Origin: an uncultured bacterium
GTDB taxonomy: Bacteria; Fidelibacterota; UBA2242
DNA length: 64,000 nucleotides
Assembly: GCA_964588795.1 (NCBI GenBank)
Contig: CAZPQN010000005.1
Span: 11,109-75,108 of the forward strand
Direction of reading: 5' to 3'
Shown here: positions 1 to 64,000 of the stretch, in pieces
Numbering within the stretch: the first letter of the stretch is position 1
Layout of the letters: each line of letters opens with the position of its first letter
Position numbers and translations under genes: made by a program
Notes under the pieces: model-generated
The model's input: only the letters and a program-made list of their open reading frames with translations
Told to the model about the DNA's origin: nothing
Database searches by the model: none

Positions 1-621
1 GGCAGAAAACGCCCGCTGCTCCCAGTCGCGCGGATCAAGAAAGTAACCCTTTTGCAGATAGGCTATGGTTTCCTCCCGACTCAAATAACCATCAACTCCG
101 CGTTGGCAGGCACTATAGGTCGCCACGCCTTCGAGTAACCAGTGCGGAAAATGCCTGAATCGAATACCCGGCATGTTCTGATACAGGATAGTGTGGGAAA
201 GTTCGTGGCGCAGGTAAACATCGAGGTGAATTGTGCCTGTCAATCCGTCATCCTGTCCTTTTGATGACGCAAAAATCCGTCCTCGTACAGGATAAGTAAC
301 AAAGCGCGTCTTGGTACCGGTCAGACGCTGCATTTCTGCCTGGGTTCTGCAGAGAACCAGTTCAGGTTTGTGCTTAAATTTCAAATGATGAAAATCCTCT
401 ACTTGAGGCAGGACTTCTTGCATCGCGAGGAAAGCTTGTGGATGTGTTCCCCGGTGATAAAAAATGACGATCTTCTCCGTCTCCAGACGGCGAAAAGCAG
501 GCATGAACGGCAGCAGACCGGCCAGGCGTCCCCAGCCTAAATGGTAAATTACAACCATGCCTGACAGGATCAGTGTTCCCCGCAGGATATCCGGTACGTG
601 CTTCGATAAGACGGCGTTCAT
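1..621 (-). CDS. Partial hypothetical protein (C-terminus off window) with an HExxH metallopeptidase-like motif
   Basis: My own translation from the ATG at 621 (minus strand) reads MNAVLSKHVPDILRGTLILSGMVVIYHLGW... and stays open for 207 codons to position 1. It has an N-terminal hydrophobic helix and the motif VYLRHELSHTILY (HExxH). An in-frame TAA lies just upstream of the ATG. It is absent from the ORF track because there is no stop inside the window. Confidence 0.6.
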   Translation of the reverse strand, partial: MNAVLSKHVPDILRGTLILSGMVVIYHLGWGRLAGLLPFMPAFRRLETEKIVIFYHRGTHPQAFLAMQEVLPQVEDFHHLKFKHKPELVLCRTQAEMQRLTGTKTRFVTYPVRGRIFASSKGQDDGLTGTIHLDVYLRHELSHTILYQNMPGIRFRHFPHWLLEGVATYSACQRGVDGYLSREETIAYLQKGYFLDPRDWEQRAFSA

Positions 622-915
622 AGTTAAATATTAACCAATCCCGTCCAGGCAGACAAGCAGACCGCCCCGGATGGATTTCCTTCGAATGAACAAAAATCAT
701 TACAGCTCTGCCGCTATCAATTATTTGTTCGATAGTAAGCAACCTTATGGTTCCGATGCGGCTTGTTTTTCTGGTCATTTTTCTTTAATTTTTTAAGCCT
801 TTGGGCATCGAAAAATGGATCCGCAAAACGCTGATTATTACACACAGTCTACCCTGAACCACCGTCTGATTCGCAAGGATGCGGTGATGCCTTTTGATCA
901 CCTGAGCAAGACACC

Positions 916-2613
916 ATGCTAAACCCGGAGGAGAAAAGCATGCCGGTAAACGCCGAACTTGAGCAACTAAAACAAGCCTGGGAGCAGGGACTATTGAAAA
1001 AAACTTTGGTCCGCAATCCGGAATCCAAGCCGGAGTTTACCACGGGTTCATGGTTACCAATCGAAAGAGTCGCTCTGCCATCGCTGACGACGACTGCCGA
1101 ATATTGCGAAAAGCTGGGCTTTCCGGGAGAATACCCTTTTACGCGCGGGGTACAACCAACGATGTATCGGGGGCGCCTCTGGACAATGCGCCAATATGCC
1201 GGGTTTGGCACCGCCGAAGAATCGAACACCCGCTATAAATATCTCCTGAAACAGGGGCAGACTGGCTTATCAATCGCTTTCGATCTGCCAACGCAAATCG
1301 GTTATGATTCCGATGATCCACACAGCACCGGTGAAGTCGGCAAGGTGGGAGTTGCTATTGATACTCTGCATGATATGGAGATCCTTTTTGACGGTATTCC
1401 ACTCGATAAAGTTTCCACGTCCATGACAATCAATGCTCCCGCGGCCATTCTGCTGGCGATGTATCTCGCCGTTGCCGAGAAACAAGGCATCCCCCGCGCC
1501 CAGCTTAATGGTACGATTCAAAACGACATTCTTAAAGAGTACGTCGCACGCGGTACTTACATTTTCCCGCCCAAACCCTCCCTGCGGTTAATTACCAACA
1601 TCTTTGAATATTGTACCCGGGAGGTACCCAAATGGAATACGATCAGCATCTCCGGTTATCATATCCGCGAAGCCGGGGCTACTGCCGTCCAGGAGATTGC
1701 CTTCACCCTTTGTGACGGGATCGAATATGTGAAAACCGCCCTGGCGGCCGGTATGGATGTTGACCAGTTCGCGGATCGCCTGTCATTTTTCTTCAATGCC
1801 CACAATGACCTGTTAGAGGAGATCGCCAAATTCCGCGCCGCGCGGCGCATCTGGGCCAAGATTATGAAAACCAAATTCCAGGCGAAAAATCCCAAGTCCA
1901 TGATGTTGCGATTCCATACGCAAACCGCCGGTTCCACCCTCACCGCCCAGCAATCGGACAACAATATCGTGCGGGTGACTTTGCAGACGCTGGCAGCAGT
2001 GCTGGGTGGCACCCAGAGCCTGCACACCAATTCCCGTGATGAAGCCCTCGGTTTGCCGACTGAGGAATCGGTGCGGTTAGCCTTGCGCACTCAACAGATC
2101 GTCGCCTTTGAATCCGGAGTGACCAATTCGGTTGACCCCCTGGCAGGCTCCTATATCATCGAGGAACTCACTGACCGCATCGAAACCGAAGCCTGGCAGT
2201 ACATCGACCGGATTGAAGAATTAGGCGGTATGGTGAACGCCATCGAGCAGGGTTATGTACAAAAGGAAATTCAGGACGCCGCCTACCGTTACCAGCAGGA
2301 AATCGAAAACCAGACTCGCGTCATCGTCGGTGTCAACCGCTTTATGGTCGAAGAAGAGCTCCCTCAGGATATCCTGCGCGTCGACCCACACTTGCAGGAG
2401 GTTCAAATCACCAAATTGCATCAGGTCAAAGAGCAACGCGACAATCTGACCGTAAAGACCTGCTTGGAAGCAATCCGCCGAGCCGCTCGTCAGTCGGAAA
2501 CGAATTTAATGCCCTTTTTAATTTCCGCGGTGCGCGCCTACGCCTCACTGGGTGAGATTTGTGGCGTGCTCCGTGAAGAATTCGGCGAGTACCGTGAATC
2601 AATAGTATTGTAG
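916..2613 (+). CDS. Methylmalonyl-CoA mutase, catalytic (large) subunit of a split enzyme
   Basis: 565 aa with the hallmark stretch [37 protein letters not shown]...[17 protein letters not shown]. Tyr in RQYAGF and Arg in YVARGTY match methylmalonyl specificity rather than isobutyryl specificity (Phe/Gln). Confidence 0.93.
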
Positions 2614-2622
2614 AGGCACGAT

Positions 2623-3027
2623 ATGGTGAAGAAGATCCGCATTTTAATCGCCAAACCCGGCCTTGATGGTCATGACCGCGGGGCTAAGTATATTGCCCGC
2701 GCGCTCAAAGACGCCGGCTACGAGGTCATTTACACGGGAATCCGGCAAACCCCGGAAGCGATTTCTCGCACTGCGATTCAGGAAGATGTAGACTTCGTCG
2801 GTCTCAGCTTACTTTCGGGTGCGCATCGGGAATTATTCCCGCGCGTTGTCCAGCTTTTACGCTCCGCCAATGCCGATGATATTGTCGTTTTCGGCGGAGG
2901 AGTGATTCCGGAAAGCGACATTCCCTATCTCAAGGAAAATGGTCTGGCGGCGATCTTCACCCCCGGCACCGCCATCAGCGAAATTATCACCTTTCTGGAA
3001 AATACTTCCGCCAAGGGACAGGCTTGA
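2623..3027 (+). CDS. Methylmalonyl-CoA mutase, B12-binding small subunit
   Basis: 134 aa. The sequence [29 protein letters not shown] carries the DxHxxG cobalamin-binding signature. It starts 10 nt after the large subunit. Confidence 0.92.
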
Positions 3028-3986
3028 TTGCTTTAGCCCACCGGATATTGGACGGGGACATGCGCGGCATTGCTCGCGCGATCTCGGCGATTGAAAATGA
3101 GCTTCCTGAAAAAGAAGCGCTGATCGATGAACTGTTCCCGTATTGTGGGCGGGCGGCGGTCTGGGGAATCACCGGAGCACCGGGGAGTGGTAAAAGTTCG
3201 CTGGTTGACCTCTTTATCGAAAATAAACGACGCGCTGGCCAGCGCCTCGCCGTAATCGCGGTTGACCCGACCTCACCCTTCTCCGGCGGTGCGATTCTGG
3301 GTGATCGTTTACGCATGCAACGCCATGCTACGGATGACTCAGTTTTTATCCGCTCAATGGCTTCGCGCGGCCACCTGGGAGGTTTGGCTGGTGCCACGGC
3401 GGACGCCATAAAAATTCTCGACGCGGCGGGTTTCGATCTGATCATCGTCGAGACGATCGGTGTCGGTCAGAGCGAGATCGAAGTGGTCGAACTCGCCGAT
3501 CTGATCATCTTAATCTTAGTGCCGGGAATGGGCGATGACATCCAGGCTTTGAAGGCGGGCATCATGGAGATCGGCGATTTATTTATCATCAACAAAGCCG
3601 ACAAGGATGGGGCTGCGAAACTTAAAACTGAAATCGAATACGTCCTGAATATGCCCAGCGCTATTACCAATTTGCCCAAACCCCCTGTTCTGCTCACTTC
3701 CGCCACCCTGCCGGAAGGTATTGACACGGCTGTCCAGAAAATTGACGAATGCTTTCAGCAATTGGTTCACAGCGGCGAACTACGCCGCCGCCGGAACCGG
3801 CATCTGCAGCGCGAGTTGAATCGCATCGTCATGCAAAAAGTTCGCGCCCTGCTCGACGATCGCTACAATCTGACCCAAGCCCTCGGCGACTGGGTTGAGC
3901 AGATCCGCTCCGCTGATTCGCGCCCTTACAGCCTGGTTAATGCCAAAATCGACACTTTCATTAAGGAGTTGAATGGATTATGCTAG
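3024..3986 (+). CDS. meaB: Methylmalonyl-CoA mutase-associated G-protein chaperone (MeaB/ArgK family)
   Basis: Walker A motif GAPGSGKSS, then [16 protein letters not shown] and INKADK (NKxD). The TTG start overlaps the upstream TGA (TTGA). The conserved N-terminal [12 protein letters not shown] lies downstream of that start. Confidence 0.9.
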
Positions 3987-4408
3987 AAAAAATTGACCAT
4001 ATTGGTATCGCTGTCAGCCGGCTGGAGGATCATTTAGCATTATATCGTGATGTTTTAATGCTCGAATTTTTAGGCATCGAAGAGGTGGCGGAACAGAAAG
4101 TGCGCACCGCGATTTTCAGGATTGGCGAGGTCAAAATCGAATTGCTGGAAGCTACCCAGCCTGACAGTCCGATTGCCCGGTTTATCGAAAAGCGCGGCGA
4201 AGGTCTGCATCATATCGCCTACCAGACTAATCACATCGGACAGGAAATTAAAAATTTTAAAGAGAAGGGCCTCGTCATGCTCGATGAATTGCCGCGCATT
4301 GGCGCCCATCAGATGCAAATAGCTTTTATTCACCCCCAATCTTCCGGGAAAGTGTTAACCGAAATCTGCCAGAATCCGCAACAATCTCAACCCCAGGAGC
4401 GGTTATGA
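3980..4408 (+). CDS. mce: Methylmalonyl-CoA epimerase (VOC/glyoxalase fold)
   Basis: 142 aa with IDHIGIAVSRLEDHLALYRDVL...IELLEAT...GEGLHHIAY. Its start overlaps the meaB stop (ATGCTAG). Confidence 0.88.
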   Translation: MLEKIDHIGIAVSRLEDHLALYRDVLMLEFLGIEEVAEQKVRTAIFRIGEVKIELLEATQPDSPIARFIEKRGEGLHHIAYQTNHIGQEIKNFKEKGLVMLDELPRIGAHQMQIAFIHPQSSGKVLTEICQNPQQSQPQERL

Positions 4409-5955
4409 GTCGGGAAAGAAAGTTACTCGACCTGAAAGACAAAATCGAGAAGTCGCAGTTGGGCGGAGGCGCTGATGCTATCGCCAAACAGCATGAGCGC
4501 GGCAAACTGACCGCCCGGGAACGCATCAACTTACTGCTCGATCCGCACAGTTTTGAAGAGGTGGACGCATTTCGAATCCACAATTGCACCGATTTCAGCA
4601 TGGCGGAGAAGAAATATTTGGGCGACGGCATTGTCACCGGCTACGGTTCGATTTTTGGCCGGCTGGTGTTCGTTTACGCCTTCGATTTCACGGTTTTTGG
4701 CGGGTCGCTGTCCAAAGTCGTGGCTGAGAAAGTCGTCAAAATCATGGAAATGGCCGCCAAGGTTGGGGCGCCGATAATCGGCATCAATGATTCCGGCGGC
4801 GCCCGGATCCAGGAAGGCGTGGACTCCCTGGCTGGCTATACTGAAATTTTCATGCGCAATGTGCTGTATTCAGGTGTGATTCCGCAAATCAGTGCAATCG
4901 TCGGACCGTGCGCCGGCGGGGCGGTGTATTCTCCCGCATTGACCGATTTCATTGGCATGGTGCGCAAATCGGCGTACATGTTTCTGACCGGACCTAAAAT
5001 CGTCAAGACCGTCACACACGAAGATGTGACCGCCGAAGAACTGGGTGGAGCGGATGTCCATGCCTCAAAAAGTGGCATCACCCATTTTACCTTCGATGAT
5101 GAACAGAGTCTGTTTGCCGGTCTGCGCGAGTTGATCTCTTACCTGCCGCAGAATAACACCGAGCAACCGGTTGTCGGAGACACGACTGACGCCATCGATC
5201 GTGTCGACGAAGAATTAAACTACCTTGTCCCCGACAATCCCAACAAGCCCTATGACATGCGGGAAATCCTGGTGCGAGTTCTCGATCATGGTAAATTTTT
5301 CGAGGTGCAGGCTGGTTTTGCGCCGAATATGCTGGTCGGATTCGGACGCCTCAATGGCCGAACCACCGGGATTGTCGCCAACCAACCGCGTTCTCTGGCT
5401 GGCGTAATTGACAGCAATGCCTCCAACAAGGCCGCTCGTTTCGTCCGCTTCTGTGATTGTTTTAATATCCCGATCGTGACCTTTGAGGACGTACCGGGGT
5501 TCATGCCGGGCACCGCCCAGGAATTCAATGGCATTATCAAACATGGCGCGAAAATGCTCTACGCCTATGCCGAAGCAACCGTCCCCAAAATTACTGTCAT
5601 CACCCGCAAAGGTTACGGTGGGGCTTTCTGTGTCATGAATTCCCGGCAGTTGCGCGGTGACTACAGCTTGGCCTGGCCTTCCGCAGAAATCGCAGTCATG
5701 GGGCCGCAGGGAGCCGCGGAGATAATCTTCGCCAGGGAAATCAAGGAATCCGAAAAGCCCGCCGAACGATTCGGCGAACTGGTCGAGGAATACCGGGAAA
5801 AATTCGCCAATCCGTATATCGCCGCCGCGAAAGGCTACATTGATGAAGTAATTGAGCCGAAAGTCACGCGCTACAAACTGATAAAGACTCTGGCAATGTT
5901 GGCGAATAAACGCGACGTCAATCCTCCTAAAAAACACGGTAATATACCCCTGTAA
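4405..5955 (+). CDS. mmdA: Methylmalonyl-CoA decarboxylase alpha subunit (carboxyltransferase, propionyl-CoA carboxylase beta family)
   Basis: 516 aa acyl-CoA carboxyltransferase with GKLTARERINLLLD, GGSLS and NDSGGARIQEG. ATGA overlap with mce. It is followed by OadG-like, BCCP and OadB-like genes. Confidence 0.9.
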   Translation: MSRERKLLDLKDKIEKSQLGGGADAIAKQHERGKLTARERINLLLDPHSFEEVDAFRIHNCTDFSMAEKKYLGDGIVTGYGSIFGRLVFVYAFDFTVFGGSLSKVVAEKVVKIMEMAAKVGAPIIGINDSGGARIQEGVDSLAGYTEIFMRNVLYSGVIPQISAIVGPCAGGAVYSPALTDFIGMVRKSAYMFLTGPKIVKTVTHEDVTAEELGGADVHASKSGITHFTFDDEQSLFAGLRELISYLPQNNTEQPVVGDTTDAIDRVDEELNYLVPDNPNKPYDMREILVRVLDHGKFFEVQAGFAPNMLVGFGRLNGRTTGIVANQPRSLAGVIDSNASNKAARFVRFCDCFNIPIVTFEDVPGFMPGTAQEFNGIIKHGAKMLYAYAEATVPKITVITRKGYGGAFCVMNSRQLRGDYSLAWPSAEIAVMGPQGAAEIIFAREIKESEKPAERFGELVEEYREKFANPYIAAAKGYIDEVIEPKVTRYKLIKTLAMLANKRDVNPPKKHGNIPL

Positions 5956-5967
5956 GGACACACTCAA

Positions 5968-6306
5968 ATGGGTCATTCAGAACTATTCATTGCGGTCATG
6001 GGTATTGTAGTAGTGTTTGGCGGCCTGATTCTGATTGCGGTGGTTGTTTCTATCTTCAATCGGTTTTTCACGCCCCGGGAATCCAATCCGGTACCCAACC
6101 TAGCTAACCTCGACGCACCAGTTGTATCTGAGAATGGCGCAGTAGTTCCGGCAGATCATCTCGTGGCGATTGCTACCGCGATTGAATGTTATCGAAAAAT
6201 TCACTTCGATATTCTCCAGACCAGGATCACCTTTCAAACCGGTGCCCCCCAGACCGCCTGGCAATTACATATGAACAACACCCAACGCGTTGACCTGAGG
6301 AAATAG
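5968..6306 (+). CDS. OadG/MmdD-like small membrane subunit of a Na+-translocating decarboxylase
   Basis: 112 aa with a single N-terminal TM helix (LFIAVMGIVVVFGGLILIAVVVSIF). Its position between the carboxyltransferase and BCCP genes fits this assignment. Confidence 0.7.
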   Translation: MGHSELFIAVMGIVVVFGGLILIAVVVSIFNRFFTPRESNPVPNLANLDAPVVSENGAVVPADHLVAIATAIECYRKIHFDILQTRITFQTGAPQTAWQLHMNNTQRVDLRK

Positions 6307-6309
6307 AAT

Positions 6310-6765
6310 ATGAAGCCCAAGACCTTTGAGCTGGATATCAACGGACACAATTACACAGTCACGATTAATGAATTCACCGCCCACGAAGCCGTGCTGACCG
6401 TCAATGACCAAAAATACCGGGTCGGACTAAAAGACCTCGGTTTGGAACAAATAGCCGACATTAAGCCGAAATCCACTCCCGTTGTGGAATCCAAAATCAG
6501 CAGTGCACCGGTACCTTCGACTGCTCTGCACCGTCCCAAAGCCGTGCTGGACTCGGCAGCGATTATCGCACCATTGCCGGGTCTGATCCAGCATGTCAGT
6601 GTGCGCGTCGGTGACCAGGTAAAAGCCGGCCAGCAAGTAATTACCATGGAAGCCATGAAAATGGAAAATGAAATCCAATCCGGGCGTGATGGAGTAGTCA
6701 AAGAAGTTAAAGTCCAGGTCGGCGATTCCGTCAATGAAGGCGATGTTCTGATCGTACTCGAGTGA
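6310..6765 (+). CDS. mmdC: Biotin carboxyl carrier subunit of the decarboxylase
   Basis: The C-terminal biotinyl domain carries the motif EAMKMENEI (biotinylated Lys in AMKM). An Ala/Pro-rich linker precedes it. Confidence 0.9.
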   Translation: MKPKTFELDINGHNYTVTINEFTAHEAVLTVNDQKYRVGLKDLGLEQIADIKPKSTPVVESKISSAPVPSTALHRPKAVLDSAAIIAPLPGLIQHVSVRVGDQVKAGQQVITMEAMKMENEIQSGRDGVVKEVKVQVGDSVNEGDVLIVLE

Positions 6766-6781
6766 GAGGTCAAGTTACGTT

Positions 6782-7951
6782 ATGGAAATTTTTCTGAAAA
6801 TCCTGCACACAACCGGTTTGGCCAACATCAGTCTGGGTAATATTGTTATGATTCTGACTGGGGCTTTGGCGGTTTACGTCGCTATCGTGAAAAACTACGA
6901 ACCGCTGTTATTGCTCCCCATCGGATTCGGCATCATCATTGGCAATATCCCCTCCATTCCCGGCATCCCCATCGGGGTTTTCGACACGGTCGCCAATGGC
7001 AGTTCCTCAAACAGTGTTTTCAGCCTGATTTATTGGTGGGTTACTTCCGGGCTTTTTCCGCCGCTGATATTTTTAGGTATCGGGGCTTTGACCGATTTTT
7101 CGTCGCTGATTTCCAATCCCAGGTCACTATTATTGGGAGCGGCGGCCCAGATCGGTATTTTTGTGACTTTCACCGGAGCGATCCTGCTCGGTTTTACCGC
7201 CCGCGAAGCCGCCTCCATCGGCATAATCGGCGGTGCGGATGGGCCCACCTCAATTTTTCTGTCTTCGCAGTTGGCGCCGCATTTGTTAGGGCCGATCGCC
7301 ATTGCCGGTTATTCCTACATTGCGCTGGTTCCGCTCATTCAGCCGCCGGTCATGCGCGCATTGATCACTTCCCGTGAAGCGCGTATTCGCATGAAGCCCG
7401 CTCGGCGCGTCTCGAAAAAGGAAAAAATACTCTTCCCGATCATCGTAGCTATTCTGGCCGCGCTAATCGTGCCGGGTTCGATTCCCTTGGTGGGAATGTT
7501 AATGCTGGGCAATTTACTGAAAGAAAGCGGCGTGACAGACCGACTGGCGCGCACGGCCGGCAACGCCCTGCTTGACGTCTGCACCATCTTGCTCTCTTTT
7601 ACCGTAGGCGCCAGCACCCAGGCGACACGGATCGTTGACGGAGTGGATGTAGGTTTTCTGACTCCGCGGGCACTGGGGATCTTTTCCCTCGGCTTCTTTT
7701 CCTTCATCGTCGCCACTGCCGGCGGATTGCTGTTCGCCAAGCTGATGAATCTGTTTCTTAAGGAAAAAATCAATCCCCTGATCGGAGCGGCGGGTGTTTC
7801 CGCTGTGCCAGATTCGGCACGCGTAGTGCATGTTTACGGACATAAATTCGATCCTGACAATCACTTGCTTTTTCACGCGATGGGCCCCAATGTCGCAGGT
7901 GTTATCGGTTCCGCGATTGCCGCAGGAATTTTTCTATCCCTTTTCAAATAG
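6782..7951 (+). CDS. mmdB: Na+-transporting decarboxylase beta subunit (OadB/MmdB/GcdB family)
   Basis: 389 aa polytopic membrane protein with GFGIIIGNIP, GADGPTSIF and GAAGVSAVPDSARV, all typical of the OadB family. Confidence 0.9.
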   Translation: MEIFLKILHTTGLANISLGNIVMILTGALAVYVAIVKNYEPLLLLPIGFGIIIGNIPSIPGIPIGVFDTVANGSSSNSVFSLIYWWVTSGLFPPLIFLGIGALTDFSSLISNPRSLLLGAAAQIGIFVTFTGAILLGFTAREAASIGIIGGADGPTSIFLSSQLAPHLLGPIAIAGYSYIALVPLIQPPVMRALITSREARIRMKPARRVSKKEKILFPIIVAILAALIVPGSIPLVGMLMLGNLLKESGVTDRLARTAGNALLDVCTILLSFTVGASTQATRIVDGVDVGFLTPRALGIFSLGFFSFIVATAGGLLFAKLMNLFLKEKINPLIGAAGVSAVPDSARVVHVYGHKFDPDNHLLFHAMGPNVAGVIGSAIAAGIFLSLFK

Positions 7952-8043
7952 AAAATTACGGGAGCAGCCCACAAGCACTTTCCGGGCAATGATTCCGGAG
8001 GTCCGCTATTGAGGCAGACGGGATGACAATTCCAGGTGCAGCT

Positions 8044-10203
8044 TTAGAATAAATGCCCGATAGAAAAATACAACAGGTTCCGATCTCTCAGGTCGTATCC
8101 ATAATCGAGACTGATGGGACCGACGGGAGTGGGAATGACGATTCCCGCACTGACCGCCATCCGGGAATCGCGCCAGTTAAAGTTATCAATCCCCTCCCAG
8201 ACGTTGCCGAAAGTTCCGTACAGACTATAAAAAATACCGGAAGTCAACGGCGCGCGTAAACCTAAGCCGACTGTCCCGACTAAGTTACCCCAGAGCTCAT
8301 CCTGATGCCAGCCGGGCAGGGAGTGCAGGCCGCCTAACCTGAATTTTTCGTAGTGACTGAGGGCGACATTGATATAACCGATCCTTATATGGGTCGAAAA
8401 AGTGTACTTATCGGAGTAGGTTTCATAGTTCGAGGATTCGACGGAGATGCGGTCAAATTGTTTGAAATTGTCTTCGGATACCGAGTGTTCGTAACGCAGA
8501 TCGTTGAGGCGTCCGTTGCGTGGCAGGTCATGATCATCAGTATTATCAACAAAAATTCGGGACACGAGGCTGAAGGAGGTATAATCATATTCGCGGAGCG
8601 GATCGACGACTGATTTATAGGCGTGAATTTTTTCCAATTTAATACCAAAGGCGGTCAATCCGACGCGTTTTATCTGCAACCCGGCGTTGGCTTCCAGGCC
8701 CAGGCGATAATGTTCGCCAAAATCAACGCGGCGGCCGTCATCATACAGGGGGACAGTCTCGTAGCGATAATACAGCGAAGTGTAACCGGTGAAATTGGAA
8801 ATCAAAATCCGGGTAGAGCGGGCGTCCCATTCGATTTTGCGTAGCAAATCGCTGGCAATGAAAAAAACCTGATTATCTAAACCGGTGCCGAGTAAATTGT
8901 TGTACTTAGCCTGGAGGAAGGCGCTGGCTTTGCGTTCGCTGTCATAATGCGTTCCGAAGGAGAACAGGGTGCGGGCTTCTTCTTCCACCTCGACCATGAC
9001 ATCCGCCTGGTTCTGACCCACTTTGCGGAGCGACATGTAGACATTTTTGAATAAGCCCGTACTGAACAGGTTTTTCATACTACGTCGGGCGAGCGCGCTG
9101 TTCCAGGGAGCGCCTTCCTGCAATTGCATTTCCCGTCGCATGACGAAATTGCGGGTAACTCGGTTGTTGTTAAAAGTTATACTCCGGATCGTGGTCTGGT
9201 TTAGTTCCTGCTGTGAACGGGCCAGGTAATCGGGATCTTTTTTCTGATTGGTGGCGTACGGGCGGATGTTTTCAAGGTAGGGCAAAGTTGAGCGATAACC
9301 AGCCTCTACGAGGACACTCACCGAATCAAAATCTGCGGCGGAAATCTGGTCAATTTGCGGGCGGATCAGAACGTCAGCCAGTTCTAAATTCCGAGTATCG
9401 GACATAAACGACAGAGTATTCATCGCCTGCCCGAAAATTTCCAATACGTCGAAATTGGGCTTCAGCGGCAAAACCTTACTGCTGGCGTCCACTGCGATGA
9501 TAAATTCCGCTCCCAGCTCACGGGCGACATCGCAAGGCACATTATTGGTCAAGCCCCCGTCAACTAACAGCATCGAATCATACGCTACGGGCGCCAGGGC
9601 GATGGGAAAAGCGGAGCTGGAAGTCACCGCCTTGGCCAGATTGCCTTGTTTAATGACAACAGTCTTGCCGGTCTTGATGTCGGTGGCGACGATCCGCAGG
9701 GGGATCGCCAGGCTGTCGAAATCGGCCCGGGCCGCGAATTCGGGATAAACGGTCTCCTGAAAAATGCGCTCCTGCAAGGCCTGGGTCGAGAGCAGATTCT
9801 TGGGATAAATGACGTTGAAATTTTCATCAAAGCGCAGAGCAAATAAAGCCGGCAGTTCCATAATTTTTTGAGAAACGAATTCGATATCGCGAAAGGGTTT
9901 CGGAGTCAGCAATTTGCTCCAGCGGGTGCTCGTGACCAGCTTTTCAATTTGTTCCGGCGTGTTGCCGCTGGCATACAACGCCCCGACGATTGCTCCGACG
10001 CTGGTGCCGACGATCAGGTCGGGATAGAAGCCGATTTCCTCGAGAGCCTTGATGACACCGACATGCACAAAACCGCGGGCGCCGCCACCGCTGAGTACCA
10101 GCGCCGTCTTAACCCGGGTTGGTTCCTGCGCCCCCAAAACGGCGGTAATTATCAGCGTGGTGATGATTGACCGACCGAGATATGTCGCGGTGAAGCGTGT
10201 CAC
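8044..10203 (-). CDS. Patatin-like phospholipase fused to POTRA/Omp85-type beta-barrel (PlpD-like, type Vd secretion architecture)
   Basis: Signal peptide followed by GGGARG (oxyanion hole), GTSVGA (GxSxG) and VDGGLTNNVP (catalytic Asp). The C-terminal roughly 350 aa are beta-strand-rich and end in an aromatic residue (...SIGHLF). Confidence 0.85.
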   Translation of the reverse strand: MTRFTATYLGRSIITTLIITAVLGAQEPTRVKTALVLSGGGARGFVHVGVIKALEEIGFYPDLIVGTSVGAIVGALYASGNTPEQIEKLVTSTRWSKLLTPKPFRDIEFVSQKIMELPALFALRFDENFNVIYPKNLLSTQALQERIFQETVYPEFAARADFDSLAIPLRIVATDIKTGKTVVIKQGNLAKAVTSSSAFPIALAPVAYDSMLLVDGGLTNNVPCDVARELGAEFIIAVDASSKVLPLKPNFDVLEIFGQAMNTLSFMSDTRNLELADVLIRPQIDQISAADFDSVSVLVEAGYRSTLPYLENIRPYATNQKKDPDYLARSQQELNQTTIRSITFNNNRVTRNFVMRREMQLQEGAPWNSALARRSMKNLFSTGLFKNVYMSLRKVGQNQADVMVEVEEEARTLFSFGTHYDSERKASAFLQAKYNNLLGTGLDNQVFFIASDLLRKIEWDARSTRILISNFTGYTSLYYRYETVPLYDDGRRVDFGEHYRLGLEANAGLQIKRVGLTAFGIKLEKIHAYKSVVDPLREYDYTSFSLVSRIFVDNTDDHDLPRNGRLNDLRYEHSVSEDNFKQFDRISVESSNYETYSDKYTFSTHIRIGYINVALSHYEKFRLGGLHSLPGWHQDELWGNLVGTVGLGLRAPLTSGIFYSLYGTFGNVWEGIDNFNWRDSRMAVSAGIVIPTPVGPISLDYGYDLRDRNLLYFSIGHLF

Positions 10204-10309
10204 GTTAAAAGTTACTAATCTGCACTCAGTTCACCAAGCGCTTCGCGATGCGCAACGACAACTAAGGCTTATGGGATTAAATATCTATGTACAGATTCTG
10301 GCGACGTTC

Positions 10310-11788
10310 TCAGAGGGCTTTGATTTTTACCACATTGGGACTGACATTTTTAAACTGCGGCATCGCCATCCCGATATCGGCATTGATATAGGTCGGGTCG
10401 CAGACCAAATAATTTTTCCCCTCGAAGCTGACGAAATCGCCACTCACGGCGGAGACGAACCGGACCGCCGTGGCCATGTGTCCCGGGTAATGCAGTCCGA
10501 CGACCTCCAGCCCCAAAAGCTCGCGCACCAGATAGGCAAACATGATGGAGCGATCTTCGCAATCCGAAAAGTCATAAAACACAGTCTCATCTGGGAACAG
10601 AGGCTTTTCCCGCCCGAAATTATCATCATCGGTTTTGTATTCAAATGCGGTCTGGACGAAGCGCAATATCAGATTGACGGCATCCGGCTCACTGCGTCCG
10701 GTGATAATCGGCTTTAAGGCATTCAGAATAGCGTTTTGTACGGCCGGTGCCGTTTGATAGCTAAAATATACGTCCCAGTCGGTCTGCGGATAATATTTGA
10801 AGAATCGGACCGCATCATCACTGTATTTCAGGGCCAGGGAATATTGTTTGCCTCCGTAACTGAAGGTCAGGTTTTTCTGTAAAACCGCATTTTTAAACTG
10901 CGGCGCCGCCGGCACCATCAGCGACAGACTGCGATCCGCGCCCGGATATTCGGTATCATAAGTGTAAAGTGCCCCGGTTAATTCCGGTTCATTCTCAAAT
11001 CGGATCGCGAAATACTGTTGCCCACCCAGGGTGAGATAGGGAACGGAATACACCATGTTCCGGATCGGCAGCAGGAGATAAACGCCTGCGTTGTTATAGC
11101 CGACGCGCGCCTTATAGCCGCTCTTGACCAGCATGAACCAGATGAAAAGCCGGATTTCGTTGGGCTTGTCCCCATAAATCTGTTTGCCGGTCTGGTACAG
11201 CAGTTGCGCACAGCCGTAATCGTTGAGGTTCATGCGTTTGACATAACCATCAATCTGGGTTTTTAAATCGGCAAAATCGGTGCGACTGAGCTCATCCCAG
11301 AAGTTGCTGATAGCCAAATTATTGATGGGTGTGTGCAGAGTGATTTTAGTTTTCTCATCGTACATTAGTTTGATGGGCATGGTAAAATAGTCGAAATTGA
11401 GCTCCGTACCCCGTTTGACATCCGGAGGCGGAGGCGGCGGAGCCGGCGGTTGCGCTTTGGGTTCGGGTTCTGGTTGCGCGATGACCTGGGCGGCACCTCC
11501 GGGCAGAGGCGGAGTCGGTTTAGGCTCCGCGGCTGGCAGTTCTTTCGGTTTGGGTTTGGGATCGCGCAGGCGGCCCTGATAGGCCTGAAAATACTCCCAG
11601 TCCTTTTTCAGAAAATCGGCAAACAGAGAATCGTCGCGCGCGATGTAGTCACGAACGTACTTTTCTGTTTTTTTCATCTGGGCTTCGGTGCGCTCCTTGA
11701 TTTTGCGCATCATTTCTTCGACCGGATCCTGCGCCATGGCGCTCCGGCAGATAAACCAGACGATCAAAAGTACCACAAATCTATGCAT
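10310..11788 (-). CDS. Secreted hypothetical protein with a Pro-rich linker and a C-terminal Cys/His/Asp (transglutaminase-like cysteine-peptidase-like) signature
   Basis: The start is taken at MHRFVVLLIVWFICRSAMAQ, which gives a signal peptide; the track ORF begins 16 codons earlier. There is a PKPKPKELPAAEPKPTPPLP...PPAPPPPPPD linker. The C-terminus shows FSDCEDRS...HYPGHMATAV...VCDPTY spacing. Confidence 0.55.
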   Translation of the reverse strand: MHRFVVLLIVWFICRSAMAQDPVEEMMRKIKERTEAQMKKTEKYVRDYIARDDSLFADFLKKDWEYFQAYQGRLRDPKPKPKELPAAEPKPTPPLPGGAAQVIAQPEPEPKAQPPAPPPPPPDVKRGTELNFDYFTMPIKLMYDEKTKITLHTPINNLAISNFWDELSRTDFADLKTQIDGYVKRMNLNDYGCAQLLYQTGKQIYGDKPNEIRLFIWFMLVKSGYKARVGYNNAGVYLLLPIRNMVYSVPYLTLGGQQYFAIRFENEPELTGALYTYDTEYPGADRSLSLMVPAAPQFKNAVLQKNLTFSYGGKQYSLALKYSDDAVRFFKYYPQTDWDVYFSYQTAPAVQNAILNALKPIITGRSEPDAVNLILRFVQTAFEYKTDDDNFGREKPLFPDETVFYDFSDCEDRSIMFAYLVRELLGLEVVGLHYPGHMATAVRFVSAVSGDFVSFEGKNYLVCDPTYINADIGMAMPQFKNVSPNVVKIKAL

Positions 11789-11836
11789 AAATCCTCCTCG
11801 ATATTTGAGCAACATTCCCAAGTTATTCCAGGCCAT

Positions 11837-12514
11837 TTATAAAAAGATCAGGGCTAATCCGACCGCCACCACCAGACCGGGTAAAAAATTACTGACCCGG
11901 ATGACTTTGATTTCCAGAATATCAATCCCTAAACCGATCAGGAGCAAGCCCCCTACGGCGCTCATTTCCGTGACAACCGGTGTGGTTAATACCGAACCGA
12001 GAGCTCCGGCGAACAGGGTCAGAGCGCCCTGATACAATAACAGCGGGATAGCGGCAAATAAGACTCCCGCGCCCAGCCCCGCCGCCAGCGCCATTGCAGA
12101 AAATCCATCTAACAGGGCTTTGGCCAGGAGCAGGTGCGGTCGCCCGCCCAGGCCCTCTTCAAATGCCCCGAGGACCGTCATCGAACCCATACAGAACAGC
12201 AGGAATGCTGTTACCAGACCATCCGTGAATTTCGCATTCGACGATTTTAACCGGCGTTTCAGGAAATTTCCTAACCGATTGATCTGCTTTTCGATATCCA
12301 GCAATTCACCGATTATCGCCCCGCTGACTGTACTGCCAATCAGAATCAGGAGGTTTTCCGTTCTCATCGCCATCGAAAACCCCAAGTAGAGCGTAAAAAG
12401 TCCAATTGCCTGGAAGGCTATCGTAGTCAGCCGGAGGGGCAGACGAGCATGTAAAAAAAGGCCGAGCATACTCCCGCAGATAACCGTAGCGACGTTAACC
12501 AGGGTACCGATCAT
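11837..12514 (-). CDS. DUF554 family membrane protein (YqgA-like)
   Basis: 225 aa polytopic protein with the N-terminus MIGTLVNVATVICGSMLGLFL characteristic of DUF554. Confidence 0.75.
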   Translation of the reverse strand: MIGTLVNVATVICGSMLGLFLHARLPLRLTTIAFQAIGLFTLYLGFSMAMRTENLLILIGSTVSGAIIGELLDIEKQINRLGNFLKRRLKSSNAKFTDGLVTAFLLFCMGSMTVLGAFEEGLGGRPHLLLAKALLDGFSAMALAAGLGAGVLFAAIPLLLYQGALTLFAGALGSVLTTPVVTEMSAVGGLLLIGLGIDILEIKVIRVSNFLPGLVVAVGLALIFL

Positions 12515-12592
12515 TGAGAGTCTCTGGAAGGATTAAAAAATGGGTTTCAGGATGACCAAACGTACATCTCGCAGGCATTCTGAAAGGCTGAT

Positions 12593-12799
12593 TTAGACGG
12601 TAGGTTGATTGTCGGTTTTTTCAGGAATAATGAACCAGCCGACGATGTAGGTCAGCACTAGTGGAAAAAAGCCGGTCACGATCGTTCCAAAAATCAACGC
12701 TAAACGAATCAGCGTCGGATCGAGTCCCAGGAGTTCGCCCAAACCACCACAGATGCCAGCAATTTTCTGGTCGCTTTTCGAACGGTAGATTTTTTTCAT
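12593..12799 (-). CDS. PspC-domain membrane protein
   Basis: 68 aa. KKIYRSKSDQKIAGICGGLGELLGLDPTLIRLALIF matches the PspC domain pattern, and one TM helix follows. Confidence 0.8.
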   Translation of the reverse strand: MKKIYRSKSDQKIAGICGGLGELLGLDPTLIRLALIFGTIVTGFFPLVLTYIVGWFIIPEKTDNQPTV

Positions 12800-12971
12800 A
12801 ATGCACCCTCACGATTGCTGTTGAATTTTAGGCAACATTTGAAAGTCAGGCAAGAGAGAAATCAAAGAAAAACTGAGCGCCCCGATTTCGACGTTTTTCG
12901 GCCAAGAGCTGCATTTTCACTTGAAACCTAAGATTCAAACCCGTATTTTTAAGCTATGCACAGGAGAATTT

Positions 12972-13871
12972 ATGGATAGACGGCAATTTTTAAAGACCTC
13001 GGCTTTGTTGACGGGCGGCGCCTTGCTGCCAAAATCCTCCATTGTCCGGGCCCAGGCGAAAGCGCATAACCTAGTTTTGGTGAAAAATGGTCAACCGGCG
13101 GAAATGGTCAGCAAAGCACTGGATCTGTTGGGTGGAATTCAGCGCTTCGTCGCCACCGGGGAAGTGGTTCTACTCAAACCGAACATAAGTTGGGATCGCG
13201 CACCCGAATATGCCGCCACAACCAATCCCGAATTGGTAGCCGAGATGGTACGGCAGTGCCGCAACGCCGGAGCTAAAAAAGTCATTGTTCTCGATAATCC
13301 ATGCAATGATGCCCGGCGCAGTTATGCTTCCAGCCGGATTCCCGAATATGCAGAAAAAGCCGGAGCGGAAGTCAAATTCATGCGGGAAAATCAATACGTT
13401 GAGACTCCGATCCCGAACGGCACGAAGCTTAAAAGCTGGTTATTTCATCAGGATGCCCTCACCGCGGATAAAATTATCTACCTGCCGATTTTAAAACACC
13501 ATCGCCTGAGCGGGGCGACCATCGGTTTTAAGAATGTCATGGGACTGATTGGTGGTAATCGCGGTCGGATTCATTTCCCGTTTGCGGAAAATATCGTAGA
13601 TCTCAACCGGCGCATTGTACCGGTGCTGACCGTTGTTGACGCTATCCGCGTCCTCAAACGCAATGGTCCGGGTGGCGGAAATCTGCACGATGTTGAACAG
13701 ATGAATACGGTGGTGGCGGGGATCGATCGGGTGCTGGTAGATGCCTGGGGCGCCCGGATTTTCGGACATGACCCGTACACTTACGACTGGCTCAAACTGG
13801 CGCATGCCCAGGGTTTGGGCGAAATTGACACTGAAAAACGACCTCCTTTCATCTTTGATTTCAAGGCATGA
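12972..13871 (+). CDS. DUF362 domain protein with twin-arginine signal
   Basis: ATG at 12972 preceded by AGGAG (12962-12966); the track ORF starts at an upstream TTG. The N-terminus is MDRRQFLKTSALLTGGALLP...VRAQA (consensus RRxFLK). The DUF362-like body contains VLLKPNISW and VDAIRVLKRNGPGGG. Confidence 0.8.
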   Translation: MDRRQFLKTSALLTGGALLPKSSIVRAQAKAHNLVLVKNGQPAEMVSKALDLLGGIQRFVATGEVVLLKPNISWDRAPEYAATTNPELVAEMVRQCRNAGAKKVIVLDNPCNDARRSYASSRIPEYAEKAGAEVKFMRENQYVETPIPNGTKLKSWLFHQDALTADKIIYLPILKHHRLSGATIGFKNVMGLIGGNRGRIHFPFAENIVDLNRRIVPVLTVVDAIRVLKRNGPGGGNLHDVEQMNTVVAGIDRVLVDAWGARIFGHDPYTYDWLKLAHAQGLGEIDTEKRPPFIFDFKA

Positions 13872-15403
13872 AATTTTATAGCCGACCACTTCGCCTCACG
13901 GCTCAGTCAGTATTTCTCGGCCTGTTTCTTTTGACCGTCCTGCAGGCAACTTATCCTTTTCAGCCCTGGTTGCCTCCGGAGCTGTTTCTCTGGCTCGATC
14001 CCCTAGCGAGTTTCTCGACCATGATTGCCGACCGATTTTTTACACCGGTGCTGTTGCTAAGCCTTTTGGTTTTGCTCAGCCCGCTGGTCTTCGGGCGGGC
14101 TTTCTGCGGATGGGTTTGTCCGCTGGGCACGGTGATCGATCTGTGCGACAGGTTCATTGCTCCGCACACGGTGATCAGCTTGCGGCGCTACCGTCCAATC
14201 AAGTCGATCCTGCTGGTAATCTTTATTCTACTGGCCATTCTCGGGATACAATTGGCCTGGTTGCTGGATCCCCTGCCGATTCTCTGGCGGACGATTGGAG
14301 TTCCGGGAATGGCACTATTCTTTCTGATTATTGATACTTTAATGAGCGGACTGGGCGCAGTGGGAATTTTCCCGACGCTGTTTACCAGGCTTCAGGATCA
14401 GCTGGCCGGGTACCTTTTCCCGGTTGCTCGCCCGGCTTTCGGTGGTCTTTTCCTGCCTGTCTTAATTTTTGGGATTATCATCGGTCTGAGCAAGGTGTCC
14501 CGGCGGTTTTGGTGCCGTACGCTCTGCCCGCTGGGAGCTTTGCTGGGGCTGGTCGCCAAATTCAGTCCCTGGCAAAGAACGGTGGATGCAGAGCGGTGTA
14601 CAAGTTGTGCGATCTGCCAGCGTGGGTGCAAGATGGAGGCAATTGAACCGGATATTATGACAACTGAAAAATCCGAATGCATTTTATGCCAGAACTGCGC
14701 CCACGAATGCCCCACTGACGCCATCTGGTTTAGTTTCCAGGCGCCGGGACGAATGCGCTCGCCGGTTGATTTGTCCCGCCGGGCATTTATCGGTTCCGGG
14801 TTAGGGGCTCTGGCGGCGACCGGTTTTTTAGCCATTAATCGCCCTGATCCGCACCGTTCAGACCGGCTGATTCGCCCACCCGGCGCAATCCCGGAAAATG
14901 ATTTCAACGCCCGCTGTTTAAGGTGCGGCGAATGCGTCCGGATTTGTGCCACTTCCGGTAAATGTCTTCAGCATGCCATTGGTTACGGAGGACTCGAAAG
15001 CATTTTGACCCCCTTGGCGCAGTTCCGGCGCGGTTATTGTGAAATGAATTGCAATCTGTGCGGCCAAATTTGTCCGACCAAAGCCATTCGCCCCCTGGCC
15101 TTGCCTGACAAACAAAAAACTAAAATGGGGCTGGCCCTCTTTATCAAGGATCGTTGTATTCCCTACCGGCTTAACCAGAACTGCATGGTCTGCGAGGAAC
15201 ATTGCCCGGTAGCCGATAAAGCCATTCAGACCGAAAAGAGGATCTATCACGATGCGTCAACAGGTTTGGCGCGCGTGGTGGATTATCCCTTTGTCATACC
15301 CGAGTTATGTATCGGGTGCGGCATCTGTGAAAACAAATGCCCGCTCAGCGGCGAAGCCGGGATCATCGTCGTCCGGGAGGGTGAGGAGAGGTTGCCTACA
15401 TGA
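13868..15403 (+). CDS. Membrane polyferredoxin, a NapH-like / NapG-like fusion
   Basis: The N-terminal half is multi-TM with FCGWVCPLG and WCRTLCPLG (CX3CP) plus CTSCAICQRGC and CILCQNCAHECP. An internal SRRAFIGSGLGALAATGFLAI helix follows. The C-terminal half is collinear with NapG: LIRPPGAIPENDFNARCLRCGECVRIC, CEMNCNLCGQICP, CMVCEEHCP and CIGCGICENKCP. Confidence 0.8.
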   Translation: MKFYSRPLRLTAQSVFLGLFLLTVLQATYPFQPWLPPELFLWLDPLASFSTMIADRFFTPVLLLSLLVLLSPLVFGRAFCGWVCPLGTVIDLCDRFIAPHTVISLRRYRPIKSILLVIFILLAILGIQLAWLLDPLPILWRTIGVPGMALFFLIIDTLMSGLGAVGIFPTLFTRLQDQLAGYLFPVARPAFGGLFLPVLIFGIIIGLSKVSRRFWCRTLCPLGALLGLVAKFSPWQRTVDAERCTSCAICQRGCKMEAIEPDIMTTEKSECILCQNCAHECPTDAIWFSFQAPGRMRSPVDLSRRAFIGSGLGALAATGFLAINRPDPHRSDRLIRPPGAIPENDFNARCLRCGECVRICATSGKCLQHAIGYGGLESILTPLAQFRRGYCEMNCNLCGQICPTKAIRPLALPDKQKTKMGLALFIKDRCIPYRLNQNCMVCEEHCPVADKAIQTEKRIYHDASTGLARVVDYPFVIPELCIGCGICENKCPLSGEAGIIVVREGEERLPT

Positions 15404-15861
15404 AAAAACGTTTTGTTCTTTTTCTGATCACCCTCAGCTTCAGCGCCTGCGGTTCAAAATACTTCCTAAAACCCAACGAATATCAGGACTGGAACTGCTC
15501 CAAAAATCAAATGTACTCCAGCTCCAGTGCCTTAAAAAAAGTGCTGGCTAATTCCTATGACCTTTATGCTGGCTACCAGTTACAGCGTCTGCTTATCCAG
15601 CAGGTCACTTCACCCGATTTCAAGGAAGCCCGCATTGAACTTTTCTACACCAACGATACTAACGGCGCCCGCAACTTGTACCGCCGCTACCAGACTTTCA
15701 GCAAGCTCAGCATCGGTGAAGAGGGCAGTCAGAGTCCCGGTTTCGTAGCCTTTTACCGGCAGAATTGCTTTGTCCGGATCACCGCCAAACGGAATCTGAC
15801 GGGCAAAGACATTCACCTGGTTGAACTGGCCAAATTGATTGATGCTAAACTAATGAAATAA
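15400..15861 (+). CDS. Hypothetical lipoprotein
   Basis: MKKRFVLFLITLSFSACGS gives a lipobox L-S-F-S-A-C. ATGA overlap with the upstream gene. I recognise no family. Confidence 0.6.
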   Translation: MKKRFVLFLITLSFSACGSKYFLKPNEYQDWNCSKNQMYSSSSALKKVLANSYDLYAGYQLQRLLIQQVTSPDFKEARIELFYTNDTNGARNLYRRYQTFSKLSIGEEGSQSPGFVAFYRQNCFVRITAKRNLTGKDIHLVELAKLIDAKLMK

Positions 15862-15863
15862 CC

Positions 15864-16994
15864 ATGCGTTACTCCCGCCGTCAGTTTTGTCGGCATTTAG
15901 GCTACAGCCTGGCAGGTTGTTTAGCTGCTCCCGAGCTCCTGCCGCGGTTGTTGGGTGGCACTGTCAATGCGGATGATGAACGTTTCGCATGCGAGGCGCG
16001 CTTTTACACCAAGCTGGACGGTAGAAAGGTGCGCTGTTTGCTCTGCCCGCGGACTTGCCTGATAGCTGAAGGTCAGCGGGGATTCTGTCGCGTTCGAGAA
16101 AATCGCCGGGGGACACTCAACACGCTCGTTTACAGCCGGCTGTGCACCATCAACAATGATCCGATCGAAAAAAAACCGCTCTTCCATTTCCTGCCGGGTA
16201 CCAATGTGCTTTCAGTAGCCACCGCCGGATGTAATCTGCGCTGTAAATTTTGCCAGAACTGGAATATATCCCAGGTGGCGCCGGAATCTATCCGGGCTGA
16301 ATACACGCCTCCCGAACGTCTCGTAGAATATGCACGCCAGATGCACTCTCCCTCCATCGCGTTCACCTACAGTGAGCCGACCATTTTCACAGAGTACGTC
16401 TTGGATACTGCCCGATTAGCCCGTCAGGTAGGGATAAAATGTGTCAGCATTTCCAATGGCTTCATCAATCCCGAACCACTCCGCGATTTATGCACGTTGC
16501 TGAGTGCCATCAAAATTGACTTCAAGGCTTATTCGGACGATTTTTACCAGAATGTCACCACCGGACGCTTACAACCGGTGCTGGACACCATGCAGTACAT
16601 TCACCAGCAAGGCATCTGGCTGGAAATCGTGAATTTATTGATCCCGACGCAGAATGATGACGGCGCACAATTGCAGGCCATGGTGCAATGGATCGGACAA
16701 AATCTGGGTGCCGAAGTGCCGGTGCATTTCACGCGCTTTCATCCGCAGTATTTGATGGAAAACCTGCCACCTACCCCGCAAAAGAGCTTGGAAACAGCCC
16801 AGGCTATTGCCCGGTCGGCCGGATTGCAATATGTCTATATCGGCAACCTGCCCGGTCACCCGGCTGAAAATACCTATTGTGCCCGCTGCGGACAAAAGAT
16901 CATCGAACGGATAGGATATAGCGTCCGGTCAGTTCAAGTCCGCAACGGACGATGTCGTTTCTGCCAATCTCCGATACCCGGAGTATGGAGTTGA
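15864..16994 (+). CDS. AmmeMemoRadiSam system radical SAM enzyme, with a Tat-like N-terminal leader
   Basis: CNLRCKFCQNW (CxxxCxxC). The family-typical N-terminal motif is KVRCLLCPRTCLIAEGQRGFCRVREN and the C-terminal Cys pairs are YCARCGQ...GRCRFCQ. The leader is MRYSRRQFCRHLGYSLAGCLAAP. The Memo/AMMECR1 gene follows immediately. Confidence 0.88.
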   Translation: MRYSRRQFCRHLGYSLAGCLAAPELLPRLLGGTVNADDERFACEARFYTKLDGRKVRCLLCPRTCLIAEGQRGFCRVRENRRGTLNTLVYSRLCTINNDPIEKKPLFHFLPGTNVLSVATAGCNLRCKFCQNWNISQVAPESIRAEYTPPERLVEYARQMHSPSIAFTYSEPTIFTEYVLDTARLARQVGIKCVSISNGFINPEPLRDLCTLLSAIKIDFKAYSDDFYQNVTTGRLQPVLDTMQYIHQQGIWLEIVNLLIPTQNDDGAQLQAMVQWIGQNLGAEVPVHFTRFHPQYLMENLPPTPQKSLETAQAIARSAGLQYVYIGNLPGHPAENTYCARCGQKIIERIGYSVRSVQVRNGRCRFCQSPIPGVWS

Positions 16995-16995
16995 A

Positions 16996-18504
16996 ATGTT
17001 AACACGAGGATTAAAAATTATGCTAATTGCAAACCTGATTTTCAACAATCCCGGTTCGGCCCAGGAACGCCGACCGGCGGCGGCCGGAACATTTTATCCG
17101 GGCGAGGCTCAGGAGTTGAACTCGGAAATCGTGCAATATCTGAAACAAGCCGGAGCCAAAGTTTTGTCGTCCCCGCCAAGGGCGTTGATCGCTCCCCATG
17201 CCGGCTATGTGTACAGCGGTTGGGTAGCCGCTTATGCCTACAAGGAAGTCCGTGATTATCGTTACGACGCCATTATCATCGTCGCTCCGTGTCATGTCGA
17301 ATACTTTCCATTTGCGGCGGTTTACGAGGGTACTGCTTATGTCACCCCCCTGGGTAAAGTTGCAGTTGACACTAAGTTAGCCCGGGAGTGCACGACCCAA
17401 GACGGGTTGGTACGCCTGGCGGGTAACGGGCACACTTTCAAACAATTTGCCCGGGGTGAACACAGTCTGGAAGTGCAGCTCCCGTTCTTGCAGATTGTCC
17501 AGCCGAATACTCCCATCGTCCCGATCGTCGTCGGAACCCAGGATTGGCAAGTACTGGAATCTCTCGGTCGGCAACTGGGAAAAATTGCCCAATCCCGCAA
17601 TGTTCTTCTGGTAGCTTCCAGCGACCTGTCGCATTATCACTCTTATAGTGAATGCCAGAAAATCGACCGCCGTTTAGTTGCCGCGCTGGAGAAGTTCGCC
17701 CCGCACGACTTCTACCGTGGCCTTGTCAATGAGGAATTCGAAGCTTGCGGTGGCGGGCCGATTACTGCGGCTATGATGGCCGCGCAAATCGCCGGCGCCA
17801 ACCAGGTAAAAGTGCTTAAAGTCGCTAATAGCGGTGATGTTCCGATTGGGGAAAAGTCTCAGGTAGTTGGGTATTTAGCGGCTGTCTTTTACCAGGGACA
17901 AAGTCGGGAAAAACACAACGCAACGCTCGGTGAAAAAAAATCCAATCCCGGAACGTTAGACCGCCCGGAACAACTTTTCTTGCTTGACCTGGCTGAAAAG
18001 ACCATCAGCGCCGCTGTGCATAAAAAACCGCTCCCCTCACCCGCCACGATTCCCGAACGCCTGAAGGTTAAGCGCGGTGCGTTCGTGACCATTGAAAAAC
18101 GGCACGACCTGCGGGGGTGCATCGGCTATGTGTTACCGATGAAACCGCTTTTTGAAACCGTCATCGAGGTTGCCAGGCTCGCGGCGCTGGAAGACCCGCG
18201 TTTCGAACCGGTCAGTGTCAGCGAACTCAAGGACCTCAGCGTCGAAATCTCGGTGCTGACGGTCCCGGAAAAAATCAGCGACCCGAATATCATTGAAGTC
18301 GGCAAGCACGGAATTATCATCCGTCGCGGTTTCTATTCGGGACTTTTACTACCGCAGGTGGCTACGGATTACGGCTGGGATCGCGTGACATTTTTAGAGC
18401 ATACCTGTCAGAAAGCAGGTTTGCCGCGCGATGCCTGGCAAGATAAAAGTACCGAAATCTCCATTTTTTCCGCCCAGGTCTTCAGCCGGGAAAGCGTCGA
18501 ATAA
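16996..18504 (+). CDS. Fusion of Memo-like (AmmeMemoRadiSam protein B) and AMMECR1 (protein A) domains
   Basis: N-terminal half: PAAAGTFYPG, IAPHAGYVYSG, HSLEVQLPFLQ and SSDLSHYH (Memo). C-terminal half: RGAFVTIEKRHDLRGCIGY and LLPQVA (AMMECR1). A 27-aa hydrophobic leader precedes the Memo core. Confidence 0.88.
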   Translation: MLTRGLKIMLIANLIFNNPGSAQERRPAAAGTFYPGEAQELNSEIVQYLKQAGAKVLSSPPRALIAPHAGYVYSGWVAAYAYKEVRDYRYDAIIIVAPCHVEYFPFAAVYEGTAYVTPLGKVAVDTKLARECTTQDGLVRLAGNGHTFKQFARGEHSLEVQLPFLQIVQPNTPIVPIVVGTQDWQVLESLGRQLGKIAQSRNVLLVASSDLSHYHSYSECQKIDRRLVAALEKFAPHDFYRGLVNEEFEACGGGPITAAMMAAQIAGANQVKVLKVANSGDVPIGEKSQVVGYLAAVFYQGQSREKHNATLGEKKSNPGTLDRPEQLFLLDLAEKTISAAVHKKPLPSPATIPERLKVKRGAFVTIEKRHDLRGCIGYVLPMKPLFETVIEVARLAALEDPRFEPVSVSELKDLSVEISVLTVPEKISDPNIIEVGKHGIIIRRGFYSGLLLPQVATDYGWDRVTFLEHTCQKAGLPRDAWQDKSTEISIFSAQVFSRESVE

Positions 18505-18523
18505 ATTCGCAAAGCAGCTCTGG

Positions 18524-20725
18524 TCACTTTTCCGTGGCAGTCAGGAAAAATAGCAGTGTCCCAACCGTAAGAATCAACAGTCTAACCAGCGGAATCCCCC
18601 AGACCGGGATTAAAAACACCGAAGTAAGGTAAACTCCCGCACAGGCACCGATGATGTCCCAGGCATATAATTTTCCGGCCGTGGGAACGGTGGCTCCCGG
18701 TTTTGACTCCTCGATGCGACGCGCCAGAAATGGTAACGTCACTCCGGCGACTACTCCCGCCGCAAATAGTAAAAAGTACAGCATTCCCGCCGTGGAGCGG
18801 GCCGAAAGTGGAAGATAGCCCGGCAGACATAAAATTATGGACAACAACAGCAGGGTTAAAAAGATATGCCTGACTGTGAGCTTGCGTAACGCCTTAACTT
18901 TAAGTTCCAAGAGCGCCCCACTGCCTGAACCCACCATAAAACACAGCATCAGCATTACCATGCGTAAATACAGACCGCCCACGTAGATCTGGAACAGAAT
19001 CAGGGACGTGGTTTCAATTGCCATCACGATAAAACCTACCATCAACATGTAGAACGGCCACACCGCCCGGTGATTCTTCTGGTGTCTTAACCACCACAGA
19101 ACCAAAATTACAGCGATAAAGATAGTCAACAGGAAGCAGATACTGGGAATCTGCCATAGCTTCTGATAGATATTTTTAATCCATCCGCCGGTTTGCTGGT
19201 CCCATAAAATCGTGTCGTAATAAAATCCGATCGGAGCCAAAAAAGTATTAATCTCCAAAGCTGATTCACGGGCAATCTGTTCGGTCAGAAAAGCGACTTT
19301 AGCAACTGACACCCGGTCACGCAGAAAATGATCTGAAACGTACCGGTTGCTGATCCCAGTGTGACGCAGGCGATCGGTGAAAAATTTATAATCATTATGC
19401 AGAACCCGATCCGCGGCCAATAGATGCACGGTCAGACCGGGAATCCAGGTCGTTTGGGCGAAGACTCGCTGGACGCTGTTCTGGATAATCTTGAAAAAAG
19501 TGACGGCTTCAGCGACTAAATACTCTTCACCACCCGGAAAACTCAAAGCCATGACACCATCGCTGACCAAACGCCTGCGGACCAGATTAAAAAACTCGAC
19601 CGAATAGTACCGATTCCACTGCGCATTGACCGGCAGAGGGATATTAAGCAGCACCACATCGAAGGTGTCAGGATTATCAAGAAGATAATAGTAGGGATCG
19701 GCGATATGCTTTTCGACTAAGCTGTCAGTGGGCTGGCTGAACCGGTCAAGGGTCTCCTGTAAAACACGATCGGCGTGCAGAACGGAAATTTGCTGCACTG
19801 ATCGATACTTGTAGATTTCCCGATATAGTTCTGCATAACCCGGTCCGATAATCAGTACCTTACGCGGCTGAGAGTGATTCAGCAGTGCAAAGTGAACAAG
19901 CTCCTCGGCGCGGGCGACATCACCAGCCACCCATAAGGGTTGACTATCCCCGTAGAGAGCCTGATTATCGGTATATTCAACCGTCGTCAGTGACAGATAA
20001 GGTGACTCCCGGAATTCTACGACCCTAAACGGCCGCCATTTCAAGGCATTGAGTCGCTTAGGAAAGCGGTACATTAATCCCGCAATGAGAACGAGCATCA
20101 GATACAAAACAATTTTTATCGGTCGGGAACTGCCCCAGAACCAGACGCTACCTACGGCCATCGCCCAGACTGCCAGGCCCAAAATAAACAGGGTAGTCAA
20201 ACCACTCCACAGTAAGAGTGCGAACAACAGGCTACCGATCGCCGCTCCAAACATTTCAGCGATGTAGGTGAAGTGAATTGCCGATAAGCCGGTTTGGGTT
20301 TTCGACCAGGCAACCATCAGGGGAAAAAACAGGCCATTCAATAGACAGGGCCAAATGAAAACCATCAAGGTCCATCGAAAAATTGTCGCATTACCGACCA
20401 ATGCACTGGTACCGATGCCACTAATCTGGCGCACCATGAAGAGAAGCCCAGCAAAACCAAGTAAGGCCAACAGATAGACCGGGATTACCACGCGTAGTTG
20501 CTTGGCAGGATTTGCCGCAGTAAATAGTCGCCCGCCGAGCAGACTACCGATTCCAGTCCATAACAGCCAGTGACCAAGCGCAATGCACACGGTTAGCTCA
20601 TTACCATGAAAAGACTGGACTGCAATTCTTAAAAATGCCAATTGCCCAACCATGGATAGCAGACCAATTCCCGCGACGCACAGCCCACTTTGGAGTCTTG
20701 CTCTGCTTGTGGTCAGGCTACTCAT
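18524..20725 (-). CDS. Fused polytopic membrane / spermidine-synthase-like (aminopropyltransferase fold) protein
   Basis: 733 aa. About 7 N-terminal TM helices, a central soluble domain with VLIIGPGYAELYREI and a class I methyltransferase/SpeE-like layout, then about 6 C-terminal TM helices. Confidence 0.7.
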   Translation of the reverse strand: MSSLTTSRARLQSGLCVAGIGLLSMVGQLAFLRIAVQSFHGNELTVCIALGHWLLWTGIGSLLGGRLFTAANPAKQLRVVIPVYLLALLGFAGLLFMVRQISGIGTSALVGNATIFRWTLMVFIWPCLLNGLFFPLMVAWSKTQTGLSAIHFTYIAEMFGAAIGSLLFALLLWSGLTTLFILGLAVWAMAVGSVWFWGSSRPIKIVLYLMLVLIAGLMYRFPKRLNALKWRPFRVVEFRESPYLSLTTVEYTDNQALYGDSQPLWVAGDVARAEELVHFALLNHSQPRKVLIIGPGYAELYREIYKYRSVQQISVLHADRVLQETLDRFSQPTDSLVEKHIADPYYYLLDNPDTFDVVLLNIPLPVNAQWNRYYSVEFFNLVRRRLVSDGVMALSFPGGEEYLVAEAVTFFKIIQNSVQRVFAQTTWIPGLTVHLLAADRVLHNDYKFFTDRLRHTGISNRYVSDHFLRDRVSVAKVAFLTEQIARESALEINTFLAPIGFYYDTILWDQQTGGWIKNIYQKLWQIPSICFLLTIFIAVILVLWWLRHQKNHRAVWPFYMLMVGFIVMAIETTSLILFQIYVGGLYLRMVMLMLCFMVGSGSGALLELKVKALRKLTVRHIFLTLLLLSIILCLPGYLPLSARSTAGMLYFLLFAAGVVAGVTLPFLARRIEESKPGATVPTAGKLYAWDIIGACAGVYLTSVFLIPVWGIPLVRLLILTVGTLLFFLTATEK

Positions 20726-20737
20726 TTGCAGATTAAG

Positions 20738-21568
20738 TTACTGGGCTAATTGGACGCGCCCCGGCGCCCAGGCCACCCGAAACCCGAGAAAACTCAGGCG
20801 GGCGACAGGCATATAGCGCATACGATGTGAAGTATGCAGGGTTTCCGTTCCGTGATACCAGCTGCCTCCGCGAATGACCTTGAACATACTCGCCGCAGGA
20901 CCGGTGGGCTCGACCATCGTGGAATTTTCGTAGTAATCGCTCTTGTAGTAATCCTGGCACCATTCATAAACATTACCCGACATATCAAACAAACCGAGTA
21001 AGTTCGGCGGGAAGCTGGCTACGGGGGCAGCCTTTTTCCACTTATCTTTCTTTTCTACTCCGGAGTAGTTCGCCATGGAATGGTCCATTTCCTCACCGGA
21101 GGGATACTTCATTACCAGACCTCCCGAGCGGGCGGCATATTCCCACTGGGCTTCGGTGGGCAGACTGCCACCCACAAACTGGCAGAATTCGTTGGCTTCA
21201 TACCAGGTCACAAATACTACCGGATAGGAATCGTCGGCATAGTCTTCCTGTTCCGGCATCGCTTTGCCCGTCAGTCGACAATAATTTTTATACTGACCGA
21301 TCGTCACTTCTGTCAATCCCAAATAGAAATCAGAAAGGGTTACGCTATGGACCGGTGTCTCATCATCCTTCCCTTCTCCAAAGTGCTCACCCATGTCAAA
21401 CGTGCCGCCTTTCACAAACAGCGCGGGTATTCCGATGCGGCTGATTTTAACCACGTTGAGCCTGGTATCCTCACTTTTACGTACGGGTTCCGGAGTGCGG
21501 GCCAGCAAAGCCGTCAGCAGAACGACACCCAGGAATCCGACCGCTTTTTTAATTTCTCCACCGCTCAT
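20738..21568 (-). CDS. FGE-sulfatase-fold (SUMF1/EgtB/PvdO family) protein, membrane anchored
   Basis: N-terminal TM anchor, then VTWYEANEFCQ, TEAQWEYAARSG, GNVYEWCQDYY and RGGSWYH. The Cys pair of true formylglycine-generating enzymes is absent after RGGSW. Confidence 0.75.
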   Translation of the reverse strand: MSGGEIKKAVGFLGVVLLTALLARTPEPVRKSEDTRLNVVKISRIGIPALFVKGGTFDMGEHFGEGKDDETPVHSVTLSDFYLGLTEVTIGQYKNYCRLTGKAMPEQEDYADDSYPVVFVTWYEANEFCQFVGGSLPTEAQWEYAARSGGLVMKYPSGEEMDHSMANYSGVEKKDKWKKAAPVASFPPNLLGLFDMSGNVYEWCQDYYKSDYYENSTMVEPTGPAASMFKVIRGGSWYHGTETLHTSHRMRYMPVARLSFLGFRVAWAPGRVQLAQ

Positions 21569-21748
21569 CGATTGTACTCTTCAATTCCCAATCCCAGCTT
21601 GAAAGTAATTAAGCAGGTACATTTTATCAAGCTATTTTTTTTCTGCCGACAACTCGCGACCCCTGCTCTGCAAATTTTTATAACATTTGAGTGCAAAGAA
21701 TATTAAAATTGCCAGTGGTTCGCAAGTAGATGAAAGGAAAAAAACAAA

Positions 21749-24277
21749 ATGCGCACAACTCCTACCCGGCCGGGTATCCGCGCCCTGCCGCTGGTCATTG
21801 CCGGAGCGATCCTGATAGTTTTAATAGGGTGCAGAGGTGATATGTCAAGCCTGATCGTTCATTATCATCGCTACGATAATCAATATGCCGGCTGGAGTTT
21901 GTGGACCTGGCTCGATCAGGTCTCGCTCGATGCCCCGGCTTTTAAGCAAGATGGGTTCGGGCTGGTTTTCAAAATCGAGCTAAAAGAATATCCGCCCAAA
22001 GGCAACATCGGGCTGTTACCCAAACGGGGGAACTGGCTTGAAAAAGACGATCCCAACCGTTTCTGGAGTCGCAATCTGCCCGGTGAAATCTGGATCTTAC
22101 AGGGTGACGAAAAACTGTACCTAACCCAGCCAGATACACAACCTATCATCCGGCAGGCATTTCTTGATAGTCCCACGGAAGTGCTATTAGTCTTTTCGCA
22201 TCCGGTCGTTAAGCAGATTGTTCCCCGCCTCAATCCCATCATTACCCTGTCAAATACAGTAAAAATTCAACCGATAAAAGTGCAACTCATGCCTGCCAAT
22301 GCTGATTCTTCGAATCTTATCCGGCTCATTACTTCCACGCCGCTCGACCCGGCCCATCTGCCCGCCGAGGTGCAAGCGGCGGATTTCGAACCGTGTCCCA
22401 TTCAATTGCGACGGATATTAGATTCACCAAAGTATGTCAGCAACGTTCCACTGGGCGCTTTTTACACTCCAAAAGCAACGCGTTTTGCCGTTTTTGCCCC
22501 GGGCGCAACAGCCGTTCACCTGCAGCTGTACACTCGACCCAAGGGGGGACGTCCCCGTTCTGTACCCCTTCAGCAAATGAAAACCGGCATCTGGTCAGCG
22601 ACGGTTGCAGGTGACCTCAAAGGTCAGTATTATGTCTATACCGTCGCCGGTCCGGATCCGGCTTACGTACCCGACCAGGAAGTCATTGATCCTTATGCCC
22701 GTTGTGTCACAACCCACGACGGACGTGCCCTAATCTTCCACGATGAAACACCGGTGGCCGATTCGCCGGTCTTTCCCATTCAGGATGCTATCATTTACGA
22801 AATCCACGTCCGCGATTTCACCATCAGTGAAAACTCCGGCATGCGTTACAAAGGCAAATACCTTGGTTTCGCCGAGGAAGGTACGCGTCTGCCCGGCACC
22901 GATTTGTCCACGGGTCTCGATCATCTAACCGAGCTGGGAATTAACACCGTTCAGCTGTTGCCAGTCCAGGATTTTGAGCACGATAATCAGACTAACAGCT
23001 ACTTCTGGGGTTACATGACAGTCAATTTCAATTCCCCGGATGGTTGGTACACTACCAATGAAGACGACGCCAGCCGTATCGCAGAATTCAAGCAGATGAT
23101 TTCCAAACTGCACCAGCGCGGAATCAAGGTCATTCTCGATGTCGTTTACAATCATACCGCGGAGACCAATCCACATGTCCGGTACAATTTCAACGGGCTG
23201 GTGCCCAATTTTTACTATCGCCAAAAACCCGATGGAAGCTACTGGAACGGATCCGGGTGCGGGAACGAGGTGCGGTCCGAACAACCGATGGTGCGACGTT
23301 TCATCCTGGAATCGCTCAAGTACTGGGTCGAAACCTTCAAAGTAGATGGTTTTCGCTTTGACCTGATGGGATTGATTGACCTCGCCACCCTGCAGACGAT
23401 TGTCCGTGAACTACGGGCGATCAAACCGGACATCTTCCTGTACGGTGAACCTTGGACCGCCGGCGAAACCCCGATTCGTCCCACCGTCAAAGGGCACCAG
23501 CGCGGAGAAGGCTTTGCGGTTTTCAACGACAATTTCCGTGACGCGCTGAAGGGTCCGTGGTACAACACCGAGCCGGGTTACGTCCAGACGGGCAAAAACG
23601 TCGAACAGGTCAAGAAGGGCATTATGGGCAGTATCACCGATTTCGCCGACTCCCCAACCGAAGTAATCAACTACGTTTCCTGTCATGACGGACGCACGCT
23701 CTGGGACCTACTGGTAGCTTCGACCAGCGGTATGGGATTGCATACCGATACCGAATTAAAGGCGATGGATAAATTAGCCGCGTTTATTATCTTTACCTCC
23801 CAGGGCATTCCATTTATGCAGGGTGGCGAAGAATTCCTAAGAACCAAATTCGGGTCGCATAACAGCTACAACCAGCCGGATAAAATCAACAAAATCCGCT
23901 GGGACTACAAACAGGAAAACTACGATATTTTTCAGTACTACAAAGGTCTGATTGCTCTGCGCCAGACCCACCCCATGTTCCGCCTCACCGATGCACTTGA
24001 GATCAAACGCAATCTCACCTTTTTAGAACAATTGGGCTACGCGGTACCCGAACACTGTATCGCTTATCGTTTGCAACGGGGCACCTGTCAGGATAAATGG
24101 CGTGAGGTGCTGATCCTGATCAATCCCAATCGTGAATCCGTGACCTTTAAATTCCCGAAAAATAAATGGATTCTGGCGGTTGACCATACTCAGGTAAGAA
24201 GTGACATTATTGCGCCGGTTAATGCCAGTTTTCTGTCAGTTAAACCGATTTCTGCGGTGCTGATGTATCGTTTGTAA
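21749..24277 (+). CDS. pulA: Type I pullulanase (GH13) lipoprotein
   Basis: Lipobox LIGC. GH13 regions DVVYNHT, GFRFDLMG, YGEPW and YVSCHD. The N-terminus has carbohydrate-binding-like modules (YHRYDNQYAGWSLWTW). Confidence 0.88.
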   Translation: MRTTPTRPGIRALPLVIAGAILIVLIGCRGDMSSLIVHYHRYDNQYAGWSLWTWLDQVSLDAPAFKQDGFGLVFKIELKEYPPKGNIGLLPKRGNWLEKDDPNRFWSRNLPGEIWILQGDEKLYLTQPDTQPIIRQAFLDSPTEVLLVFSHPVVKQIVPRLNPIITLSNTVKIQPIKVQLMPANADSSNLIRLITSTPLDPAHLPAEVQAADFEPCPIQLRRILDSPKYVSNVPLGAFYTPKATRFAVFAPGATAVHLQLYTRPKGGRPRSVPLQQMKTGIWSATVAGDLKGQYYVYTVAGPDPAYVPDQEVIDPYARCVTTHDGRALIFHDETPVADSPVFPIQDAIIYEIHVRDFTISENSGMRYKGKYLGFAEEGTRLPGTDLSTGLDHLTELGINTVQLLPVQDFEHDNQTNSYFWGYMTVNFNSPDGWYTTNEDDASRIAEFKQMISKLHQRGIKVILDVVYNHTAETNPHVRYNFNGLVPNFYYRQKPDGSYWNGSGCGNEVRSEQPMVRRFILESLKYWVETFKVDGFRFDLMGLIDLATLQTIVRELRAIKPDIFLYGEPWTAGETPIRPTVKGHQRGEGFAVFNDNFRDALKGPWYNTEPGYVQTGKNVEQVKKGIMGSITDFADSPTEVINYVSCHDGRTLWDLLVASTSGMGLHTDTELKAMDKLAAFIIFTSQGIPFMQGGEEFLRTKFGSHNSYNQPDKINKIRWDYKQENYDIFQYYKGLIALRQTHPMFRLTDALEIKRNLTFLEQLGYAVPEHCIAYRLQRGTCQDKWREVLILINPNRESVTFKFPKNKWILAVDHTQVRSDIIAPVNASFLSVKPISAVLMYRL

Positions 24278-24305
24278 TCTGGTGCATATCATTGCTGAGG
24301 TACGC

Positions 24306-26711
24306 ATGTTAACTAAAAACTCATTGATCGCCTGGCTGATTTTTACCGGTCTGCTCAGCTTTGGTGGCTGGAATGCCTGTTCACGGGCTTATGAACAGTT
24401 CAAGCCACCGGAACTGATCGAATTCATCACTATTCCGAGCGGAAAAAGTACCACCATTTATCTTGATGAAGTCTTTTACGCCAGGAAATACCGACCAGTA
24501 TTCAATCCCAATGCCTCAATCCAGTTAGTCTATCAGGCGGATTCCAACAAAGTGATTCTGACCCCCATCGAGAGCTTTGCCGGGCTGAGTCTGATTGAAT
24601 TCAGCAACGACGACGATAACTACGTTCTGCCGGTAATCGTCAAGGCCAAGATTCCGGTGCTTTTCTCGCATAAACCCCTGAAAGTACCGCAACAGATTTT
24701 TGTCATGGGCAATTTTAATAACTGGAACCGTACTTCCCTGCCGATGTCAGACGACGACGGCGATGGGGTCTATACCCGCGAAGTCCTGCTGGATGACGGA
24801 GCCTATGAGTACCAGTTCGTCATTGATAAAACCGAAATCTTCGACCCGGCCAATCCTCTGAAAGTTGATAATGGATTCGGCTACTTCAACTCGGTCGTCC
24901 ACGTGGAGGCACCTTACGCCGGATCGATTATTAATCTTTACTATACCCCAATGACGAAGCGGGACACCCTGACACTGACACTCGACGTCACGGCAGATTC
25001 CACCAACTGTAAATTGGTAGCTTTGCTGGATAACCAGCTCTACCCGGCCGAATACTACAAAATTACCAACAATCGGGTCGCGGTTGATCTCCAACCACTA
25101 CAGAATGATCCGGCCCTGCACGTGCTCAGGTTAACCATGACCTATAAATTCCAACCCGGTAATGTCGTGACCGTCTGGCTCAAAAAGGGCGCACCGCTGG
25201 AAAATAAGCATTTCATCTGGAATGATGCCCTCATCTACGCCATTATGATTGATCGTTTTGTCAACGGCGACCGGCGCAATGATCGTCCGATTGTGCATCC
25301 CGAGCTGGATCAACGCGCCAATTTCCAGGGCGGCGATTTCGCTGGCCTCAACCGTATCATCGCCAGCGGTTATTTTGACACTCTGGGAGTAAATACCCTT
25401 TGGCTCTCTCCGGTCAATCAGACCACTGACAGCGCTTACCGCGAATGGCCCGAGCCGCACCGTTTTTTCTCCGGCTACCACGGCTACTGGCCAGTACATG
25501 AAAAAAGAACCGAACCACGCTTCGGAACGGTTGATGAATTTAAAAAACTAGTGCAAACAGCCCACAAACACAATTTGCTAGTCTTGTTAGATTTCATCTC
25601 CAATCACGTCCATCGCGAGCACCATTTCTTCCGTGAACATCGCGACTGGTTCGGGCAGCTGGAATTACCGGATGGTAGCCTGAATATCCGGCGCTGGGAC
25701 GAATATCGCCTGACCACCTGGTTCGACACTTTCATTCCTTCCTTCGATTTTGAACGATCGGATGCGGCGGTCGAGGTCATGACTGACAACGCCATCTGGT
25801 GGCTGAAGAAGGCCGGATTGGATGGCTTCCGGCATGACGCCGTCAAACATGTCCCGCCTAAATTCTGGAAAACACTGACCAGAAAAATCAAAACCCGCCT
25901 CAATCCGCACCGGGAGATCAATCTTTACCAGATTGGCGAAACCTTTGGAAGTAACGATCTCATCAAATCCTACGTGAACAACGGAATGCTCGAATCCCAG
26001 TTCAATTTCAATCAGTTTTTCACGGCGCGCCGCGTTTTCGTGGAAGCCAGCGGTGATTTCCGCGACCTGCAGTTATCGCAAAAAAAAGCGCTGGAGGTTT
26101 TCGGTTATAATCACCTGATGGGCAATATCATGGACAGTCACGACCAGGTCCGGATGCTGGCATTCTTTGACGGCGACCTGACCCTCGCTGATAATGGCAC
26201 TGAACGCGCCTGGCGCGAACCCCCGATAACCGTTGACCAGCCGACGGCTTACCAAAAAGCCCTGGTCTATTTAGGCTACCTGCTGACAGTACCCGGCGTG
26301 CCGGTCATTAACTACGGCGATGAATTCGGTATGACCGGCGCCAACGATCCCGACAACCGGCGCATGATGCGGTTTGGGACGCAGCTCAGCTCCGCCGAAC
26401 AAGCTCAACTCGTCCGGGTCACCGAATTAACGCGACTGCGTGCTCGCTTTCCGGCTCTGCGCCGCGGCGATTTTTTAACCCTCTGGTGCGAAAAGGACAT
26501 TTTTATTTACAGCCGGGGTGACGCTTTCGACCGCCTGATCGTCGCCCTGAATAAAAGTAGTCAGGAACGTTTTTTGGAAATTACCCTGCCGGACTGGTTC
26601 AACGCTCAATCATTGCACGGCTTAAATGAGGCTAGGCGGCCGATGCTGAACGCCGGCAATTGCCGGTTCGAGCTACCCGCGTATTCTGTCCAAATCTGGA
26701 AAGTACAGTGA
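24306..26711 (+). CDS. GH13 alpha-amylase family protein with CBM48/E-set-like module, probable lipoprotein
   Basis: ATG at 24306 follows GAGG; the track ORF starts at GTG 24282. Motifs seen: GWNAC lipobox, VMGNFNNWN...YEYQFVID, DRFVNGD, DFISNHV, DGFRHDAVKHV, IGETF and MDSHD. Confidence 0.85.
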   Translation: MLTKNSLIAWLIFTGLLSFGGWNACSRAYEQFKPPELIEFITIPSGKSTTIYLDEVFYARKYRPVFNPNASIQLVYQADSNKVILTPIESFAGLSLIEFSNDDDNYVLPVIVKAKIPVLFSHKPLKVPQQIFVMGNFNNWNRTSLPMSDDDGDGVYTREVLLDDGAYEYQFVIDKTEIFDPANPLKVDNGFGYFNSVVHVEAPYAGSIINLYYTPMTKRDTLTLTLDVTADSTNCKLVALLDNQLYPAEYYKITNNRVAVDLQPLQNDPALHVLRLTMTYKFQPGNVVTVWLKKGAPLENKHFIWNDALIYAIMIDRFVNGDRRNDRPIVHPELDQRANFQGGDFAGLNRIIASGYFDTLGVNTLWLSPVNQTTDSAYREWPEPHRFFSGYHGYWPVHEKRTEPRFGTVDEFKKLVQTAHKHNLLVLLDFISNHVHREHHFFREHRDWFGQLELPDGSLNIRRWDEYRLTTWFDTFIPSFDFERSDAAVEVMTDNAIWWLKKAGLDGFRHDAVKHVPPKFWKTLTRKIKTRLNPHREINLYQIGETFGSNDLIKSYVNNGMLESQFNFNQFFTARRVFVEASGDFRDLQLSQKKALEVFGYNHLMGNIMDSHDQVRMLAFFDGDLTLADNGTERAWREPPITVDQPTAYQKALVYLGYLLTVPGVPVINYGDEFGMTGANDPDNRRMMRFGTQLSSAEQAQLVRVTELTRLRARFPALRRGDFLTLWCEKDIFIYSRGDAFDRLIVALNKSSQERFLEITLPDWFNAQSLHGLNEARRPMLNAGNCRFELPAYSVQIWKVQ

Positions 26712-28384
26712 AAAGCAGATGCTCATTAATGCTCTTTCTTGCAGGGCCGGCTTTAGTCTTGGCCCAATTTACGACCATTAATTGGTCGGAGATCAGCGGT
26801 AATTTCACCCTTCCGGCTAATGTGCGGTTGTTCAAAGGCGAGCGGCTGAATCCCTCGCCGCTGAAAATCTATTACTTCAGCGTAGACCTGAACGATAACC
26901 GATTAGCGGTACGACCTTATCTCACCACCGCGCCCGCGCCCCTGACTACTCTGACCACGCGCTTTGGATCTGTGGCGGCGGTCAACGGCGGATTTTTCAG
27001 TGGGACTACTGCGGTCTCGGCGGTTGTCTATCCTGGAGAAGTCAAAGCGCAGAACATCGCGGCAGTCACCCGCAACAGCCAGTCATATCCGGTCGTCAGG
27101 AGTTTTTTTAGTTTGGATACGACTTTTCAACCAGCGGTCAGCTGGATTTACCACTTCGGTAATACTATTGAATCAATCTACGGCTACCCCGCCCCATTGG
27201 CCTACCTTTACAATGATCCGACTCCCAGGTCAGCTCCATCGCCAACCGGAGGAACGCCGTTGTCAGACCTGTTAACCGGAATTGGCGGTGCTCCCACCTT
27301 ACTGAAAAATGGTCAAACGTACATTACTTATAACGAAGAACTCATGTGGGGTTCAGGTGTAGGTTTATCCAATAACGATCCTCGCACCGCGGTGGGTTAT
27401 ACTGCTGATCGCCAGGTTATTCTGCTGGTAGCGGACGGCCGGCAGGCAGGATTCAGTGATGGCGTTAGTCTTCCGGAACTGGCCGAAATCATGGCCAGCC
27501 TCGGCTGTGTGGAAGCAATGAATTTGGATGGTGGCGGCTCGACGCAAATGGCGGTCGGTAACCAGTATGTCAATTCGCCTTCGGAGATGCGTTCAATTCC
27601 CAGCCTGTTAGCTATTGTCCCACGCGACTCGGTACGCCGGCCTGTCAGTCAAAGCCATTCCGTCATCCTTGATACCGGCGATCCGGCTTGTCAGCTACTC
27701 GGCAGCGGCTGGTTTGCGAGTGCCAATGCTGGTTATTACGGAACGACTCCGGCCATGCTGAACACCATCGGCAATGGCGACAAACAGGCGATTTTCAATA
27801 CCTCCCTCGAAAGATCGACGCTCTGCCAGGTATATGTCTGGTGGGTAGCCGCTTCCAATCGTTGTAAGAATACGCCGATAGTAGTCGTCCACGCCTCGGG
27901 ACGCGACACGATACGCGTTGACCAAACCCAGCATCACGCCCAGTGGGTGTCGGTCGGAACATATCTTTTTGGGAATGATCCGGAACATAAAGTGATCATC
28001 TCCAATGCGGGTACGATCGGCACCTATATTGTAGCTGATGCCATCAAACTGACCAGCTCTGAAGCAATCCAAATCACTAGCATTAAAAAATCGGACAAAC
28101 CGGATCAGATTGAGCCTGAACTACTTGTTTTGGCTCAAAATTATCCCAATCCTTTCAACCACACGACTCGAATCGAATTTCAGCTCCGACAGCAATCCGT
28201 GGTGAGTTTGCAGGTTTTCGATATTCATGGACATCAGGTAAGCACTCCAATTCACAATCGGCTCTATTCTGCCGGACGCCACGCCGCCGTCATCGATGGC
28301 AACGATTTGACCAGTGGTGTTTATTTCTACCGCCTGGAGGCCGGGCAATCTGCCAGTTTACGCAAAATGATACATCTGAAATAA
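26708..28384 (+). CDS. Phosphodiester glycosidase (DUF2233/NAGPA-like) with T9SS C-terminal sorting domain
   Basis: AAVNGGFF, DPRTAVGYT and MNLDGGGS. The C-terminus LAQNYPNPFNHTTRIEFQL...SGVYFYRLEAG...KMIHLK is a classic Por/T9SS CTD. The start is uncertain: GTG 26708 gives the K/R-containing signal peptide VKSRCSLMLFLAGPALVLAQ, and ATG 26729 is the alternative. Confidence 0.8.
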   Translation: MKSRCSLMLFLAGPALVLAQFTTINWSEISGNFTLPANVRLFKGERLNPSPLKIYYFSVDLNDNRLAVRPYLTTAPAPLTTLTTRFGSVAAVNGGFFSGTTAVSAVVYPGEVKAQNIAAVTRNSQSYPVVRSFFSLDTTFQPAVSWIYHFGNTIESIYGYPAPLAYLYNDPTPRSAPSPTGGTPLSDLLTGIGGAPTLLKNGQTYITYNEELMWGSGVGLSNNDPRTAVGYTADRQVILLVADGRQAGFSDGVSLPELAEIMASLGCVEAMNLDGGGSTQMAVGNQYVNSPSEMRSIPSLLAIVPRDSVRRPVSQSHSVILDTGDPACQLLGSGWFASANAGYYGTTPAMLNTIGNGDKQAIFNTSLERSTLCQVYVWWVAASNRCKNTPIVVVHASGRDTIRVDQTQHHAQWVSVGTYLFGNDPEHKVIISNAGTIGTYIVADAIKLTSSEAIQITSIKKSDKPDQIEPELLVLAQNYPNPFNHTTRIEFQLRQQSVVSLQVFDIHGHQVSTPIHNRLYSAGRHAAVIDGNDLTSGVYFYRLEAGQSASLRKMIHLK

Positions 28385-28396
28385 TCCGGAGAAAAA

Positions 28397-29764
28397 TTGA
28401 AGTCAGAATCAATAATCAGCGTCAGCAGAGCAGGACAATTGTATCGCCAATTGGGTAAAGAGTTTATCGTTATAAAAAATCCGGAATATATTCATCCGTC
28501 TTTTGAAATTTGCCCGCTGGCTCCGCGGATAACCGCACCTGTACCGAAGTTGAGCGCGGCGGTTATGGATATGGATGGTACAACCACCACCACGGAATTT
28601 CTCTGCATCAGCTCCCTCGAAAAAATGGTGCGACTGATTACCAATCGTCCCGAGAAAAGCACCTGGGCGGGACTCGATCCGGTGACCGACTATCCGTTTA
28701 TCATCGGCAACAGTACTACCAAACATGTCGAATTCCTGGTGAAAAAATTCCTGAACGCTATTCAACCGGAAGCCTTGAAGCAGGCCTATTTCCAAGCCGC
28801 TTTGTGGACTCTAACCTACGGCCAGGATGAAGAACGCCGTCGTGCGGTGATTGATAATCTGGTCAATTTAGGTTGTCAGGGACTGCTTTCCGACCAAGCG
28901 GTTCAAGCCTTTTTAAAAGAGAAAAAAAACGACTCGTCCCGGCTATCTGCCTTAGTAACCACCTGCCGTGAGAAGTACGGAGCGGATTTCCGCATGGCCA
29001 CAACGACCGACTTCGTCCGTGCGGGAATAGACATCTATTACCAGTGCTACCATCAGATTCTCGACCAAATCAAATGCGGAAACAGCGCGGAACTTACTCT
29101 ACGGTATGCGAGCGATTCTGCGAAAAATCTGATTGAGCCAATGCCCGGGATTGGCGAATTTTTAGCGCTCGTCAAGGGTTGGCTGAATACTTCCATCCGC
29201 GACCTGGTACCCGGGTTGCGCAAATATTTGGCACAAACCAATCCCCGGGCTCACGTACCGGATGATATTGAACAGCGCCTCACTGCACTGGGACGGTACT
29301 TCGCGCGGCATCCGCTCAAAATCGCGGTGGTCACCTCTTCAATTTTCTATGAAGCCGATGTGGTCATGACCGAAGTCATGCGGATTCTGCGCCAGCAAAT
29401 AAATACCTGGCCGATTGACGACACACAAAAGGCACTGCTCCGCGATAAATTCAGCGATTATCGCCAGGTCTATGACGCCGTCGTCACTGCTAGTGATTCC
29501 AGTGAAATTCGCTTAAAACCGCATCGCGATTTATACAGCCTTGCCCTGCACCGCTTGGGAATTCCGAAAACGAAATTCAATCAGGTCATCGGCTTTGAAG
29601 ACAGCACCAGCGGCACCATTGCAATCCGGGCGGCGGGGATTGGTTTGTGTATCGCCGTGCCCTTCGCGGCGACGAAACATCACGATTTGCGGGCGGCGGC
29701 ATTCACCGTGCCCGCCGGTTTACCGGAAGTGCTTCTGTCGCGGGAGCTGTTTCTCCGTAGATAA
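28397..29764 (+). CDS. HAD-superfamily hydrolase with an unusually large cap insertion
   Basis: Motif I is VMDMDGTTT, motif II is IAVVTSS, and motifs III/IV are LKPHRDLY and GFEDSTSGTIAIRAAG. About 250 aa separate motifs I and II. TTG start as given by the track. Confidence 0.7.
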   Translation: MKSESIISVSRAGQLYRQLGKEFIVIKNPEYIHPSFEICPLAPRITAPVPKLSAAVMDMDGTTTTTEFLCISSLEKMVRLITNRPEKSTWAGLDPVTDYPFIIGNSTTKHVEFLVKKFLNAIQPEALKQAYFQAALWTLTYGQDEERRRAVIDNLVNLGCQGLLSDQAVQAFLKEKKNDSSRLSALVTTCREKYGADFRMATTTDFVRAGIDIYYQCYHQILDQIKCGNSAELTLRYASDSAKNLIEPMPGIGEFLALVKGWLNTSIRDLVPGLRKYLAQTNPRAHVPDDIEQRLTALGRYFARHPLKIAVVTSSIFYEADVVMTEVMRILRQQINTWPIDDTQKALLRDKFSDYRQVYDAVVTASDSSEIRLKPHRDLYSLALHRLGIPKTKFNQVIGFEDSTSGTIAIRAAGIGLCIAVPFAATKHHDLRAAAFTVPAGLPEVLLSRELFLRR

Positions 29765-29832
29765 TTTTATCTGCCGATTCACTCATGCATTACCCGCATT
29801 TACAATAAATAATTTGACCGCAGGATCTCCGA

Positions 29833-32619
29833 ATGAATCAGAAAAAATACCAGTTTCATGTTATCTCCAATACGCACTGGGATCGGGAATGGCGCTATCC
29901 GTTTCAGCGCAACCGCCAGCAGCTCGTGGCAATGATGGATCAGCTGCTCAAAATCCTTGCCGAAGAACCGGAATATTCTGCTTTTCATCTCGATAGCCAG
30001 GCCGTTGTCCTGCACGACTATTTGGAAATACGACCCCAGAACAGACCCCTTTTAGAGAAGTATATCACCGAAAAACGTATCTTCGCGGGCCCCTGGTACA
30101 TTTTGCCGGAAGAATTCCAGGTCGGTGGTGAAAATCTCATCCGCAACTTGTTGCTCGGCCATCGTACGGCGGCTGAGTTCGGCCACGTCATGAAAGTCGG
30201 TTACTCGCCCTTCTCCTGGGGACAGATTTCCCAGTTGCCGCAGATTTACCGCGAGTTCGGCATTGAAGTGGTCATGTTTTACCGCGGCATCAATAGTCTC
30301 GACAGCCCCAAGGCGGAATTCATCTGGGAGGGGGCCGATGGCACGCGGGTCCTGGCTTCACGTTTTTCCACAATGCCGCGCTACAATTTCTATTTTTACA
30401 TCTACCGTCCCGTCGTGCATAACGCTCAAGTCAGTGACCTTGCCTACAAATGGGAACGCGGCGGTTTGCCTCTGCATTTCTGTGACGCTGATTTATTGGG
30501 CGAGGACTATCACATTGTGGAACCACAGGATACATATTATCCCGAAAACCTGCAACCAGCCGCCGAAGCTCTGATCCGCGAACAGATTGACGATTTTACT
30601 ACACCGCATATTTTCTGGGCCGAAGGGCACGACAGCAGTGGTCCCAACCGCAAGACCGTTCGGATTATTCGCGACCTCAATGAACTGCTCAAGCAGGGTA
30701 GGGTCCTGCACAGCGATCTTGAGCAATACGCCGCAGGCTTGCTAAAAGACACCGACCCGTCCAAATTGAAAGTCGTGACGGGCGAACGACGCAGTACGCA
30801 ATACGATCGGCGTTCCGGCAACCTGTACGGCTACACGACTTCGGCCCGGATGGACATCAAAATCAGCAATTTCATCAGCGAAAAGTGGTTACAGTATTAT
30901 GCCGAACCCTGGAACGTAATCGCTGGTCTCCTGGGTTTGGATATTAGTGACCGGTACCTCGAGATTGCCTGGCAACTGTTGATTCAAAACTCGGCGCATG
31001 ATTCTATCGGCGGGTGCAGTATCGACGCGGTGCATCAGGATATGTTCAGTCGCTACCAACAGGTGCGCGAAATAGCTCAGGGATTATTGTGCCGCGCCGT
31101 TGCTCATCTCGCCTCACATATCAATTTAAGTCAGGCGGCGCCCGAAAGTATGCACTGCGTAGTACTAAATCCGCTACCCTATAAAAGGGATGCCATCTGC
31201 GAAGCATATCTCGACGTCCCTGAAGAAATGGATCAGGGCGGGATCGCTCTTCGCGATGGTAACCTCGACGTCCCGCTTCAGATCTGCGATCAACAAGTGG
31301 TTCAGCCCGTAGTTGAGCAGCTTATTGACCGTCCACTCTATATCGCCATGCGGCGCTATCACTGTTTCTTCGACTTGCGAGAAATTCCGGCACTTGGCAT
31401 TAAAACCTTGCAGCTGCAACCATCGCCTTACATACAACAAAATCCTGAACCAATCGGGACAATCATCGAAAACTTACCAGTGCTGGAAAATACTTATTTA
31501 CGGGTTTCGATCCGGAAGAATGGAACCCTGGACATTCTCGACAAAGATAGTGGTCAGGTCTTTCATAATTTGGCTTATTTCCTGAGTGAAGGCGAAAGCG
31601 GACACGCCTGGATCCACACGCCGGTTGCGCCTGTTCTGACCACACAATCCGCCGAGCCCCGAATCTCTCTGACGATCAAAGGCCCGTTGCTGGCAGTGGT
31701 GACAATCGAACATCAGTTCGAAGTTCCAGTTGGGCTGGATGCGGAGAAAAAAACTCGAATCGGCAAAGTCAGCCTGCCGATCCGTCTCGAGGTTATCTTG
31801 ACCCGTACAGCCCGCCGCGTGGAGTTCCGGATTACCCTGAATAATTGCGCTGAAAGTCATCGCCTGCGCATTATGTTCCCTACCGGTATCCGGGCGGCAT
31901 ATTCCTGGGCCGAAGGTCAGTTCGATGTCGTGCGCCGCTCTACCGCGCGCCCTGTCACTGACGACTGGGTAGAACAACCGATGTACGATTTTCCCTTGCA
32001 CCATTTTGTGGATCTCTCTAATGAAAAGAGCGGTGCGGCGGTGATCGTCGCCGGCTTGAAAGAATACGAAATTCTTCCGGATTGTGAAACCATCGCGCTG
32101 ACTCTCCTACGCGGCTTTGAGTACCGGATTCAACCCAGTTCCCTGCAGGACTTCAGTCACGAGAAAGGTTCTCAGTGCTTGGGTCAGCATACCTTTCGTT
32201 TGGCGTTCTATCCTCACACCGGCAACTGGCGTGAGGGCAATGTCTTTCGCGAAGCGCAGGATTTTAACTACGAGTGCCGCCTTTTCCAGATGGGACGCGC
32301 GACCGGTTCGCTGGATTCGACAACATCCTTTTTCTCCATCGAGCCGACCGATCTGATCCTGAGTGCTATTAAAAAACCGGAGCAGTTTGCTTCCGGCACC
32401 CTGGTTCTCCGCCTGTTTAATCCGACCGATCAACCTTGTCAGGGCATCATCCGCACCCTATTTAACCTCAAATCCGTAACACAGCTGACTCTCGAGGAAT
32501 TGGCACTGACGAATCTGCCATTATATGACCGACATACTTTGCATCTGCAAGTAGCACCGAAGAAAATTTTGACCTTAAGACTGGAATGCGAATGCCCGGC
32601 CTTTTCAACGTGCCGATAA
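29833..32619 (+). CDS. GH38 alpha-mannosidase (MngB-like), cytoplasmic
   Basis: N-terminus FHVISNTHWDREWRYPFQ, then PWYILPEEF, FYRGIN and AHDSIGGCS. 928 aa with no signal peptide. Confidence 0.88.
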   Translation: MNQKKYQFHVISNTHWDREWRYPFQRNRQQLVAMMDQLLKILAEEPEYSAFHLDSQAVVLHDYLEIRPQNRPLLEKYITEKRIFAGPWYILPEEFQVGGENLIRNLLLGHRTAAEFGHVMKVGYSPFSWGQISQLPQIYREFGIEVVMFYRGINSLDSPKAEFIWEGADGTRVLASRFSTMPRYNFYFYIYRPVVHNAQVSDLAYKWERGGLPLHFCDADLLGEDYHIVEPQDTYYPENLQPAAEALIREQIDDFTTPHIFWAEGHDSSGPNRKTVRIIRDLNELLKQGRVLHSDLEQYAAGLLKDTDPSKLKVVTGERRSTQYDRRSGNLYGYTTSARMDIKISNFISEKWLQYYAEPWNVIAGLLGLDISDRYLEIAWQLLIQNSAHDSIGGCSIDAVHQDMFSRYQQVREIAQGLLCRAVAHLASHINLSQAAPESMHCVVLNPLPYKRDAICEAYLDVPEEMDQGGIALRDGNLDVPLQICDQQVVQPVVEQLIDRPLYIAMRRYHCFFDLREIPALGIKTLQLQPSPYIQQNPEPIGTIIENLPVLENTYLRVSIRKNGTLDILDKDSGQVFHNLAYFLSEGESGHAWIHTPVAPVLTTQSAEPRISLTIKGPLLAVVTIEHQFEVPVGLDAEKKTRIGKVSLPIRLEVILTRTARRVEFRITLNNCAESHRLRIMFPTGIRAAYSWAEGQFDVVRRSTARPVTDDWVEQPMYDFPLHHFVDLSNEKSGAAVIVAGLKEYEILPDCETIALTLLRGFEYRIQPSSLQDFSHEKGSQCLGQHTFRLAFYPHTGNWREGNVFREAQDFNYECRLFQMGRATGSLDSTTSFFSIEPTDLILSAIKKPEQFASGTLVLRLFNPTDQPCQGIIRTLFNLKSVTQLTLEELALTNLPLYDRHTLHLQVAPKKILTLRLECECPAFSTCR

Positions 32620-32635
32620 GCAAAATCCTGCGCGC

Positions 32636-33184
32636 TTATTTTTCGAAATTGTAATGCCGGATTTCCGCCAGCGGACGGCGGGGACGGGGATTGCCGGAAG
32701 GATTGGCTGGATAACCTAAGCTGAGCAGAATATCAATTGTGGTCGCCTTAGGCAGATTCAGTGCTTTCCCGACAGCACGCCGGTTGAACCAACCCAACCA
32801 GCAGGTACCCAATCCCAATTCTGCCGCTTGCAGGATAAAGTGTTCACAGGCAATGCCGAGATCAATCAGGCTATACTGGATTTTGCGAAAAAAACCACCA
32901 ACCTTAACCTTATAAGAGCGCTGGTCGGTAACTACCACGATTAAAACCGGTGCCTCTGCGGCAAACCGGTTTGATGAGTAGATGCCACTGAAAGCCGCTT
33001 CGCAAACCCGGAGACGGATTTCCGGATCATCCAGAACGATGAAATACCACGGCTGGGCGTTACAGGCGGAGGGCGCAAGGCGTGCCGCTTCCAAACATCT
33101 ATCAATTAGTTCACGCGGTACAGGGCTTTTCTGATAATGGCGCACACTCCGCCGCTGTCTGACTAATTCCAGGAAATTCATCAT
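32636..33184 (-). CDS. Nitroreductase family protein
   Basis: 182 aa with RRSVRHYQ, APSACNAQPW and GTCWLGWF. Confidence 0.85.
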   Translation of the reverse strand: MMNFLELVRQRRSVRHYQKSPVPRELIDRCLEAARLAPSACNAQPWYFIVLDDPEIRLRVCEAAFSGIYSSNRFAAEAPVLIVVVTDQRSYKVKVGGFFRKIQYSLIDLGIACEHFILQAAELGLGTCWLGWFNRRAVGKALNLPKATTIDILLSLGYPANPSGNPRPRRPLAEIRHYNFEK

Positions 33185-34884
33185 TAACCAAGCAGCTCGC
33201 GGGCTTGTTCCAGAGTCGTTTCGGAAATGCTTTTTCCACCGATTAACTGCGCGATTTCGGCGACCCTTTCTTCCGCCGCTAAGCGTCTGACGCGGGTTTG
33301 ACTCCGTCCCTGTTCGGTCACCTTGCGAACGCTCAGGTGATCATCGGCCAGTCCGGCGATCTGGGGCAGGTGGGTGATACAAATGACCTGATGCGCTTGA
33401 GCCAGACCGCGCAATTCCTCACCAACGACCCGGGCGATTTTCCCTGAAATTCCCGTATCAATTTCATCGAAAATCAGCACGGGAATCTGATCGCGTCCGG
33501 CGAGCAACGACTTGACCGCCAGCATGATGCGGGAAACTTCCCCGCCCGAGACTATTTCCGCCAAAGGACGCAGAGGCTCGCCGGGATTGGTGCTGATCAT
33601 GAAAGTCACCACATCGAGCCCTTCCGAGGTTCCCCGATAAGTTTTTCCATCCAGTGTTACCCAACCGTGGGCATCGATCTGCTTTTCCAAAACCACCACA
33701 AACCGCGCTCCGCCAATTCCGATGCGATTGAGAATGCGTTCCAACTCTCGTTCGAATACCCGCGCCAATTCCCCGCGACGCTGGGATAGTTCCAGTGCCA
33801 CCGCCGTATAGCGTTCCCGAAGAGTGGTGAGTTCGTTTTCAGTCCCGGTCAATTGCAGACCGAGATCGTCGTTACTCTGCAAACTGGTGGTCAGCTCGCG
33901 GGCAAAGTCCAAAACCTGGCTGATTTCTGGTCCATATTTTTTCATTAATTGCTGAAAAGCATAAAGGCGCTGATTAACGGTTTCCAGTCGCAGGGGATTG
34001 TACTGTACCTGTGCCCCAAAACGCTCCAGCTGTTTGGCCAAATCCTGGCAATAGTATTGGCTATCTGTGAGACGGTTGCGGGCTTCCTCAAACGTTGGAG
34101 CGTATTTTTGCAGATTAGACAGGGATTTGGTCACCGTCAGCAATTTCTGGTAGATTGATTCCGGCGCTTCGCTCAATTGCTGGATCAAATCATTTACAAA
34201 CAGATGAATACGCTCGGCATTTTCGAGGATAGTTTTTTCTGCCAGCAGTTCCTGGTACTCGCCGTCCTGCGGATTGACTTTCTGAATTTCCCGCAGTTGG
34301 AATTCCCAAAGCTCATGTTTTTCTTTGTTCAGCCGGATTTGTTGGACCAGGAGTTCCCGGCGAGTCATTAATACGTTTATTTCATCAAACAACCTGGCAG
34401 TTTCGCTGACCAATTCGGCATAATCGCCGAAAGCATCGAGAAACTGAATATGCGTGGCGGAATCCAACAGAGACTGGTGATCATGCTGACCATGCAAATC
34501 CACCAACAGATTGCCGATTTCTTTCAGCGTGGCAATTGGACAGGAGTTAGCATTTACCCAACCCTTACTGCGACCGGAAAGACTAACCTCGCGTTTCAGG
34601 GTCAACATATTATCGGTAATACGGATACCTTTCGCTGACAGTAATTTCTTAAATCGCTGGTTTTTTCGTCCCAGATGAAAAACGCATTCTACAGTAGCAC
34701 TCTCGGCGCCCGCGCGAATGATGGTCGGGCTGGCTTTCTCCCCCAAAGCTAAGTTCAGTGCATCAATAATGATGGATTTACCCGCTCCGGTTTCTCCGGT
34801 CAGGATCGTCAATCCCGACTGGAAATTTATTTCCAGGTGTTCGATGATGGCGAAATTTTCGATTCTAAGACTGCTCAAACTCAT
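33184..34884 (-). CDS. recN: DNA repair protein RecN
   Basis: LRIENFAIIEHLEINFQSGLTILTGETGAGKSIIIDAL, a long coiled coil, then the C-terminal ASGGEVSRIMLA and LIFDEIDTGISG. Confidence 0.95.
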   Translation of the reverse strand: MSLSSLRIENFAIIEHLEINFQSGLTILTGETGAGKSIIIDALNLALGEKASPTIIRAGAESATVECVFHLGRKNQRFKKLLSAKGIRITDNMLTLKREVSLSGRSKGWVNANSCPIATLKEIGNLLVDLHGQHDHQSLLDSATHIQFLDAFGDYAELVSETARLFDEINVLMTRRELLVQQIRLNKEKHELWEFQLREIQKVNPQDGEYQELLAEKTILENAERIHLFVNDLIQQLSEAPESIYQKLLTVTKSLSNLQKYAPTFEEARNRLTDSQYYCQDLAKQLERFGAQVQYNPLRLETVNQRLYAFQQLMKKYGPEISQVLDFARELTTSLQSNDDLGLQLTGTENELTTLRERYTAVALELSQRRGELARVFERELERILNRIGIGGARFVVVLEKQIDAHGWVTLDGKTYRGTSEGLDVVTFMISTNPGEPLRPLAEIVSGGEVSRIMLAVKSLLAGRDQIPVLIFDEIDTGISGKIARVVGEELRGLAQAHQVICITHLPQIAGLADDHLSVRKVTEQGRSQTRVRRLAAEERVAEIAQLIGGKSISETTLEQARELLG

Positions 34885-35260
34885 AGCTTATCCAGGCGCG
34901 GAATAATTTTATTTTATGAAACAAGTAGATCCCCAGCCCGATGCCTATCGCATCGGCCAGCCAGTCATAAATCGAGCAAAACCGTCCCGGCACGAAATAC
35001 TGATGAAGCTCATCCGTAATGGCAAATAACAACCCGCTCAGCAGACTTAGCGGGATGGCGCGCCGCGCGACTTTCTCCTGTGAGGCAGAGGTAAAGGCCA
35101 ATGATAAAAAAATTCCATAAATCGTATACTCGATCAGATGCAAGACTTTATCGAAGTTCCAGATCTCGATCGCCGGAACCTTTTCCTTGGGCAAAGAGGA
35201 TAAAGTGAAAATAATTAACGAGTAGACGATGGCGGGAATTTTTAACCAGAAGCTGCGCAT
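34865..35260 (-). CDS. VanZ family membrane protein
   Basis: 131 aa with 4 TM helices, DKVLHLIEYTIYG and DELHQYFVPGR. Confidence 0.75.
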   Translation of the reverse strand: MRSFWLKIPAIVYSLIIFTLSSLPKEKVPAIEIWNFDKVLHLIEYTIYGIFLSLAFTSASQEKVARRAIPLSLLSGLLFAITDELHQYFVPGRFCSIYDWLADAIGIGLGIYLFHKIKLFRAWISYEFEQS

Positions 35261-36837
35261 CAGTAGGTCTTTTCAATTCGTTTCAGGATCAGCGGAATGT
35301 ACTCTAAAAGATCACTGGCTAATAGCGAGCGCACCCCCAATTTTTTCCGCCCCCAGTCAGCCGCTAAACCGTGCATGGAAACGCCCGCTATTGCGGCTTC
35401 AAAAGCCGGCATCCCTTGCGCCCTTAAAGCTGCAATCATGCCGGTCAGCACATCTCCCGTCCCGCCGGTTGCCAAACCCGGGTTGCCGGTGGAGTTGACC
35501 GCCGTCTGCCCCTGCGCGGAGATTATGACTGTCGGCGCACCTTTTAAAACGAGGGTGCAGGGATTATTTGCGACGAATCGCAATCCGCAACCAATCGGAT
35601 CGGCCTGCACTTCTGCGATCGGCACGTTGCTCAGCATGGCGAACTCACCGTGATGGGGAGTCAGCACAAGGTCGCTTTTTTGTCCGATCAACTCCAGATG
35701 CCCGTGGAAGATGCGTAAACCATCGGCGTCAATTACCAGCGGACGGTCACATCCACGCAATAATGCTCTTCCAAATGCGATGACTTCCGGTTCAGCCGAG
35801 ACTCCCGGTCCAAATACTACCACATCGCTCCAGGCGAGACGCGTCGCAAGCATCGGCAACGAATCTGCACAAAAAGTGTGCGCCGCAGACTCTGCCACGG
35901 GTTGAGTCAGTGCTTCGGTCAATTTGACTTCCAGGATCGGATTCAGGCTCGCAGGTATGGCATTCACGACCAATCCGGCCCCGGTGCGCATCGCTCCTAA
36001 AGCACACAGCGTGGCGGCACCAGTCATACCCGGTGAACCAGCGATGATTAATACTTTTCCCTGGCGATGCTTGTAGGTATCTTCGGCAATGCCCGGAATC
36101 GTCTTTTTGACATCATCCTTCCCGATTAAAAAGGTCTCCCGCTTCAGTATGTCAAAGGCACTGCGGGGATATCCGAGATCCACCACGATAACCTGACCGG
36201 CGTGGCGTTTGCCAGGGTAAAACAGCAATCCGCGCTTCAGGAAACCCATCGTTACGGTAACGGTGGCTTTTACTGCCGTACCGTGTATCTGTCCAGTGTC
36301 GCCGTCAATGCCGGAAGGTATGTCAACCGCTAAAACCGGACGCTGGCTCGTATTGATACGATCCACTACGTCCGCCAGTAATCCAGTCACCGCCCCCCGG
36401 AAACCGGTACCTAATAAGGCATCCACAATGAGATCACTGTCAGATAAATCCGGTATCTGCTGCAAATCTGCGGGCTTCAGCAGATTGACAGGATTTATTT
36501 GCTTTTCGCGACAGATTTCGTAAAAATAGCGGGCGTCACCCTTAAGCCGCTCGCTGTCTCCCACTATCCAGACACTGACATTAGCGCCCCAGTCATTCAG
36601 TTTCAGCGCCGCCATCAGTCCGTCGCCACCATTATTGCCAGTTCCGCAAAAGATATCGATGCGACTGTTGGGGATTTCATCCAACAGCTTTTTGGCTTTT
36701 AGCGCCACGAAACGCCCCGCGCGACTCATCAATTCTCGTCCGGCGATTCCCAATTCTTTCATCACATAATGATCGACAGCGGCGGCTTCCTGATTGGTAA
36801 GGATATATTCACGCATTGGACTTTCGCTCAGCACCAT
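35260..36837 (-). CDS. nnr: Bifunctional NAD(P)H-hydrate repair enzyme (epimerase + ADP-dependent dehydratase)
   Basis: 525 aa. The N-terminal YjeF_N domain has CGTGNNGGDG. The C-terminal carbohydrate-kinase domain has GGTGDVLTGMIAAL. Confidence 0.92.
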   Translation of the reverse strand: MVLSESPMREYILTNQEAAAVDHYVMKELGIAGRELMSRAGRFVALKAKKLLDEIPNSRIDIFCGTGNNGGDGLMAALKLNDWGANVSVWIVGDSERLKGDARYFYEICREKQINPVNLLKPADLQQIPDLSDSDLIVDALLGTGFRGAVTGLLADVVDRINTSQRPVLAVDIPSGIDGDTGQIHGTAVKATVTVTMGFLKRGLLFYPGKRHAGQVIVVDLGYPRSAFDILKRETFLIGKDDVKKTIPGIAEDTYKHRQGKVLIIAGSPGMTGAATLCALGAMRTGAGLVVNAIPASLNPILEVKLTEALTQPVAESAAHTFCADSLPMLATRLAWSDVVVFGPGVSAEPEVIAFGRALLRGCDRPLVIDADGLRIFHGHLELIGQKSDLVLTPHHGEFAMLSNVPIAEVQADPIGCGLRFVANNPCTLVLKGAPTVIISAQGQTAVNSTGNPGLATGGTGDVLTGMIAALRAQGMPAFEAAIAGVSMHGLAADWGRKKLGVRSLLASDLLEYIPLILKRIEKTY

Positions 36838-36907
36838 TTTCGCTAAAATCGCTTATTAAAATCTAGCCTTTGAAATAAACTATCAATTTTTCCCTATTAA
36901 TCCAAAC

Positions 36908-36952
36908 CTTAAAACAATCAGAGGGCAACCCGAATCAACGGCCTGCCCTCTG
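36908..36952 (-). terminator. Rho-independent-like terminator downstream of the TPR gene
   Basis: 9-bp perfect stem (plus strand CAGAGGGCA at 36919-36927 and TGCCCTCTG at 36944-36952) with a 16-nt loop. On the minus strand it is followed by ATTGTTTT. Confidence 0.5.
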
Positions 36953-36972
36953 ATAAAACCAGGCACCGTGTT

Positions 36973-38259
36973 TTACTGGACAGTTTTCAGATGTTCTTCG
37001 GCGTAGCGCTTGTACATCGGGTCTTTGGAGGCCAGCTGAAAGGCCTGCCGCGCCGCCACTTTATTACCTAGTGAACGCTCGGCAATGCCCAGTTCGATCA
37101 GGGCTAATGCGTCATTCGGTTTGATTTTCAAAGCCGTGTTGGCGGCGTCCTTGGCTTTTTGCGCTTCTCCGGTGCTGTTATAGGCCTGCGCCAGTCTCAG
37201 CCAGGCCTTGGCGTTGTTAGGATCTTTCTCGATCACCTTCTCAAGATAGCTGGCGGCATTGGTGAAGTCGTTCATATCGATATAGATTTGCCCGATCTTC
37301 TCGAACGCACGGATGTTGCCGGGATTGATCTCTATGACCTTCAGATAGGCCTCGATCGCTTTCGGAAAATCCTTGCGGTTATAATTTAACACACCGATTT
37401 TATCCCAAGCGCCATCAAACTTAGGGTCAATAGTGACGGCCTCGTTATAGGCGTTCAGAGCCTCTTCGAGCTTGTTGAGTTTCTCCAAAATCCGCCCAAG
37501 TACCAAAAAGGATTTGGAATGCTTCGGATTGAGTGCGAGCCCCTTTTCCACAAACCGCCGGGCATCTTCATATTTCTTCTCATCGAAGTTAACCAGTCCA
37601 CTCAGATAATAGCCGAGAAATTCGGTCGAGTCAAGGTTTAGTGCCTGTTGATATTTTTCCAGGGCAGCGGCATTGTTACGCCGCTGACGCAGATTTTCGC
37701 CTTCCTTTAGATACTGCTGCACCAATACCTTGAGCTGACGGGAGTATTTTTCCTCATCCGGTCGTTTGGCGATCGCCTTGCGGAGATATTCAGCCGCACC
37801 GGAGAGGTCGTTCAGACGTACATTCACGAGGGCTAATTGGAAATACGCGTCGACGAAATTGGGATTTTCCTTGATAATTTCTAAGTAGAGTTTCTTGGCC
37901 CCTTCATAATCCGCATTGGTGCTGAGGCGCGAAGCCTCGGTCAGCTTGCTGGCAAAAGCCGCCATCTGAGTCCGGACTTCGCGAAATTCCGTGTTGGCGC
38001 GTTCGAGTTCAATCGCCTTGTCAAGATAAACCTTGGCATTGTCTAAATCACCCAGCGCAAAATAAATTCGACCCAGTAAAAAGACCGCAGCCGCGTAATT
38101 CGGATCCTTTTCTACCATACTCTTGCAGACCTCGAAGGCTTTCTGCAATTCTCCGTTTTTATAAAAATCATAAGAATCGGTCAACTGGTCTTTACCGAGA
38201 ATTCCCCCACTCAGCAGTAGCAGTAATCCTACGATGCTTAGCTGTTTCAACGCTGTCAT
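36973..38259 (-). CDS. Tetratricopeptide-repeat protein with signal peptide
   Basis: 428 aa. Repeated roughly 34-aa units of the type A..Y...G.....A...Y.KAIE..P, for example AIEAYLKVIEINPGN and YLEKVIEKDPNN. Confidence 0.85.
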   Translation of the reverse strand: MTALKQLSIVGLLLLLSGGILGKDQLTDSYDFYKNGELQKAFEVCKSMVEKDPNYAAAVFLLGRIYFALGDLDNAKVYLDKAIELERANTEFREVRTQMAAFASKLTEASRLSTNADYEGAKKLYLEIIKENPNFVDAYFQLALVNVRLNDLSGAAEYLRKAIAKRPDEEKYSRQLKVLVQQYLKEGENLRQRRNNAAALEKYQQALNLDSTEFLGYYLSGLVNFDEKKYEDARRFVEKGLALNPKHSKSFLVLGRILEKLNKLEEALNAYNEAVTIDPKFDGAWDKIGVLNYNRKDFPKAIEAYLKVIEINPGNIRAFEKIGQIYIDMNDFTNAASYLEKVIEKDPNNAKAWLRLAQAYNSTGEAQKAKDAANTALKIKPNDALALIELGIAERSLGNKVAARQAFQLASKDPMYKRYAEEHLKTVQ

Positions 38260-38286
38260 TTTTACTCCACTTTACTAATTTTCATC

Positions 38287-38373
38287 TGGTGCCGAAGACG
38301 GGACTCGAACCCGTACAGGCTTACGCCCACATGCCCCTCAAACATGCGTGTCTACCAGTTCCACCACCTCGGC
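38287..38373 (-). tRNA. tRNA-Leu (anticodon GAG), CCA encoded
   Basis: The reverse complement GCCGAGGTGGTGGAACTGGTAGACAC...ACGGGTTCGAGTCCCGTCTTCGGCACCA folds by hand. It gives a 7-bp acceptor stem, anticodon stem CATGT/GCATG with loop TTGAGGG, a long variable arm and T arm ACGGG-TTCGAGT-CCCGT. Confidence 0.9.
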
Positions 38374-38413
38374 TATTGAGAAAAAACAATATTGGTAACT
38401 GATCCGGTGGAAA

Positions 38414-38764
38414 CTAGTTCCCAGGCGTCTGACCGGTTTCAGTCTGTTCCGCGCTACCCGCCGGTACCGGCAGCTCCGCTGAAGGTGAGGTCCGGCGATT
38501 GGCTTCCTGCCGGATGATGCTTGTCGGCTCCCCCCGGGGTGCCGACAGCAACCCGATCATGACCGAGATCGCCATAAACGCGATGGCCAGACCCGTCGTG
38601 ACCTTGGACAAAAAGGTCGCTGCACCCCGCCCACCAAACAAGGCGCCTCCTCCTGAAGCCCCAAACGTGCCGGATAGGCCGCCACCTTTACTGGCCTGCA
38701 TCAGGATCGCCAACATCAACAGGATCGAAACAAAAACATGTAAGATTATTAAAAACGTGTACAC
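38414..38764 (-). CDS. secG: Preprotein translocase subunit SecG
   Basis: MYTFLIILHVFVSILLMLAILMQASKGGGLSGTFG..., with two TM helices. It lies downstream of tpiA, a common arrangement. Confidence 0.9.
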   Translation of the reverse strand: MYTFLIILHVFVSILLMLAILMQASKGGGLSGTFGASGGGALFGGRGAATFLSKVTTGLAIAFMAISVMIGLLSAPRGEPTSIIRQEANRRTSPSAELPVPAGSAEQTETGQTPGN

Positions 38765-38766
38765 CG

Positions 38767-39543
38767 TTACTCCTTCTCTAGAATGAATTCATTGACAATT
38801 TCCGCAATACGGACAAATTCCGGTGCGACAAGGCTTGCGCCCCCAATCAGGAACCCGTCTATATCCGCCGCCCGGATCAGCTCCGTAGCATTGGCGGCTT
38901 TGACGCTCCCACCGTAAAGAATCGTAATAGTTTTCGCCACCGCGTCGCCATATTGCTGACGGATTAGTTCACGTAAAAAGGCGTGTGCTTCCGAAGCTTG
39001 CGTTGGGGTCGCATTGACGCCGGTACCAATCGCCCAGACCGGCTCATAAGCTATAACACAATTACCGATTTGCGTGTCGCTGACCTCAGCAAATGCAGCG
39101 GAATATTGACGGCGCACGACTGCCTCCGTTTGCCCGGCTTGTCGCTCAGCCAGTGTTTCACCCACACAAATAATCGGATGTAATCCCACCGTTAAAGCCG
39201 CATTGACTTTTTGCCGGATCAGATCATCTGCCTCGCCAAAAATGTGGCGCCGTTCAGAGTGTCCCAAAATGACGTGTTGACAGCCAGCCGACACCAACAT
39301 CGCTCCGGAAATTTCACCGGTGAATGCCCCATTTGGCGCAAAATACATGTTCTGCCCGCCAACCGCTATGGCAGTGTTATGGACCAGTACGCTGGTCGTG
39401 GCAAGCGCCGTAAACGGCGGACAGAGAACGATGTTAACCGGATGGATGGCCTGTAAAGCCGGCAGGAGTGAGCGGACAAAATCCTCCGCTTCGCGGTTGT
39501 CCTTGTTCATCTTCCAATTACCGGCGACGATATATTTCCGCAT
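38767..39543 (-). CDS. tpiA: Triosephosphate isomerase
   Basis: AGNWKMN, GHSERR, AYEPVWAIGTG and YGGSV. Confidence 0.96.
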   Translation of the reverse strand: MRKYIVAGNWKMNKDNREAEDFVRSLLPALQAIHPVNIVLCPPFTALATTSVLVHNTAIAVGGQNMYFAPNGAFTGEISGAMLVSAGCQHVILGHSERRHIFGEADDLIRQKVNAALTVGLHPIICVGETLAERQAGQTEAVVRRQYSAAFAEVSDTQIGNCVIAYEPVWAIGTGVNATPTQASEAHAFLRELIRQQYGDAVAKTITILYGGSVKAANATELIRAADIDGFLIGGASLVAPEFVRIAEIVNEFILEKE

Positions 39544-39548
39544 AAGTT

Positions 39549-40745
39549 TTATTTCTTCGAAATCAGGGTGATCGGGATCAGTTCCAACCCGCTTAAAAGT
39601 TCCAGCGAGGCGCCGCCGCCCGTCGAAACATGGGAGACCTTGTCCATCAAACCGGCTTTTTTCATCGCCGAAGCAGAATCACCGCCACCAACCACAGTTG
39701 TGATGCCTTTGGTGGTCACTTCGGCCAATTTGCGGGCAATTGATTCCGTGCCGGCGGCGAACTGTTTGGTCTCAAAAACCCCTACCGGTCCGTTCCATAG
39801 TACAGTCTTGCTCTTCTCGATAATCTCGGTAAACTTAGCCGTAGTTTCCGGCCCGATGTCCACTCCCATTTGATCCGCCGGGATTTTGGCTGCGTCCACG
39901 ATGCAGACGGAAGCGGTTTCGCTGATTTCCGGAGTCACGACCACATCGGTCGGCAGGTAAATATGGCAACCCAGCGATGCGGCTTTCTGCAAAGTCGCCA
40001 ACGCATAATCCACCTTTTCAGCTTCGAGCAACGATTTGCCAATTTCATAACCTCGGGCTTTTAGAAAAGTGTAAGCCATGCCACCGCCAATCAGGATATT
40101 GTCGGCCTTGCCGAGCAAGCGTTCGATGACATCAATCTTGTCACTGACTTTGGCTCCGCCGAAAATCGCGGTAAATGGTTTAGCCGGATTTTCCAAGGTG
40201 TCCTGCAGGTAATGCAATTCTTTTTCTAACAGGTAACCGGCGGCGCGTACCGGGATGAAATCCGTTATTCCGGCCGTGGAGGCATGGGCCCGGTGGCTGG
40301 TGCCGAAGGCGTCGTTGACGTAGATTTCTCCCAGTTCGGCTAACTTGGCGCTGAACTCCTTGTCATTCTTCTCTTCTTCCGGATGGAAGCGCAGGTTTTC
40401 GAGTAACAACACTTCGCCCTCCTGCAGGGATTGCGCCATATTCTTGACCTCGATGCCGATGCAGTCGGGAGCAAAATAAACCTTGTTCTTTAAATACTTC
40501 TGCAGACGTTCCGCGACCGGTTTCAAACTCATTTCCGGCACCGGCTTGCCCTTGGGACGTCCCAAATGCGACATCAGGACCAAGCGCGCCCCATCATCCA
40601 GCAGTTTCTGAATCGTCGGTAGCGCCGCCCGGATACGGAAATCGTCGCGTACCTGCAATTTATCATCCAGCGGAACATTGAAGTCCACCCGCATGATGAC
40701 ACTCTTGCTCTTTACTTTCAAATCATCAACGGTTAATCTGGCCAT
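39549..40745 (-). CDS. pgk: Phosphoglycerate kinase
   Basis: [30 protein letters not shown] and GGGDSA. Confidence 0.96.
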
Positions 40746-40823
40746 ATTGTACCTTTTTATTATCTAAAAACAACTCGGAATTTTAAATTTTCTCATGGAT
40801 TTATCCAAGGAAAATATCATCTA

Positions 40824-41498
40824 TCAAACCGGCGCCGCAGCGGTCAGGGCACACACACGGTGTACCCCGGCGGAACGCAAGGCCTGGGCAGCGGCTGACA
40901 GGGTAGCTCCCGTGGTGAATACATCATCAATTAAAATAATCGTAGTCTCGCCCCGAAAGTTGGTACCAGTCTGCACCATAAAAGCTGACTCCATGTTCCG
41001 TTTACGTTCTGCGGCATTCAACTTGGTTTGGGTGACCGTGTTCTTGCGACGGCAAAGTCCGTGAGTAACGATTGGTACGCCCCAGGCCTGTCGCAAACCT
41101 TCCGCAATCATTTCCGCCTGATTGTACCCGCGTTCGCGACGTTTGATGGGATGGAGTGGCACCGGCAAGAGAACCGTCGTGGTATTGACTAACGTAGCGG
41201 CCTCCAGATGACGGGCCATTTCGAGACCCATCCGGCGTCCAATGGAAGGATTGCCCTGATATTTCAGCGCGTGAACGATAGCCTGAAACAGTTCGTCAAA
41301 CAGGAATACGCTGACGATACTGTCGAGAAATTCGGGAACGGGCTTCTTACGGAACTCTACGGGATCGAATAAAGGCAGTTTATCCCAGCATTGGTCGCAA
41401 ATGACCGCCCGGTTGGAGGGCATACGTCGGTCGCAACTCTTGCACAGCGGCGGAAAAACCAGGTTGCTGATTCCCGTCAACAGATTCGAGAGCCACAT
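40824..41498 (-). CDS. ComF family protein (phosphoribosyltransferase domain)
   Basis: N-terminal Cys pairs CKSCD...CDQC and C-terminal PRTase motif IILIDDVFTTGATL. Confidence 0.85.
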   Translation of the reverse strand: MWLSNLLTGISNLVFPPLCKSCDRRMPSNRAVICDQCWDKLPLFDPVEFRKKPVPEFLDSIVSVFLFDELFQAIVHALKYQGNPSIGRRMGLEMARHLEAATLVNTTTVLLPVPLHPIKRRERGYNQAEMIAEGLRQAWGVPIVTHGLCRRKNTVTQTKLNAAERKRNMESAFMVQTGTNFRGETTIILIDDVFTTGATLSAAAQALRSAGVHRVCALTAAAPV

Positions 41499-41525
41499 TG
41501 TTTGTTTCGGTTTAATTTATTTTTA

Positions 41526-42392
41526 TCAGGATAAAGCCGCCGCGCCGATAATTGCGGCTGATTCACCCAGCGTACTGCGCAGAACCTGTAAATGTCCGCG
41601 CGGTCCGGCGTGGATTTTCCCGAAAAGCTCGGCCTGCATGGTAGCATAGAAATAATCCCAACCCGCGACGACCGATCCGCCGATGACGATGATGTCCGGA
41701 TCAAGAACCATAACCAAAGCGATCAACGCCTGGGCTAAATGTTTACCGAATCGGCGCCAGCATTCCAGCGCGCGTGTATCGCCCTGCGCGGCTAACTGGG
41801 TAATTTCCGTCGGCGAATGCTGTTCCTCAGACAAACCAGCATAGATCTTCATTAAGCCGCGGCCCGAAATGTAATCTTCAAAGACTCCATCCCGGTAAGG
41901 TGTCAGCGCGAATTCAAGGGCCGTACCGGTCGCCCCGTTGAATATTGCTCCTTGATAAACAAATCCTAACCCGAAACCGGTTCCCAGCGTGACCCCCAAA
42001 ACATAAGCGCAGTTCCGGGCGACTCCGGCACGTTGTTCGCCCAGCGTAAAACAATTGGCGTCGTTATTAACCAAAACCGGTTTGGCGGTCAGGTGCTGGA
42101 GACGTGGTCCCAACGGATAATTACGAATCATCGTCAGGTTGGGAGTCTGCAGGATTGTTCCGGTTTTATAATCCAACGGGCCGGGACTGCCAATGCCGAT
42201 CATCTCGACATCCGTCCAGGTCAACTCTTCCCGTTCCAAAAGAGCGCTGATGGCTACCTGCATGCGGCTCACTAAATCGTCAGCATCCCGGCATTCGGCA
42301 ATATAAAAGCGCAGTGGCTCCCCGACCAGCGCGTTATTCGCCACCAGCCCGATACTAACCTTCGTGCCGCCTAAATCAATTCCGATACGCAT
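41526..42392 (-). CDS. ROK-like sugar kinase (ASKHA fold)
   Basis: MRIGIDLGGTKVSIGLV, NDANC and LGTGFGLGFVYQGAIFNG. I could not find the canonical ROK zinc Cys motif (CxCGxxGC). Confidence 0.7.
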   Translation of the reverse strand: MRIGIDLGGTKVSIGLVANNALVGEPLRFYIAECRDADDLVSRMQVAISALLEREELTWTDVEMIGIGSPGPLDYKTGTILQTPNLTMIRNYPLGPRLQHLTAKPVLVNNDANCFTLGEQRAGVARNCAYVLGVTLGTGFGLGFVYQGAIFNGATGTALEFALTPYRDGVFEDYISGRGLMKIYAGLSEEQHSPTEITQLAAQGDTRALECWRRFGKHLAQALIALVMVLDPDIIVIGGSVVAGWDYFYATMQAELFGKIHAGPRGHLQVLRSTLGESAAIIGAAALS

Positions 42393-42417
42393 TGTTCCTC
42401 ACTATTCTGCAAAATCC

Positions 42418-43791
42418 TCACCATTGGATGTTTGGACTACTCGAATTGGGTTCGATCCAGCGTTCCCAGTCAACATCCTGTAATTCGTTGCGGGCGGTCG
42501 AGTGCACCAGTTCGTATTGACCGAATCCGCTTTTATCGACGAAAATGAATTGCACTCCGCCTTCCAGAGCGTGGTAGTGCCAGATCTGATAGGGTTTTCT
42601 TTCCAGAGCGCTTGGGAAACGCTCGATTTCGGACGGCGGCCCGTAAACCAAATAGATCCGCCCAAAATCGCTCTTCCAGCCCCTGATTCGCTGGGTGGAA
42701 AATTGCTGATTGACATAATCCAAGCGGCGTTCGAATTCGATTTGATCTTCATTGACCGGGGTGCGGGGATTTTTATCGCGCTTATCCCAGAAATGCAGGA
42801 TGATTTCCTTTTTACCCGGAACGTCCGATTTCTTGAAGCGCTTGATCTCGACATCGGTGGCAACGTACTTCAATGGTCCGAAAATCTCATCCAGCTCGGT
42901 GGCGCTCTTGCCTTCCAGTTTTAAATCCGCAAGGGCGTTCATTGCGCCCCCGCTAGGAGCGCTTTCCCGCGCAATATAGAACCGTTTACTGGTTATGCTC
43001 TGCTGTTGGGTAGATAGATCAATTACCTGAATACTGAAATTATAGACGCCGGCATTCAAGTCTTTGATATCGATACTCTTGATTTCGACCGCCGAGTTGC
43101 CCGGTTTGCGTTTGGTCAGCCAGTCGAGGGCTTTGACTTCTTTGCCGTTCAGATCGGTGATCGCATATTTGATTTTGTAATCGGAAACTGCCAGCGGATC
43201 ATATTTAAGGTTATAGACCTCAGCAAAGGCATACAGCGCTCCTACCTGATCGCCGAAAATCAGATTAGCATTGGGCACGATATCGTAGCCGAAATATTTG
43301 CTGAATTTATTCTCCTTGGCGGTTTTGGCGACCTGACTGCTGAGTTGGATGTCACTCAGTTTCAAACTCGTTTGTCCGTAATCTGGAAGGGTCAAATCGC
43401 AGGTTTCCTTATATTGCCGCCCGCTGTGCAAATCGGTGATCACGGCAATTATCTGGTAGGCACCGGCTTTGGCCTGCAGGGTAGCAATATCCGGAATTTT
43501 CTGCTGACTGCGGATCTGCAAGGTGTCCGCGATACGATCTACGATTTGCCATTCAAAAATATCAACGACAGTGTCCGACTGGACCAGGGCGACCCGCAGA
43601 TTGGCCCCTGATTCAAAATAATTCTGGACAGGTACAAACTTGAGCATTTTCCGCGGCAACAGCAGATAGACTTCCACGATATTTAAATTCTCACTGCCCC
43701 GGAATACAGCGTAATCCAGGTCGTACTCCGCACTGTTTAAAACGTTGGCGGTCAGCAGACTCAGCAATCCAGTAATAATCAACTTTTTCAT
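42418..43791 (-). CDS. GWxTD domain-containing secreted protein
   Basis: Signal peptide. The C-terminal RIRGWKSDFGRIYLVYGPPSEIERF...YQIWHY matches the GWxTD pattern. Confidence 0.8.
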   Translation of the reverse strand: MKKLIITGLLSLLTANVLNSAEYDLDYAVFRGSENLNIVEVYLLLPRKMLKFVPVQNYFESGANLRVALVQSDTVVDIFEWQIVDRIADTLQIRSQQKIPDIATLQAKAGAYQIIAVITDLHSGRQYKETCDLTLPDYGQTSLKLSDIQLSSQVAKTAKENKFSKYFGYDIVPNANLIFGDQVGALYAFAEVYNLKYDPLAVSDYKIKYAITDLNGKEVKALDWLTKRKPGNSAVEIKSIDIKDLNAGVYNFSIQVIDLSTQQQSITSKRFYIARESAPSGGAMNALADLKLEGKSATELDEIFGPLKYVATDVEIKRFKKSDVPGKKEIILHFWDKRDKNPRTPVNEDQIEFERRLDYVNQQFSTQRIRGWKSDFGRIYLVYGPPSEIERFPSALERKPYQIWHYHALEGGVQFIFVDKSGFGQYELVHSTARNELQDVDWERWIEPNSSSPNIQW

Positions 43792-43794
43792 AAA

Positions 43795-46700
43795 TCACTC
43801 CAATTTTACCGAGACGATTTGCGATATGCCTTTTTCAGCCATAGTGACACCGTAAAGGGCATTAGCGATCGCCATCGTTGATTTATTATGAGTTACGACG
43901 ATAAACTGCGTTTTTTCGGCAAAGGTGCGAATGACATTGGTAAAGCGCCGGGTGTTTTCGTCATCGAGTGGCGCATCCACTTCATCGAGTATGCAAAAGG
44001 GGCTCGGCTTGACCTGGTAGATGGCAAACAGCAGGGCAATCGCGGTGAGAGCTTTTTCACCGGCCGAAAGCATTTTCAGCGAGCGCATTTTCTTGCCGTC
44101 GGGACAGGCCCAGATGTCGATTTCGGCCTCCAGGGGATCCGTTTCTCCGATTAACCGCAGATCCGATTCCCCGCCGCCAAAGAAAATACTGAAGGTCGTT
44201 TTGAAGTTACCACGAATTTTTTCGAAGATCTCCAGAAATTGCTGACGGGCGATGTTATCAATCTGGGTGATGACTTCCTTGAGACCTTTTTCCGAAGCCT
44301 CCAGATCATCGCGCTGTTCAGTCAGAAAACGCAGTCGAGTGTCTTCCTGGTTGTACTCCTCCTTGACTGCCATATTGACCATGCCGATCAACTCCAAATT
44401 ACGGCGATGGCGTTCGACCGCCTGCTGGGTTTCCGCCAAGGACGGCAGTTCGGTAGGTATGACGTCCGGGATAGTACGGTTATATTTCTCATTCAGTACG
44501 GTAATGATTTCTTTTTCTCTGGCGGCAAACTGTGAATTTTCCAGCTCCAAGTTCTTCAGTTCGTCGCTCAAGCGCTCCCTACGGTGCCGCAGGTCGTACA
44601 ATACCTGATTAAGTTTCTCGAGAGAGGTACGCTGAACCTGATACTCGGCTTCCGTCTGCTGATAACGCTGGGTAGCCGCCTGCAGAACCTGGACTGCATT
44701 CTGCAGATCGGCCTCGTTACGCTGAATCTGGATGTTCAATTCCGCCAGAATCGTACGGGTGGATTGCAGCTCGGCTTGCGCGGCAGTCTGACGGTCGGCA
44801 GTGGTTTGCAGGTCGCGCTCGGTAAGGCGCCGGCTGTCGCTCAGGTTCCGGAACTGATTCTCCAGATTAATCAGTTCCACGCGCTCATTCTGTAGCCGTT
44901 GGGCGGTTTCATCCACTGCGCTTTTCAGATTTTCAAGCTCGCTTTTTTTCTGCGCGATCTGTTGATCCAATTGCTCTACCTGGGCGGTCAGATTGACCTG
45001 CGCAGGATTTTCTTTTGTCAGGCGTTCGCGAAAGTTGACCAGGGCGGTGTTCAGGGTTATCTGATTGTCGCGCAGAGTCTGTAAAACGCTGTTGGTTTGC
45101 AGAATCTGTCCTTCGACTCCATGCTGTTTTTCTTCCAGTTGATGATGTGCGGCGGCGAGTTGTTCAGCCTGTTTTTGCAGTTCATCTCCCTGCTGACGGT
45201 GGCGTTCATCTGTTGCGGTCAGTTCTTTCAGACGGGCAGTCAGTTGGGCATGCTGTTTACTAACTTTTTCATATTGCCGCTGAAGGTTCGCAAGGCGTTC
45301 GGCACGTCCGACCAGGATATTGGAATCCGCGGTTTCTGCACCACCGCCCAGAAATCCCTGCGCGTCGCGGTAACGCCCGCGTTCCGTGACAAGGGTGAGC
45401 TGATCAAGGCGATGATCGCCAATCAGTTCATCCAACTTATCGTCCGGACAGCAATAGACATTGCGAAATAGAAAATTCTTGAGTGGTTCCAGCCGTTTGT
45501 CTGATTTGACATAACGCAGGAGCGGCTGGAGTTCCGGGCGATTGACTTTAACCGCTGTTTCATCGAATTGGCCGTCCAAGGGGATGATGGCCACTCGCCC
45601 CCGACCACTACGGGCTAATGTCGCCAGCGCCGCTAAAGCTGCCGGCCGACTGTCGGCCACCAACAGACGCGAAATGTCTTTCAGGATCGCTTCCACCGCT
45701 AAATACCAACTCGCATCCACGGCCAAAAGATCGGAAAGGGCACCCCGGACGCCCGGAAAATCCGACAGGTGGTCCAGCACGTACTGCAGGCCAGGACTGA
45801 AACCCTCCCGGGACTGGATGATGCCGCTGTAAAATTGAATTTGAGTCTGCACGCGATCCATCTCCGCCGTCAATCCGCGCAGTTGGTCCTGTGTGGTTTG
45901 CTTCTGTTCGCCGAGCTGGCGCCGCTGTTCGAGCACCTGCGCGATTTTCCGCTGAAGCTCACTTCGCTGTTTAGCGTATCGGTCATTTTCATCTTGCAGA
46001 GCAACCTGCGCCTCCTGGAGGGCCTGCAGATTGCTTTGCTGTTCTTCGATTTGATACGTAATAGCACTCAGTTCTTTTTCTCTCTGCTGGATATTTTCCT
46101 GCAGGCTGTTATACCGTGCAGAAAACTCGGCCTGTTCGCGTAAATAACGGAAACGCTCGTCCTGCAAAGCCTGCAGGGCGCTTTCCAGCGCTTTGTACCG
46201 CTGTTCCACAGCCAGCTGTGCTTCCGAAATCTGCCTGAACTGTTCACGGCGATCGATTAATACCTGCTGTAAATCTGTTTCTTCGCGACCGAGTTTGGCA
46301 GAACGTTCCCGGTAAACGGTGTTATTTTTCTCCAGCTGGTTTTGTTCCTCCGTCAGCCGGTTGATGGTTTGGGTCAGATTGCGCGTCTGTTCCTGGAAAA
46401 CCCGCGCATCAGTCTCCAGCTGCGCCCGTGCGGCATGCAGATTCTCCAGCACACCACGCTGGTTCTGCAAATCCGCCTCCTTGGCATTCAGGGCTGTCTG
46501 CTGGCTTTGCCAGTCGGCTTCCCTGGCGGTCAACTCCTGACTGATCGTCGTGAGTTCTGCCTGTCTCTGGTTCAGGTTTTCTATCAATGGAGACTGGCGG
46601 TGGCGCAGGTCGGCGACTCTGCAGGTCGCCAGGAGTACTTCCGCCTCAATCAATTTCTGGGTAGTGTCCTGATATTTCTCGTAACGTTGGAATTGCCGCT

Positions 46701-47316
46701 TCAGGTTTTTGACCTTGGCATCAACCTCGCTGATGATGTCATTGAGGCGCAGTAGATCGTCGCGCGTGGCATCCAGCTTGCGGAGCGCGGCCTTGCGCTG
46801 AACACGGTACTTGTTGACACCGGCGGCTTCTTCGAACAAGCGTTTGCGTTCCTCGGGATTTTCGCTCAGGATATCCTCGATCATTTTGAGCTCGATGATC
46901 GAATAGGCATTAGCTCCCATACCGGTATCGATAAACAGGTCGGTGATGTCTTTCAGACGGCAGAGGTTCTTGTTGATGAAATATTCACTTTCGCCGTTGC
47001 GGTACAGCCGCCGCGTGATTTCGATATCCACATAAGCGATCGGCACGCGTCCACTGACATTATGAATGGTAAGCGAAACTTCGGCGAGGTTCAGGGGACG
47101 GCGCGTGGCCGTACCATTGAAGATCACATCGGTGATCCGGTCGGCGCGCAGGATGCTTGATTTTTGTTCGCCAATGACCCAGCGGATGGCATCGACGATG
47201 TTGGTTTTGCCGCAACCGTTGGGGCCCACAATGGAAGTGATACCCTGGCCGAATTCGATTTCGGCGCGTTTGACGAAAGATTTGAACCCGTAAATGGAAA
47301 GTTTAGAGATATACAT
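43795..47316 (-). CDS. smc: Chromosome segregation protein SMC
   Basis: 1173 aa with N-terminal GPNGCGKTNIVDAIRWV, long coiled coils, a hinge, LSAGEKALTAIALLFA and ILDEVDAPLDD. Confidence 0.95.
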   Translation of the reverse strand: MYISKLSIYGFKSFVKRAEIEFGQGITSIVGPNGCGKTNIVDAIRWVIGEQKSSILRADRITDVIFNGTATRRPLNLAEVSLTIHNVSGRVPIAYVDIEITRRLYRNGESEYFINKNLCRLKDITDLFIDTGMGANAYSIIELKMIEDILSENPEERKRLFEEAAGVNKYRVQRKAALRKLDATRDDLLRLNDIISEVDAKVKNLKRQFQRYEKYQDTTQKLIEAEVLLATCRVADLRHRQSPLIENLNQRQAELTTISQELTAREADWQSQQTALNAKEADLQNQRGVLENLHAARAQLETDARVFQEQTRNLTQTINRLTEEQNQLEKNNTVYRERSAKLGREETDLQQVLIDRREQFRQISEAQLAVEQRYKALESALQALQDERFRYLREQAEFSARYNSLQENIQQREKELSAITYQIEEQQSNLQALQEAQVALQDENDRYAKQRSELQRKIAQVLEQRRQLGEQKQTTQDQLRGLTAEMDRVQTQIQFYSGIIQSREGFSPGLQYVLDHLSDFPGVRGALSDLLAVDASWYLAVEAILKDISRLLVADSRPAALAALATLARSGRGRVAIIPLDGQFDETAVKVNRPELQPLLRYVKSDKRLEPLKNFLFRNVYCCPDDKLDELIGDHRLDQLTLVTERGRYRDAQGFLGGGAETADSNILVGRAERLANLQRQYEKVSKQHAQLTARLKELTATDERHRQQGDELQKQAEQLAAAHHQLEEKQHGVEGQILQTNSVLQTLRDNQITLNTALVNFRERLTKENPAQVNLTAQVEQLDQQIAQKKSELENLKSAVDETAQRLQNERVELINLENQFRNLSDSRRLTERDLQTTADRQTAAQAELQSTRTILAELNIQIQRNEADLQNAVQVLQAATQRYQQTEAEYQVQRTSLEKLNQVLYDLRHRRERLSDELKNLELENSQFAAREKEIITVLNEKYNRTIPDVIPTELPSLAETQQAVERHRRNLELIGMVNMAVKEEYNQEDTRLRFLTEQRDDLEASEKGLKEVITQIDNIARQQFLEIFEKIRGNFKTTFSIFFGGGESDLRLIGETDPLEAEIDIWACPDGKKMRSLKMLSAGEKALTAIALLFAIYQVKPSPFCILDEVDAPLDDENTRRFTNVIRTFAEKTQFIVVTHNKSTMAIANALYGVTMAEKGISQIVSVKLE

Positions 47317-47358
47317 CGATTATGCGACTTGCAAAGTACTTCACCGGTAATTTATCCT

Positions 47359-47706
47359 TCAACCCGGCGGCCAACCGAGGCGTCGACCGCCTAAAAGATG
47401 CAGATGCAGGTGCGGCACCTCCTGCCCACTGTCGCGTCCGTTATTGATCACCAACCGGAATCCCGATTGCACCAGACCCTCCTGGCGGGCGATGCTGACC
47501 GCCGCACTCAACAGTCTGCCCAATAACGGTTCATCGGCAGAACTGGTATCGGCCAAATACGCGATATGTTGGCGCGGGATGATCAGGATATGCGTGGGCG
47601 CTTTGGGATGAATATCGCGAAACGCCAGCAGCTCTGCAGATTGAAAAACGAACTCCGTGCCGAATTGCCCGGCGGCAATTTTGCAAAAAATACAGTCCTG
47701 CTCCAT
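47359..47706 (-). CDS. HIT (histidine triad) family protein
   Basis: CIFCKI and VPHLHLHLLGG. Confidence 0.9.
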   Translation of the reverse strand: MEQDCIFCKIAAGQFGTEFVFQSAELLAFRDIHPKAPTHILIIPRQHIAYLADTSSADEPLLGRLLSAAVSIARQEGLVQSGFRLVINNGRDSGQEVPHLHLHLLGGRRLGWPPG

Positions 47707-48435
47707 TCAGACCTCCTGCATGGCAATTAAGGTATAAATCTGGGTCAGCATAACCACCACTGCCAGTTCACTGCGCAGACGCCGCGGAAAGATATTCACC
47801 GGCAAAAAGCCCTCCGTCTTGGTGCTTTCTATTTCAGCGTGACTGAAGCCCCCTTCCGGACCGATCATCAGCGCGATGGACGCGGCTTCGACTAAACTTT
47901 GCGCCACGCGCCAGAGCGGTTGGGATTCGCCGACTTCCGCCACAACCCTGCAGGGTACGGCATGTGTTATTTCCAGCCATTTTTCGAGACGAATGGCGGG
48001 ATGAATCTCCGGCAGGTAGCCCTGACCGGATTGCTTCAGAGCGCTGATCGCCAGCTTCAATAGGCGGGCGTGATTGTACTGTGCTTTCTGGACATGGTGG
48101 GTCATTACCGGGTAAATGTCCGTGACCCCCAGCGCCGTAGCGGCACTGATGACTTCCTCGAAATGTTGCCCTTTTAATAGTCCCACGCCGAGCAGAATAC
48201 GTTTACTCGACAGCCGCGGCAGGACTTGCCGGCCAACAATACTGCCGACGGCGTAATTTTTATCCAGAGTCGTCAGACGGATCGTATATTGCCCGCCTTG
48301 TCCATCAATTACCTGAATTTCATCCCCTGCTTTCTGGCGCAGGACGTGCCCGCAATGATGCCATTCTGCACCGGTCAGGGTGATAGATTCCGGGGTTATG
48401 TTTTCGGGCTGGGTAAAAAAAAGATGAGCGTGCAT
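47707..48435 (-). CDS. rsmE: 16S rRNA (uracil1498-N3)-methyltransferase
   Basis: 242 aa with HHCGHVLRQKAGDEIQVIDG and the C-terminal SPOUT-type MIGPEGGFSHAEI. Confidence 0.88.
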   Translation of the reverse strand: MHAHLFFTQPENITPESITLTGAEWHHCGHVLRQKAGDEIQVIDGQGGQYTIRLTTLDKNYAVGSIVGRQVLPRLSSKRILLGVGLLKGQHFEEVISAATALGVTDIYPVMTHHVQKAQYNHARLLKLAISALKQSGQGYLPEIHPAIRLEKWLEITHAVPCRVVAEVGESQPLWRVAQSLVEAASIALMIGPEGGFSHAEIESTKTEGFLPVNIFPRRLRSELAVVVMLTQIYTLIAMQEV

Positions 48436-49127
48436 TAGTATCTTTTGCTGAATCCGATTTTGAGGAGCAGACCACTATAATTACGCTGACCGTTATAGGG
48501 CAGTTCCACGCCTTCGTTGTACAGGTCGGGATCAGGTTTGTCAATCAATCTGGCAAATTTGATCAGGTCATACCCGACGAAAAGCGAGACCATCATACTG
48601 GGTCCATAGAGGAAATCCACACCGCCCCCCAGACGCAGGCCGGGGGCCCAATGCGTCCGGATATTTTTTAGGCGCTCTTCAAAATCGGGAACGTTCGGGG
48701 GATCCAAGGCCAGCACTGGACCGGCGGCGAGCTCGAGGAAGGGCCGGAAATTATTGGCAATCTGATCCTGAAACAAAATTTGTTTCATCCCGACCTGCAA
48801 AGGCCAGAGCGTCAGGCGGCGCTTGTCAATCCGTTCATAAGTCATCCCGGTATAGTAATCGTAAATGGGAAAATCGTTACTGCCCTTGACCATCAGAAAA
48901 TTCACCTGCCCGGTCAAACGCAGATTCGGTTTCAAGGAATATTCATAGAACAAGCCCAACCCGGAACCGCGATTGGCCTGAAACAGCGCCAAGCCGCCAA
49001 AACGCGGATACTGCTCACTTCGTCGCCCGGGCTTATCACCCGCCCCGTTAGCTGCTGTGCATAAACAGCATAAACCGATGGCCGCGATTTTTTTTATGGT
49101 GGTGTACATCATTGAGACTCGCTTCAA
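48435..49127 (-). CDS. Hypothetical outer-membrane beta-barrel-like protein
   Basis: Signal peptide (AAIGLCCLCTAANGA). Alternating beta-strand pattern with a C-terminus rich in aromatic residues (...LLKIGFSKRY). Confidence 0.5.
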   Translation of the reverse strand: MKRVSMMYTTIKKIAAIGLCCLCTAANGAGDKPGRRSEQYPRFGGLALFQANRGSGLGLFYEYSLKPNLRLTGQVNFLMVKGSNDFPIYDYYTGMTYERIDKRRLTLWPLQVGMKQILFQDQIANNFRPFLELAAGPVLALDPPNVPDFEERLKNIRTHWAPGLRLGGGVDFLYGPSMMVSLFVGYDLIKFARLIDKPDPDLYNEGVELPYNGQRNYSGLLLKIGFSKRY

Positions 49128-49279
49128 TTAACAGCAGGAAATTTACACTTATTGCCGTGATTGCCAAAGAGGAAGTTGGGAGTCAAATTCTCAGCCGGAA
49201 CATCCAAACTCAGCGACCGATTATCGCATTTGGAGTTTGAGCTATCCCAGCCTAAATTTCCCGCAAATCAGGATTGATT

Positions 49280-50359
49280 ATGATACAACCTTCGCCACTT
49301 TTACTAATGCGTTTCCAGGCCAATGATCCTATTGCCCAGACGCAGGAACGTCTGCGCCAGCTGTTCACGGCCGCCGGTTTCGAGCAGGTTCTCGAAGCGC
49401 AGGATTATACCGCCGTCAAGGTGCATTTTGGGGAAGAGCGGAGCATCACCCATCTGGACGCGCAGTTGGTCAAGCCGCTCGTGGACATGATCAAAAAGGC
49501 GGGTGCCAGGCCCTTTATCACCGATACCACCGTGCTTTATAAAAGTGTCCGTGATAACGCCATCGGGCATTTAGAACTCGCCTTCCAGCACGGCTACACG
49601 TTCGACCGCATCGGAGCACCGGTGATCATCGCCGACGGCATCGTCGGACGCAACGAAACCGAACTCGAAATCAACGCCCCGCTTAACCGTAAAGTCGCCC
49701 TCGCCACGGAATTCGTCACCGCCAATTCGATCATTGTCGTATCGCATGCCACGGGACATTTGAATGCTGGCCTGGGTGCCACGCTGAAAAACCTCGGCAT
49801 GGGCATGGCGAGCAGGCGAGGCAAGTTGGTTCAGCATTCGGTCAGTAAGCCGACCATCAGTGCTAAAAAATGCACCGCCTGCGGCGTCTGCGCGCGCTGG
49901 TGTCCGGTCAATTGCATCAGCGTCGGTGCAGAATACGCCGTCATTAATGACAGCCGGTGTATCGGATGCGGCGAGTGCCTCACCGTCTGTCGGTTCGGCG
50001 CCGTGCGCAATCGTTGGGACAGTTCTTCGGCACTTCTGCAGAAACAGATAGCGGAACATGCCCTCGGAATCGTCAGCAACAAGCGGGGACGTCTCGGCTA
50101 CTTCACTTTCCTGATTAATATGACCAAAGATTGCGATTGTCTGACCGGCGTTCAGCGACCGATCCTGCCCGACATCGGCGTCATTGCCGGCCGCGACCCC
50201 GTGGCCATTGACCAGGCGATTATCGACCTCACCAGCCATAACGGCCAAAATCTGGCTCAGCTCGCCTATCCCAATATCGATTACCGAGTGCAGCTCGAGT
50301 ATGCCGAAAAAATCGGAGTCGGCACCCGGCAATACCAATTAAACGAAGTCACCTTCTGA
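49280..50359 (+). CDS. DUF362 domain protein fused to a 2x[4Fe-4S] ferredoxin domain
   Basis: DUF362-like N-terminus and C-terminus (VKVHFGE, FITDT, GRDPVAIDQA) with an inserted CTACGVCARWCP and CIGCGECLTVC. The start is taken at ATG 49280; the track uses TTG 49274. Confidence 0.8.
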   Translation: MIQPSPLLLMRFQANDPIAQTQERLRQLFTAAGFEQVLEAQDYTAVKVHFGEERSITHLDAQLVKPLVDMIKKAGARPFITDTTVLYKSVRDNAIGHLELAFQHGYTFDRIGAPVIIADGIVGRNETELEINAPLNRKVALATEFVTANSIIVVSHATGHLNAGLGATLKNLGMGMASRRGKLVQHSVSKPTISAKKCTACGVCARWCPVNCISVGAEYAVINDSRCIGCGECLTVCRFGAVRNRWDSSSALLQKQIAEHALGIVSNKRGRLGYFTFLINMTKDCDCLTGVQRPILPDIGVIAGRDPVAIDQAIIDLTSHNGQNLAQLAYPNIDYRVQLEYAEKIGVGTRQYQLNEVTF

Positions 50360-50540
50360 GCTAAAGCATCATAACAGCTGGAAAATCCAGCCCGGCATTT
50401 GTTAGACACAACTTGATTTAACTTCCGCTCATATGTTTCCGGAGCGTGTTTGAACTGAGCGTACAAATAAGCAGGCATGAAAACACTTGCTTTTCTCAAA
50501 AAGAAATATAAGTTTACCATGGGTAACAAAGGAAAATTCT

Positions 50541-51989
50541 ATGGTCCATGGAAAGGTATCGCCGTCGGTCAAGCTGCCTTCTAAAGCCCCGCAATTGCAT
50601 CAAGCCGGACTGTTGGACACATTGCTAAAACGTTCAACGGAAAATATTTATATCTGGGATATACGGGGGCGTTATCTGATGGTCAACCAGTCAGCCGCGC
50701 GGCATCTGTGTCTGAGGAGCCCACGCGCGGTAGTTGGCAAGTCTGCCGGGGATTTTTTCACCAAACAGTACGCCAGCAAAGTCAACCGCGCACTAAAAAA
50801 AATCATCGCCTCCGGTCACCCTACCAATGAGACTGAGGAAGCTGAAACCTGGTTAAATGGCCGGACGACCTGGACGATGACATCCCGGGCACCTTTACGG
50901 GATGACCATGGCAGGATCTACGCGATTTTGGAAATGGCGCATGACATAACCCAGCGCAAACAATTGGAAGCGGCTTTATCCCGCGAGCAGACTCTGTTGC
51001 ATGCTCTGTTGGACAACGTACCCGACACGATCTATTTTAAAGACGCCAAGAGTCGCTACCTCCGCATCAGCAAAGCCAAAGCGCTCAAGCATGGTTTTAA
51101 GAATCCGGATCAGGCTATCGGAAAAACCGATTTCGACTTCTTTACCAAAAAGCACGCCCGGCAGGCTTTCGCCGACGAAAAGACAATCATGAAAACACGC
51201 CAACCTATCATCGGTCTGGAAGAAAAAGAAACCTGGCCGGACGGGCGGGAAACCTGGGTTTCGACCACCAAAATGCCTTTGCTGGATGAACAGGGACAGG
51301 TCATCGGTACCTTTGGCATTTCGCGGGACATCACCCACCGCAAACTGGCCGAAATCGCCCTCGAAAACGAAAAGAACATGCTGAAGACGGTCATTGATAA
51401 TATCCCGGATAAAATCTACGCCAAAGATCTCAAAGGGCGTTTTCTGCTCTGCAATCAGGCGGTTGCCACGCGGATGGGGGCGAAGGATCCGGCAGATATT
51501 ATCGGGAAGTCCGATTTCGATTTCCTGCCGCGTGCCTTGGCCCGCCAATTCCACAATGATGAACAGGCTATCATCAGGTCAGGTCAACCACTCGTCGATC
51601 ATGTCGAACCGCTTAACAATAATTCCGCGACAAAAAAGTGGAATTTGACTACCAAGGTGCCACTCCGCGATAAAAAAGGCAAAATTTTCGGCCTCGTCGG
51701 TTTAGGTCGTGACATTACCGCTCAAAAACAAGCTGAAGAAGAACGGGAAAAAGTCATCCTCGAACTGCAGGAAGCCCTTAAAAAAGTCAATACTCTGAAA
51801 GGTCTGATTCCGATCTGCGCCGCCTGTAAAAAGATCCGCGATGACCGTGGCTATTGGAACAGCGTCGAGACCTATCTTGCTCAGCATTCCGACGCCGCTT
51901 TTACCCACGGTATTTGTCCGGATTGCCTGCGCAAGCTCTATCCCGATTACGTTCGAAAAAAAGAACAAATGCAGGGAAACGGCGTTTAG
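50541..51989 (+). CDS. Three-PAS-domain sensor protein with a C-terminal Cys4 module and no canonical output domain
   Basis: ATG at 50541 preceded by AAAGGA. Three repeats of the PAS S-box pattern are visible (IYIWDIRGRYLMVNQ, IYFKDAKSRYLRISK, IYAKDLKGRFLLCNQ, each followed by ..RDITxRK). The tail is LKGLIPICAACKKIRDDRGYWNSVETYLAQHSDAAFTHGICPDCLRKLYP. Confidence 0.85.
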   Translation: MVHGKVSPSVKLPSKAPQLHQAGLLDTLLKRSTENIYIWDIRGRYLMVNQSAARHLCLRSPRAVVGKSAGDFFTKQYASKVNRALKKIIASGHPTNETEEAETWLNGRTTWTMTSRAPLRDDHGRIYAILEMAHDITQRKQLEAALSREQTLLHALLDNVPDTIYFKDAKSRYLRISKAKALKHGFKNPDQAIGKTDFDFFTKKHARQAFADEKTIMKTRQPIIGLEEKETWPDGRETWVSTTKMPLLDEQGQVIGTFGISRDITHRKLAEIALENEKNMLKTVIDNIPDKIYAKDLKGRFLLCNQAVATRMGAKDPADIIGKSDFDFLPRALARQFHNDEQAIIRSGQPLVDHVEPLNNNSATKKWNLTTKVPLRDKKGKIFGLVGLGRDITAQKQAEEEREKVILELQEALKKVNTLKGLIPICAACKKIRDDRGYWNSVETYLAQHSDAAFTHGICPDCLRKLYPDYVRKKEQMQGNGV

Positions 51990-52039
51990 TTCCCAGCTAG
52001 CTACAGCTGCTCTTTAGATTATTCTGACTGACCCTGATT

Positions 52040-53650
52040 TCAGAATTGCTCGTCGTACTTCGTCCACAGCTCGTCACCCAGGCGCCAGGCGCGGCTGACA
52101 ACTTTGTTGCCCCACTCTACCGTATACTTCGTCAGCAGATTACGCGCCTCGGCGGGATTCTTCTTCAGGAGCTCAACCGCCTGCCGCTCAACCTGGTTCT
52201 GCTCCCGGAAAAGCTGCTTTTGCCAGGGTTGCCAGACTGCGACAACATCCTTGCGCATGTCGCCCCAGCGTTGTGCCGCCAGGGTGCCTAAGCGATTGAA
52301 CGCCCACCAGGCAGATTCCTGAGTGTAACCCCGGGGGCGCCCGTCAACTTTGTAAGGCTGGGCCAGGTCGGTGACACTGCACCAGACCGGAATGTAAATT
52401 GAGCTGGCGACGTTATCCAGTGCGAGCCAGACAACCCCACCGACCTCGTCCGGCAACCAGTCACGCGACTGGGTAATCGTCGCATACATCGTGTACCAGC
52501 GGGCGATGGGACGTTCTCCGCGCCAGCCCCAGCCGCCGTTGATTTTGAAAATGTGGTTCATATCGTAGGGCATAAAGGGATTGGCGAAGGGCGAGATTTC
52601 CGTTTTGCCTTCCTTGTTCGTCCAGGTGATGTTCTTGACAAAGTTGAAATCGGTACCCTCGAAGTAATCCTGGAAGAGGCTGACCATTTTGGTCAGATTT
52701 ACCAGGCTGTCGGGTTTGACCGAAAAAGGATAGTTTTCCGAGTCCGGGTGCAGTTTCAGCGAAGGCGCGACCAAGTCGAGAACGCGCCACTCGCGCCGAC
52801 GAGCGGCATAGGAGGTGCGTCCTTCAGGATCATAAGCGTAACAAAACTCGAATTCACCATTGGCAGGATTCCACCAGCCGCTGTCGCGGGCGACCTGTAA
52901 GACATTATCCGATGCCATGTAGTAATCAGGCTGACTGAGATCAATCTGGCGAATACGGCTGGCATTGGCATTCACGCTGACGTGCCCGTCGGGTACACGC
53001 TGGGCGACCCAAATGGCACCCAGATTGCCCTTGCCAGGCCCGACGATCTCCAGGTGCCAGACCTCATTCTTATCGGCAATCGTCAGACACTCGCCCTCAT
53101 CACTCCAGCCATATTTTTTCGTTAGCTCCCGGGTCAACTGCAGTGCCTCGCGCGCCGTTGCACAACGCTCTGCCATCAGACGCACCAACTGCTGGCAGTC
53201 AATCAATCCTTTCTCAGAGTGCAGGCTTTCCCGTCCCCCGAATGTGGACTCGCCAATCGCCAACTGTTTTTCATTCATACACGGATAGGCCGTGTTGATA
53301 AAACCATAAGTGTGCTCCAACTGAGGAATCTGTCCGACTGGAATATATTTGTAGGTTGGCATCGCCAATGAGTCATATTCCGCACGTTTGACCATCGTCG
53401 CCATTTCACCCTTTTTATATTTTTTAGGAGGGACAATATCTACCGACGATCGCGTGCGGTGGCTGTCGCAGGTGTGGCTGGTGATTACAGAACCATCGGC
53501 GGAAGCCTTTTTACCGACTGTGATGGAGGTACAACCATCGGGCCGACCGCCTTCCCAATCTGCTCGCGATTGGGCCTGAATATTTATTTGTAGTAGGAGC
53601 AAAATCGCTAAAATTAAGCCTGCTTTGCTCCCGGTTCGTCTGAAAACCAT
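52040..53650 (-). CDS. C69 family dipeptidase, secreted
   Basis: Signal peptide followed by CTSITVGKKASADGSV (N-terminal nucleophile Cys context typical of C69). 536 aa. Confidence 0.85.
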   Translation of the reverse strand: MVFRRTGSKAGLILAILLLLQINIQAQSRADWEGGRPDGCTSITVGKKASADGSVITSHTCDSHRTRSSVDIVPPKKYKKGEMATMVKRAEYDSLAMPTYKYIPVGQIPQLEHTYGFINTAYPCMNEKQLAIGESTFGGRESLHSEKGLIDCQQLVRLMAERCATAREALQLTRELTKKYGWSDEGECLTIADKNEVWHLEIVGPGKGNLGAIWVAQRVPDGHVSVNANASRIRQIDLSQPDYYMASDNVLQVARDSGWWNPANGEFEFCYAYDPEGRTSYAARRREWRVLDLVAPSLKLHPDSENYPFSVKPDSLVNLTKMVSLFQDYFEGTDFNFVKNITWTNKEGKTEISPFANPFMPYDMNHIFKINGGWGWRGERPIARWYTMYATITQSRDWLPDEVGGVVWLALDNVASSIYIPVWCSVTDLAQPYKVDGRPRGYTQESAWWAFNRLGTLAAQRWGDMRKDVVAVWQPWQKQLFREQNQVERQAVELLKKNPAEARNLLTKYTVEWGNKVVSRAWRLGDELWTKYDEQF

Positions 53651-53680
53651 AAATGCTCCTTACTAACGTTGTGTATTATT

Positions 53681-55099
53681 TTACCGAAACAATCGAAAAC
53701 CAGTACGATCCTCGGCTACGCGCAACATGCTCTCGGAAATTTGTTGCTGTCGCCGAATCAGAGCCGCCTCATCCAGCCCCACAACCCGCCCCTGCTCCAC
53801 AATGATGCGCCCATTGATAATGACCATATCCACCGGGTTTTGGGGAACACAGAACAGCAACGCGGCTACCGGATCTGCCTGAGCTCCGGCAAACTCAATC
53901 CGATCGAGTGCAATCAACGTCAGATCGGCCTGCATTCCGGGTGCGATCTGCCCGATAGCATTGCGTCCGAGCACCGCGGCCCCACCCCGCGTGGCACACC
54001 AGAGGATTTCTGCGACGCTCAGCCATTGCGACGGTTGGCGCAAACGTGAAAGTAAAAGGGCGTTGCGGGCCTCATTCAGCAGATTGGATGAGTCGTTGCT
54101 GGCTGAACCATCGACCGCCATACTGACCTGCACTCCGGCTTTGAGCATCTCGCGGATCCGCGCAATGCCGGAACCCAGGCGCATGTTGGAGGTCGGACAG
54201 TGTGCGATACCGCAACCAGCCGCGCCGAGCTGAGCGATTTCCTCGTCATTCAGATAAATGGCATGTGCAAACCAGACTCTGGAACTGATCCACCCTAATT
54301 TTTGCATCAATGCAAACGGCCGCATGCCGAATTTCTCCAGGCAGAATTGCTCTTCGTCCCTGGTCTCGGCCAGGTGCGTGTGCAGTCGCAGATCATATTC
54401 ATCCGCTAACCTGACCGTCAACCGCATCAGCTCCGGCGAAACTGAAAAAGGTGAGCAGGGCGCTAAGGCGATCCTGGTCATCGCTCCCGGTGAACTGTCA
54501 TGATATTTTTTAACCAATCGCTCTATATCCTGCGCTATAACCAGGTCGGACTGCACGACCTCATCCGGCGGCAAGCCACCCTCACTGCGTCCCAAGGACA
54601 TGGCGCCCCGCGTCGGATGAAAGCGCATCCCCAGTTCCTGCGCCGCCAAAATTTCGGCATCGAGTAATTCCGCAGAAGCGCTGGCCGGAAACAGATACAG
54701 GTGGTCGGAAGTAGTAGTGCAACCTGATTTAAGCAACTCGACCAGCGCTATCCGAGCGCTGACCTCCACAGCTTCCGAGGTCAGCTCGCGCCAGATTTCA
54801 TAATTAGTGGTCAACCATTCAAACAATGGCGCCGTTTGCGTCGCCAGCACCGCCCGCGTCAGGGTTTGGTAAAAATGATGGTGGGTATTGATCAAACCGG
54901 GCAGGACGATCATCCGGCTGGCGTCAATCACCCGGTCAACTACGCCCTGAAATTCCCCTTTACCCACCATTTTTATCTGCTGATCCTCAATCAGGATGTA
55001 ACCGCCTGAGAAAATATTCTGCTCGGCGGCGATGGGCGTTGCGCCCGTCATCGGAACACAGCAGAGCGGATTTTTTATCAGGATTCTTTGCGTCACCAT
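53681..55099 (-). CDS. Amidohydrolase-superfamily deaminase (8-oxoguanine deaminase-like)
   Basis: PGLINTHHHFYQTLTR, HLAET, AHAIYL and SMAVDGSASND. The start is taken at MVTQRILIKNP; the track ORF extends 18 codons further to 55153. Confidence 0.8.
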   Translation of the reverse strand: MVTQRILIKNPLCCVPMTGATPIAAEQNIFSGGYILIEDQQIKMVGKGEFQGVVDRVIDASRMIVLPGLINTHHHFYQTLTRAVLATQTAPLFEWLTTNYEIWRELTSEAVEVSARIALVELLKSGCTTTSDHLYLFPASASAELLDAEILAAQELGMRFHPTRGAMSLGRSEGGLPPDEVVQSDLVIAQDIERLVKKYHDSSPGAMTRIALAPCSPFSVSPELMRLTVRLADEYDLRLHTHLAETRDEEQFCLEKFGMRPFALMQKLGWISSRVWFAHAIYLNDEEIAQLGAAGCGIAHCPTSNMRLGSGIARIREMLKAGVQVSMAVDGSASNDSSNLLNEARNALLLSRLRQPSQWLSVAEILWCATRGGAAVLGRNAIGQIAPGMQADLTLIALDRIEFAGAQADPVAALLFCVPQNPVDMVIINGRIIVEQGRVVGLDEAALIRRQQQISESMLRVAEDRTGFRLFR

Positions 55100-55373
55100 G
55101 TACCTCGTCAGATAATCGGTTGGAATCTTAAGAAAAAAAACGATACCAGCCAATTCAAATTATCCCCAGCCCATATCGGAAAAAATCCCGATAGCTACTC
55201 TGACGGATGGATATTGTCTCATGTTTGGCGATTGTGTAAATTTGGCCGCTTTTTAAGAAGTATTTGCTATGATAAGTTCTATTCCGACGGGTTTGTTCGC
55301 CGGAGCACGGGCAGGTGGGTCAGTCCGCCGCAACGCAGTGCCGGCGCAATCCTAAACCCTGTCTTTGAAAAAT

Positions 55374-55446
55374 GGCGGTGTAGCTCAGGGGTCAGAGCAG
55401 CGGCTTCATAAGCCGTGTGTCGTAGGTTCAAATCCCACCACCGCTA
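55374..55446 (+). tRNA. tRNA-Met (anticodon CAT, elongator-like), CCA not encoded
   Basis: Hand fold: GGCGGTG TA GCTC AGGGGTCA GAGC A GCGGC TTCATAA GCCGT GTGTC GTAGG TTCAAAT CCCAC CACCGCT A. The anticodon CAT is at 55407-55409. There is a G1-U72 wobble and an A-C mismatch in the T stem. A lysidine-modified tRNA-Ile2 cannot be excluded by eye. Confidence 0.75.
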
Positions 55447-55534
55447 CAAAGGAAGGTCGAGGGCAAGGTTATGGTCGAGCAAAGCGAAAACCGACTGCGG
55501 CAGGTTAGTCCATTGTAACGCAGTGCCGACAGAA

Positions 55535-55662
55535 TCATAAGCCGTATGTCGTAGGTTCCCTGTCCGCCGTAACGGAGTGTAGGCGGGCCTGTCCGCCGGA
55601 AAGCAGTGTAGGCGGGCCTGTCCGCCGGAAAGCAGTGTAGGCGGAAAATCCCACCACCGCTA
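55535..55662 (+). pseudogene. Interrupted copy of the 3' half of the tRNA-Met gene
   Basis: 55535-55558 matches tRNA positions 55406-55429 at 23 of 24 nt (anticodon loop to TTC of the T loop). 55646-55662 is identical to the tRNA 3' end (55430-55446). The two parts are separated by 87 nt of tandem repeat. There is no matching 5' half, and the sequence upstream cannot pair as an anticodon stem. Confidence 0.75.
55559..55644. repeat. Tandem repeat, 3 x about 29 nt (CCTGTCCGCCGGAAAGCAGTGTAGGCGGG)
   Basis: Units lie at 55559-55587 (about 4 mismatches), 55588-55616 and 55617-55644. Each unit carries CCGCC...GGCGG arms. Related single units occur at 55323-55351 and 55508-55536 (GTCC..G.AACGCAGTGCCG.C...AATC), and a TCCGCC-GCA-GGCGGA hairpin lies at 55694-55708. 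Confidence 0.85.
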
Positions 55663-55919
55663 CAAAGGAAGGTCGAGGTTGAGTGCAGCGCAATCCGCCG
55701 CAGGCGGATCAAGGCCAAAGTTCACCCAGCCTCAGTGATAATTTTAGCCGTGCGGCATTAGCGGGTCTGGTTTTTTACCGGAGTAAATAAATTGCCATCC
55801 GCTTAAAATATGCTTAGATTCGCACCATTGATTTTTAGAACAGGGGCTATTAAAGGTAACATTGATGCTATGCTTCGCGGCAGTTTGTTAATTTTCATAA
55901 CAATGCGGAGGACCACTCG

Positions 55920-57500
55920 ATGACTGAAAAGTACATCCTCTCCCATGATATGGGAACCAGTTCGGACAAAGCCATGCTCGTCACCATTTTTGGTGAAATT
56001 ATCGATTCAACTAAAAAAGAATATCCTCTGCATGTACCTCAGCCGGGTTTCGCCGAACAGGAACCGGCAGACTGGTGGGATGCGGTATGTGAAACCTCAC
56101 GGACGTTGATCTCCAAAACCGGCATCGATCCCGCCGCGATCGTAGGGGTTACCATGTCCTCGCAGATGCAGGGGCTGGTGTGCGTGGATCAGGCCGGAGT
56201 GCCCCTACGACGAGCAATTACCTGGGTTGATGCCCGGGCGGGTGACATCATGCGTAAATACATGTGGACCTTTCCGCGCGTACAGGGTTACAATATTTTC
56301 CGACTATTGAAATTTCTGCACATCACCGGGGGCGCACCGGGTTTGGCTGGCAAGGATATTATCGGCAAAATCATCTGGTTGAAGGAGCACGAGCCGGAGG
56401 TTATCGCCCGCACTCATAAATATCTCGATCCAAAAGATTATATCATCTTTAAAATGACGGGCAGTTTCATCAAATCCACCGATTTAGCCGTGGTTTGGTG
56501 GCTCCTCGATACACGAAAAAATCGCAACGTCTGGCACCCCAAACTCTGCAAAATGGCCGGTATCGAGATGGATAAGTTACCGGAGGTCCGTGAAAGCGCG
56601 GCCATCGCCGGACAAATAACCGCCGCGGCTGCGCAGGCCCTGGGGGTGAAAGCCGGAACTCCGATGATCAACGGCGCCGGAGACATTTCCGCCTCCGCCC
56701 TTGGTTCCGGGGCTGTCGTTGACGGCAAGATGCATGTCCGAGTCGGCACCAGTGGTGGCGTCGCCGGACATTTCACCAAACGTAAAATCAATATCGCCAA
56801 ATACGCCGGCTGCATCGGCAGTGCGTATCCGCAGAAATATTACCTGGGCATCGGTACTCAGGACACCATGGGCATTTGTTTGGAATGGGTCAAGAACAAG
56901 GTCATTTATCACGCGGAAAAACTGAAAGAAGAATATCGCGTAGATAAGATTTACATGATTCTCGACAAGCTCGTCCAGCGCACCAATCCCGGCGCTGACG
57001 GTCTGATTTTTACGCCCTGGCTGTATGGCGAACGGTGCCCGCTGAACGACGACACCCTGCGCGGCGGGCTGTACAATATCGGGCTAAACCATACACGCGA
57101 TCACATCATCAGGGCGGTTTTTGAAGGCATTGCCATGAACGCCCGCTGGGCGCTGGAAACCATGGAAGACCTTTATCAAAAGGTGGACGAACTGAACTTC
57201 GTCGGCGGCGGTGCGATGAGCGAGACCTGGTGTCAGATCATGGCTGACGTCACCAATCGAATCATCCACCAGGTTTCCGATCCCCAGCAAGCCGCCGGCA
57301 AGGGCGTTGCGCTGTTAGCCAGCTATGCTTTAGGGTACATTAAAACCTTCGAAGAAATCGGTACTTACGTGCGCATCAAAAACACGTTTTACCCCAATCC
57401 CGCCAACCGGGCGTTGTACGATCGCCAGTTCCAGGCCTTCAAGGCGCTGTACAAACAAAACCGGCGGTGGTACGCCCGGATGAACAGCAAAACCAAATAG
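55920..57500 (+). CDS. FGGY-family carbohydrate kinase (xylulokinase-like)
   Basis: 526 aa with ILSHDMGTSSDKAMLV, FAEQEPADWW, NGAGDISASALGSG and FVGGGAMSETWCQIMADV. Confidence 0.85.
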   Translation: MTEKYILSHDMGTSSDKAMLVTIFGEIIDSTKKEYPLHVPQPGFAEQEPADWWDAVCETSRTLISKTGIDPAAIVGVTMSSQMQGLVCVDQAGVPLRRAITWVDARAGDIMRKYMWTFPRVQGYNIFRLLKFLHITGGAPGLAGKDIIGKIIWLKEHEPEVIARTHKYLDPKDYIIFKMTGSFIKSTDLAVVWWLLDTRKNRNVWHPKLCKMAGIEMDKLPEVRESAAIAGQITAAAAQALGVKAGTPMINGAGDISASALGSGAVVDGKMHVRVGTSGGVAGHFTKRKINIAKYAGCIGSAYPQKYYLGIGTQDTMGICLEWVKNKVIYHAEKLKEEYRVDKIYMILDKLVQRTNPGADGLIFTPWLYGERCPLNDDTLRGGLYNIGLNHTRDHIIRAVFEGIAMNARWALETMEDLYQKVDELNFVGGGAMSETWCQIMADVTNRIIHQVSDPQQAAGKGVALLASYALGYIKTFEEIGTYVRIKNTFYPNPANRALYDRQFQAFKALYKQNRRWYARMNSKTK

Positions 57501-57503
57501 ACC

Positions 57504-58361
57504 ATGCCGGAAATTCAGGAAGATCTGACCGCCTTTTGCGCACCGGGTTGTAAGTACGAGTTCCGGCATGTTCCGGTGGCTCCCGGAGTAACTTTGAGGG
57601 TTATTACTTTCACGCCGCCGGTCCACACTACCAATCCGGCCATCGTATTTGTTCCCGGCTGGATTTCACTGATGGACGGCTGGCAGAGTGTACTGCAGAC
57701 CATGAGCCGCGATTTTATCATTCATTACGTCGAGACGCGCGAAAAAATCTCGTCGCTAATTACCGGAAAAGTCGGCTATGCGGTAGCGGACTTTGCCGGC
57801 GATATCGTCGGCCTGATCAATAAGCTAAACCTTCCGCCACGGGCTTACGTGCTATTCGGAAGTTCCCTGGGCGCCACGACTCTCCTGGAATGCTTCCCGG
57901 CCCTGGCTATTGAACCTTTGGCGCTGGTACTGATCGGCCCCAATGCGGTTTTTAATATCCCGGGTTTCTGGTTGCATGTTGTCCGCGCATTTCCGCCGCG
58001 CCTGTACCTCGCCTTTAAGCCGGTCATTAAATGGTATCTGCGTCATTTTCGTCTGGATGTCGCCCAGGATGCCGCCCAATACCAAAAATATTGCCGCAAT
58101 TTGGATGCGGCTGATCCCTGGAAATTGAAAAAGGCGGCGCTGACTTTTGCCCGCTATCAGGTGTGGGATAAACTGCCGCTGGTTACCTGTCCGACGTTGC
58201 TCGTGGGTGCCACGCATGACGTCCTGCACGACTTCGAAAACATTAACCGCATTCGGGAAAGTCTGCCCCATTGTACTTTTTTAGACCTGGAGACCAACAG
58301 CCGCACGCACAGCCCGGCCGTTGTGGAGGAAATGCGCCGCTACCTCGCCACCCTGGAGTGA
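57504..58361 (+). CDS. Alpha/beta hydrolase
   Basis: 285 aa with the nucleophile elbow LFGSSLGAT (GxSxG) and a late ATHD...H arrangement. Confidence 0.75.
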   Translation: MPEIQEDLTAFCAPGCKYEFRHVPVAPGVTLRVITFTPPVHTTNPAIVFVPGWISLMDGWQSVLQTMSRDFIIHYVETREKISSLITGKVGYAVADFAGDIVGLINKLNLPPRAYVLFGSSLGATTLLECFPALAIEPLALVLIGPNAVFNIPGFWLHVVRAFPPRLYLAFKPVIKWYLRHFRLDVAQDAAQYQKYCRNLDAADPWKLKKAALTFARYQVWDKLPLVTCPTLLVGATHDVLHDFENINRIRESLPHCTFLDLETNSRTHSPAVVEEMRRYLATLE

Positions 58362-58368
58362 ATTTCTC

Positions 58369-59103
58369 TTACTGCAACTGACGCTTTTCGAGTTTGAACA
58401 CCATCTTCCCGAAATTGGCGTCACTCTCGATCATTACCGGAAGCCGGAGAGTATCAGCGCTGATGTAGAGCGTCAGACGGGTCTGATTTTTAAATAACTT
58501 CCCTTCCTCAAGATACGGTTCTAAGACAAAACATTTGAATTCCCCGGCCGGCACCGCAATGGGAGCGATTTTGTGGATGACGACGTTGAATAATTTGAAT
58601 TTGTTGTTGTCAAAATTATTTAACTTGATGATCCGGCCGATTTTCAATTGCTCGGCGCGCACGCAATAAATTACCGACAGGGCATCGTGAATCCTGCCGC
58701 TGATTTTCAGCGTATCCTGGTTAGTGATGGCGCGGCTATTGACGTAATCGAAAACCACTGCATAATCTTTGCGGTACTTGCCTTCCCTCAAACTTTTGGT
58801 GAAACGGCGTGAATACAGACCCTGTACGTCAATCCAGGATTCGATCTGGTCGCGAATCTTGTATATTTTATCGAAAATCAAACCCGTTTCGGTCACCGAC
58901 ATTACATGATAGGTCGGGGAGCCGTCCACAACAACGATGTCCTTGATGGTCGTCTCCGAGGAGCCGATCCTGACAAAATTCAACCAAACCGAGTAGGTGA
59001 GCTTTTCTCCGGTTAAAAAACGGCTCGGCACCTGCGCGGAGAGCACAGTCGTCACCAGCAGACTAACGCCGATCAGTTTGAGAGTGCGCCGCCGGTCGTT
59101 CAC
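58369..59103 (-). CDS. DUF3108-like secreted protein
   Basis: Signal peptide. GEKLTYSVWLNFVRIGSSETTI... and the overall beta-rich pattern resemble DUF3108. Called from memory of the family pattern only. Confidence 0.5.
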   Translation of the reverse strand: MNDRRRTLKLIGVSLLVTTVLSAQVPSRFLTGEKLTYSVWLNFVRIGSSETTIKDIVVVDGSPTYHVMSVTETGLIFDKIYKIRDQIESWIDVQGLYSRRFTKSLREGKYRKDYAVVFDYVNSRAITNQDTLKISGRIHDALSVIYCVRAEQLKIGRIIKLNNFDNNKFKLFNVVIHKIAPIAVPAGEFKCFVLEPYLEEGKLFKNQTRLTLYISADTLRLPVMIESDANFGKMVFKLEKRQLQ

Positions 59104-59888
59104 ACTGTTTTCTTCCCCGATAAAAAACCTTTAACCATTTTACGACGGGAACGCTTCTGGATTGCACGCCGCAAAGCTTTTCGATTGGCGGCTACTTCTA
59201 TTTCATCGTACGCCCGCAACAAAAGATCCCAGCCACAGGCGGCGTGCTCGGCATCCAGATGGCACTGACACACATTCATTCTGGCGAGGTCCTGCATACG
59301 TGCGCGACGCGACAAATGGAGTTTGCGTTTAAGACGATTGAGATCAATCAGTACGATGTTATCCGGTTGCGCATTGGCAACTAAAAAGTTACCAAGCGTC
59401 AAATCGTTATGTATCAACCGCGCCTGATGGATTTTACGCACCATTTGCGCCATATGTCGGATAATGGCGGAACGTTCTTGAAAGGAAGTTTCGGGTTGGC
59501 GCAATTTTTTGCGGGCCGCAGCATAGTCGGCGATTTTTTCGGTTATCAGAAAATTGACTACAATAAAGCCCCAGCGGCGGAGAGTGCAGGCGGCCAGCGG
59601 ACGGGGCACGCCTACCCCATGGGTGAGTAACCAGTGTGAGGCGTCCCAGGATTTTTTCGCGCGGGAACGCATCAGCGGGCTGAGCAGGCGGGAAAGCGTA
59701 TTGCGCCAGCCAAAATGTTTGATGACTACCGCCTGGGTATTTCCATCAATTGTCAGGTCGATTTCGGCGACAATATTCACCTTATCTTTATGCACATGCC
59801 GGGCATGGCGGGAGATCCATTCCCGGTCACCCAACTGCCGTATCTGTTCGGTGGTCAATGCGATGCCATGCACAGCTTGGTAGATCAT
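59100..59888 (-). CDS. Lipopolysaccharide kinase (Kdo/WaaP/InaA) family protein
   Basis: Protein-kinase-like motifs VVIKHF, LIHNDLTLGNFLV and LIDLNR. 4-nt overlaps with both neighbours. Confidence 0.75.
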   Translation of the reverse strand: MIYQAVHGIALTTEQIRQLGDREWISRHARHVHKDKVNIVAEIDLTIDGNTQAVVIKHFGWRNTLSRLLSPLMRSRAKKSWDASHWLLTHGVGVPRPLAACTLRRWGFIVVNFLITEKIADYAAARKKLRQPETSFQERSAIIRHMAQMVRKIHQARLIHNDLTLGNFLVANAQPDNIVLIDLNRLKRKLHLSRRARMQDLARMNVCQCHLDAEHAACGWDLLLRAYDEIEVAANRKALRRAIQKRSRRKMVKGFLSGKKTV

Positions 59889-60928
59889 CGTTTATCCCAG
59901 GTGCGCATTAAGCTGAGGACTTGCCATTTGCGGAATAGATTCAAGGGTTTGCGCCGCAGTTTGTGCCATTGTCCTGTGTGCAGAAATTCTTCTGCGGCGG
60001 CGATTACCCGTCGGCTGTTATCGCAGTCACGATAGGGATGTATTTGAGCCATCACCAGGCGGCGCTGAGCGGATAGTTGTTGCGGATGGGTTCGGCAGGC
60101 ATCCAACGCTGGTCGCAGGTCGGCACTGCGTAAAACATTTAAACCTTTTTCCAGCCGCACCCGCGCGCCGATGGTAATCACCGGCTTATCCAGTAGCAGG
60201 AATTCATAGACAATAGATGACGTATCGGAAACCAAAATATCTGCAGCCTGTAACAGGGGCACATTGTCGTAGCCTTCAATAATCCGGAACGAATCGCGGG
60301 ACAGGTTTTGGAAAAACCTCTGCTCTTTCACCGGCATGAGATCGTGAAACTTGATGAGCCATATTTCATCCGGTCGGGGCAGGGTTGGCAAAACCGGACG
60401 AATGATATCCGTCGACTTGAATTTGGGGCTGAAGGTTGGGGCATACAGTACGATTTTATGTTCGGCATTTAGTCCAAGGCGCTGACAAAGCGCCCGGCGC
60501 TCATACGGGGCCAGGATACTGTCCACCTTTGGCCAACCGGTTTCCTGGACGGCAAAATGTCCCCAGTGCGCGGCAAGCTGTTGAAAACGGCTGGTAATCA
60601 GCGGGCCGCTCGTGCAATAGAGGTCGAAAAAACCCGTGATTTTGTAATGCCCGCCCTTTTCCTCGCACAGCCCATGGAAAATCTGCACCTTTAAGCCAGG
60701 CAGGCGGTACGGGATGACATTGCCGGGTACAAATACAATGTCAGGGCAGAAATGACAGGCTTCTGTGAATGAACTCGTAACAGCGACTTCGAAATCCACC
60801 AAATGTTTCAGTCGGGGCGGGACAAATAACAACGACTCACCTGCGCCTCGTCTCCGAACTTCGGCGATCAATGGCTTAACTACACTAAGCGAGTAACCCT
60901 GCGTAACAAAATGCACAAAGCGGGTCAT
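59885..60928 (-). CDS. CDP-glycerol glycerophosphotransferase (TagB/TagF) family protein
   Basis: FHGLCEEKG, VLYAPTFSPK and ILVSDTSSIVYEFLLLDKPVI. Confidence 0.7.
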   Translation of the reverse strand: MTRFVHFVTQGYSLSVVKPLIAEVRRRGAGESLLFVPPRLKHLVDFEVAVTSSFTEACHFCPDIVFVPGNVIPYRLPGLKVQIFHGLCEEKGGHYKITGFFDLYCTSGPLITSRFQQLAAHWGHFAVQETGWPKVDSILAPYERRALCQRLGLNAEHKIVLYAPTFSPKFKSTDIIRPVLPTLPRPDEIWLIKFHDLMPVKEQRFFQNLSRDSFRIIEGYDNVPLLQAADILVSDTSSIVYEFLLLDKPVITIGARVRLEKGLNVLRSADLRPALDACRTHPQQLSAQRRLVMAQIHPYRDCDNSRRVIAAAEEFLHTGQWHKLRRKPLNLFRKWQVLSLMRTWDKR

Positions 60929-62022
60929 CGATGGTTCAACCTCGCTTTTAAATCAGCCGCTACGCGATGCGCCGCAGATCCATCTACTACACCCAACAGC
61001 CGTTGGCGCTTTTCCAACTCCAGGGGACGCATGCTTTCACGCCGCGTCAAAGCCTGGTGGATAACGCTCTTCAAATCACCCGGTTGTGTGCAATGCCATG
61101 CAAAGTCCAGCTCCTGTCGAATAACGTTATCCATCCGCTGATTTTCGAAGCGGCGGCGGAACAGCCGGTGCTTCCAGCGCAACTTTACGAAATCCGCCAA
61201 AATCACCGGTTGGCCAGTCGCCAGATACTCGATTGCAGTCGAAGAAGCCTCGGTCAGCAGTAAATCACTCAACTGGAAAAACGGGATGATGTTATAATCA
61301 TTCACCTCCGCGATGCGTACATGGGCATAATTCTCAGCCAGACTGCGGCACAAGCGCGCCTGGTGACGATACTTCGGCATCAACCAGGCAAAATGGTGCA
61401 ATTTGATAATGAGGTTGCAATCCGCAGTTTGCCGGGCGACCTGTTCTCCGAATACTTCAATGGAGCTGGGATAAAACGTCGGCGCGTACAAGACCGTCGG
61501 TTTGGCTTCCACGAGGCGCAATTTATTTTCGTATTCCTCTTTCAAAGACCGGTCGAACAGCAAGTCCAGCTTCGGAAAACCGGTTACAACCGTCGGTGTC
61601 GGAATACCACGCCGCTGTAATTCCGTTTGGCGATAATCACTCTCGACATAGCGGACATCGAAGCGCGGATTGTAATCGGTATAGTAGCAGGCTTTGAAAC
61701 CAATTCCATGATAAAGTAAAACCGCCAGCGTATCCGGCGTGCATAGTTTTTCAATATGAGAACTTTTACCGAAAACCGTGACTGCGAAATTCCTTTTGAG
61801 AATCGCCTGACGCCGTTCCTTTTCGTTTCTGGCAGAGAGGAACTGCCAATCGGTCGCCCGGATAACCGATTCAATTAACTTGTAATCCAGGGCGTTGCCC
61901 GATCGCGGCGCAGTAAACCACACCTCAAAACCATCTTCGTCAGTCAATGCCCGTGCAACCGGCAGAAATTGCGGCAGATAGTACAAATGATGCACATAGA
62001 AAAGGACTTTGCGTCGGCTCAT
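60925..62022 (-). CDS. CDP-glycerol glycerophosphotransferase (TagB/TagF) family protein
   Basis: YHGIGFK, VLYAPTFYPS and LLLTEASSTAIEYLATGQPVI. Confidence 0.7.
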   Translation of the reverse strand: MSRRKVLFYVHHLYYLPQFLPVARALTDEDGFEVWFTAPRSGNALDYKLIESVIRATDWQFLSARNEKERRQAILKRNFAVTVFGKSSHIEKLCTPDTLAVLLYHGIGFKACYYTDYNPRFDVRYVESDYRQTELQRRGIPTPTVVTGFPKLDLLFDRSLKEEYENKLRLVEAKPTVLYAPTFYPSSIEVFGEQVARQTADCNLIIKLHHFAWLMPKYRHQARLCRSLAENYAHVRIAEVNDYNIIPFFQLSDLLLTEASSTAIEYLATGQPVILADFVKLRWKHRLFRRRFENQRMDNVIRQELDFAWHCTQPGDLKSVIHQALTRRESMRPLELEKRQRLLGVVDGSAAHRVAADLKARLNHR

Positions 62023-62061
62023 TGCGGATCCGCCATGTCAGGCAACCCGTTCGGGTTCAGA

Positions 62062-62799
62062 TTACTCGTCGCGGCAGATAATCTGGGGCAAAATCTGGCG
62101 GCGGGCTTTCTCCAAATCTTCGGGAAAATCAATTTCGATAACGGGAACATCACTGATATCCACGGAATGCATGGCATGCTTTTCTAAAATCCGGTCAACT
62201 GCTGCCTCGAAAAAGGACATGCTCTGACCTTCCTGGATGACTTCTTCCAGGCTATGCGCGAAATCTACAGTAAGCTCGGCTCCGAATTTGGCAATCCCCA
62301 CAAATTCGCCCAAACATTCCGCGGGATTAAGTTTCTTGCCGATGCGCAGGATGCGTTGGTCGGCGTCAACAATGACCTTGACTTCCTCCTCGCCACAGGT
62401 CTTGATTTCAATTCCTAACGCCGTGCTGTACGGCGCTGATAGCAGTCGCTGTACCAGATGATGGTGGAAAATTACATCGGCATTGCAATACACAAAATCT
62501 TCCGCCAGAAAAAAATCCCGCGCCAGCCAGAGCGAGTAAACCGTATTGGTCGTCGCGTACTGTGGATTCTCCAAATAATTGAGGGTCATATTTTTATATG
62601 TTGTGCCGAAGATTTGCATGATCTGCTCTTTGAGATAGCCGACCACAAGCAACGCTTCTCCGACGCCATAACGTTCCAGCGCGTCTAATTGATGCTCCAA
62701 GATGCACCGGTCGCCGATTTTCAGCAGGGATTTGTGGATCGTGTTCGTCAGGGGCGCCAGACGGCGTGCCGCTCCGGCGGCGAGGATGACTGCTTTCAT
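62062..62799 (-). CDS. Sugar/alcohol-phosphate nucleotidyl(cytidylyl)transferase
   Basis: MKAVILAAGAARRLAPLT is the GxGxR(L) NTP-transferase signature. 245 aa. The substrate is not deducible by eye. Confidence 0.75.
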   Translation of the reverse strand: MKAVILAAGAARRLAPLTNTIHKSLLKIGDRCILEHQLDALERYGVGEALLVVGYLKEQIMQIFGTTYKNMTLNYLENPQYATTNTVYSLWLARDFFLAEDFVYCNADVIFHHHLVQRLLSAPYSTALGIEIKTCGEEEVKVIVDADQRILRIGKKLNPAECLGEFVGIAKFGAELTVDFAHSLEEVIQEGQSMSFFEAAVDRILEKHAMHSVDISDVPVIEIDFPEDLEKARRQILPQIICRDE

Positions 62800-62922
62800 T
62801 GCGATTTCCTTTGCCTACAAATTCTAATCATTTTAAATAAATCAGATTCTGTTGAAAATTAGCCCAAATCCTTCAATCCGCCAAGCCTGTCCTTTCCAAA
62901 TCGGGTAACGCCGGTTCGGAGA

Positions 62923-63966
62923 TCAAGGCAGACGAGCCCCGACTGAATTGATAAAGTTGACGGCGCGTTCGGTGGCTTTGCCGTCTAAAAAATAGAAACA
63001 ATTTTGGCGGACCTCAGCAATGGACGCTTTAAAGGTAGCGTTTGTCAGACTGCTCTCGATGACCTTTAAAATATTATCTTGGGATATGTCGAACTCCCGC
63101 CCGCACCGCTTGATATTGAATTTCTCCTCCGCAGGCCTGACATCAGCGCTGTTAATTTTGTTGAATATCAAGGGTCGGTCCATGATTAAAAAATCGTACA
63201 TGATCGAAGAGGAATCAGAAATCAGCAAATCCGCCAGGATTATGTTATCGATGCTGTTCATAATCGCATCATTGACAAAATAGACATTGGTTATTCTATG
63301 TTCCCGGCAATAATCCTGAACAATTTGCACATTATGGTTATCGTTAATGTGATTGCGGATCAGCAGGTTGTATTGCAGGGGAATTTGATCGCAAAATAAT
63401 TTATAATGACTCATTAAAGTGCCCCCGCCCCATTTCCAGGTTGGTGCAAAAAGAATATTTAACCGGCCGTTATCAGGAATACCCGCCTGGCGCAAAAGCT
63501 CCGTCCGATCATATTGGCGGTTAATAATTTTATCGAATCGCAGATAGCCGATTTCAACCAACTGGGCGGGTTTCAGCTCAATGGCGTTTTCCCGACAGGC
63601 TCTCAACAGTTTCTGCTTATCTTTTTCGCCCGGCAGCATCCAGTAGTCCCAGTGATCGAACATTGGAGGAAACTCCTTTTTTCCACCCCCCACCTTATAG
63701 CGTTTATCGCCGACACCATGGTAAAACTGAAAGGTAAAAAACCGGCGCTCCGCACGGGGAGGAATTGGCCACATCGAAGTACAAATCAAAAACTGTAAAT
63801 CCCGGGGGAAAGGGCCTAAGTAAAAATGCCGGATGGATTCCGCCGCACTTCCCGGAAAAAGGATGGCTATTTGTCGAAAAAAATCCTCCAGATCGCGCAT
63901 TTTGGGTAAAAGGTGATTTTTCCAAGTCCGAAAGGGATATGGTGCCCCAAGGCGATTTTTATGCAT
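62923..63966 (-). CDS. CDP-glycerol glycerophosphotransferase (TagB/TagF) family protein, lower-GC paralog
   Basis: YHGVGDK, ILFAPTWKWGG and LLISDSSSIMYDFLIMDRPLIF. Hand-counted GC is about 32-48% per 60-nt line, against about 50-58% elsewhere. Confidence 0.7.
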   Translation of the reverse strand: MHKNRLGAPYPFRTWKNHLLPKMRDLEDFFRQIAILFPGSAAESIRHFYLGPFPRDLQFLICTSMWPIPPRAERRFFTFQFYHGVGDKRYKVGGGKKEFPPMFDHWDYWMLPGEKDKQKLLRACRENAIELKPAQLVEIGYLRFDKIINRQYDRTELLRQAGIPDNGRLNILFAPTWKWGGGTLMSHYKLFCDQIPLQYNLLIRNHINDNHNVQIVQDYCREHRITNVYFVNDAIMNSIDNIILADLLISDSSSIMYDFLIMDRPLIFNKINSADVRPAEEKFNIKRCGREFDISQDNILKVIESSLTNATFKASIAEVRQNCFYFLDGKATERAVNFINSVGARLP

Positions 63967-64000
63967 CCGCCAAGTCAGAAATTTGCCCCCGATTGCCTGC

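Follow-up and report, generated by a model that had tools for sequence, protein, structure and literature searches.

Operon layout and relation to described systems

The AmmeMemoRadiSam system comprises three protein families, and in the window (the whole 64,000-nucleotide stretch of DNA analyzed here) all three models score over their curated cutoffs in adjacent genes: TIGR04337 for the radical SAM enzyme (rSAM; 394 bits, cutoff 220), and TIGR04336 (255 bits, cutoff 26) and TIGR04335 (185 bits, cutoff 99) for a Memo-AMMECR1 fusion. The family's CX3CX2C core and its invariant extra Cys motifs are present in the rSAM of the window. In the window, as in most close relatives from bacteria, a Tat leader precedes the rSAM, and Memo and AMMECR1 form one chain that opens with a Sec or lipoprotein signal, whereas archaeal and some bacterial rSAMs in our sample have no leader. 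Partners beyond the trio are a DUF362 protein, a polyferredoxin (PFD), a small lipoprotein, and a Spermine_synth membrane protein (Table 1).

PFD has the domain types of NapGH, the quinol dehydrogenase found in periplasmic nitrate reductase systems; unlike NapGH, it carries NapH and NapG domains in one fused chain and has DUF362 and/or an rSAM as partner. Profile searches matched Fer4_5 (NapH-type) twice, NapG NF007012 (E = 3.7e-27), and NapH TIGR02163 (2.4e-17), both of the latter far below their equivalog cutoffs (95 vs 269 bits and 63 vs 213 bits). The annotated flanking genes (about 900-34900) gave no match to nitrate reductase or cytochrome families. In NapGH, electrons pass between the membrane and a partner in the periplasm, and the same presumably holds for PFD (see the discussion in PMC5449189); by analogy, PFD probably works like NapGH without being a member.

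The architecture of PFD is common to the MLMS-1 protein Q1NSB0 [Tooke et al. 2017, PMC5449189]. In both proteins, a NapH-like portion with several TM helices bears CX3CP motifs and cytoplasmic clusters; next come a twin-arginine motif, immediately ahead of a weakly hydrophobic final helix, positive charges after this helix, and then four periplasmic [4Fe-4S] motifs. In the window, these are two CX3CP and two cytoplasmic Cys4 motifs in the NapH-like part, an internal SRRAFI motif before the helix (residues 306-324), and four Cys4 motifs in the NapG-like part; the Cys columns are invariant in the homolog alignment, and the internal RR motif is kept in 84/120 homologs. The original prediction knew of no earlier description of the linkage set out below. 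No paper on an exported AmmeMemoRadiSam form was found, although the most relevant one, Burroughs et al. 2019 (JBC), was not covered; the NapH-NapG fusion and its internal Tat motif, in contrast, are already published [PMC5449189] as a dual Sec/Tat-inserted polyferredoxin, whose topology and Sec/Tat dependence were demonstrated by experiment on a homolog. The sections consulted name neither a partner nor a function for it. Here, its near-universal partner is a Tat-signal DUF362 protein (75/80 PFD loci), and in certain lineages it is joined to AmmeMemoRadiSam.

An ORF check placed the five plus-strand genes at 12972-18504, as originally predicted, and the overlaps and spacers agree as well: ATGA overlaps at 13868 (DUF362/PFD, GCATGAAA) and 15400 (PFD/lipoprotein, ACATGAAA), a 2-nt spacer at 15861/15864 (lipoprotein/rSAM, TAAccATG), and a 1-nt spacer at 16994/16996 (rSAM/Memo-AMMECR1, TGAaATG). 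The family calls were upheld by HMM searches (PF04015, NapH/NapG-like, and the three AmmeMemoRadiSam models), and the leader motifs of all five products were found as described: RRQFLK, the internal SRRAFI followed by a helix, the lipobox FSAC, SRRQFCR, and MLTRGLKIMLIANLIF. Minus-strand genes flank the block at either end. Given the AGGAG upstream of the DUF362 start and a 100% identical 299-aa database protein, a longer TTG ORF from 12921 is unneeded. Because consensus matches in the region upstream were weak (10 found vs 5.5 +/- 2.2 expected), no promoter was assigned. Tight gene coupling by itself is commonplace in operons; what stands above chance is the cross-phylum conservation of the gene set.

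Table 1. Features of the operon and adjoining genes; positions are counted from the first nucleotide of the window.
Feature	Position	Strand	Length	Details
Intergenic leader and probable promoter region	12800..12971	+		AGGAG RBS 7 nt before ATG at 12972
Tat-signal DUF362 protein	12972..13871	+	299 aa	Leader MDRRQFLK...VRAQA; PF04015
Polytopic polyferredoxin (PFD)	13868..15403	+	511 aa	NapH-like membrane part and NapG-like C-terminal part
Small lipoprotein	15400..15861	+	153 aa	Lipobox FSAC; Cys17 invariant in alignment
AmmeMemoRadiSam radical SAM enzyme (rSAM)	15864..16994	+	376 aa	TIGR04337
Memo-AMMECR1 fusion	16996..18504	+	502 aa	N-terminal Sec-type hydrophobic leader MLTRGLKIMLIANLIFNNPGSAQ
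Convergent polytopic Spermine_synth-domain membrane protein	18524..20725	-	733 aa	PF01564 3.1e-14
FGE-sulfatase-family protein	20738..21568	-		PF03781 2.9e-51; immediately upstream of Spermine_synth gene

The leader-bearing radical SAM enzyme and its neighbors

The rSAM begins with a 44-residue Tat-type leader (MRYSRRQFCRHLGYSLAGCLAAPELLPRLLGGTVNA), and the TIGR04337 match starts at residue 45. The leader fits the S/T-R-R-x-F-L-K consensus, has a weakly hydrophobic h-region, and ends in an A-x-A-like VNA; it contains neither ATG nor GTG in frame, and just the TTG codons 29 and 30. An RR motif occurs in 111/120 best rSAM homologs, Tat-like leaders in 80/80 close relatives, and the RR motif plus hydrophobic segment recur across phyla. 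A hydrophobic leader or lipobox is found on 62/63 Memo proteins adjoining Tat-type rSAMs, while in two of the seven leaderless-rSAM loci with an adjacent Memo gene (L044 and L069), Memo also has no leader. The DUF362 leader scores just over cutoff for the Tat signal models PF10518 and TIGR01409, with a Tat motif (RR/KR) in 114/120 homologs. These motifs and their conservation support the predicted envelope targeting of all five products, and the export signals are conserved family traits, not ORF-calling artefacts. Two loci appear to count against export: in L036 and L050, a leaderless rSAM adjoins a Memo-AMMECR1 with a signal peptide.

Such leaderless enzymes would suit an alternative that we consider very improbable, in which the leaders of rSAM and Memo-AMMECR1 are cytoplasmic-face membrane tethers, or are recognized by chaperones, and the chemistry is cytoplasmic, close to the Spermine_synth membrane protein and the clusters that PFD has on that side. 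SAM and low-potential reductants are found in the cytoplasm, and the weak h-region of the rSAM leader and the ambiguous topology of the Spermine_synth protein are also in line with tethering. However, this alternative has to accommodate the consensus fit, VNA end, and cross-phylum recurrence of the rSAM leader, as well as the classical Sec signal peptides on partner Memo-AMMECR1 proteins; many of these peptides include a lipobox Cys, and they imply translocation. Moreover, for the families of DUF362 and the NapG-like domain, Tat export has been demonstrated or is supported by models [PMC5449189].

The nearest solved relatives of the rSAM core, and its sole PDB matches by sequence, are chains of pyruvate formate-lyase (PFL)-activating enzyme, a glycyl-radical activase (E = 2e-7). 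Activase families also make up most of the secondary NCBIfam matches, all far under cutoff. The rSAM could then be a PFL-activating-enzyme-like protein maturase or activase, with DUF362, the lipoprotein, or Memo-AMMECR1 as its target. It might act on DUF362 ahead of Tat export or in its course, perhaps with both proteins in one hitch-hiking complex, and in a single turnover with pre-bound SAM rather than catalytically in the periplasm, so that a periplasmic SAM pool would not be required; 13 loci in which DUF362 and a Tat-type rSAM are paired without Memo-AMMECR1 are consistent with such a role. Still, we regard it as improbable. No glycyl-radical enzyme was found near rSAM, nor a recognizable precursor peptide in the operon, and unlike PFL-activating enzyme, the rSAM has, in addition to its CNLRCKFC core, two further invariant Cys4 motifs (N- and C-terminal) and a Tat leader. 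PFD and the leader would both be superfluous for a cytoplasmic maturase, and DUF362 and rSAM each have their own complete Tat signal, whereas hitch-hiking normally needs just one, as stated in the abstract of a paper on Tat. The earlier suggestion that DUF362 or the lipoprotein is a substrate found no supporting evidence.

The small lipoprotein is probably a distant DUF6599 relative in a narrow, lineage-restricted family: it matches PF20244 at E = 0.12, its L086 ortholog at 1.6e-9 (38 bits, cutoff 27), and just 12 representative clusters of the family turned up among 1.84 billion proteins. Its gene follows PFD in L002, L004, L110, and L166, and precedes rSAM in L084/L085, where PFD is absent.

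All five genes of the original prediction are real, but the list left out the convergent Spermine_synth membrane protein, which is the most widely conserved extra neighbor of leader-bearing rSAMs. Its gene lies near 36/59 leader-bearing vs 3/21 leaderless rSAMs (p = 2.7e-4), and downstream in 10/16 Marinimicrobia and 28/42 Acidobacteriota loci. The protein has ~7 TM helices, a ~300-aa Spermine_synth-like domain, and ~7 more TM helices of ambiguous sidedness from sequence; all NCBIfam aminopropyltransferase models are under cutoff, and the GGGDGG and DSxDP motifs are present in degenerate rather than canonical form. The FGE-sulfatase gene may be co-transcribed with it, and the pair is kept in L086. 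The 80 loci L001-L080 yielded no homolog of the FGE-sulfatase, and its membership of the system is doubtful.

DUF362, PFD, and their linkage to AmmeMemoRadiSam

The DUF362 protein matches PF04015 at 168.8 bits (2e-49), and no PDB match was found by sequence. Its AF2 model (pLDDT 92.7) has a predicted LarA-like two-domain fold: the top 19 Foldseek matches in the PDB are all LarA-family racemases (probability 1.00, TM 0.40-0.54). LarA proteins are nickel-pincer-nucleotide racemases/epimerases, and their DUF2088 belongs to the same Pfam clan as DUF362 [PMC11770544]. Sequence identity is 10-16%, DUF362 is ~120 residues shorter, and LarA is cytoplasmic, whereas DUF362 here has a Tat export signal and a polyferredoxin partner. 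The modeled fold suggests that DUF362 is probably a cofactor-carrying periplasmic protein, and this confident model would fit a cofactor-loaded Tat substrate.

DUF362 appears to be the hub between PFD and Tat-type rSAMs. Besides its adjacency to PFD, it adjoins or precedes Tat-type rSAMs in 42/61 loci, and in a broader sample lies next to rSAM in 11/48 Tat-type loci vs 0/32 others (p = 0.0025).

Neighborhood surveys bore out the recurrence of the predicted gene set within certain lineages and not across the PFD family. PFD and DUF362 are upstream of rSAM in 12/16 evaluable Marinimicrobia species loci, and metagenomic Marinimicrobia contigs have the same five genes with 54-66% rSAM identity and differing flanks. 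PFD is also upstream of rSAM in 9/42 Acidobacteriota/Binatia and allied loci, with a different order: PFD, lipoprotein, DUF362, rSAM, Memo-AMMECR1, Spermine_synth protein (minus strand), and DUF362. PFD is found only in loci with Memo-AMMECR1 (18/41 vs 0/13, p = 0.0024). The linkage is thus real but confined to certain lineages. Among PFD homologs at large, rSAM, Memo, AMMECR1, and Spermine_synth genes lie within 9 kb in 0/80 loci; the general partner of the PFD family is DUF362, not rSAM. DUF362 and PFD are absent beside rSAM in 4/16 Marinimicrobia species and in contigs L084/L085, L174, and L175, which means that the wire is either dispensable or encoded elsewhere in those genomes.

These absences, together with the pairing of DUF362 and PFD in many phyla, are what would be expected if two independent envelope modules simply shared one transcript. 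DUF362-PFD would then be a periplasmic oxidoreductase in its own right, in which DUF362 is the catalytic subunit and PFD provides a quinone- or cytoplasm-linked electron route; it would neither give electrons to rSAM nor interact with it, and adjacency would reflect common regulation or envelope localization in a few lineages. We hold this possible but rather unlikely, since at least two phyla have the gene set, in differing internal orders and with ATGA-type coupling among the junctions, PFD is limited to loci with Memo-AMMECR1, DUF362 alone lies directly upstream of Tat-type rSAMs in 30 further loci, the small lipoprotein is tied to both modules, and other lineages have analogous redox modules.

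Proposed electron supply to a putatively exported rSAM

The analogous modules are found beside rSAMs with Sec-type leaders, where DsbD_2 or a DsbD_2-FMN_bind-Fer4_5 fusion occurs in 9/11 vs 0/69 loci (p = 2e-10); in Omnitrophota, Chlamydiae, and Auribacterota relatives, the fusion takes the place of PFD. NosR-type membrane flavo-Fe-S proteins (FMN_bind + Fer4_5) would be an analogous replacement and are absent from the window. By analogy, the DsbD_2-type modules lend independent support to an electron conduit. The original prediction that PFD feeds rSAM is favored by these modules and by the lineage linkage, and is weakened by the general partnership of PFD with DUF362; with rSAM near 0/80 PFD loci, it would apply to certain lineages and is not a family property.

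The explanation we favor, at about an even chance, is a composite envelope operon of two modules that exist separately elsewhere, in which the wire reduces an exported rSAM. In the first module, PFD would be inserted by Sec and Tat together, with its NapH-like part and cytoplasmic clusters inside and the four-cluster NapG-like domain outside, where the latter would form a periplasmic redox couple with Tat-exported DUF362. The second would be an extracytoplasmic AmmeMemoRadiSam, its rSAM exported folded with Fe-S clusters by Tat and the Memo-AMMECR1 fusion and small lipoprotein by Sec, usually accompanied by the convergent Spermine_synth-domain membrane protein. The modules would be co-transcribed in Marinimicrobia and part of Acidobacteriota most likely because an exported rSAM is cut off from cytoplasmic flavodoxin or ferredoxin. 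Instead, DUF362 would serve as hub or adaptor for the transmembrane Fe-S wire, which would reduce the [4Fe-4S] cluster of rSAM, and the system would act on an envelope substrate. Several points count against this explanation: we know of no extracytoplasmic SAM source, no SAM exporter was identified in this analysis, and reduction of a radical SAM cluster by a quinol-fed PFD, as in NapGH, would be strongly uphill. Altogether, the occurrence of the trio with export signals, a membrane Fe-S wire, and DUF362 in one operon suggests that radical SAM chemistry may take place outside the cytoplasm in this Marinimicrobia operon.

Operon anatomy and protein families

The five plus-strand open reading frames of the original prediction are all present, flanked by minus-strand genes at either end. 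Reading the DNA gave the same junctions: ATGA overlaps at the first two, a 2-nt spacer (TAAccATG) at the third and a 1-nt spacer (TGAaATG) at the fourth, the last lying between the genes for the AmmeMemoRadiSam radical SAM enzyme (rSAM) and the Memo-AMMECR1 protein. The start codon of the DUF362 gene is the ATG at 12972, with an AGGAG 7 nt before it, and the gene product is 100% identical to a 299-aa database protein. The closest named homologs belong to Candidatus Marinimicrobia (= Neomarinimicrobiota/Fidelibacterota), and the methylmalonyl-CoA pathway, glycoside hydrolases and T9SS sorting tail elsewhere in the window are consistent with this placement. A promoter/terminator scan yielded 10 promoter-like sites (5.5 ± 2.2 expected) and 8 terminator-like sites (8.3 expected). 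In the flanks, the methylmalonyl-CoA mutase cluster indicates propionate-type fermentation, and the PspC-like/DUF554 order is the same in L086, a homologous locus on a metagenomic contig.

Features of the operon and its flanks
Feature	Position	Strand	Description
Methylmalonyl-CoA mutase, MeaB, carboxyltransferase, Na+-translocating decarboxylase beta subunit	916-7951	+	
508-aa protein	10310-11836	-	Hydrophobic N-terminus, long Pro/Ala-rich stretch, no Pfam match
DUF554 membrane protein	11837-12514	-	Divergent, just upstream of operon
PspC-domain-like small ORF	12593-12799	-	From sequence reading and L086 annotation; divergent from operon
DUF362 protein	12972-13871	+	
Polyferredoxin (PFD)	13868-15403	+	
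Small lipoprotein	15400-15861	+	
rSAM	15864-16994	+	
Memo-AMMECR1	16996-18504	+	
Spermine_synth protein	18524-20725	-	733 aa, ~14 TM helices, central PF01564 domain (53 bits)
FGE-sulfatase-family gene	20738-21568	-	13 nt upstream of Spermine_synth gene, same strand
Pullulanase, amylase, GH38, protein with T9SS sorting tail	21749-32619		Downstream

Profile searches with TIGR04335, TIGR04336, TIGR04337 and PF04015 all returned matches, with the trio models above cutoff. The rSAM scored 394.3 bits with TIGR04337 (curated cutoff 220), the model beginning at residue 45, and the cysteines of its CX3CX2C motif (C123, C127, C130) are invariant in the alignment. Memo-AMMECR1 is a 502-aa fusion that scored 254.7 bits with TIGR04336 (cutoff 26) and 184.7 bits with TIGR04335 (cutoff 99). 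A glycyl-radical activase role was considered for the rSAM; no glycyl-radical enzyme is encoded nearby.

The polyferredoxin includes two Fer4_5 motifs (PF12801, 2 stretches), a NapH-like region and a C-terminal NapG-like region (NF007012, 3.7e-27, residues 304-502) with four invariant Cys sets. In the alignment, the cysteines at 80/84 and 216/220 (CX3CP) and those of the cytoplasmic [4Fe-4S] motifs at 244-254 and 271-281 are invariant, as are R304 and R305 of the internal SRRAFI, a strict S/T-RR being kept in 84 of 120 homologs. The following helix (306-324) has the lowest KD value of the six (1.49) and is followed by NRPDPHRSDRLIR. The predicted NapH-NapG fusion architecture is thus confirmed, but it is not new: fusions of this kind, with a twin-arginine motif inside the chain, are the PFD family of Tooke et al. 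2017 (PMC5449189). That paper notes the NapH/NapG kinship, describes a last helix of weak hydrophobicity with positive charges after it, and reports that an MLMS-1 homolog needs Sec and Tat together for membrane insertion, based on E. coli reporters. The last-helix, positive-charge and twin-arginine features described there are common to the window protein. Because every defining feature tested was found, the window system is an AmmeMemoRadiSam member and its polyferredoxin is a PFD family member, for which Sec/Tat-dependent insertion would follow by analogy with the MLMS-1 homolog, the one member in which it has been demonstrated. The window PFD would work like NapGH, yet it is not a member, because its NapG and NapH equivalog scores fall far below cutoff (95.1 bits vs 269 and 60.4 vs 234, respectively) and no nap genes are found among the window neighbors examined.

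The small protein matches no family at the default threshold; its lipobox Cys is invariant in the alignment. Its family is narrow, 1.84 billion proteins yielding only 12 representative clusters, and DUF6599 is a distant relative, with the L086 ortholog above the Pfam cutoff and the window protein below it. In Acidobacteriota, and in two loci with PFD only, the lipoprotein gene comes after PFD; in loci that lack PFD it comes before the rSAM. These positions tie it to both modules. The two PFD-only loci (L110:10605-11504 and L166:10554-11048) have lipoprotein homologs directly downstream of PFD and no rSAM, and this suggests that the polyferredoxin is the primary partner of the lipoprotein.

N-terminal leaders and the DUF362 fold

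The rSAM leader (SRRQFCR...VNA) combines an S/T-R-R-x-F-L-K-type motif, an h-region of moderate hydrophobicity and an A-x-A-type end. Among the 120 best rSAM database homologs, 111 have an RR-x-hydrophobic motif close to the N-terminus with a hydrophobic stretch after it, and all 80 of the closest species-level relatives have a Tat-like leader. Across 80 broader loci (rSAM identity 42-55%), there are ~35 RR, 13 KR/RK and 11 Sec-like leaders, and ~20 rSAMs, from archaea and some bacteria, have none. Of 63 Memo-AMMECR1 proteins next to Tat-type rSAMs, 62 carry a hydrophobic leader, and many of these include a lipobox Cys; the two Memo proteins without a leader (loci L044 and L069) adjoin leaderless rSAMs. 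We judge the leaders to be real because they are conserved across homologs; mis-called ORFs were rejected on this protein-level conservation and on the lack of an internal ATG or GTG in the rSAM leader. The prediction that every product looks envelope-targeted therefore stands for all five products at the level of sequence signals.

No Tat HMM match was reported for the rSAM itself, and leaders that serve as tethers at the cytoplasmic face of the membrane are one further reading, which we regard as very improbable. Leader conservation, together with the Sec/lipobox leaders of the partner protein, suggests that both the rSAM and DUF362 would be translocated by Tat.

Some loci depart from the common pattern. 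In one Nitrospiraceae locus (L036:3663-4637) and one Pirellulales locus (L050:4405-5382), the rSAM is leaderless and closely preceded by an in-frame stop, yet the Memo-AMMECR1 beside it keeps a signal peptide; both loci also encode the Spermine_synth membrane protein. At locus L053 (5200-5440), an apparently leaderless rSAM gene has a frameshift, either an assembly error or a pseudogene, that splits a Sec-type hydrophobic leader and a conserved 'REAKYY' segment from the catalytic domain.

The DUF362 protein matches PF04015 (2e-49), PF10518 (23.1 bits vs 22.7) and TIGR01409 (18.7 vs 16.7), and its Tat motif is kept in 114 of 120 homologs. A PDB sequence search gave nothing meaningful; a fold search was informative. 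The AlphaFold2 model (42 sequences; pLDDT 92.7, pTM 0.87), in which disorder is confined to the signal peptide, matched LarA-family nickel-pincer-nucleotide racemases/epimerases, including malate racemase, and the uncharacterized structural-genomics protein 4nar (19 best PDB matches, probability 1.00, TM 0.40-0.54). This agrees with the placement of DUF362 and LarA in one Pfam clan (PMC11770544), and the modeled protein has a two-domain LarA fold. Invariant Lys, His and Asp residues, including K175, H177, K187 and H201, are present in the alignment. The putative cofactor-binding fold would explain a Tat requirement of DUF362.

Gene neighborhoods of PFD and rSAM

To survey PFD neighborhoods we used an alignment-based scan in place of a single-protein scan, which gave only distant Thalassospira NapH-like genes. 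Among 80 PFD-centered loci from many phyla (32-44% identity), DUF362 is immediately adjacent to PFD on the same strand in 75, and none of the 80 has a gene for an rSAM, Memo, AMMECR1 or Spermine_synth protein within 9 kb. The DUF362-PFD pair therefore forms a widespread two-gene module that is autonomous. A second survey covered 80 species-level loci of close rSAM relatives; of its 16 Marinimicrobia loci, 13 have the lipoprotein gene upstream as well.

Genes beside the rSAM in close relatives (loci with gene/loci in group)
Group	PFD upstream	DUF362 upstream	Memo-AMMECR1 downstream	Spermine_synth protein downstream
Marinimicrobia	12/16	12/16	16/16	10/16
Acidobacteriota, Binatia and others	9/42	27/42 (directly adjacent)	28/42	28/42
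Calditrichota	0/3	3/3	1/3	1/3

In this survey PFD is confined to loci with Memo-AMMECR1 (18/41 vs 0/13 without, p = 0.0024). This speaks against the alternative that two independent modules only share a transcript, and the autonomy of the DUF362-PFD pair speaks for it; we consider this alternative unlikely. The Acidobacteriota order (PFD, lipoprotein, DUF362, rSAM, Memo-AMMECR1, Spermine_synth protein on the minus strand, second DUF362) is unlike that of the window, and thus the association either came together or was kept under selection in at least two arrangements. In a third survey, of metagenomic contigs with rSAM identity of 54-66%, the same five genes occur with different flanks at L081/L082, L086 and L173, and L084/L085, L174 and L175 keep just the rSAM and Memo-AMMECR1, in some cases together with the lipoprotein. 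The predicted linkage is real and recurs in Marinimicrobia and Acidobacteriota, but it is lineage-limited and facultative, and PFD often occurs without an rSAM.

Separately, in at least 13 Acidobacteriota/Calditrichota loci a DUF362 gene with a Tat signal immediately precedes a Tat-type TIGR04337-like rSAM, and Memo/AMMECR1 genes are absent within 9 kb; such DUF362-rSAM loci include L201-L205, L207, L209-L211, L214, L216, L217, L222, L234 and L247. DUF362 and the rSAM may be a functional pair in their own right.

The predicted partner list overlooked the convergent Spermine_synth gene. This protein is found near 36 of 59 leader-bearing but only 3 of 21 leaderless rSAMs (p = 2.7e-4), and one of those three is the frameshifted gene of L053 with its Sec-type leader. 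It has GPGYAE and NIPLP in place of the canonical aminopropyltransferase motifs GGGDGG and DSxDP, and all NCBIfam equivalogs score far below cutoff (NF037959, 27.6 vs 40). Given these degenerate motifs and scores, we do not class it as a spermidine synthase/aminopropyltransferase. A 'periplasmic' assignment of its soluble domain was also withdrawn, as hydropathy and positive-inside signals are contradictory. The neighboring FGE-sulfatase-family gene is most similar among NCBIfam models to GldK/PorK, below cutoff. The pair with the Spermine_synth gene is kept in L086, and no FGE-sulfatase homolog was found in the 80 broader loci; its membership in the system is doubtful.

Possible electron supply and periplasmic chemistry

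The Sec-type-leader rSAMs of Omnitrophota, Chlamydiae and Auribacterota adjoin DsbD_2 proteins or DsbD_2-FMN_bind-Fer4_5 (NosR-like) fusions. Such neighbors accompany 9 of 11 Sec-type-leader rSAMs vs 0 of 69 others (p = 2e-10). The presence of different membrane redox modules beside exported rSAMs in different lineages is the best independent argument that these enzymes would need electrons from across the membrane. Loci with Sec-type leaders, as signal peptides or anchors, are L019, L021-L024, L027, L028, L030, L039, L042, L043 and L053. We know of no earlier case in which an enzyme carrying three Cys-cluster motifs is exported by Sec.

The analysis shows the operon anatomy, protein families, leader conservation, co-occurrence and DUF362 fold; export, the electron path, the role of DUF362 and the substrate are inferred. 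We give an even chance to a model in which the operon unites a periplasm-facing redox module (DUF362 and PFD) with an exported AmmeMemoRadiSam system, and PFD supplies the rSAM electron. A Tat-exported rSAM would be out of reach of cytoplasmic flavodoxin/ferredoxin, and the PFD wire would deliver the electron for SAM cleavage. DUF362 is the component that the two kinds of locus share, and Memo-AMMECR1 and the lipoprotein would act alongside the rSAM on an envelope substrate. More tentatively, and with somewhat less than an even prospect of being right, the operon could carry out periplasmic radical SAM chemistry on an envelope molecule, with the rSAM reduced via PFD and the LarA-fold DUF362 and acting with Memo-AMMECR1; SAM would be pre-bound at export or come via the Spermine_synth-domain protein.

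The model has weaknesses: we know of no SAM source outside the cytoplasm, electron transfer to the rSAM cluster would be uphill if the donor is quinol, and many related loci lack PFD. Quite improbable, in our view, is the alternative that the rSAM matures or activates one of the co-encoded proteins, perhaps in a single turnover with SAM already bound.

We know of no biochemical function for the AMMECR1/Memo/radical-SAM trio. Conservation of AMMECR1 and Memo extends from archaea to humans, and both are linked to human disease. Our searches found no paper on AmmeMemoRadiSam function or on a Tat-exported radical SAM enzyme, and earlier mention of exported forms is possible. The searchable literature likewise yielded none on the exported trio, the DUF362-PFD pairing, or the association of DUF362, PFD and the Spermine_synth protein with Tat-type rSAMs.

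Altogether, a large bacterial branch of the system appears to be built for export, to recruit membrane electron conduits and to have a fixed set of partners (DUF362, the Spermine_synth-type membrane protein and PFD), and these three results together narrow the substrate search to the cell envelope. Because DUF362 and PFD are paired almost universally, both of these orphan families gain a function that can be tested; one of the two has so far been studied solely as a Sec/Tat membrane-insertion model. If the reading with periplasmic chemistry is true, no periplasmic radical SAM system would precede this one, and it would be the first functional foothold for the Memo, AMMECR1, DUF362 and orphan PFD families. 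It would also challenge the usual view that radical SAM chemistry is confined to sites that make SAM and low-potential reductants.

Follow-up and report, generated by a model that had tools for sequence, protein, structure and literature searches.

A widespread branch of AmmeMemoRadiSam-type radical SAM enzymes with conserved twin-arginine leaders, probably located in the bacterial cell envelope

The radical SAM gene analysed here, part of a 64,000-nucleotide stretch of DNA (hereafter, the window), belongs to a widespread and apparently so far undescribed branch of its family that, on the evidence below, seems to have moved to the cell envelope. The explanation that we favour, as probable rather than established, is a radical SAM system that reaches the envelope by Tat targeting and has a transmembrane electron supply of its own; transport by Tat, activity in the periplasm, the route of the electrons and the kind of substrate are each inferred. 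The observations beneath it are a conserved leader that is an add-on to the family core, partners with predicted export signals, split relatives whose Tat signal is encoded in trans, and domain fusions. Because a conserved RR leader recurs in at least four phyla and the operon products are predicted to be exported or membrane-bound, the whole AMMECR1/Memo/radical SAM system probably works in the cell envelope.

Radical SAM enzymes need SAM, a low-potential electron donor, Fe–S repair and 5'-deoxyadenosine salvage and, to our knowledge, are treated as strictly cytoplasmic. If the favoured explanation is true, a conserved, multi-phylum Tat-targeted branch would overturn that assumption, and it would have to be asked what keeps SAM chemistry going in the periplasm. 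Conservation of AMMECR1 and Memo extends from archaea to humans, with links to human disease, yet we know of no established biochemical function for either; Burroughs and colleagues are said to have predicted, in 2019, a role in isoprenoid modification. Another standing prediction for the two proteins is RNA base modification (PMC2034487); placing this branch in the envelope speaks against RNA as its substrate. Leader-bearing operons would also offer a tractable route to the substrate of the AMMECR1/Memo/radical SAM triad.

The enzyme and its leader

The enzyme, its leader and their motifs are as follows.

15864..16994, plus strand: AmmeMemoRadiSam-type radical SAM enzyme, 376 aa, core at residues 45–376 (TIGR04337, 394 bits; PF04055, 76.9 bits)
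15864..15971, plus strand: N-terminal leader, residues 1–36; RR invariant, F8 98% conserved, other positions of low identity
15873..15890, plus strand: leader motif S-R-R-Q-F-C
15909..15920, plus strand: lipobox-like leader motif L-A-G-C
15963..15971, plus strand: leader motif V-N-A
16035..16058, plus strand: extra Cys motif CLLCPRTC
16230..16253, plus strand: CX3CX2C radical SAM cluster motif (CNLRCKFC)
16878..16889 and 16953..16964, plus strand: further extra Cys motifs

The translation of this open reading frame begins MRYSRRQFCRHLGYSLAGCLAAPELLPRLLGGTVNADDERFACEARFYTKL and scores 394.3 bits against NCBIfam TIGR04337 (cutoff 220), with profile positions 1–333 of 349 aligned to residues 45–375. 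As the match begins at residue 45 with profile position 1, residues 1–44 lie outside the family core; both the frame and the N-terminal stretch ahead of a conserved core that a sequence-only reading had described are thus present. Three groups of cysteines (C123/C127/C130, C58/C61/C65/C75 and C339/C342/C364/C367) show no variation in the leader-bearing enzymes or, at the same columns, in the leaderless ones. Every other residue that is fixed in the leaderless set is likewise fixed among leader-bearing enzymes, which are therefore not degenerate. With a [4Fe-4S] radical SAM motif and eight more conserved cysteines, this passenger is cofactor-containing and would have to fold before transport. 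On sequence grounds alone, 15864..16994 is a real gene, and its product a functional radical SAM enzyme that resembles PFL activase and belongs to the AmmeMemoRadiSam family, its activity being a prediction; no RNA runs were listed when expression data for it were sought. The SAM and cluster motifs are as tightly constrained as in cytoplasmic relatives, an observation that is neutral between chemistry before export and chemistry in the periplasm.

Across 46 aligned relatives (51–66% identity), R5 and R6 of the leader are invariant, F8 is 98% conserved, position 9 is hydrophobic, position 10 is K or R in 50%, positions 12–26 are uncharged, P23 occurs in 65% and a basic cluster lies at 27–28. 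Residues 7–36 average only 23% identity to the window, versus 59% for the core, and the invariance of RR and near-invariance of F8 despite that divergence indicate that the leader is more than chance. R5 and R6 are equally invariant in an alignment of 101 sequences (leader identity 19–23% across the two alignments), and the RR leader is invariant over at least four bacterial phyla, with a family consensus of [ST]-R-R-x-F-L-K, then ~15 residues without charge, a Pro, a basic c-region and small residues. TIGR01409 matches 37 of the 101 family leaders (E ≤ 0.05; best E-value, 8.4e-6), and in other families it matched only leaders of known Tat substrates; the TatP regex, RR.[FGAVML][LITMVF] (PMC1182353), is satisfied in 118 of 145 family leaders. 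A few relatives carry Sec-type leaders without RR (L089, L103, L107, P0123, P0128 and P0138), which would export an unfolded Fe–S protein and so count against the Tat reading.

The window's own leader is less typical. A TATFIND-type rule asks for an uncharged, moderately hydrophobic h-region of at least 13 residues, a basic residue in the c-region and small residues at −3 and −1; the h-region here, HLGYSLAGCLAAP, has exactly 13 uncharged residues and is followed by E24, R28 and V-N-A at residues 34–36. Its S-R-R-Q-F-C-R (consensus, S/T-R-R-x-F-L-K) fails the TatP regex, as do the leaders of the nearest Marinimicrobia relatives, because of a Cys at the last position. Neither PF10518 nor TIGR01409 matched the window leader even at E ≤ 10, and neither matched the leaders of those relatives. 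The two curated Tat models and the regex thus do not recognise this leader, and the suggestion of a twin-arginine leader survives through the family (RR invariance and the TIGR01409 matches) and not through any score of the window leader itself, which we regard as a putative, atypical Tat signal. Bacterial lipoprotein signals call for a lipobox, [LVI][ASTVI][GAS]C, some 15–25 residues from the N-terminus. The lipobox-like L16-A17-G18-C19 of this leader is absent from the nearest orthologues; as putative processing sites, this L-A-G-C (residues 16–19) and V-N-A are equally good. Family-wide, 59 of 145 leaders contain a lipobox-like motif, versus 22.6 ± 3.9 in shuffles, with the excess driven by one clade (PC[LA]AAC). 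The AF2 model shows the leader as a detached lone helix (residues 5–30) followed by a disordered linker (pLDDT < 50 at residues 31–34); pLDDT of ~80 over residues 1–20 is rather high for a signal peptide and counts against a signal.

Among 160 related loci, 83 have the RR leader and 45 are leaderless, and ~54 of 150 representatives (50% clustering) start directly at the core. The comparison with family members that the sequence-only reading had called for accordingly bears out an add-on leader, but one that is not confined to genomes with an adjoining polyferredoxin, though it co-occurs with exported partners.

Operon partners and convergent genes

The genes around the enzyme, and the motifs within them, are as follows.

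12921..13871, plus strand: DUF362 protein, first gene of the operon (PF04015, 168.6 bits); 4-nt overlap with the next gene
13868..15403, plus strand: NapH–NapG fused polyferredoxin (NapG, NapH and Fer4_5 profile matches)
14105..14122 and 14513..14530, plus strand: CX3CP motifs in the NapH-like membrane part of the polyferredoxin, which also has two ferredoxin motifs
14774..14836, plus strand: internal polyferredoxin segment SRRAFIGSGLGALAATGFLAI
14837..14875, plus strand: Arg-rich polyferredoxin segment NRPDPHRSDRLIR, with a NapG-like multi-cluster domain after it
15400..15861, plus strand: small lipoprotein of no known family, with a signal peptide and the lipobox LSFSAC (15433..15450)
16996..18504, plus strand: Memo (AmmeMemoSam_B)–AMMECR1 (AmmeMemoSam_A) fusion (TIGR04336, 254.7 bits from residue 25; TIGR04335, 184.7 bits)
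18524..20725, minus strand: SpeE-like polytopic membrane protein, convergent with the operon (PF01564 and NF037959 matches; PF01564, 53 bits)
20738..21568, minus strand: FGE-sulfatase-domain protein with an N-terminal signal or anchor (PF03781, 175 bits), immediately 5' of the SpeE-like gene and in the same orientation

The five operon genes are translationally coupled, and export or membrane insertion is predicted for each of their products as well as for the products of both convergent genes. For the DUF362 gene the true start is likely ATG 12972, and the residues from there, MDRRQFLKTSALLTGGALLPKSSIVRAQA (12972..13058), form a canonical Tat signal that scores above cutoff with both PF10518 TAT_signal (22.9–25.7 bits) and TIGR01409 (22 bits); all full-length orthologues begin MDRR[KT]F[LI]K. 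Of 28 orthologues, 21 keep the internal RR and weakly hydrophobic segment of the polyferredoxin; the other seven are mostly partial open reading frames at contig ends. Kyte–Doolittle-type (KD-based) topology of this protein gave an extra hydrophobic segment and an unreliable transmembrane (TM) count, and NapH/PFD homology was used instead. It fulfils the criteria for dual Sec/Tat polyferredoxins (NapH-like TM segments with CX3CP, RR, a weak last TM domain, a positive tail and a multi-[4Fe-4S] C-terminus), which is a match of architecture and not a tested homology to the PFD of MLMS-1, a polyferredoxin of the NapH–NapG fusion type that is a dual Sec/Tat substrate by experiment (Tooke et al. 2017, PMC5449189). 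The earlier proposal that a NapG-like ferredoxin could solve the reductant half of the problem fits this type. We rejected the polyferredoxin as an obligatory neighbour: it is adjacent to the enzyme gene in Marinimicrobia, within ~5 kb in some Acidobacteria and missing at many loci. A family profile search with the small lipoprotein returned no match, and its lipobox is kept in ~20 Marinimicrobia orthologues encoded at the corresponding place in the operon.

With AMMECR1 and Memo encoded in the adjoining gene, the window meets the co-occurrence criterion of the TIGR04337 system. The Memo–AMMECR1 fusion has a Sec-type leader of 22–24 aa, MLTRGLKIMLIANLIFNNPGSA (16996..17061), ahead of the core RRPAAAGTFYP (from 17068), and a hydrophobic leader (Sec or lipoprotein signal) is present on 62 of the 63 Memo–AMMECR1 fusions that adjoin RR-leader radical SAM genes; none of the 45 leaderless loci sampled had a Memo–AMMECR1 or SpeE-like gene within 6 kb. 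The control group for this co-localisation is weak, as only two leaderless loci (L148 and L152) have Memo or AMMECR1 nearby, the partner being leaderless in both. A strict rule linking a leader on the radical SAM enzyme to a signal on Memo–AMMECR1 was seemingly broken by six short leaderless enzymes with anchored partners, an exception resolved by small downstream open reading frames with Tat signals. No tat genes were found within the window by a search with approximate E. coli TatA and TatC queries; the same search over the 160 loci gave a sole match, at L086.

The SpeE-like protein is predicted, from a positive-inside consensus of 47 homologues plus the window protein, to have an inside N-terminus, seven TM segments, a Rossmann domain (~222–525) outside, seven more TM segments and an inside C-terminus. 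Its gene is a conserved neighbour of the system in Marinimicrobia, Acidobacteriota, Calditrichota and Binatia. Spermidine synthases are marked by a GGGDG dcSAM loop and the catalytic aspartates of D-S-T-D-P; these motifs are absent here (family consensus LIGGG..GS, and N-L-P-x-P in place of DSTDP; window, IIGPGYA and N-I-P-L-P), so the protein has a SpeE-like fold but, as far as motifs can tell, is probably no aminopropyltransferase. The FGE-like gene holds the same position at 9 Marinimicrobia loci.

Split variants, mechanism and rival explanations

Relatives in which the leader is detached or replaced bear on where the enzyme works. At 7 of 7 assessable loci with a short leaderless radical SAM enzyme, a small open reading frame overlaps the stop codon of the enzyme gene and begins M[TKHR]RR[KD]F.. 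followed by a hydrophobic stretch; in three of these split loci the mature part of the small protein, KEAMFW[KR]RL, is the N-terminal strand missing from the enzyme, and at L086 the pair of genes lies directly after tatA–tatC. The small protein is predicted to supply a canonical Tat signal in trans to the short enzyme, transport itself being inferred, and such a pairing, in which a ~50-residue protein bears both a Tat signal and the first strand that the enzyme lacks, would be Tat hitch-hiking of an unusual kind. In five representatives the enzyme is fused to FMN_bind with the flavinylation motif D..[ST]GAT, and because 0 or 6 TM segments separate the two domains, both lie on the same side; FMN_bind domains are extracytosolic (PMC8238504). 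In other fusions the enzyme carries a signal peptide together with either a CBM_11 or a beta-propeller domain.

According to the favoured explanation, the enzyme would fold in the cytoplasm, where its [4Fe-4S] cluster and further Cys-bound metal sites would be loaded, and its N-terminal twin-arginine leader would direct it to the Tat translocase. Its final place would be the periplasmic face of the inner membrane, after release by signal peptidase or with a tether formed by the lipobox Cys or an uncleaved helix, where it may meet the Sec-exported Memo–AMMECR1 fusion and the lipoprotein and act on an envelope lipid, isoprenoid, glycan or protein, not RNA. Electrons for the cluster would cross the membrane through the co-transcribed dual Sec/Tat NapH–NapG polyferredoxin, possibly with the Tat-exported DUF362 protein. 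The sequence-only reading had objected that SAM would have to be available outside the cytoplasm, and that objection still stands, as its supply is unexplained: tightly bound SAM could be co-exported (for a single turnover, or with catalytic use of SAM), or SAM could arrive by way of the conserved 14-TM SpeE-like protein, the SAM-type binding domain of which is placed outside by the topology prediction. We know of no periplasmic SAM pool, Fe–S repair or 5'-deoxyadenosine salvage, and a literature search gave no precedent for exported radical SAM enzymes and none for Tat signals in the TIGR04337 family. We put forward only tentatively, as a proposal that may well fail in its details, the complete version: that Marinimicrobia, Acidobacteriota, Calditrichota and other phyla run an entire radical SAM/Memo/AMMECR1 system outside the cytoplasm, reduced by a dedicated transmembrane Fe–S wire, with SAM or a SAM derivative either bound to the folded enzyme as Tat exports it or delivered by the 14-TM SpeE-like protein with its periplasm-facing nucleotide-binding domain, and that the substrate of the triad is an envelope molecule, not RNA, at least in this branch.

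The same leader could instead be vestigial or re-purposed, with the enzyme on the cytoplasmic face of the membrane: it might be a docking site for a chaperone or partner (NarG-like), an amphipathic helix or a retained redox Cys-pair helix, and a membrane substrate would be processed further by the exported partners. We consider this unlikely, though it accommodates the failure of the window leader with both Tat HMMs and the TatP regex, the short or charge-interrupted uncharged region of some orthologues (only ~8 uncharged residues ahead of a charge), and leaders that are unusually Cys-rich (6.6% Cys; C-x3-C in 54 of 145). Some fusions also point this way: NapH-like ones have no RR ahead of the last TM segment and a K/R-rich linker after it, and a DsbD_2 fusion (P0131) has a K-rich linker, so that by the positive-inside rule the radical SAM domain is favoured to be cytoplasmic. 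SAM, Fe–S assembly and 5'-dA salvage are moreover cytoplasmic, and NarG retains a Tat remnant without export. It is harder to reconcile with RR invariance within a full n/h/c pattern, recognition of 37 of 101 leaders by TIGR01409, canonical Tat signals on separate small proteins (one directly after tatAC), Sec or lipoprotein signals on Memo–AMMECR1 at 62 of 63 loci, and the lack of TM segments between FMN_bind and the radical SAM domain in fusions.

The difficulty of SAM supply would vanish if the chemistry took place before export, with a single SAM-dependent modification of the enzyme itself or of a bound partner or cofactor, and the product-loaded protein then exported with no further need for SAM or a low-potential reductant. 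The nearest fold, PFL-AE, is indeed that of an activase, which acts once per substrate molecule, and Tat moves folded, cofactor-loaded proteins and hitch-hiking partners (PMC4273604, PMC10924467). We nonetheless hold this to be quite unlikely: the transmembrane polyferredoxin and the extracytosolic FMN_bind and NapH-like fusions imply electron delivery outside, and a Sec-routed Memo–AMMECR1 would not meet the enzyme before export. Scarcely credible, finally, is a wrong start codon, such that the leader is untranslated and the protein begins near the core, for example at the TTG of L29/L30. The ATG at 15864 has no obvious Shine–Dalgarno sequence ahead of it, and in-frame TTG codons do occur at residues 29–30; against this, RR and F are conserved as amino acids from phylum to phylum in an otherwise divergent leader, M1 is kept in 91% of the 46 aligned relatives, no in-frame ATG lies between M1 and the core (as the sequence-only reading had noticed), and the gene starts 2 nt past the stop of the upstream gene, which suggests coupling. 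On grounds of conservation we regard the alternative start as effectively refuted.

Comparison with known systems

Relative to the canonical leaderless TIGR04337 enzyme, presumed to be cytoplasmic, the window enzyme shares the full-length profile, the CX3CX2C, CxxCPxxC...C and CxxC...CxxC motifs and the partners Memo and AMMECR1, and differs in its 36–44 aa RR leader, in the fusion of those partners behind a signal peptide, and in its operon, which also encodes Tat and Sec/Tat redox proteins and lies beside the gene for a polytopic SpeE-like protein. Its AF2 model (pLDDT 89.9) is best matched by PFL-activating enzyme (PFL-AE; PDB 8FO0, 3CB8 and 3C8F; target-normalised TM-score 0.80, E ~1e-13), a family that by sequence, too, scores among the best once TIGR04337 is set aside; a PDB search gave no solved structure of a family member, only this PFL-AE-level similarity. 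Unlike the window enzyme, to which it is ~15% identical, PFL-AE is cytoplasmic and lacks both a leader and the extra N- and C-terminal Cys motifs, and its substrate is a glycyl-radical enzyme, none of which is present at the window locus.

A radical SAM cluster needs a much lower potential than quinol gives, so the analogy between the polyferredoxin and NapGH quinol dehydrogenase does not by itself solve the reductant problem. The two nevertheless share, also with the MLMS-1 PFD, a layout of NapH, RR, weak TM domain, positive tail and NapG-like part (PMC5449189); unlike NapGH systems, the window has no nitrate reductase or other known terminal oxidoreductase, and the candidate acceptor is the radical SAM enzyme. 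Three relatives (P0140, P0142 and P0145) share TM segments, FMN_bind with its flavinylation motif and a NapH-like Fer4_5 membrane module with the ApbE-flavinylated NapH-like and NosR-like extracytosolic electron-transfer systems surveyed by Meheust et al. 2021 (PMC8238504), from which they differ in a C-terminal radical SAM fusion that goes unmentioned in that survey; the window system, for its part, has a NapG-like periplasmic domain instead of FMN_bind.

The small and large subunits of hydrogenases form a Tat hitch-hiker complex, and the split relatives resemble such complexes in that a small protein has the Tat signal and the radical SAM enzyme has none. They are unlike them in that the signal-bearing partner is only ~45–65 aa, is encoded downstream of the enzyme gene and, in three loci, resembles the enzyme's own detached N-terminal strand, the window gene being the fused form. 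In PaoABC, too, the signal is on one subunit only (PMC4273604). The window enzyme is, like NarG, a cofactor enzyme with an N-terminal RR-type motif. NarG has only a remnant Tat motif and is not exported, whereas the leader here seems to keep the full n/h/c tripartite pattern, in the company of partners that are predicted to be exported.

The radical SAM gene and its operon

The ORF at 15864..16994 (+ strand; ATG start, 376 aa) begins with MRYSRRQFCRHLGYSLAGCLAAPELLPRLLGGTVNADDERFACEARFYTKL in both the ORF listing and the raw sequence, and its product (rSAM) is a bona fide member of the AmmeMemoRadiSam system radical SAM enzymes (NCBIfam TIGR04337; 394.3 bits, cutoff 220), with Pfam Radical_SAM spanning residues 119-266 and PFL-AE as the closest solved fold (TM 0.80). 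Profile position 1 falls on residue 45, leaving residues 1-44 ahead of the match, so that the arginine-pair (RR) leader lies outside the family core, as the sequence-only reading had placed it; that reading's accompanying observation, that no ATG precedes the core, also held: no further ATG occurs between M1 and the core. The start codon lies 2 nt downstream of the preceding gene's stop. All residues invariant in an alignment of leaderless relatives (n=35) were also invariant among leader-bearing ones, including the CX3CX2C, N-terminal CxxCPxxC..C and C-terminal CxxC..CxxC motifs, so the enzymes with a leader have not degenerated.

Operon and convergent genes (the first five genes are translationally coupled, with 4-nt overlaps or 1-2 nt gaps).
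12921..13871, +, DUF362 protein with an above-cutoff Tat signal (MDRRQFLK..)
13868..15403, +, NapH-NapG fused polyferredoxin with two CX3CP motifs, an internal SRRAFIGSGLGALAATGFLAI and an Arg-rich tail
15400..15861, +, small lipoprotein
15864..16994, +, rSAM enzyme (TIGR04337)
16996..18504, +, Memo-AMMECR1 fusion, whose profiles begin at residue 25, behind a Sec-like leader, MLTRGLKIMLIANLIFNNPGSA
18524..20725, -, SpeE-like polytopic protein (733 aa, 14 TM), convergent with the operon
20738..21568, -, signal-peptide-bearing FGE-sulfatase (SUMF1-like) domain protein, encoded 12 nt upstream of the SpeE-like gene

Among orthologues in related loci, every DUF362 protein carries an RR motif, and both the internal RR of the polyferredoxin and the lipobox of the small lipoprotein are conserved. 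The SpeE-like gene accompanies the rSAM system in several phyla; the positive-inside rule, applied to 47 homologues of its product and the window protein, gives a self-consistent arrangement in which both termini are inside and a Rossmann domain, predicted to face outward, sits between two sets of 7 TM. The family retains the SAM-binding elements of that domain, but its catalytic D-S-T-D-P, with the aspartates of aminopropyltransferases, has become N-L-P-x-P. The protein is a candidate carrier of SAM or dcSAM, or else a methyltransferase-like partner. The adjoining FGE-domain gene keeps its place in 9 Marinimicrobia loci; in the remaining sampled loci, none was found beside the SpeE-like gene. 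Further out, the window encodes a patatin-POTRA-Omp85 protein (8044-10203, -) and, at 21749-28384 (+), two pullulanase/alpha-amylase proteins, together with a phosphodiester glycosidase that has a T9SS sorting domain at its C-terminus. This envelope- and polysaccharide-oriented neighbourhood fits a diderm organism of FCB-group type. Its closest relatives point to an uncultured bacterium of the Marinimicrobia lineage, and metagenomes from freshwater, lakes and sediment contain it.

Conservation and Tat-like character of the leader

A [STDNGK]-R-R-x-F-[CLI] motif followed by a hydrophobic stretch precedes the core in 113 of the top 120 homologues (identity 51-99%), and the other seven appear to be cut short at the N-terminus. 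Across 46 aligned relatives, R5 and R6 are invariant, F8 is 98% conserved, position 9 is hydrophobic, and half of the sequences have K/R at position 10; charge is nearly absent from positions 12-26 (P23, 65%), basic residues group at 27-28 and acidic ones appear from 36-39 on. Mean identity to the window rSAM is 23% over residues 7-36 versus 59% over the core, a pattern that fits a signal peptide selected for motif and physico-chemistry rather than a folded domain. The AlphaFold2 model (pLDDT 89.9) renders residues 5-30 as a lone helix, followed by residues below 50 pLDDT (31-34) and a core above 90 from about residue 41. Representatives at 50% clustering, searched exhaustively, yielded 8,170 relatives, and among the best 150 of these, approximately 54 start at the core itself (325-350 aa; 'MKE..'), so that the leader is an add-on, a point the earlier note had proposed to check; the RR pattern matched upstream of the core in 36, of which approximately 30 seem to have true leaders, combining RR with an uncharged stretch, in proteins of roughly 373-396 aa, and the remainder were fusions or unclassifiable.

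The window's own leader is atypical as a putative Tat signal: it fails the TatP pattern RR.[FGAVML][LITMVF] (PMC1182353) at Cys9, its uncharged stretch is exactly 13 residues, and neither PF10518 nor TIGR01409 matched it, even at E<=10. Taken together, the family's leaders are clearly Tat-like in sequence: 118 of 145 RR leaders satisfy the TatP pattern, TIGR01409 matches 37 of 101 diverse leaders at E<=0.05, and, apart from it, the leaders matched only families that describe the leaders of established Tat substrates (formate dehydrogenase, TtrB, PvdN, MelC1 and the MADH small subunit). PF10518 and TIGR01409 also miss the polyferredoxin's internal RR segment, which belongs to a class proven to be Tat-dependent, and these models are thus not very sensitive. 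The hydrophobic part of the RR leaders (representatives P0001-P0270) is unusually Cys-rich (6.6% Cys; at least two Cys in 68 of 145, C-x3-C in 54 of 145). Acidobacteria conserve 'PC(L/A)AAC' (C-x3-C) and Marinimicrobia 'RRxFC'; the window leader has a perfect L-A-G-C lipobox, with C9 and C19 encoded within 15888-15920. These cysteines hint at lipidation, that is, a possible Tat lipoprotein signal, or at a retained functional, redox-active helix.

Related loci, split variants and domain fusions

We surveyed 160 loci, comprising 80 genome loci (Neomarinimicrobiota/Fidelibacterota, Calditrichota, Acidobacteriota and Binatia) and 80 metagenome loci seeded from leaderless members.

Partner genes by type of rSAM N-terminus.
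RR leader, 83 loci: Memo-AMMECR1 in 63 (hydrophobic N-terminal leader in 62), SpeE-like in 45
KR variant, 5 loci: Memo-AMMECR1 in 1, SpeE-like in 3
Hydrophobic without RR, 4 loci: Memo-AMMECR1 in 1, SpeE-like in 2
Short or split, 8 loci: Memo-AMMECR1 in 6, SpeE-like in 2
Leaderless, 45 loci: neither within 6 kb
Unclear, 15 loci: Memo-AMMECR1 in 3, SpeE-like in 2

In Acidobacteria and Calditrichota, some RR-leader rSAMs are directly preceded by a second DUF362 paralogue, only distantly related (~25% identity), which likewise bears an RR motif (loci L026-L028, L030, L034, L035, L039, L041, L042, L047, L053, L059 and L139). As these loci have no adjacent Memo-AMMECR1, DUF362 and rSAM may be a conserved pair in their own right.

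The eight short rSAMs start at 'M..VQCELCP', lacking both leader and first strand. One contig ends at the rSAM stop; in the other seven loci, that stop is overlapped by an ORF of 45-65 aa. These ORFs, absent from our ORF listing with its 50-aa cutoff, encode a canonical Tat signal, M[TKHR]RR[KD]F[LIM].. ahead of a hydrophobic segment (for example, MHRRKFLKLLAAVSLSATFAPLSTFA), and fall within L086:2105-4290, L096:2400-2760, L105:6900-7200, L116:1300-1600, L129:920-1300, L138:6900-7260 and L141:1350-1700. The mature part is KEAMFW[KR]RL in L105, L116 and L129, the very strand absent from the short rSAM (EARFYTKL, residues 44-51 of the window enzyme), and a different conserved peptide of ~35 aa in L086, L096, L138 and L141. 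At L086:2105-4109, tatA and then tatC stand immediately ahead of the short rSAM gene, which tatC overlaps and which the small Tat ORF follows; in none of the other 160 loci did the stretch surveyed show tat genes. Because small Tat-signal ORFs accompany leaderless short enzymes, the signal can apparently come in trans, resembling Tat hitch-hiking; these exceptions strengthen the Tat reading.

Fusions among the representatives (P0140, P0142, P0145, P0131, P0144, P0132, P0138, P0123, P0128 and P0146) run in the order TM, FMN_bind, NapH-like (Fer4_5 x2), TM, rSAM (P0140, P0142 and P0145) or TM, FMN_bind, rSAM (P0132 and P0138); others carry a signal peptide with CBM_11 or a beta-propeller, or DsbD_2 (CcdA-like), and in one type rSAM, Memo and AMMECR1 form a triple fusion anchored by a TM. 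The flavinylation motif D..[ST]GAT is kept in all five FMN_bind fusions, and zero or six TM segments (the sixth in P0142 by eye only) separate FMN_bind from rSAM, which places both domains on one side of the membrane. Meheust et al. described FMN_bind/NapH-like modules as extracytosolic electron-transfer systems with mostly unknown terminal reactions, without mention of radical SAM (PMC8238504).

A proposed envelope location and its alternatives

We favour, with some reservation, a Tat-targeted, envelope-located rSAM system as the best explanation of these observations. Its main rival, that the leader has a non-exported role at the membrane face, seems unlikely to us, given leaders that are Tat-like across the family and Tat signals supplied by separate ORFs; nonetheless, the window leader was weak in every predictor run, some orthologues have a charge-interrupted h-region, and no RR was found ahead of the last TM in the NapH-like fusions, which instead have a K/R-rich linker behind it. 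A few relatives, among them the rSAMs of L089, L103 and L107, have a Sec-type hydrophobic leader without RR (for example, MKKTILITFLSLGMFLVISFINTANLEA); such a leader is incompatible with moving a folded Fe-S protein across the membrane and does not sit easily with a cluster inserted in the cytoplasm before export.

rSAM chemistry in the periplasm also faces biochemical objections: no source of SAM, no repair of Fe-S clusters and no salvage of 5'-dA is known there, and a radical SAM cluster needs a stronger reductant than quinol. That rSAM chemistry might precede export, an alternative to which these objections to chemistry outside the cytoplasm would not apply, appears improbable to us.

Our literature search found no publication on a Tat-targeted or periplasmic radical SAM enzyme. 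The standing prediction for the AMMECR1, radical SAM and dioxygenase-like triad is RNA base modification (PMC2034487), with which an envelope-located branch would conflict, for that branch. Tooke et al. showed experimentally that a NapH-NapG fused polyferredoxin requires both Sec and Tat, with an RR ahead of a weakly hydrophobic TMD5 and positive charges behind it (PMC5449189), and the window polyferredoxin is alike in architecture.
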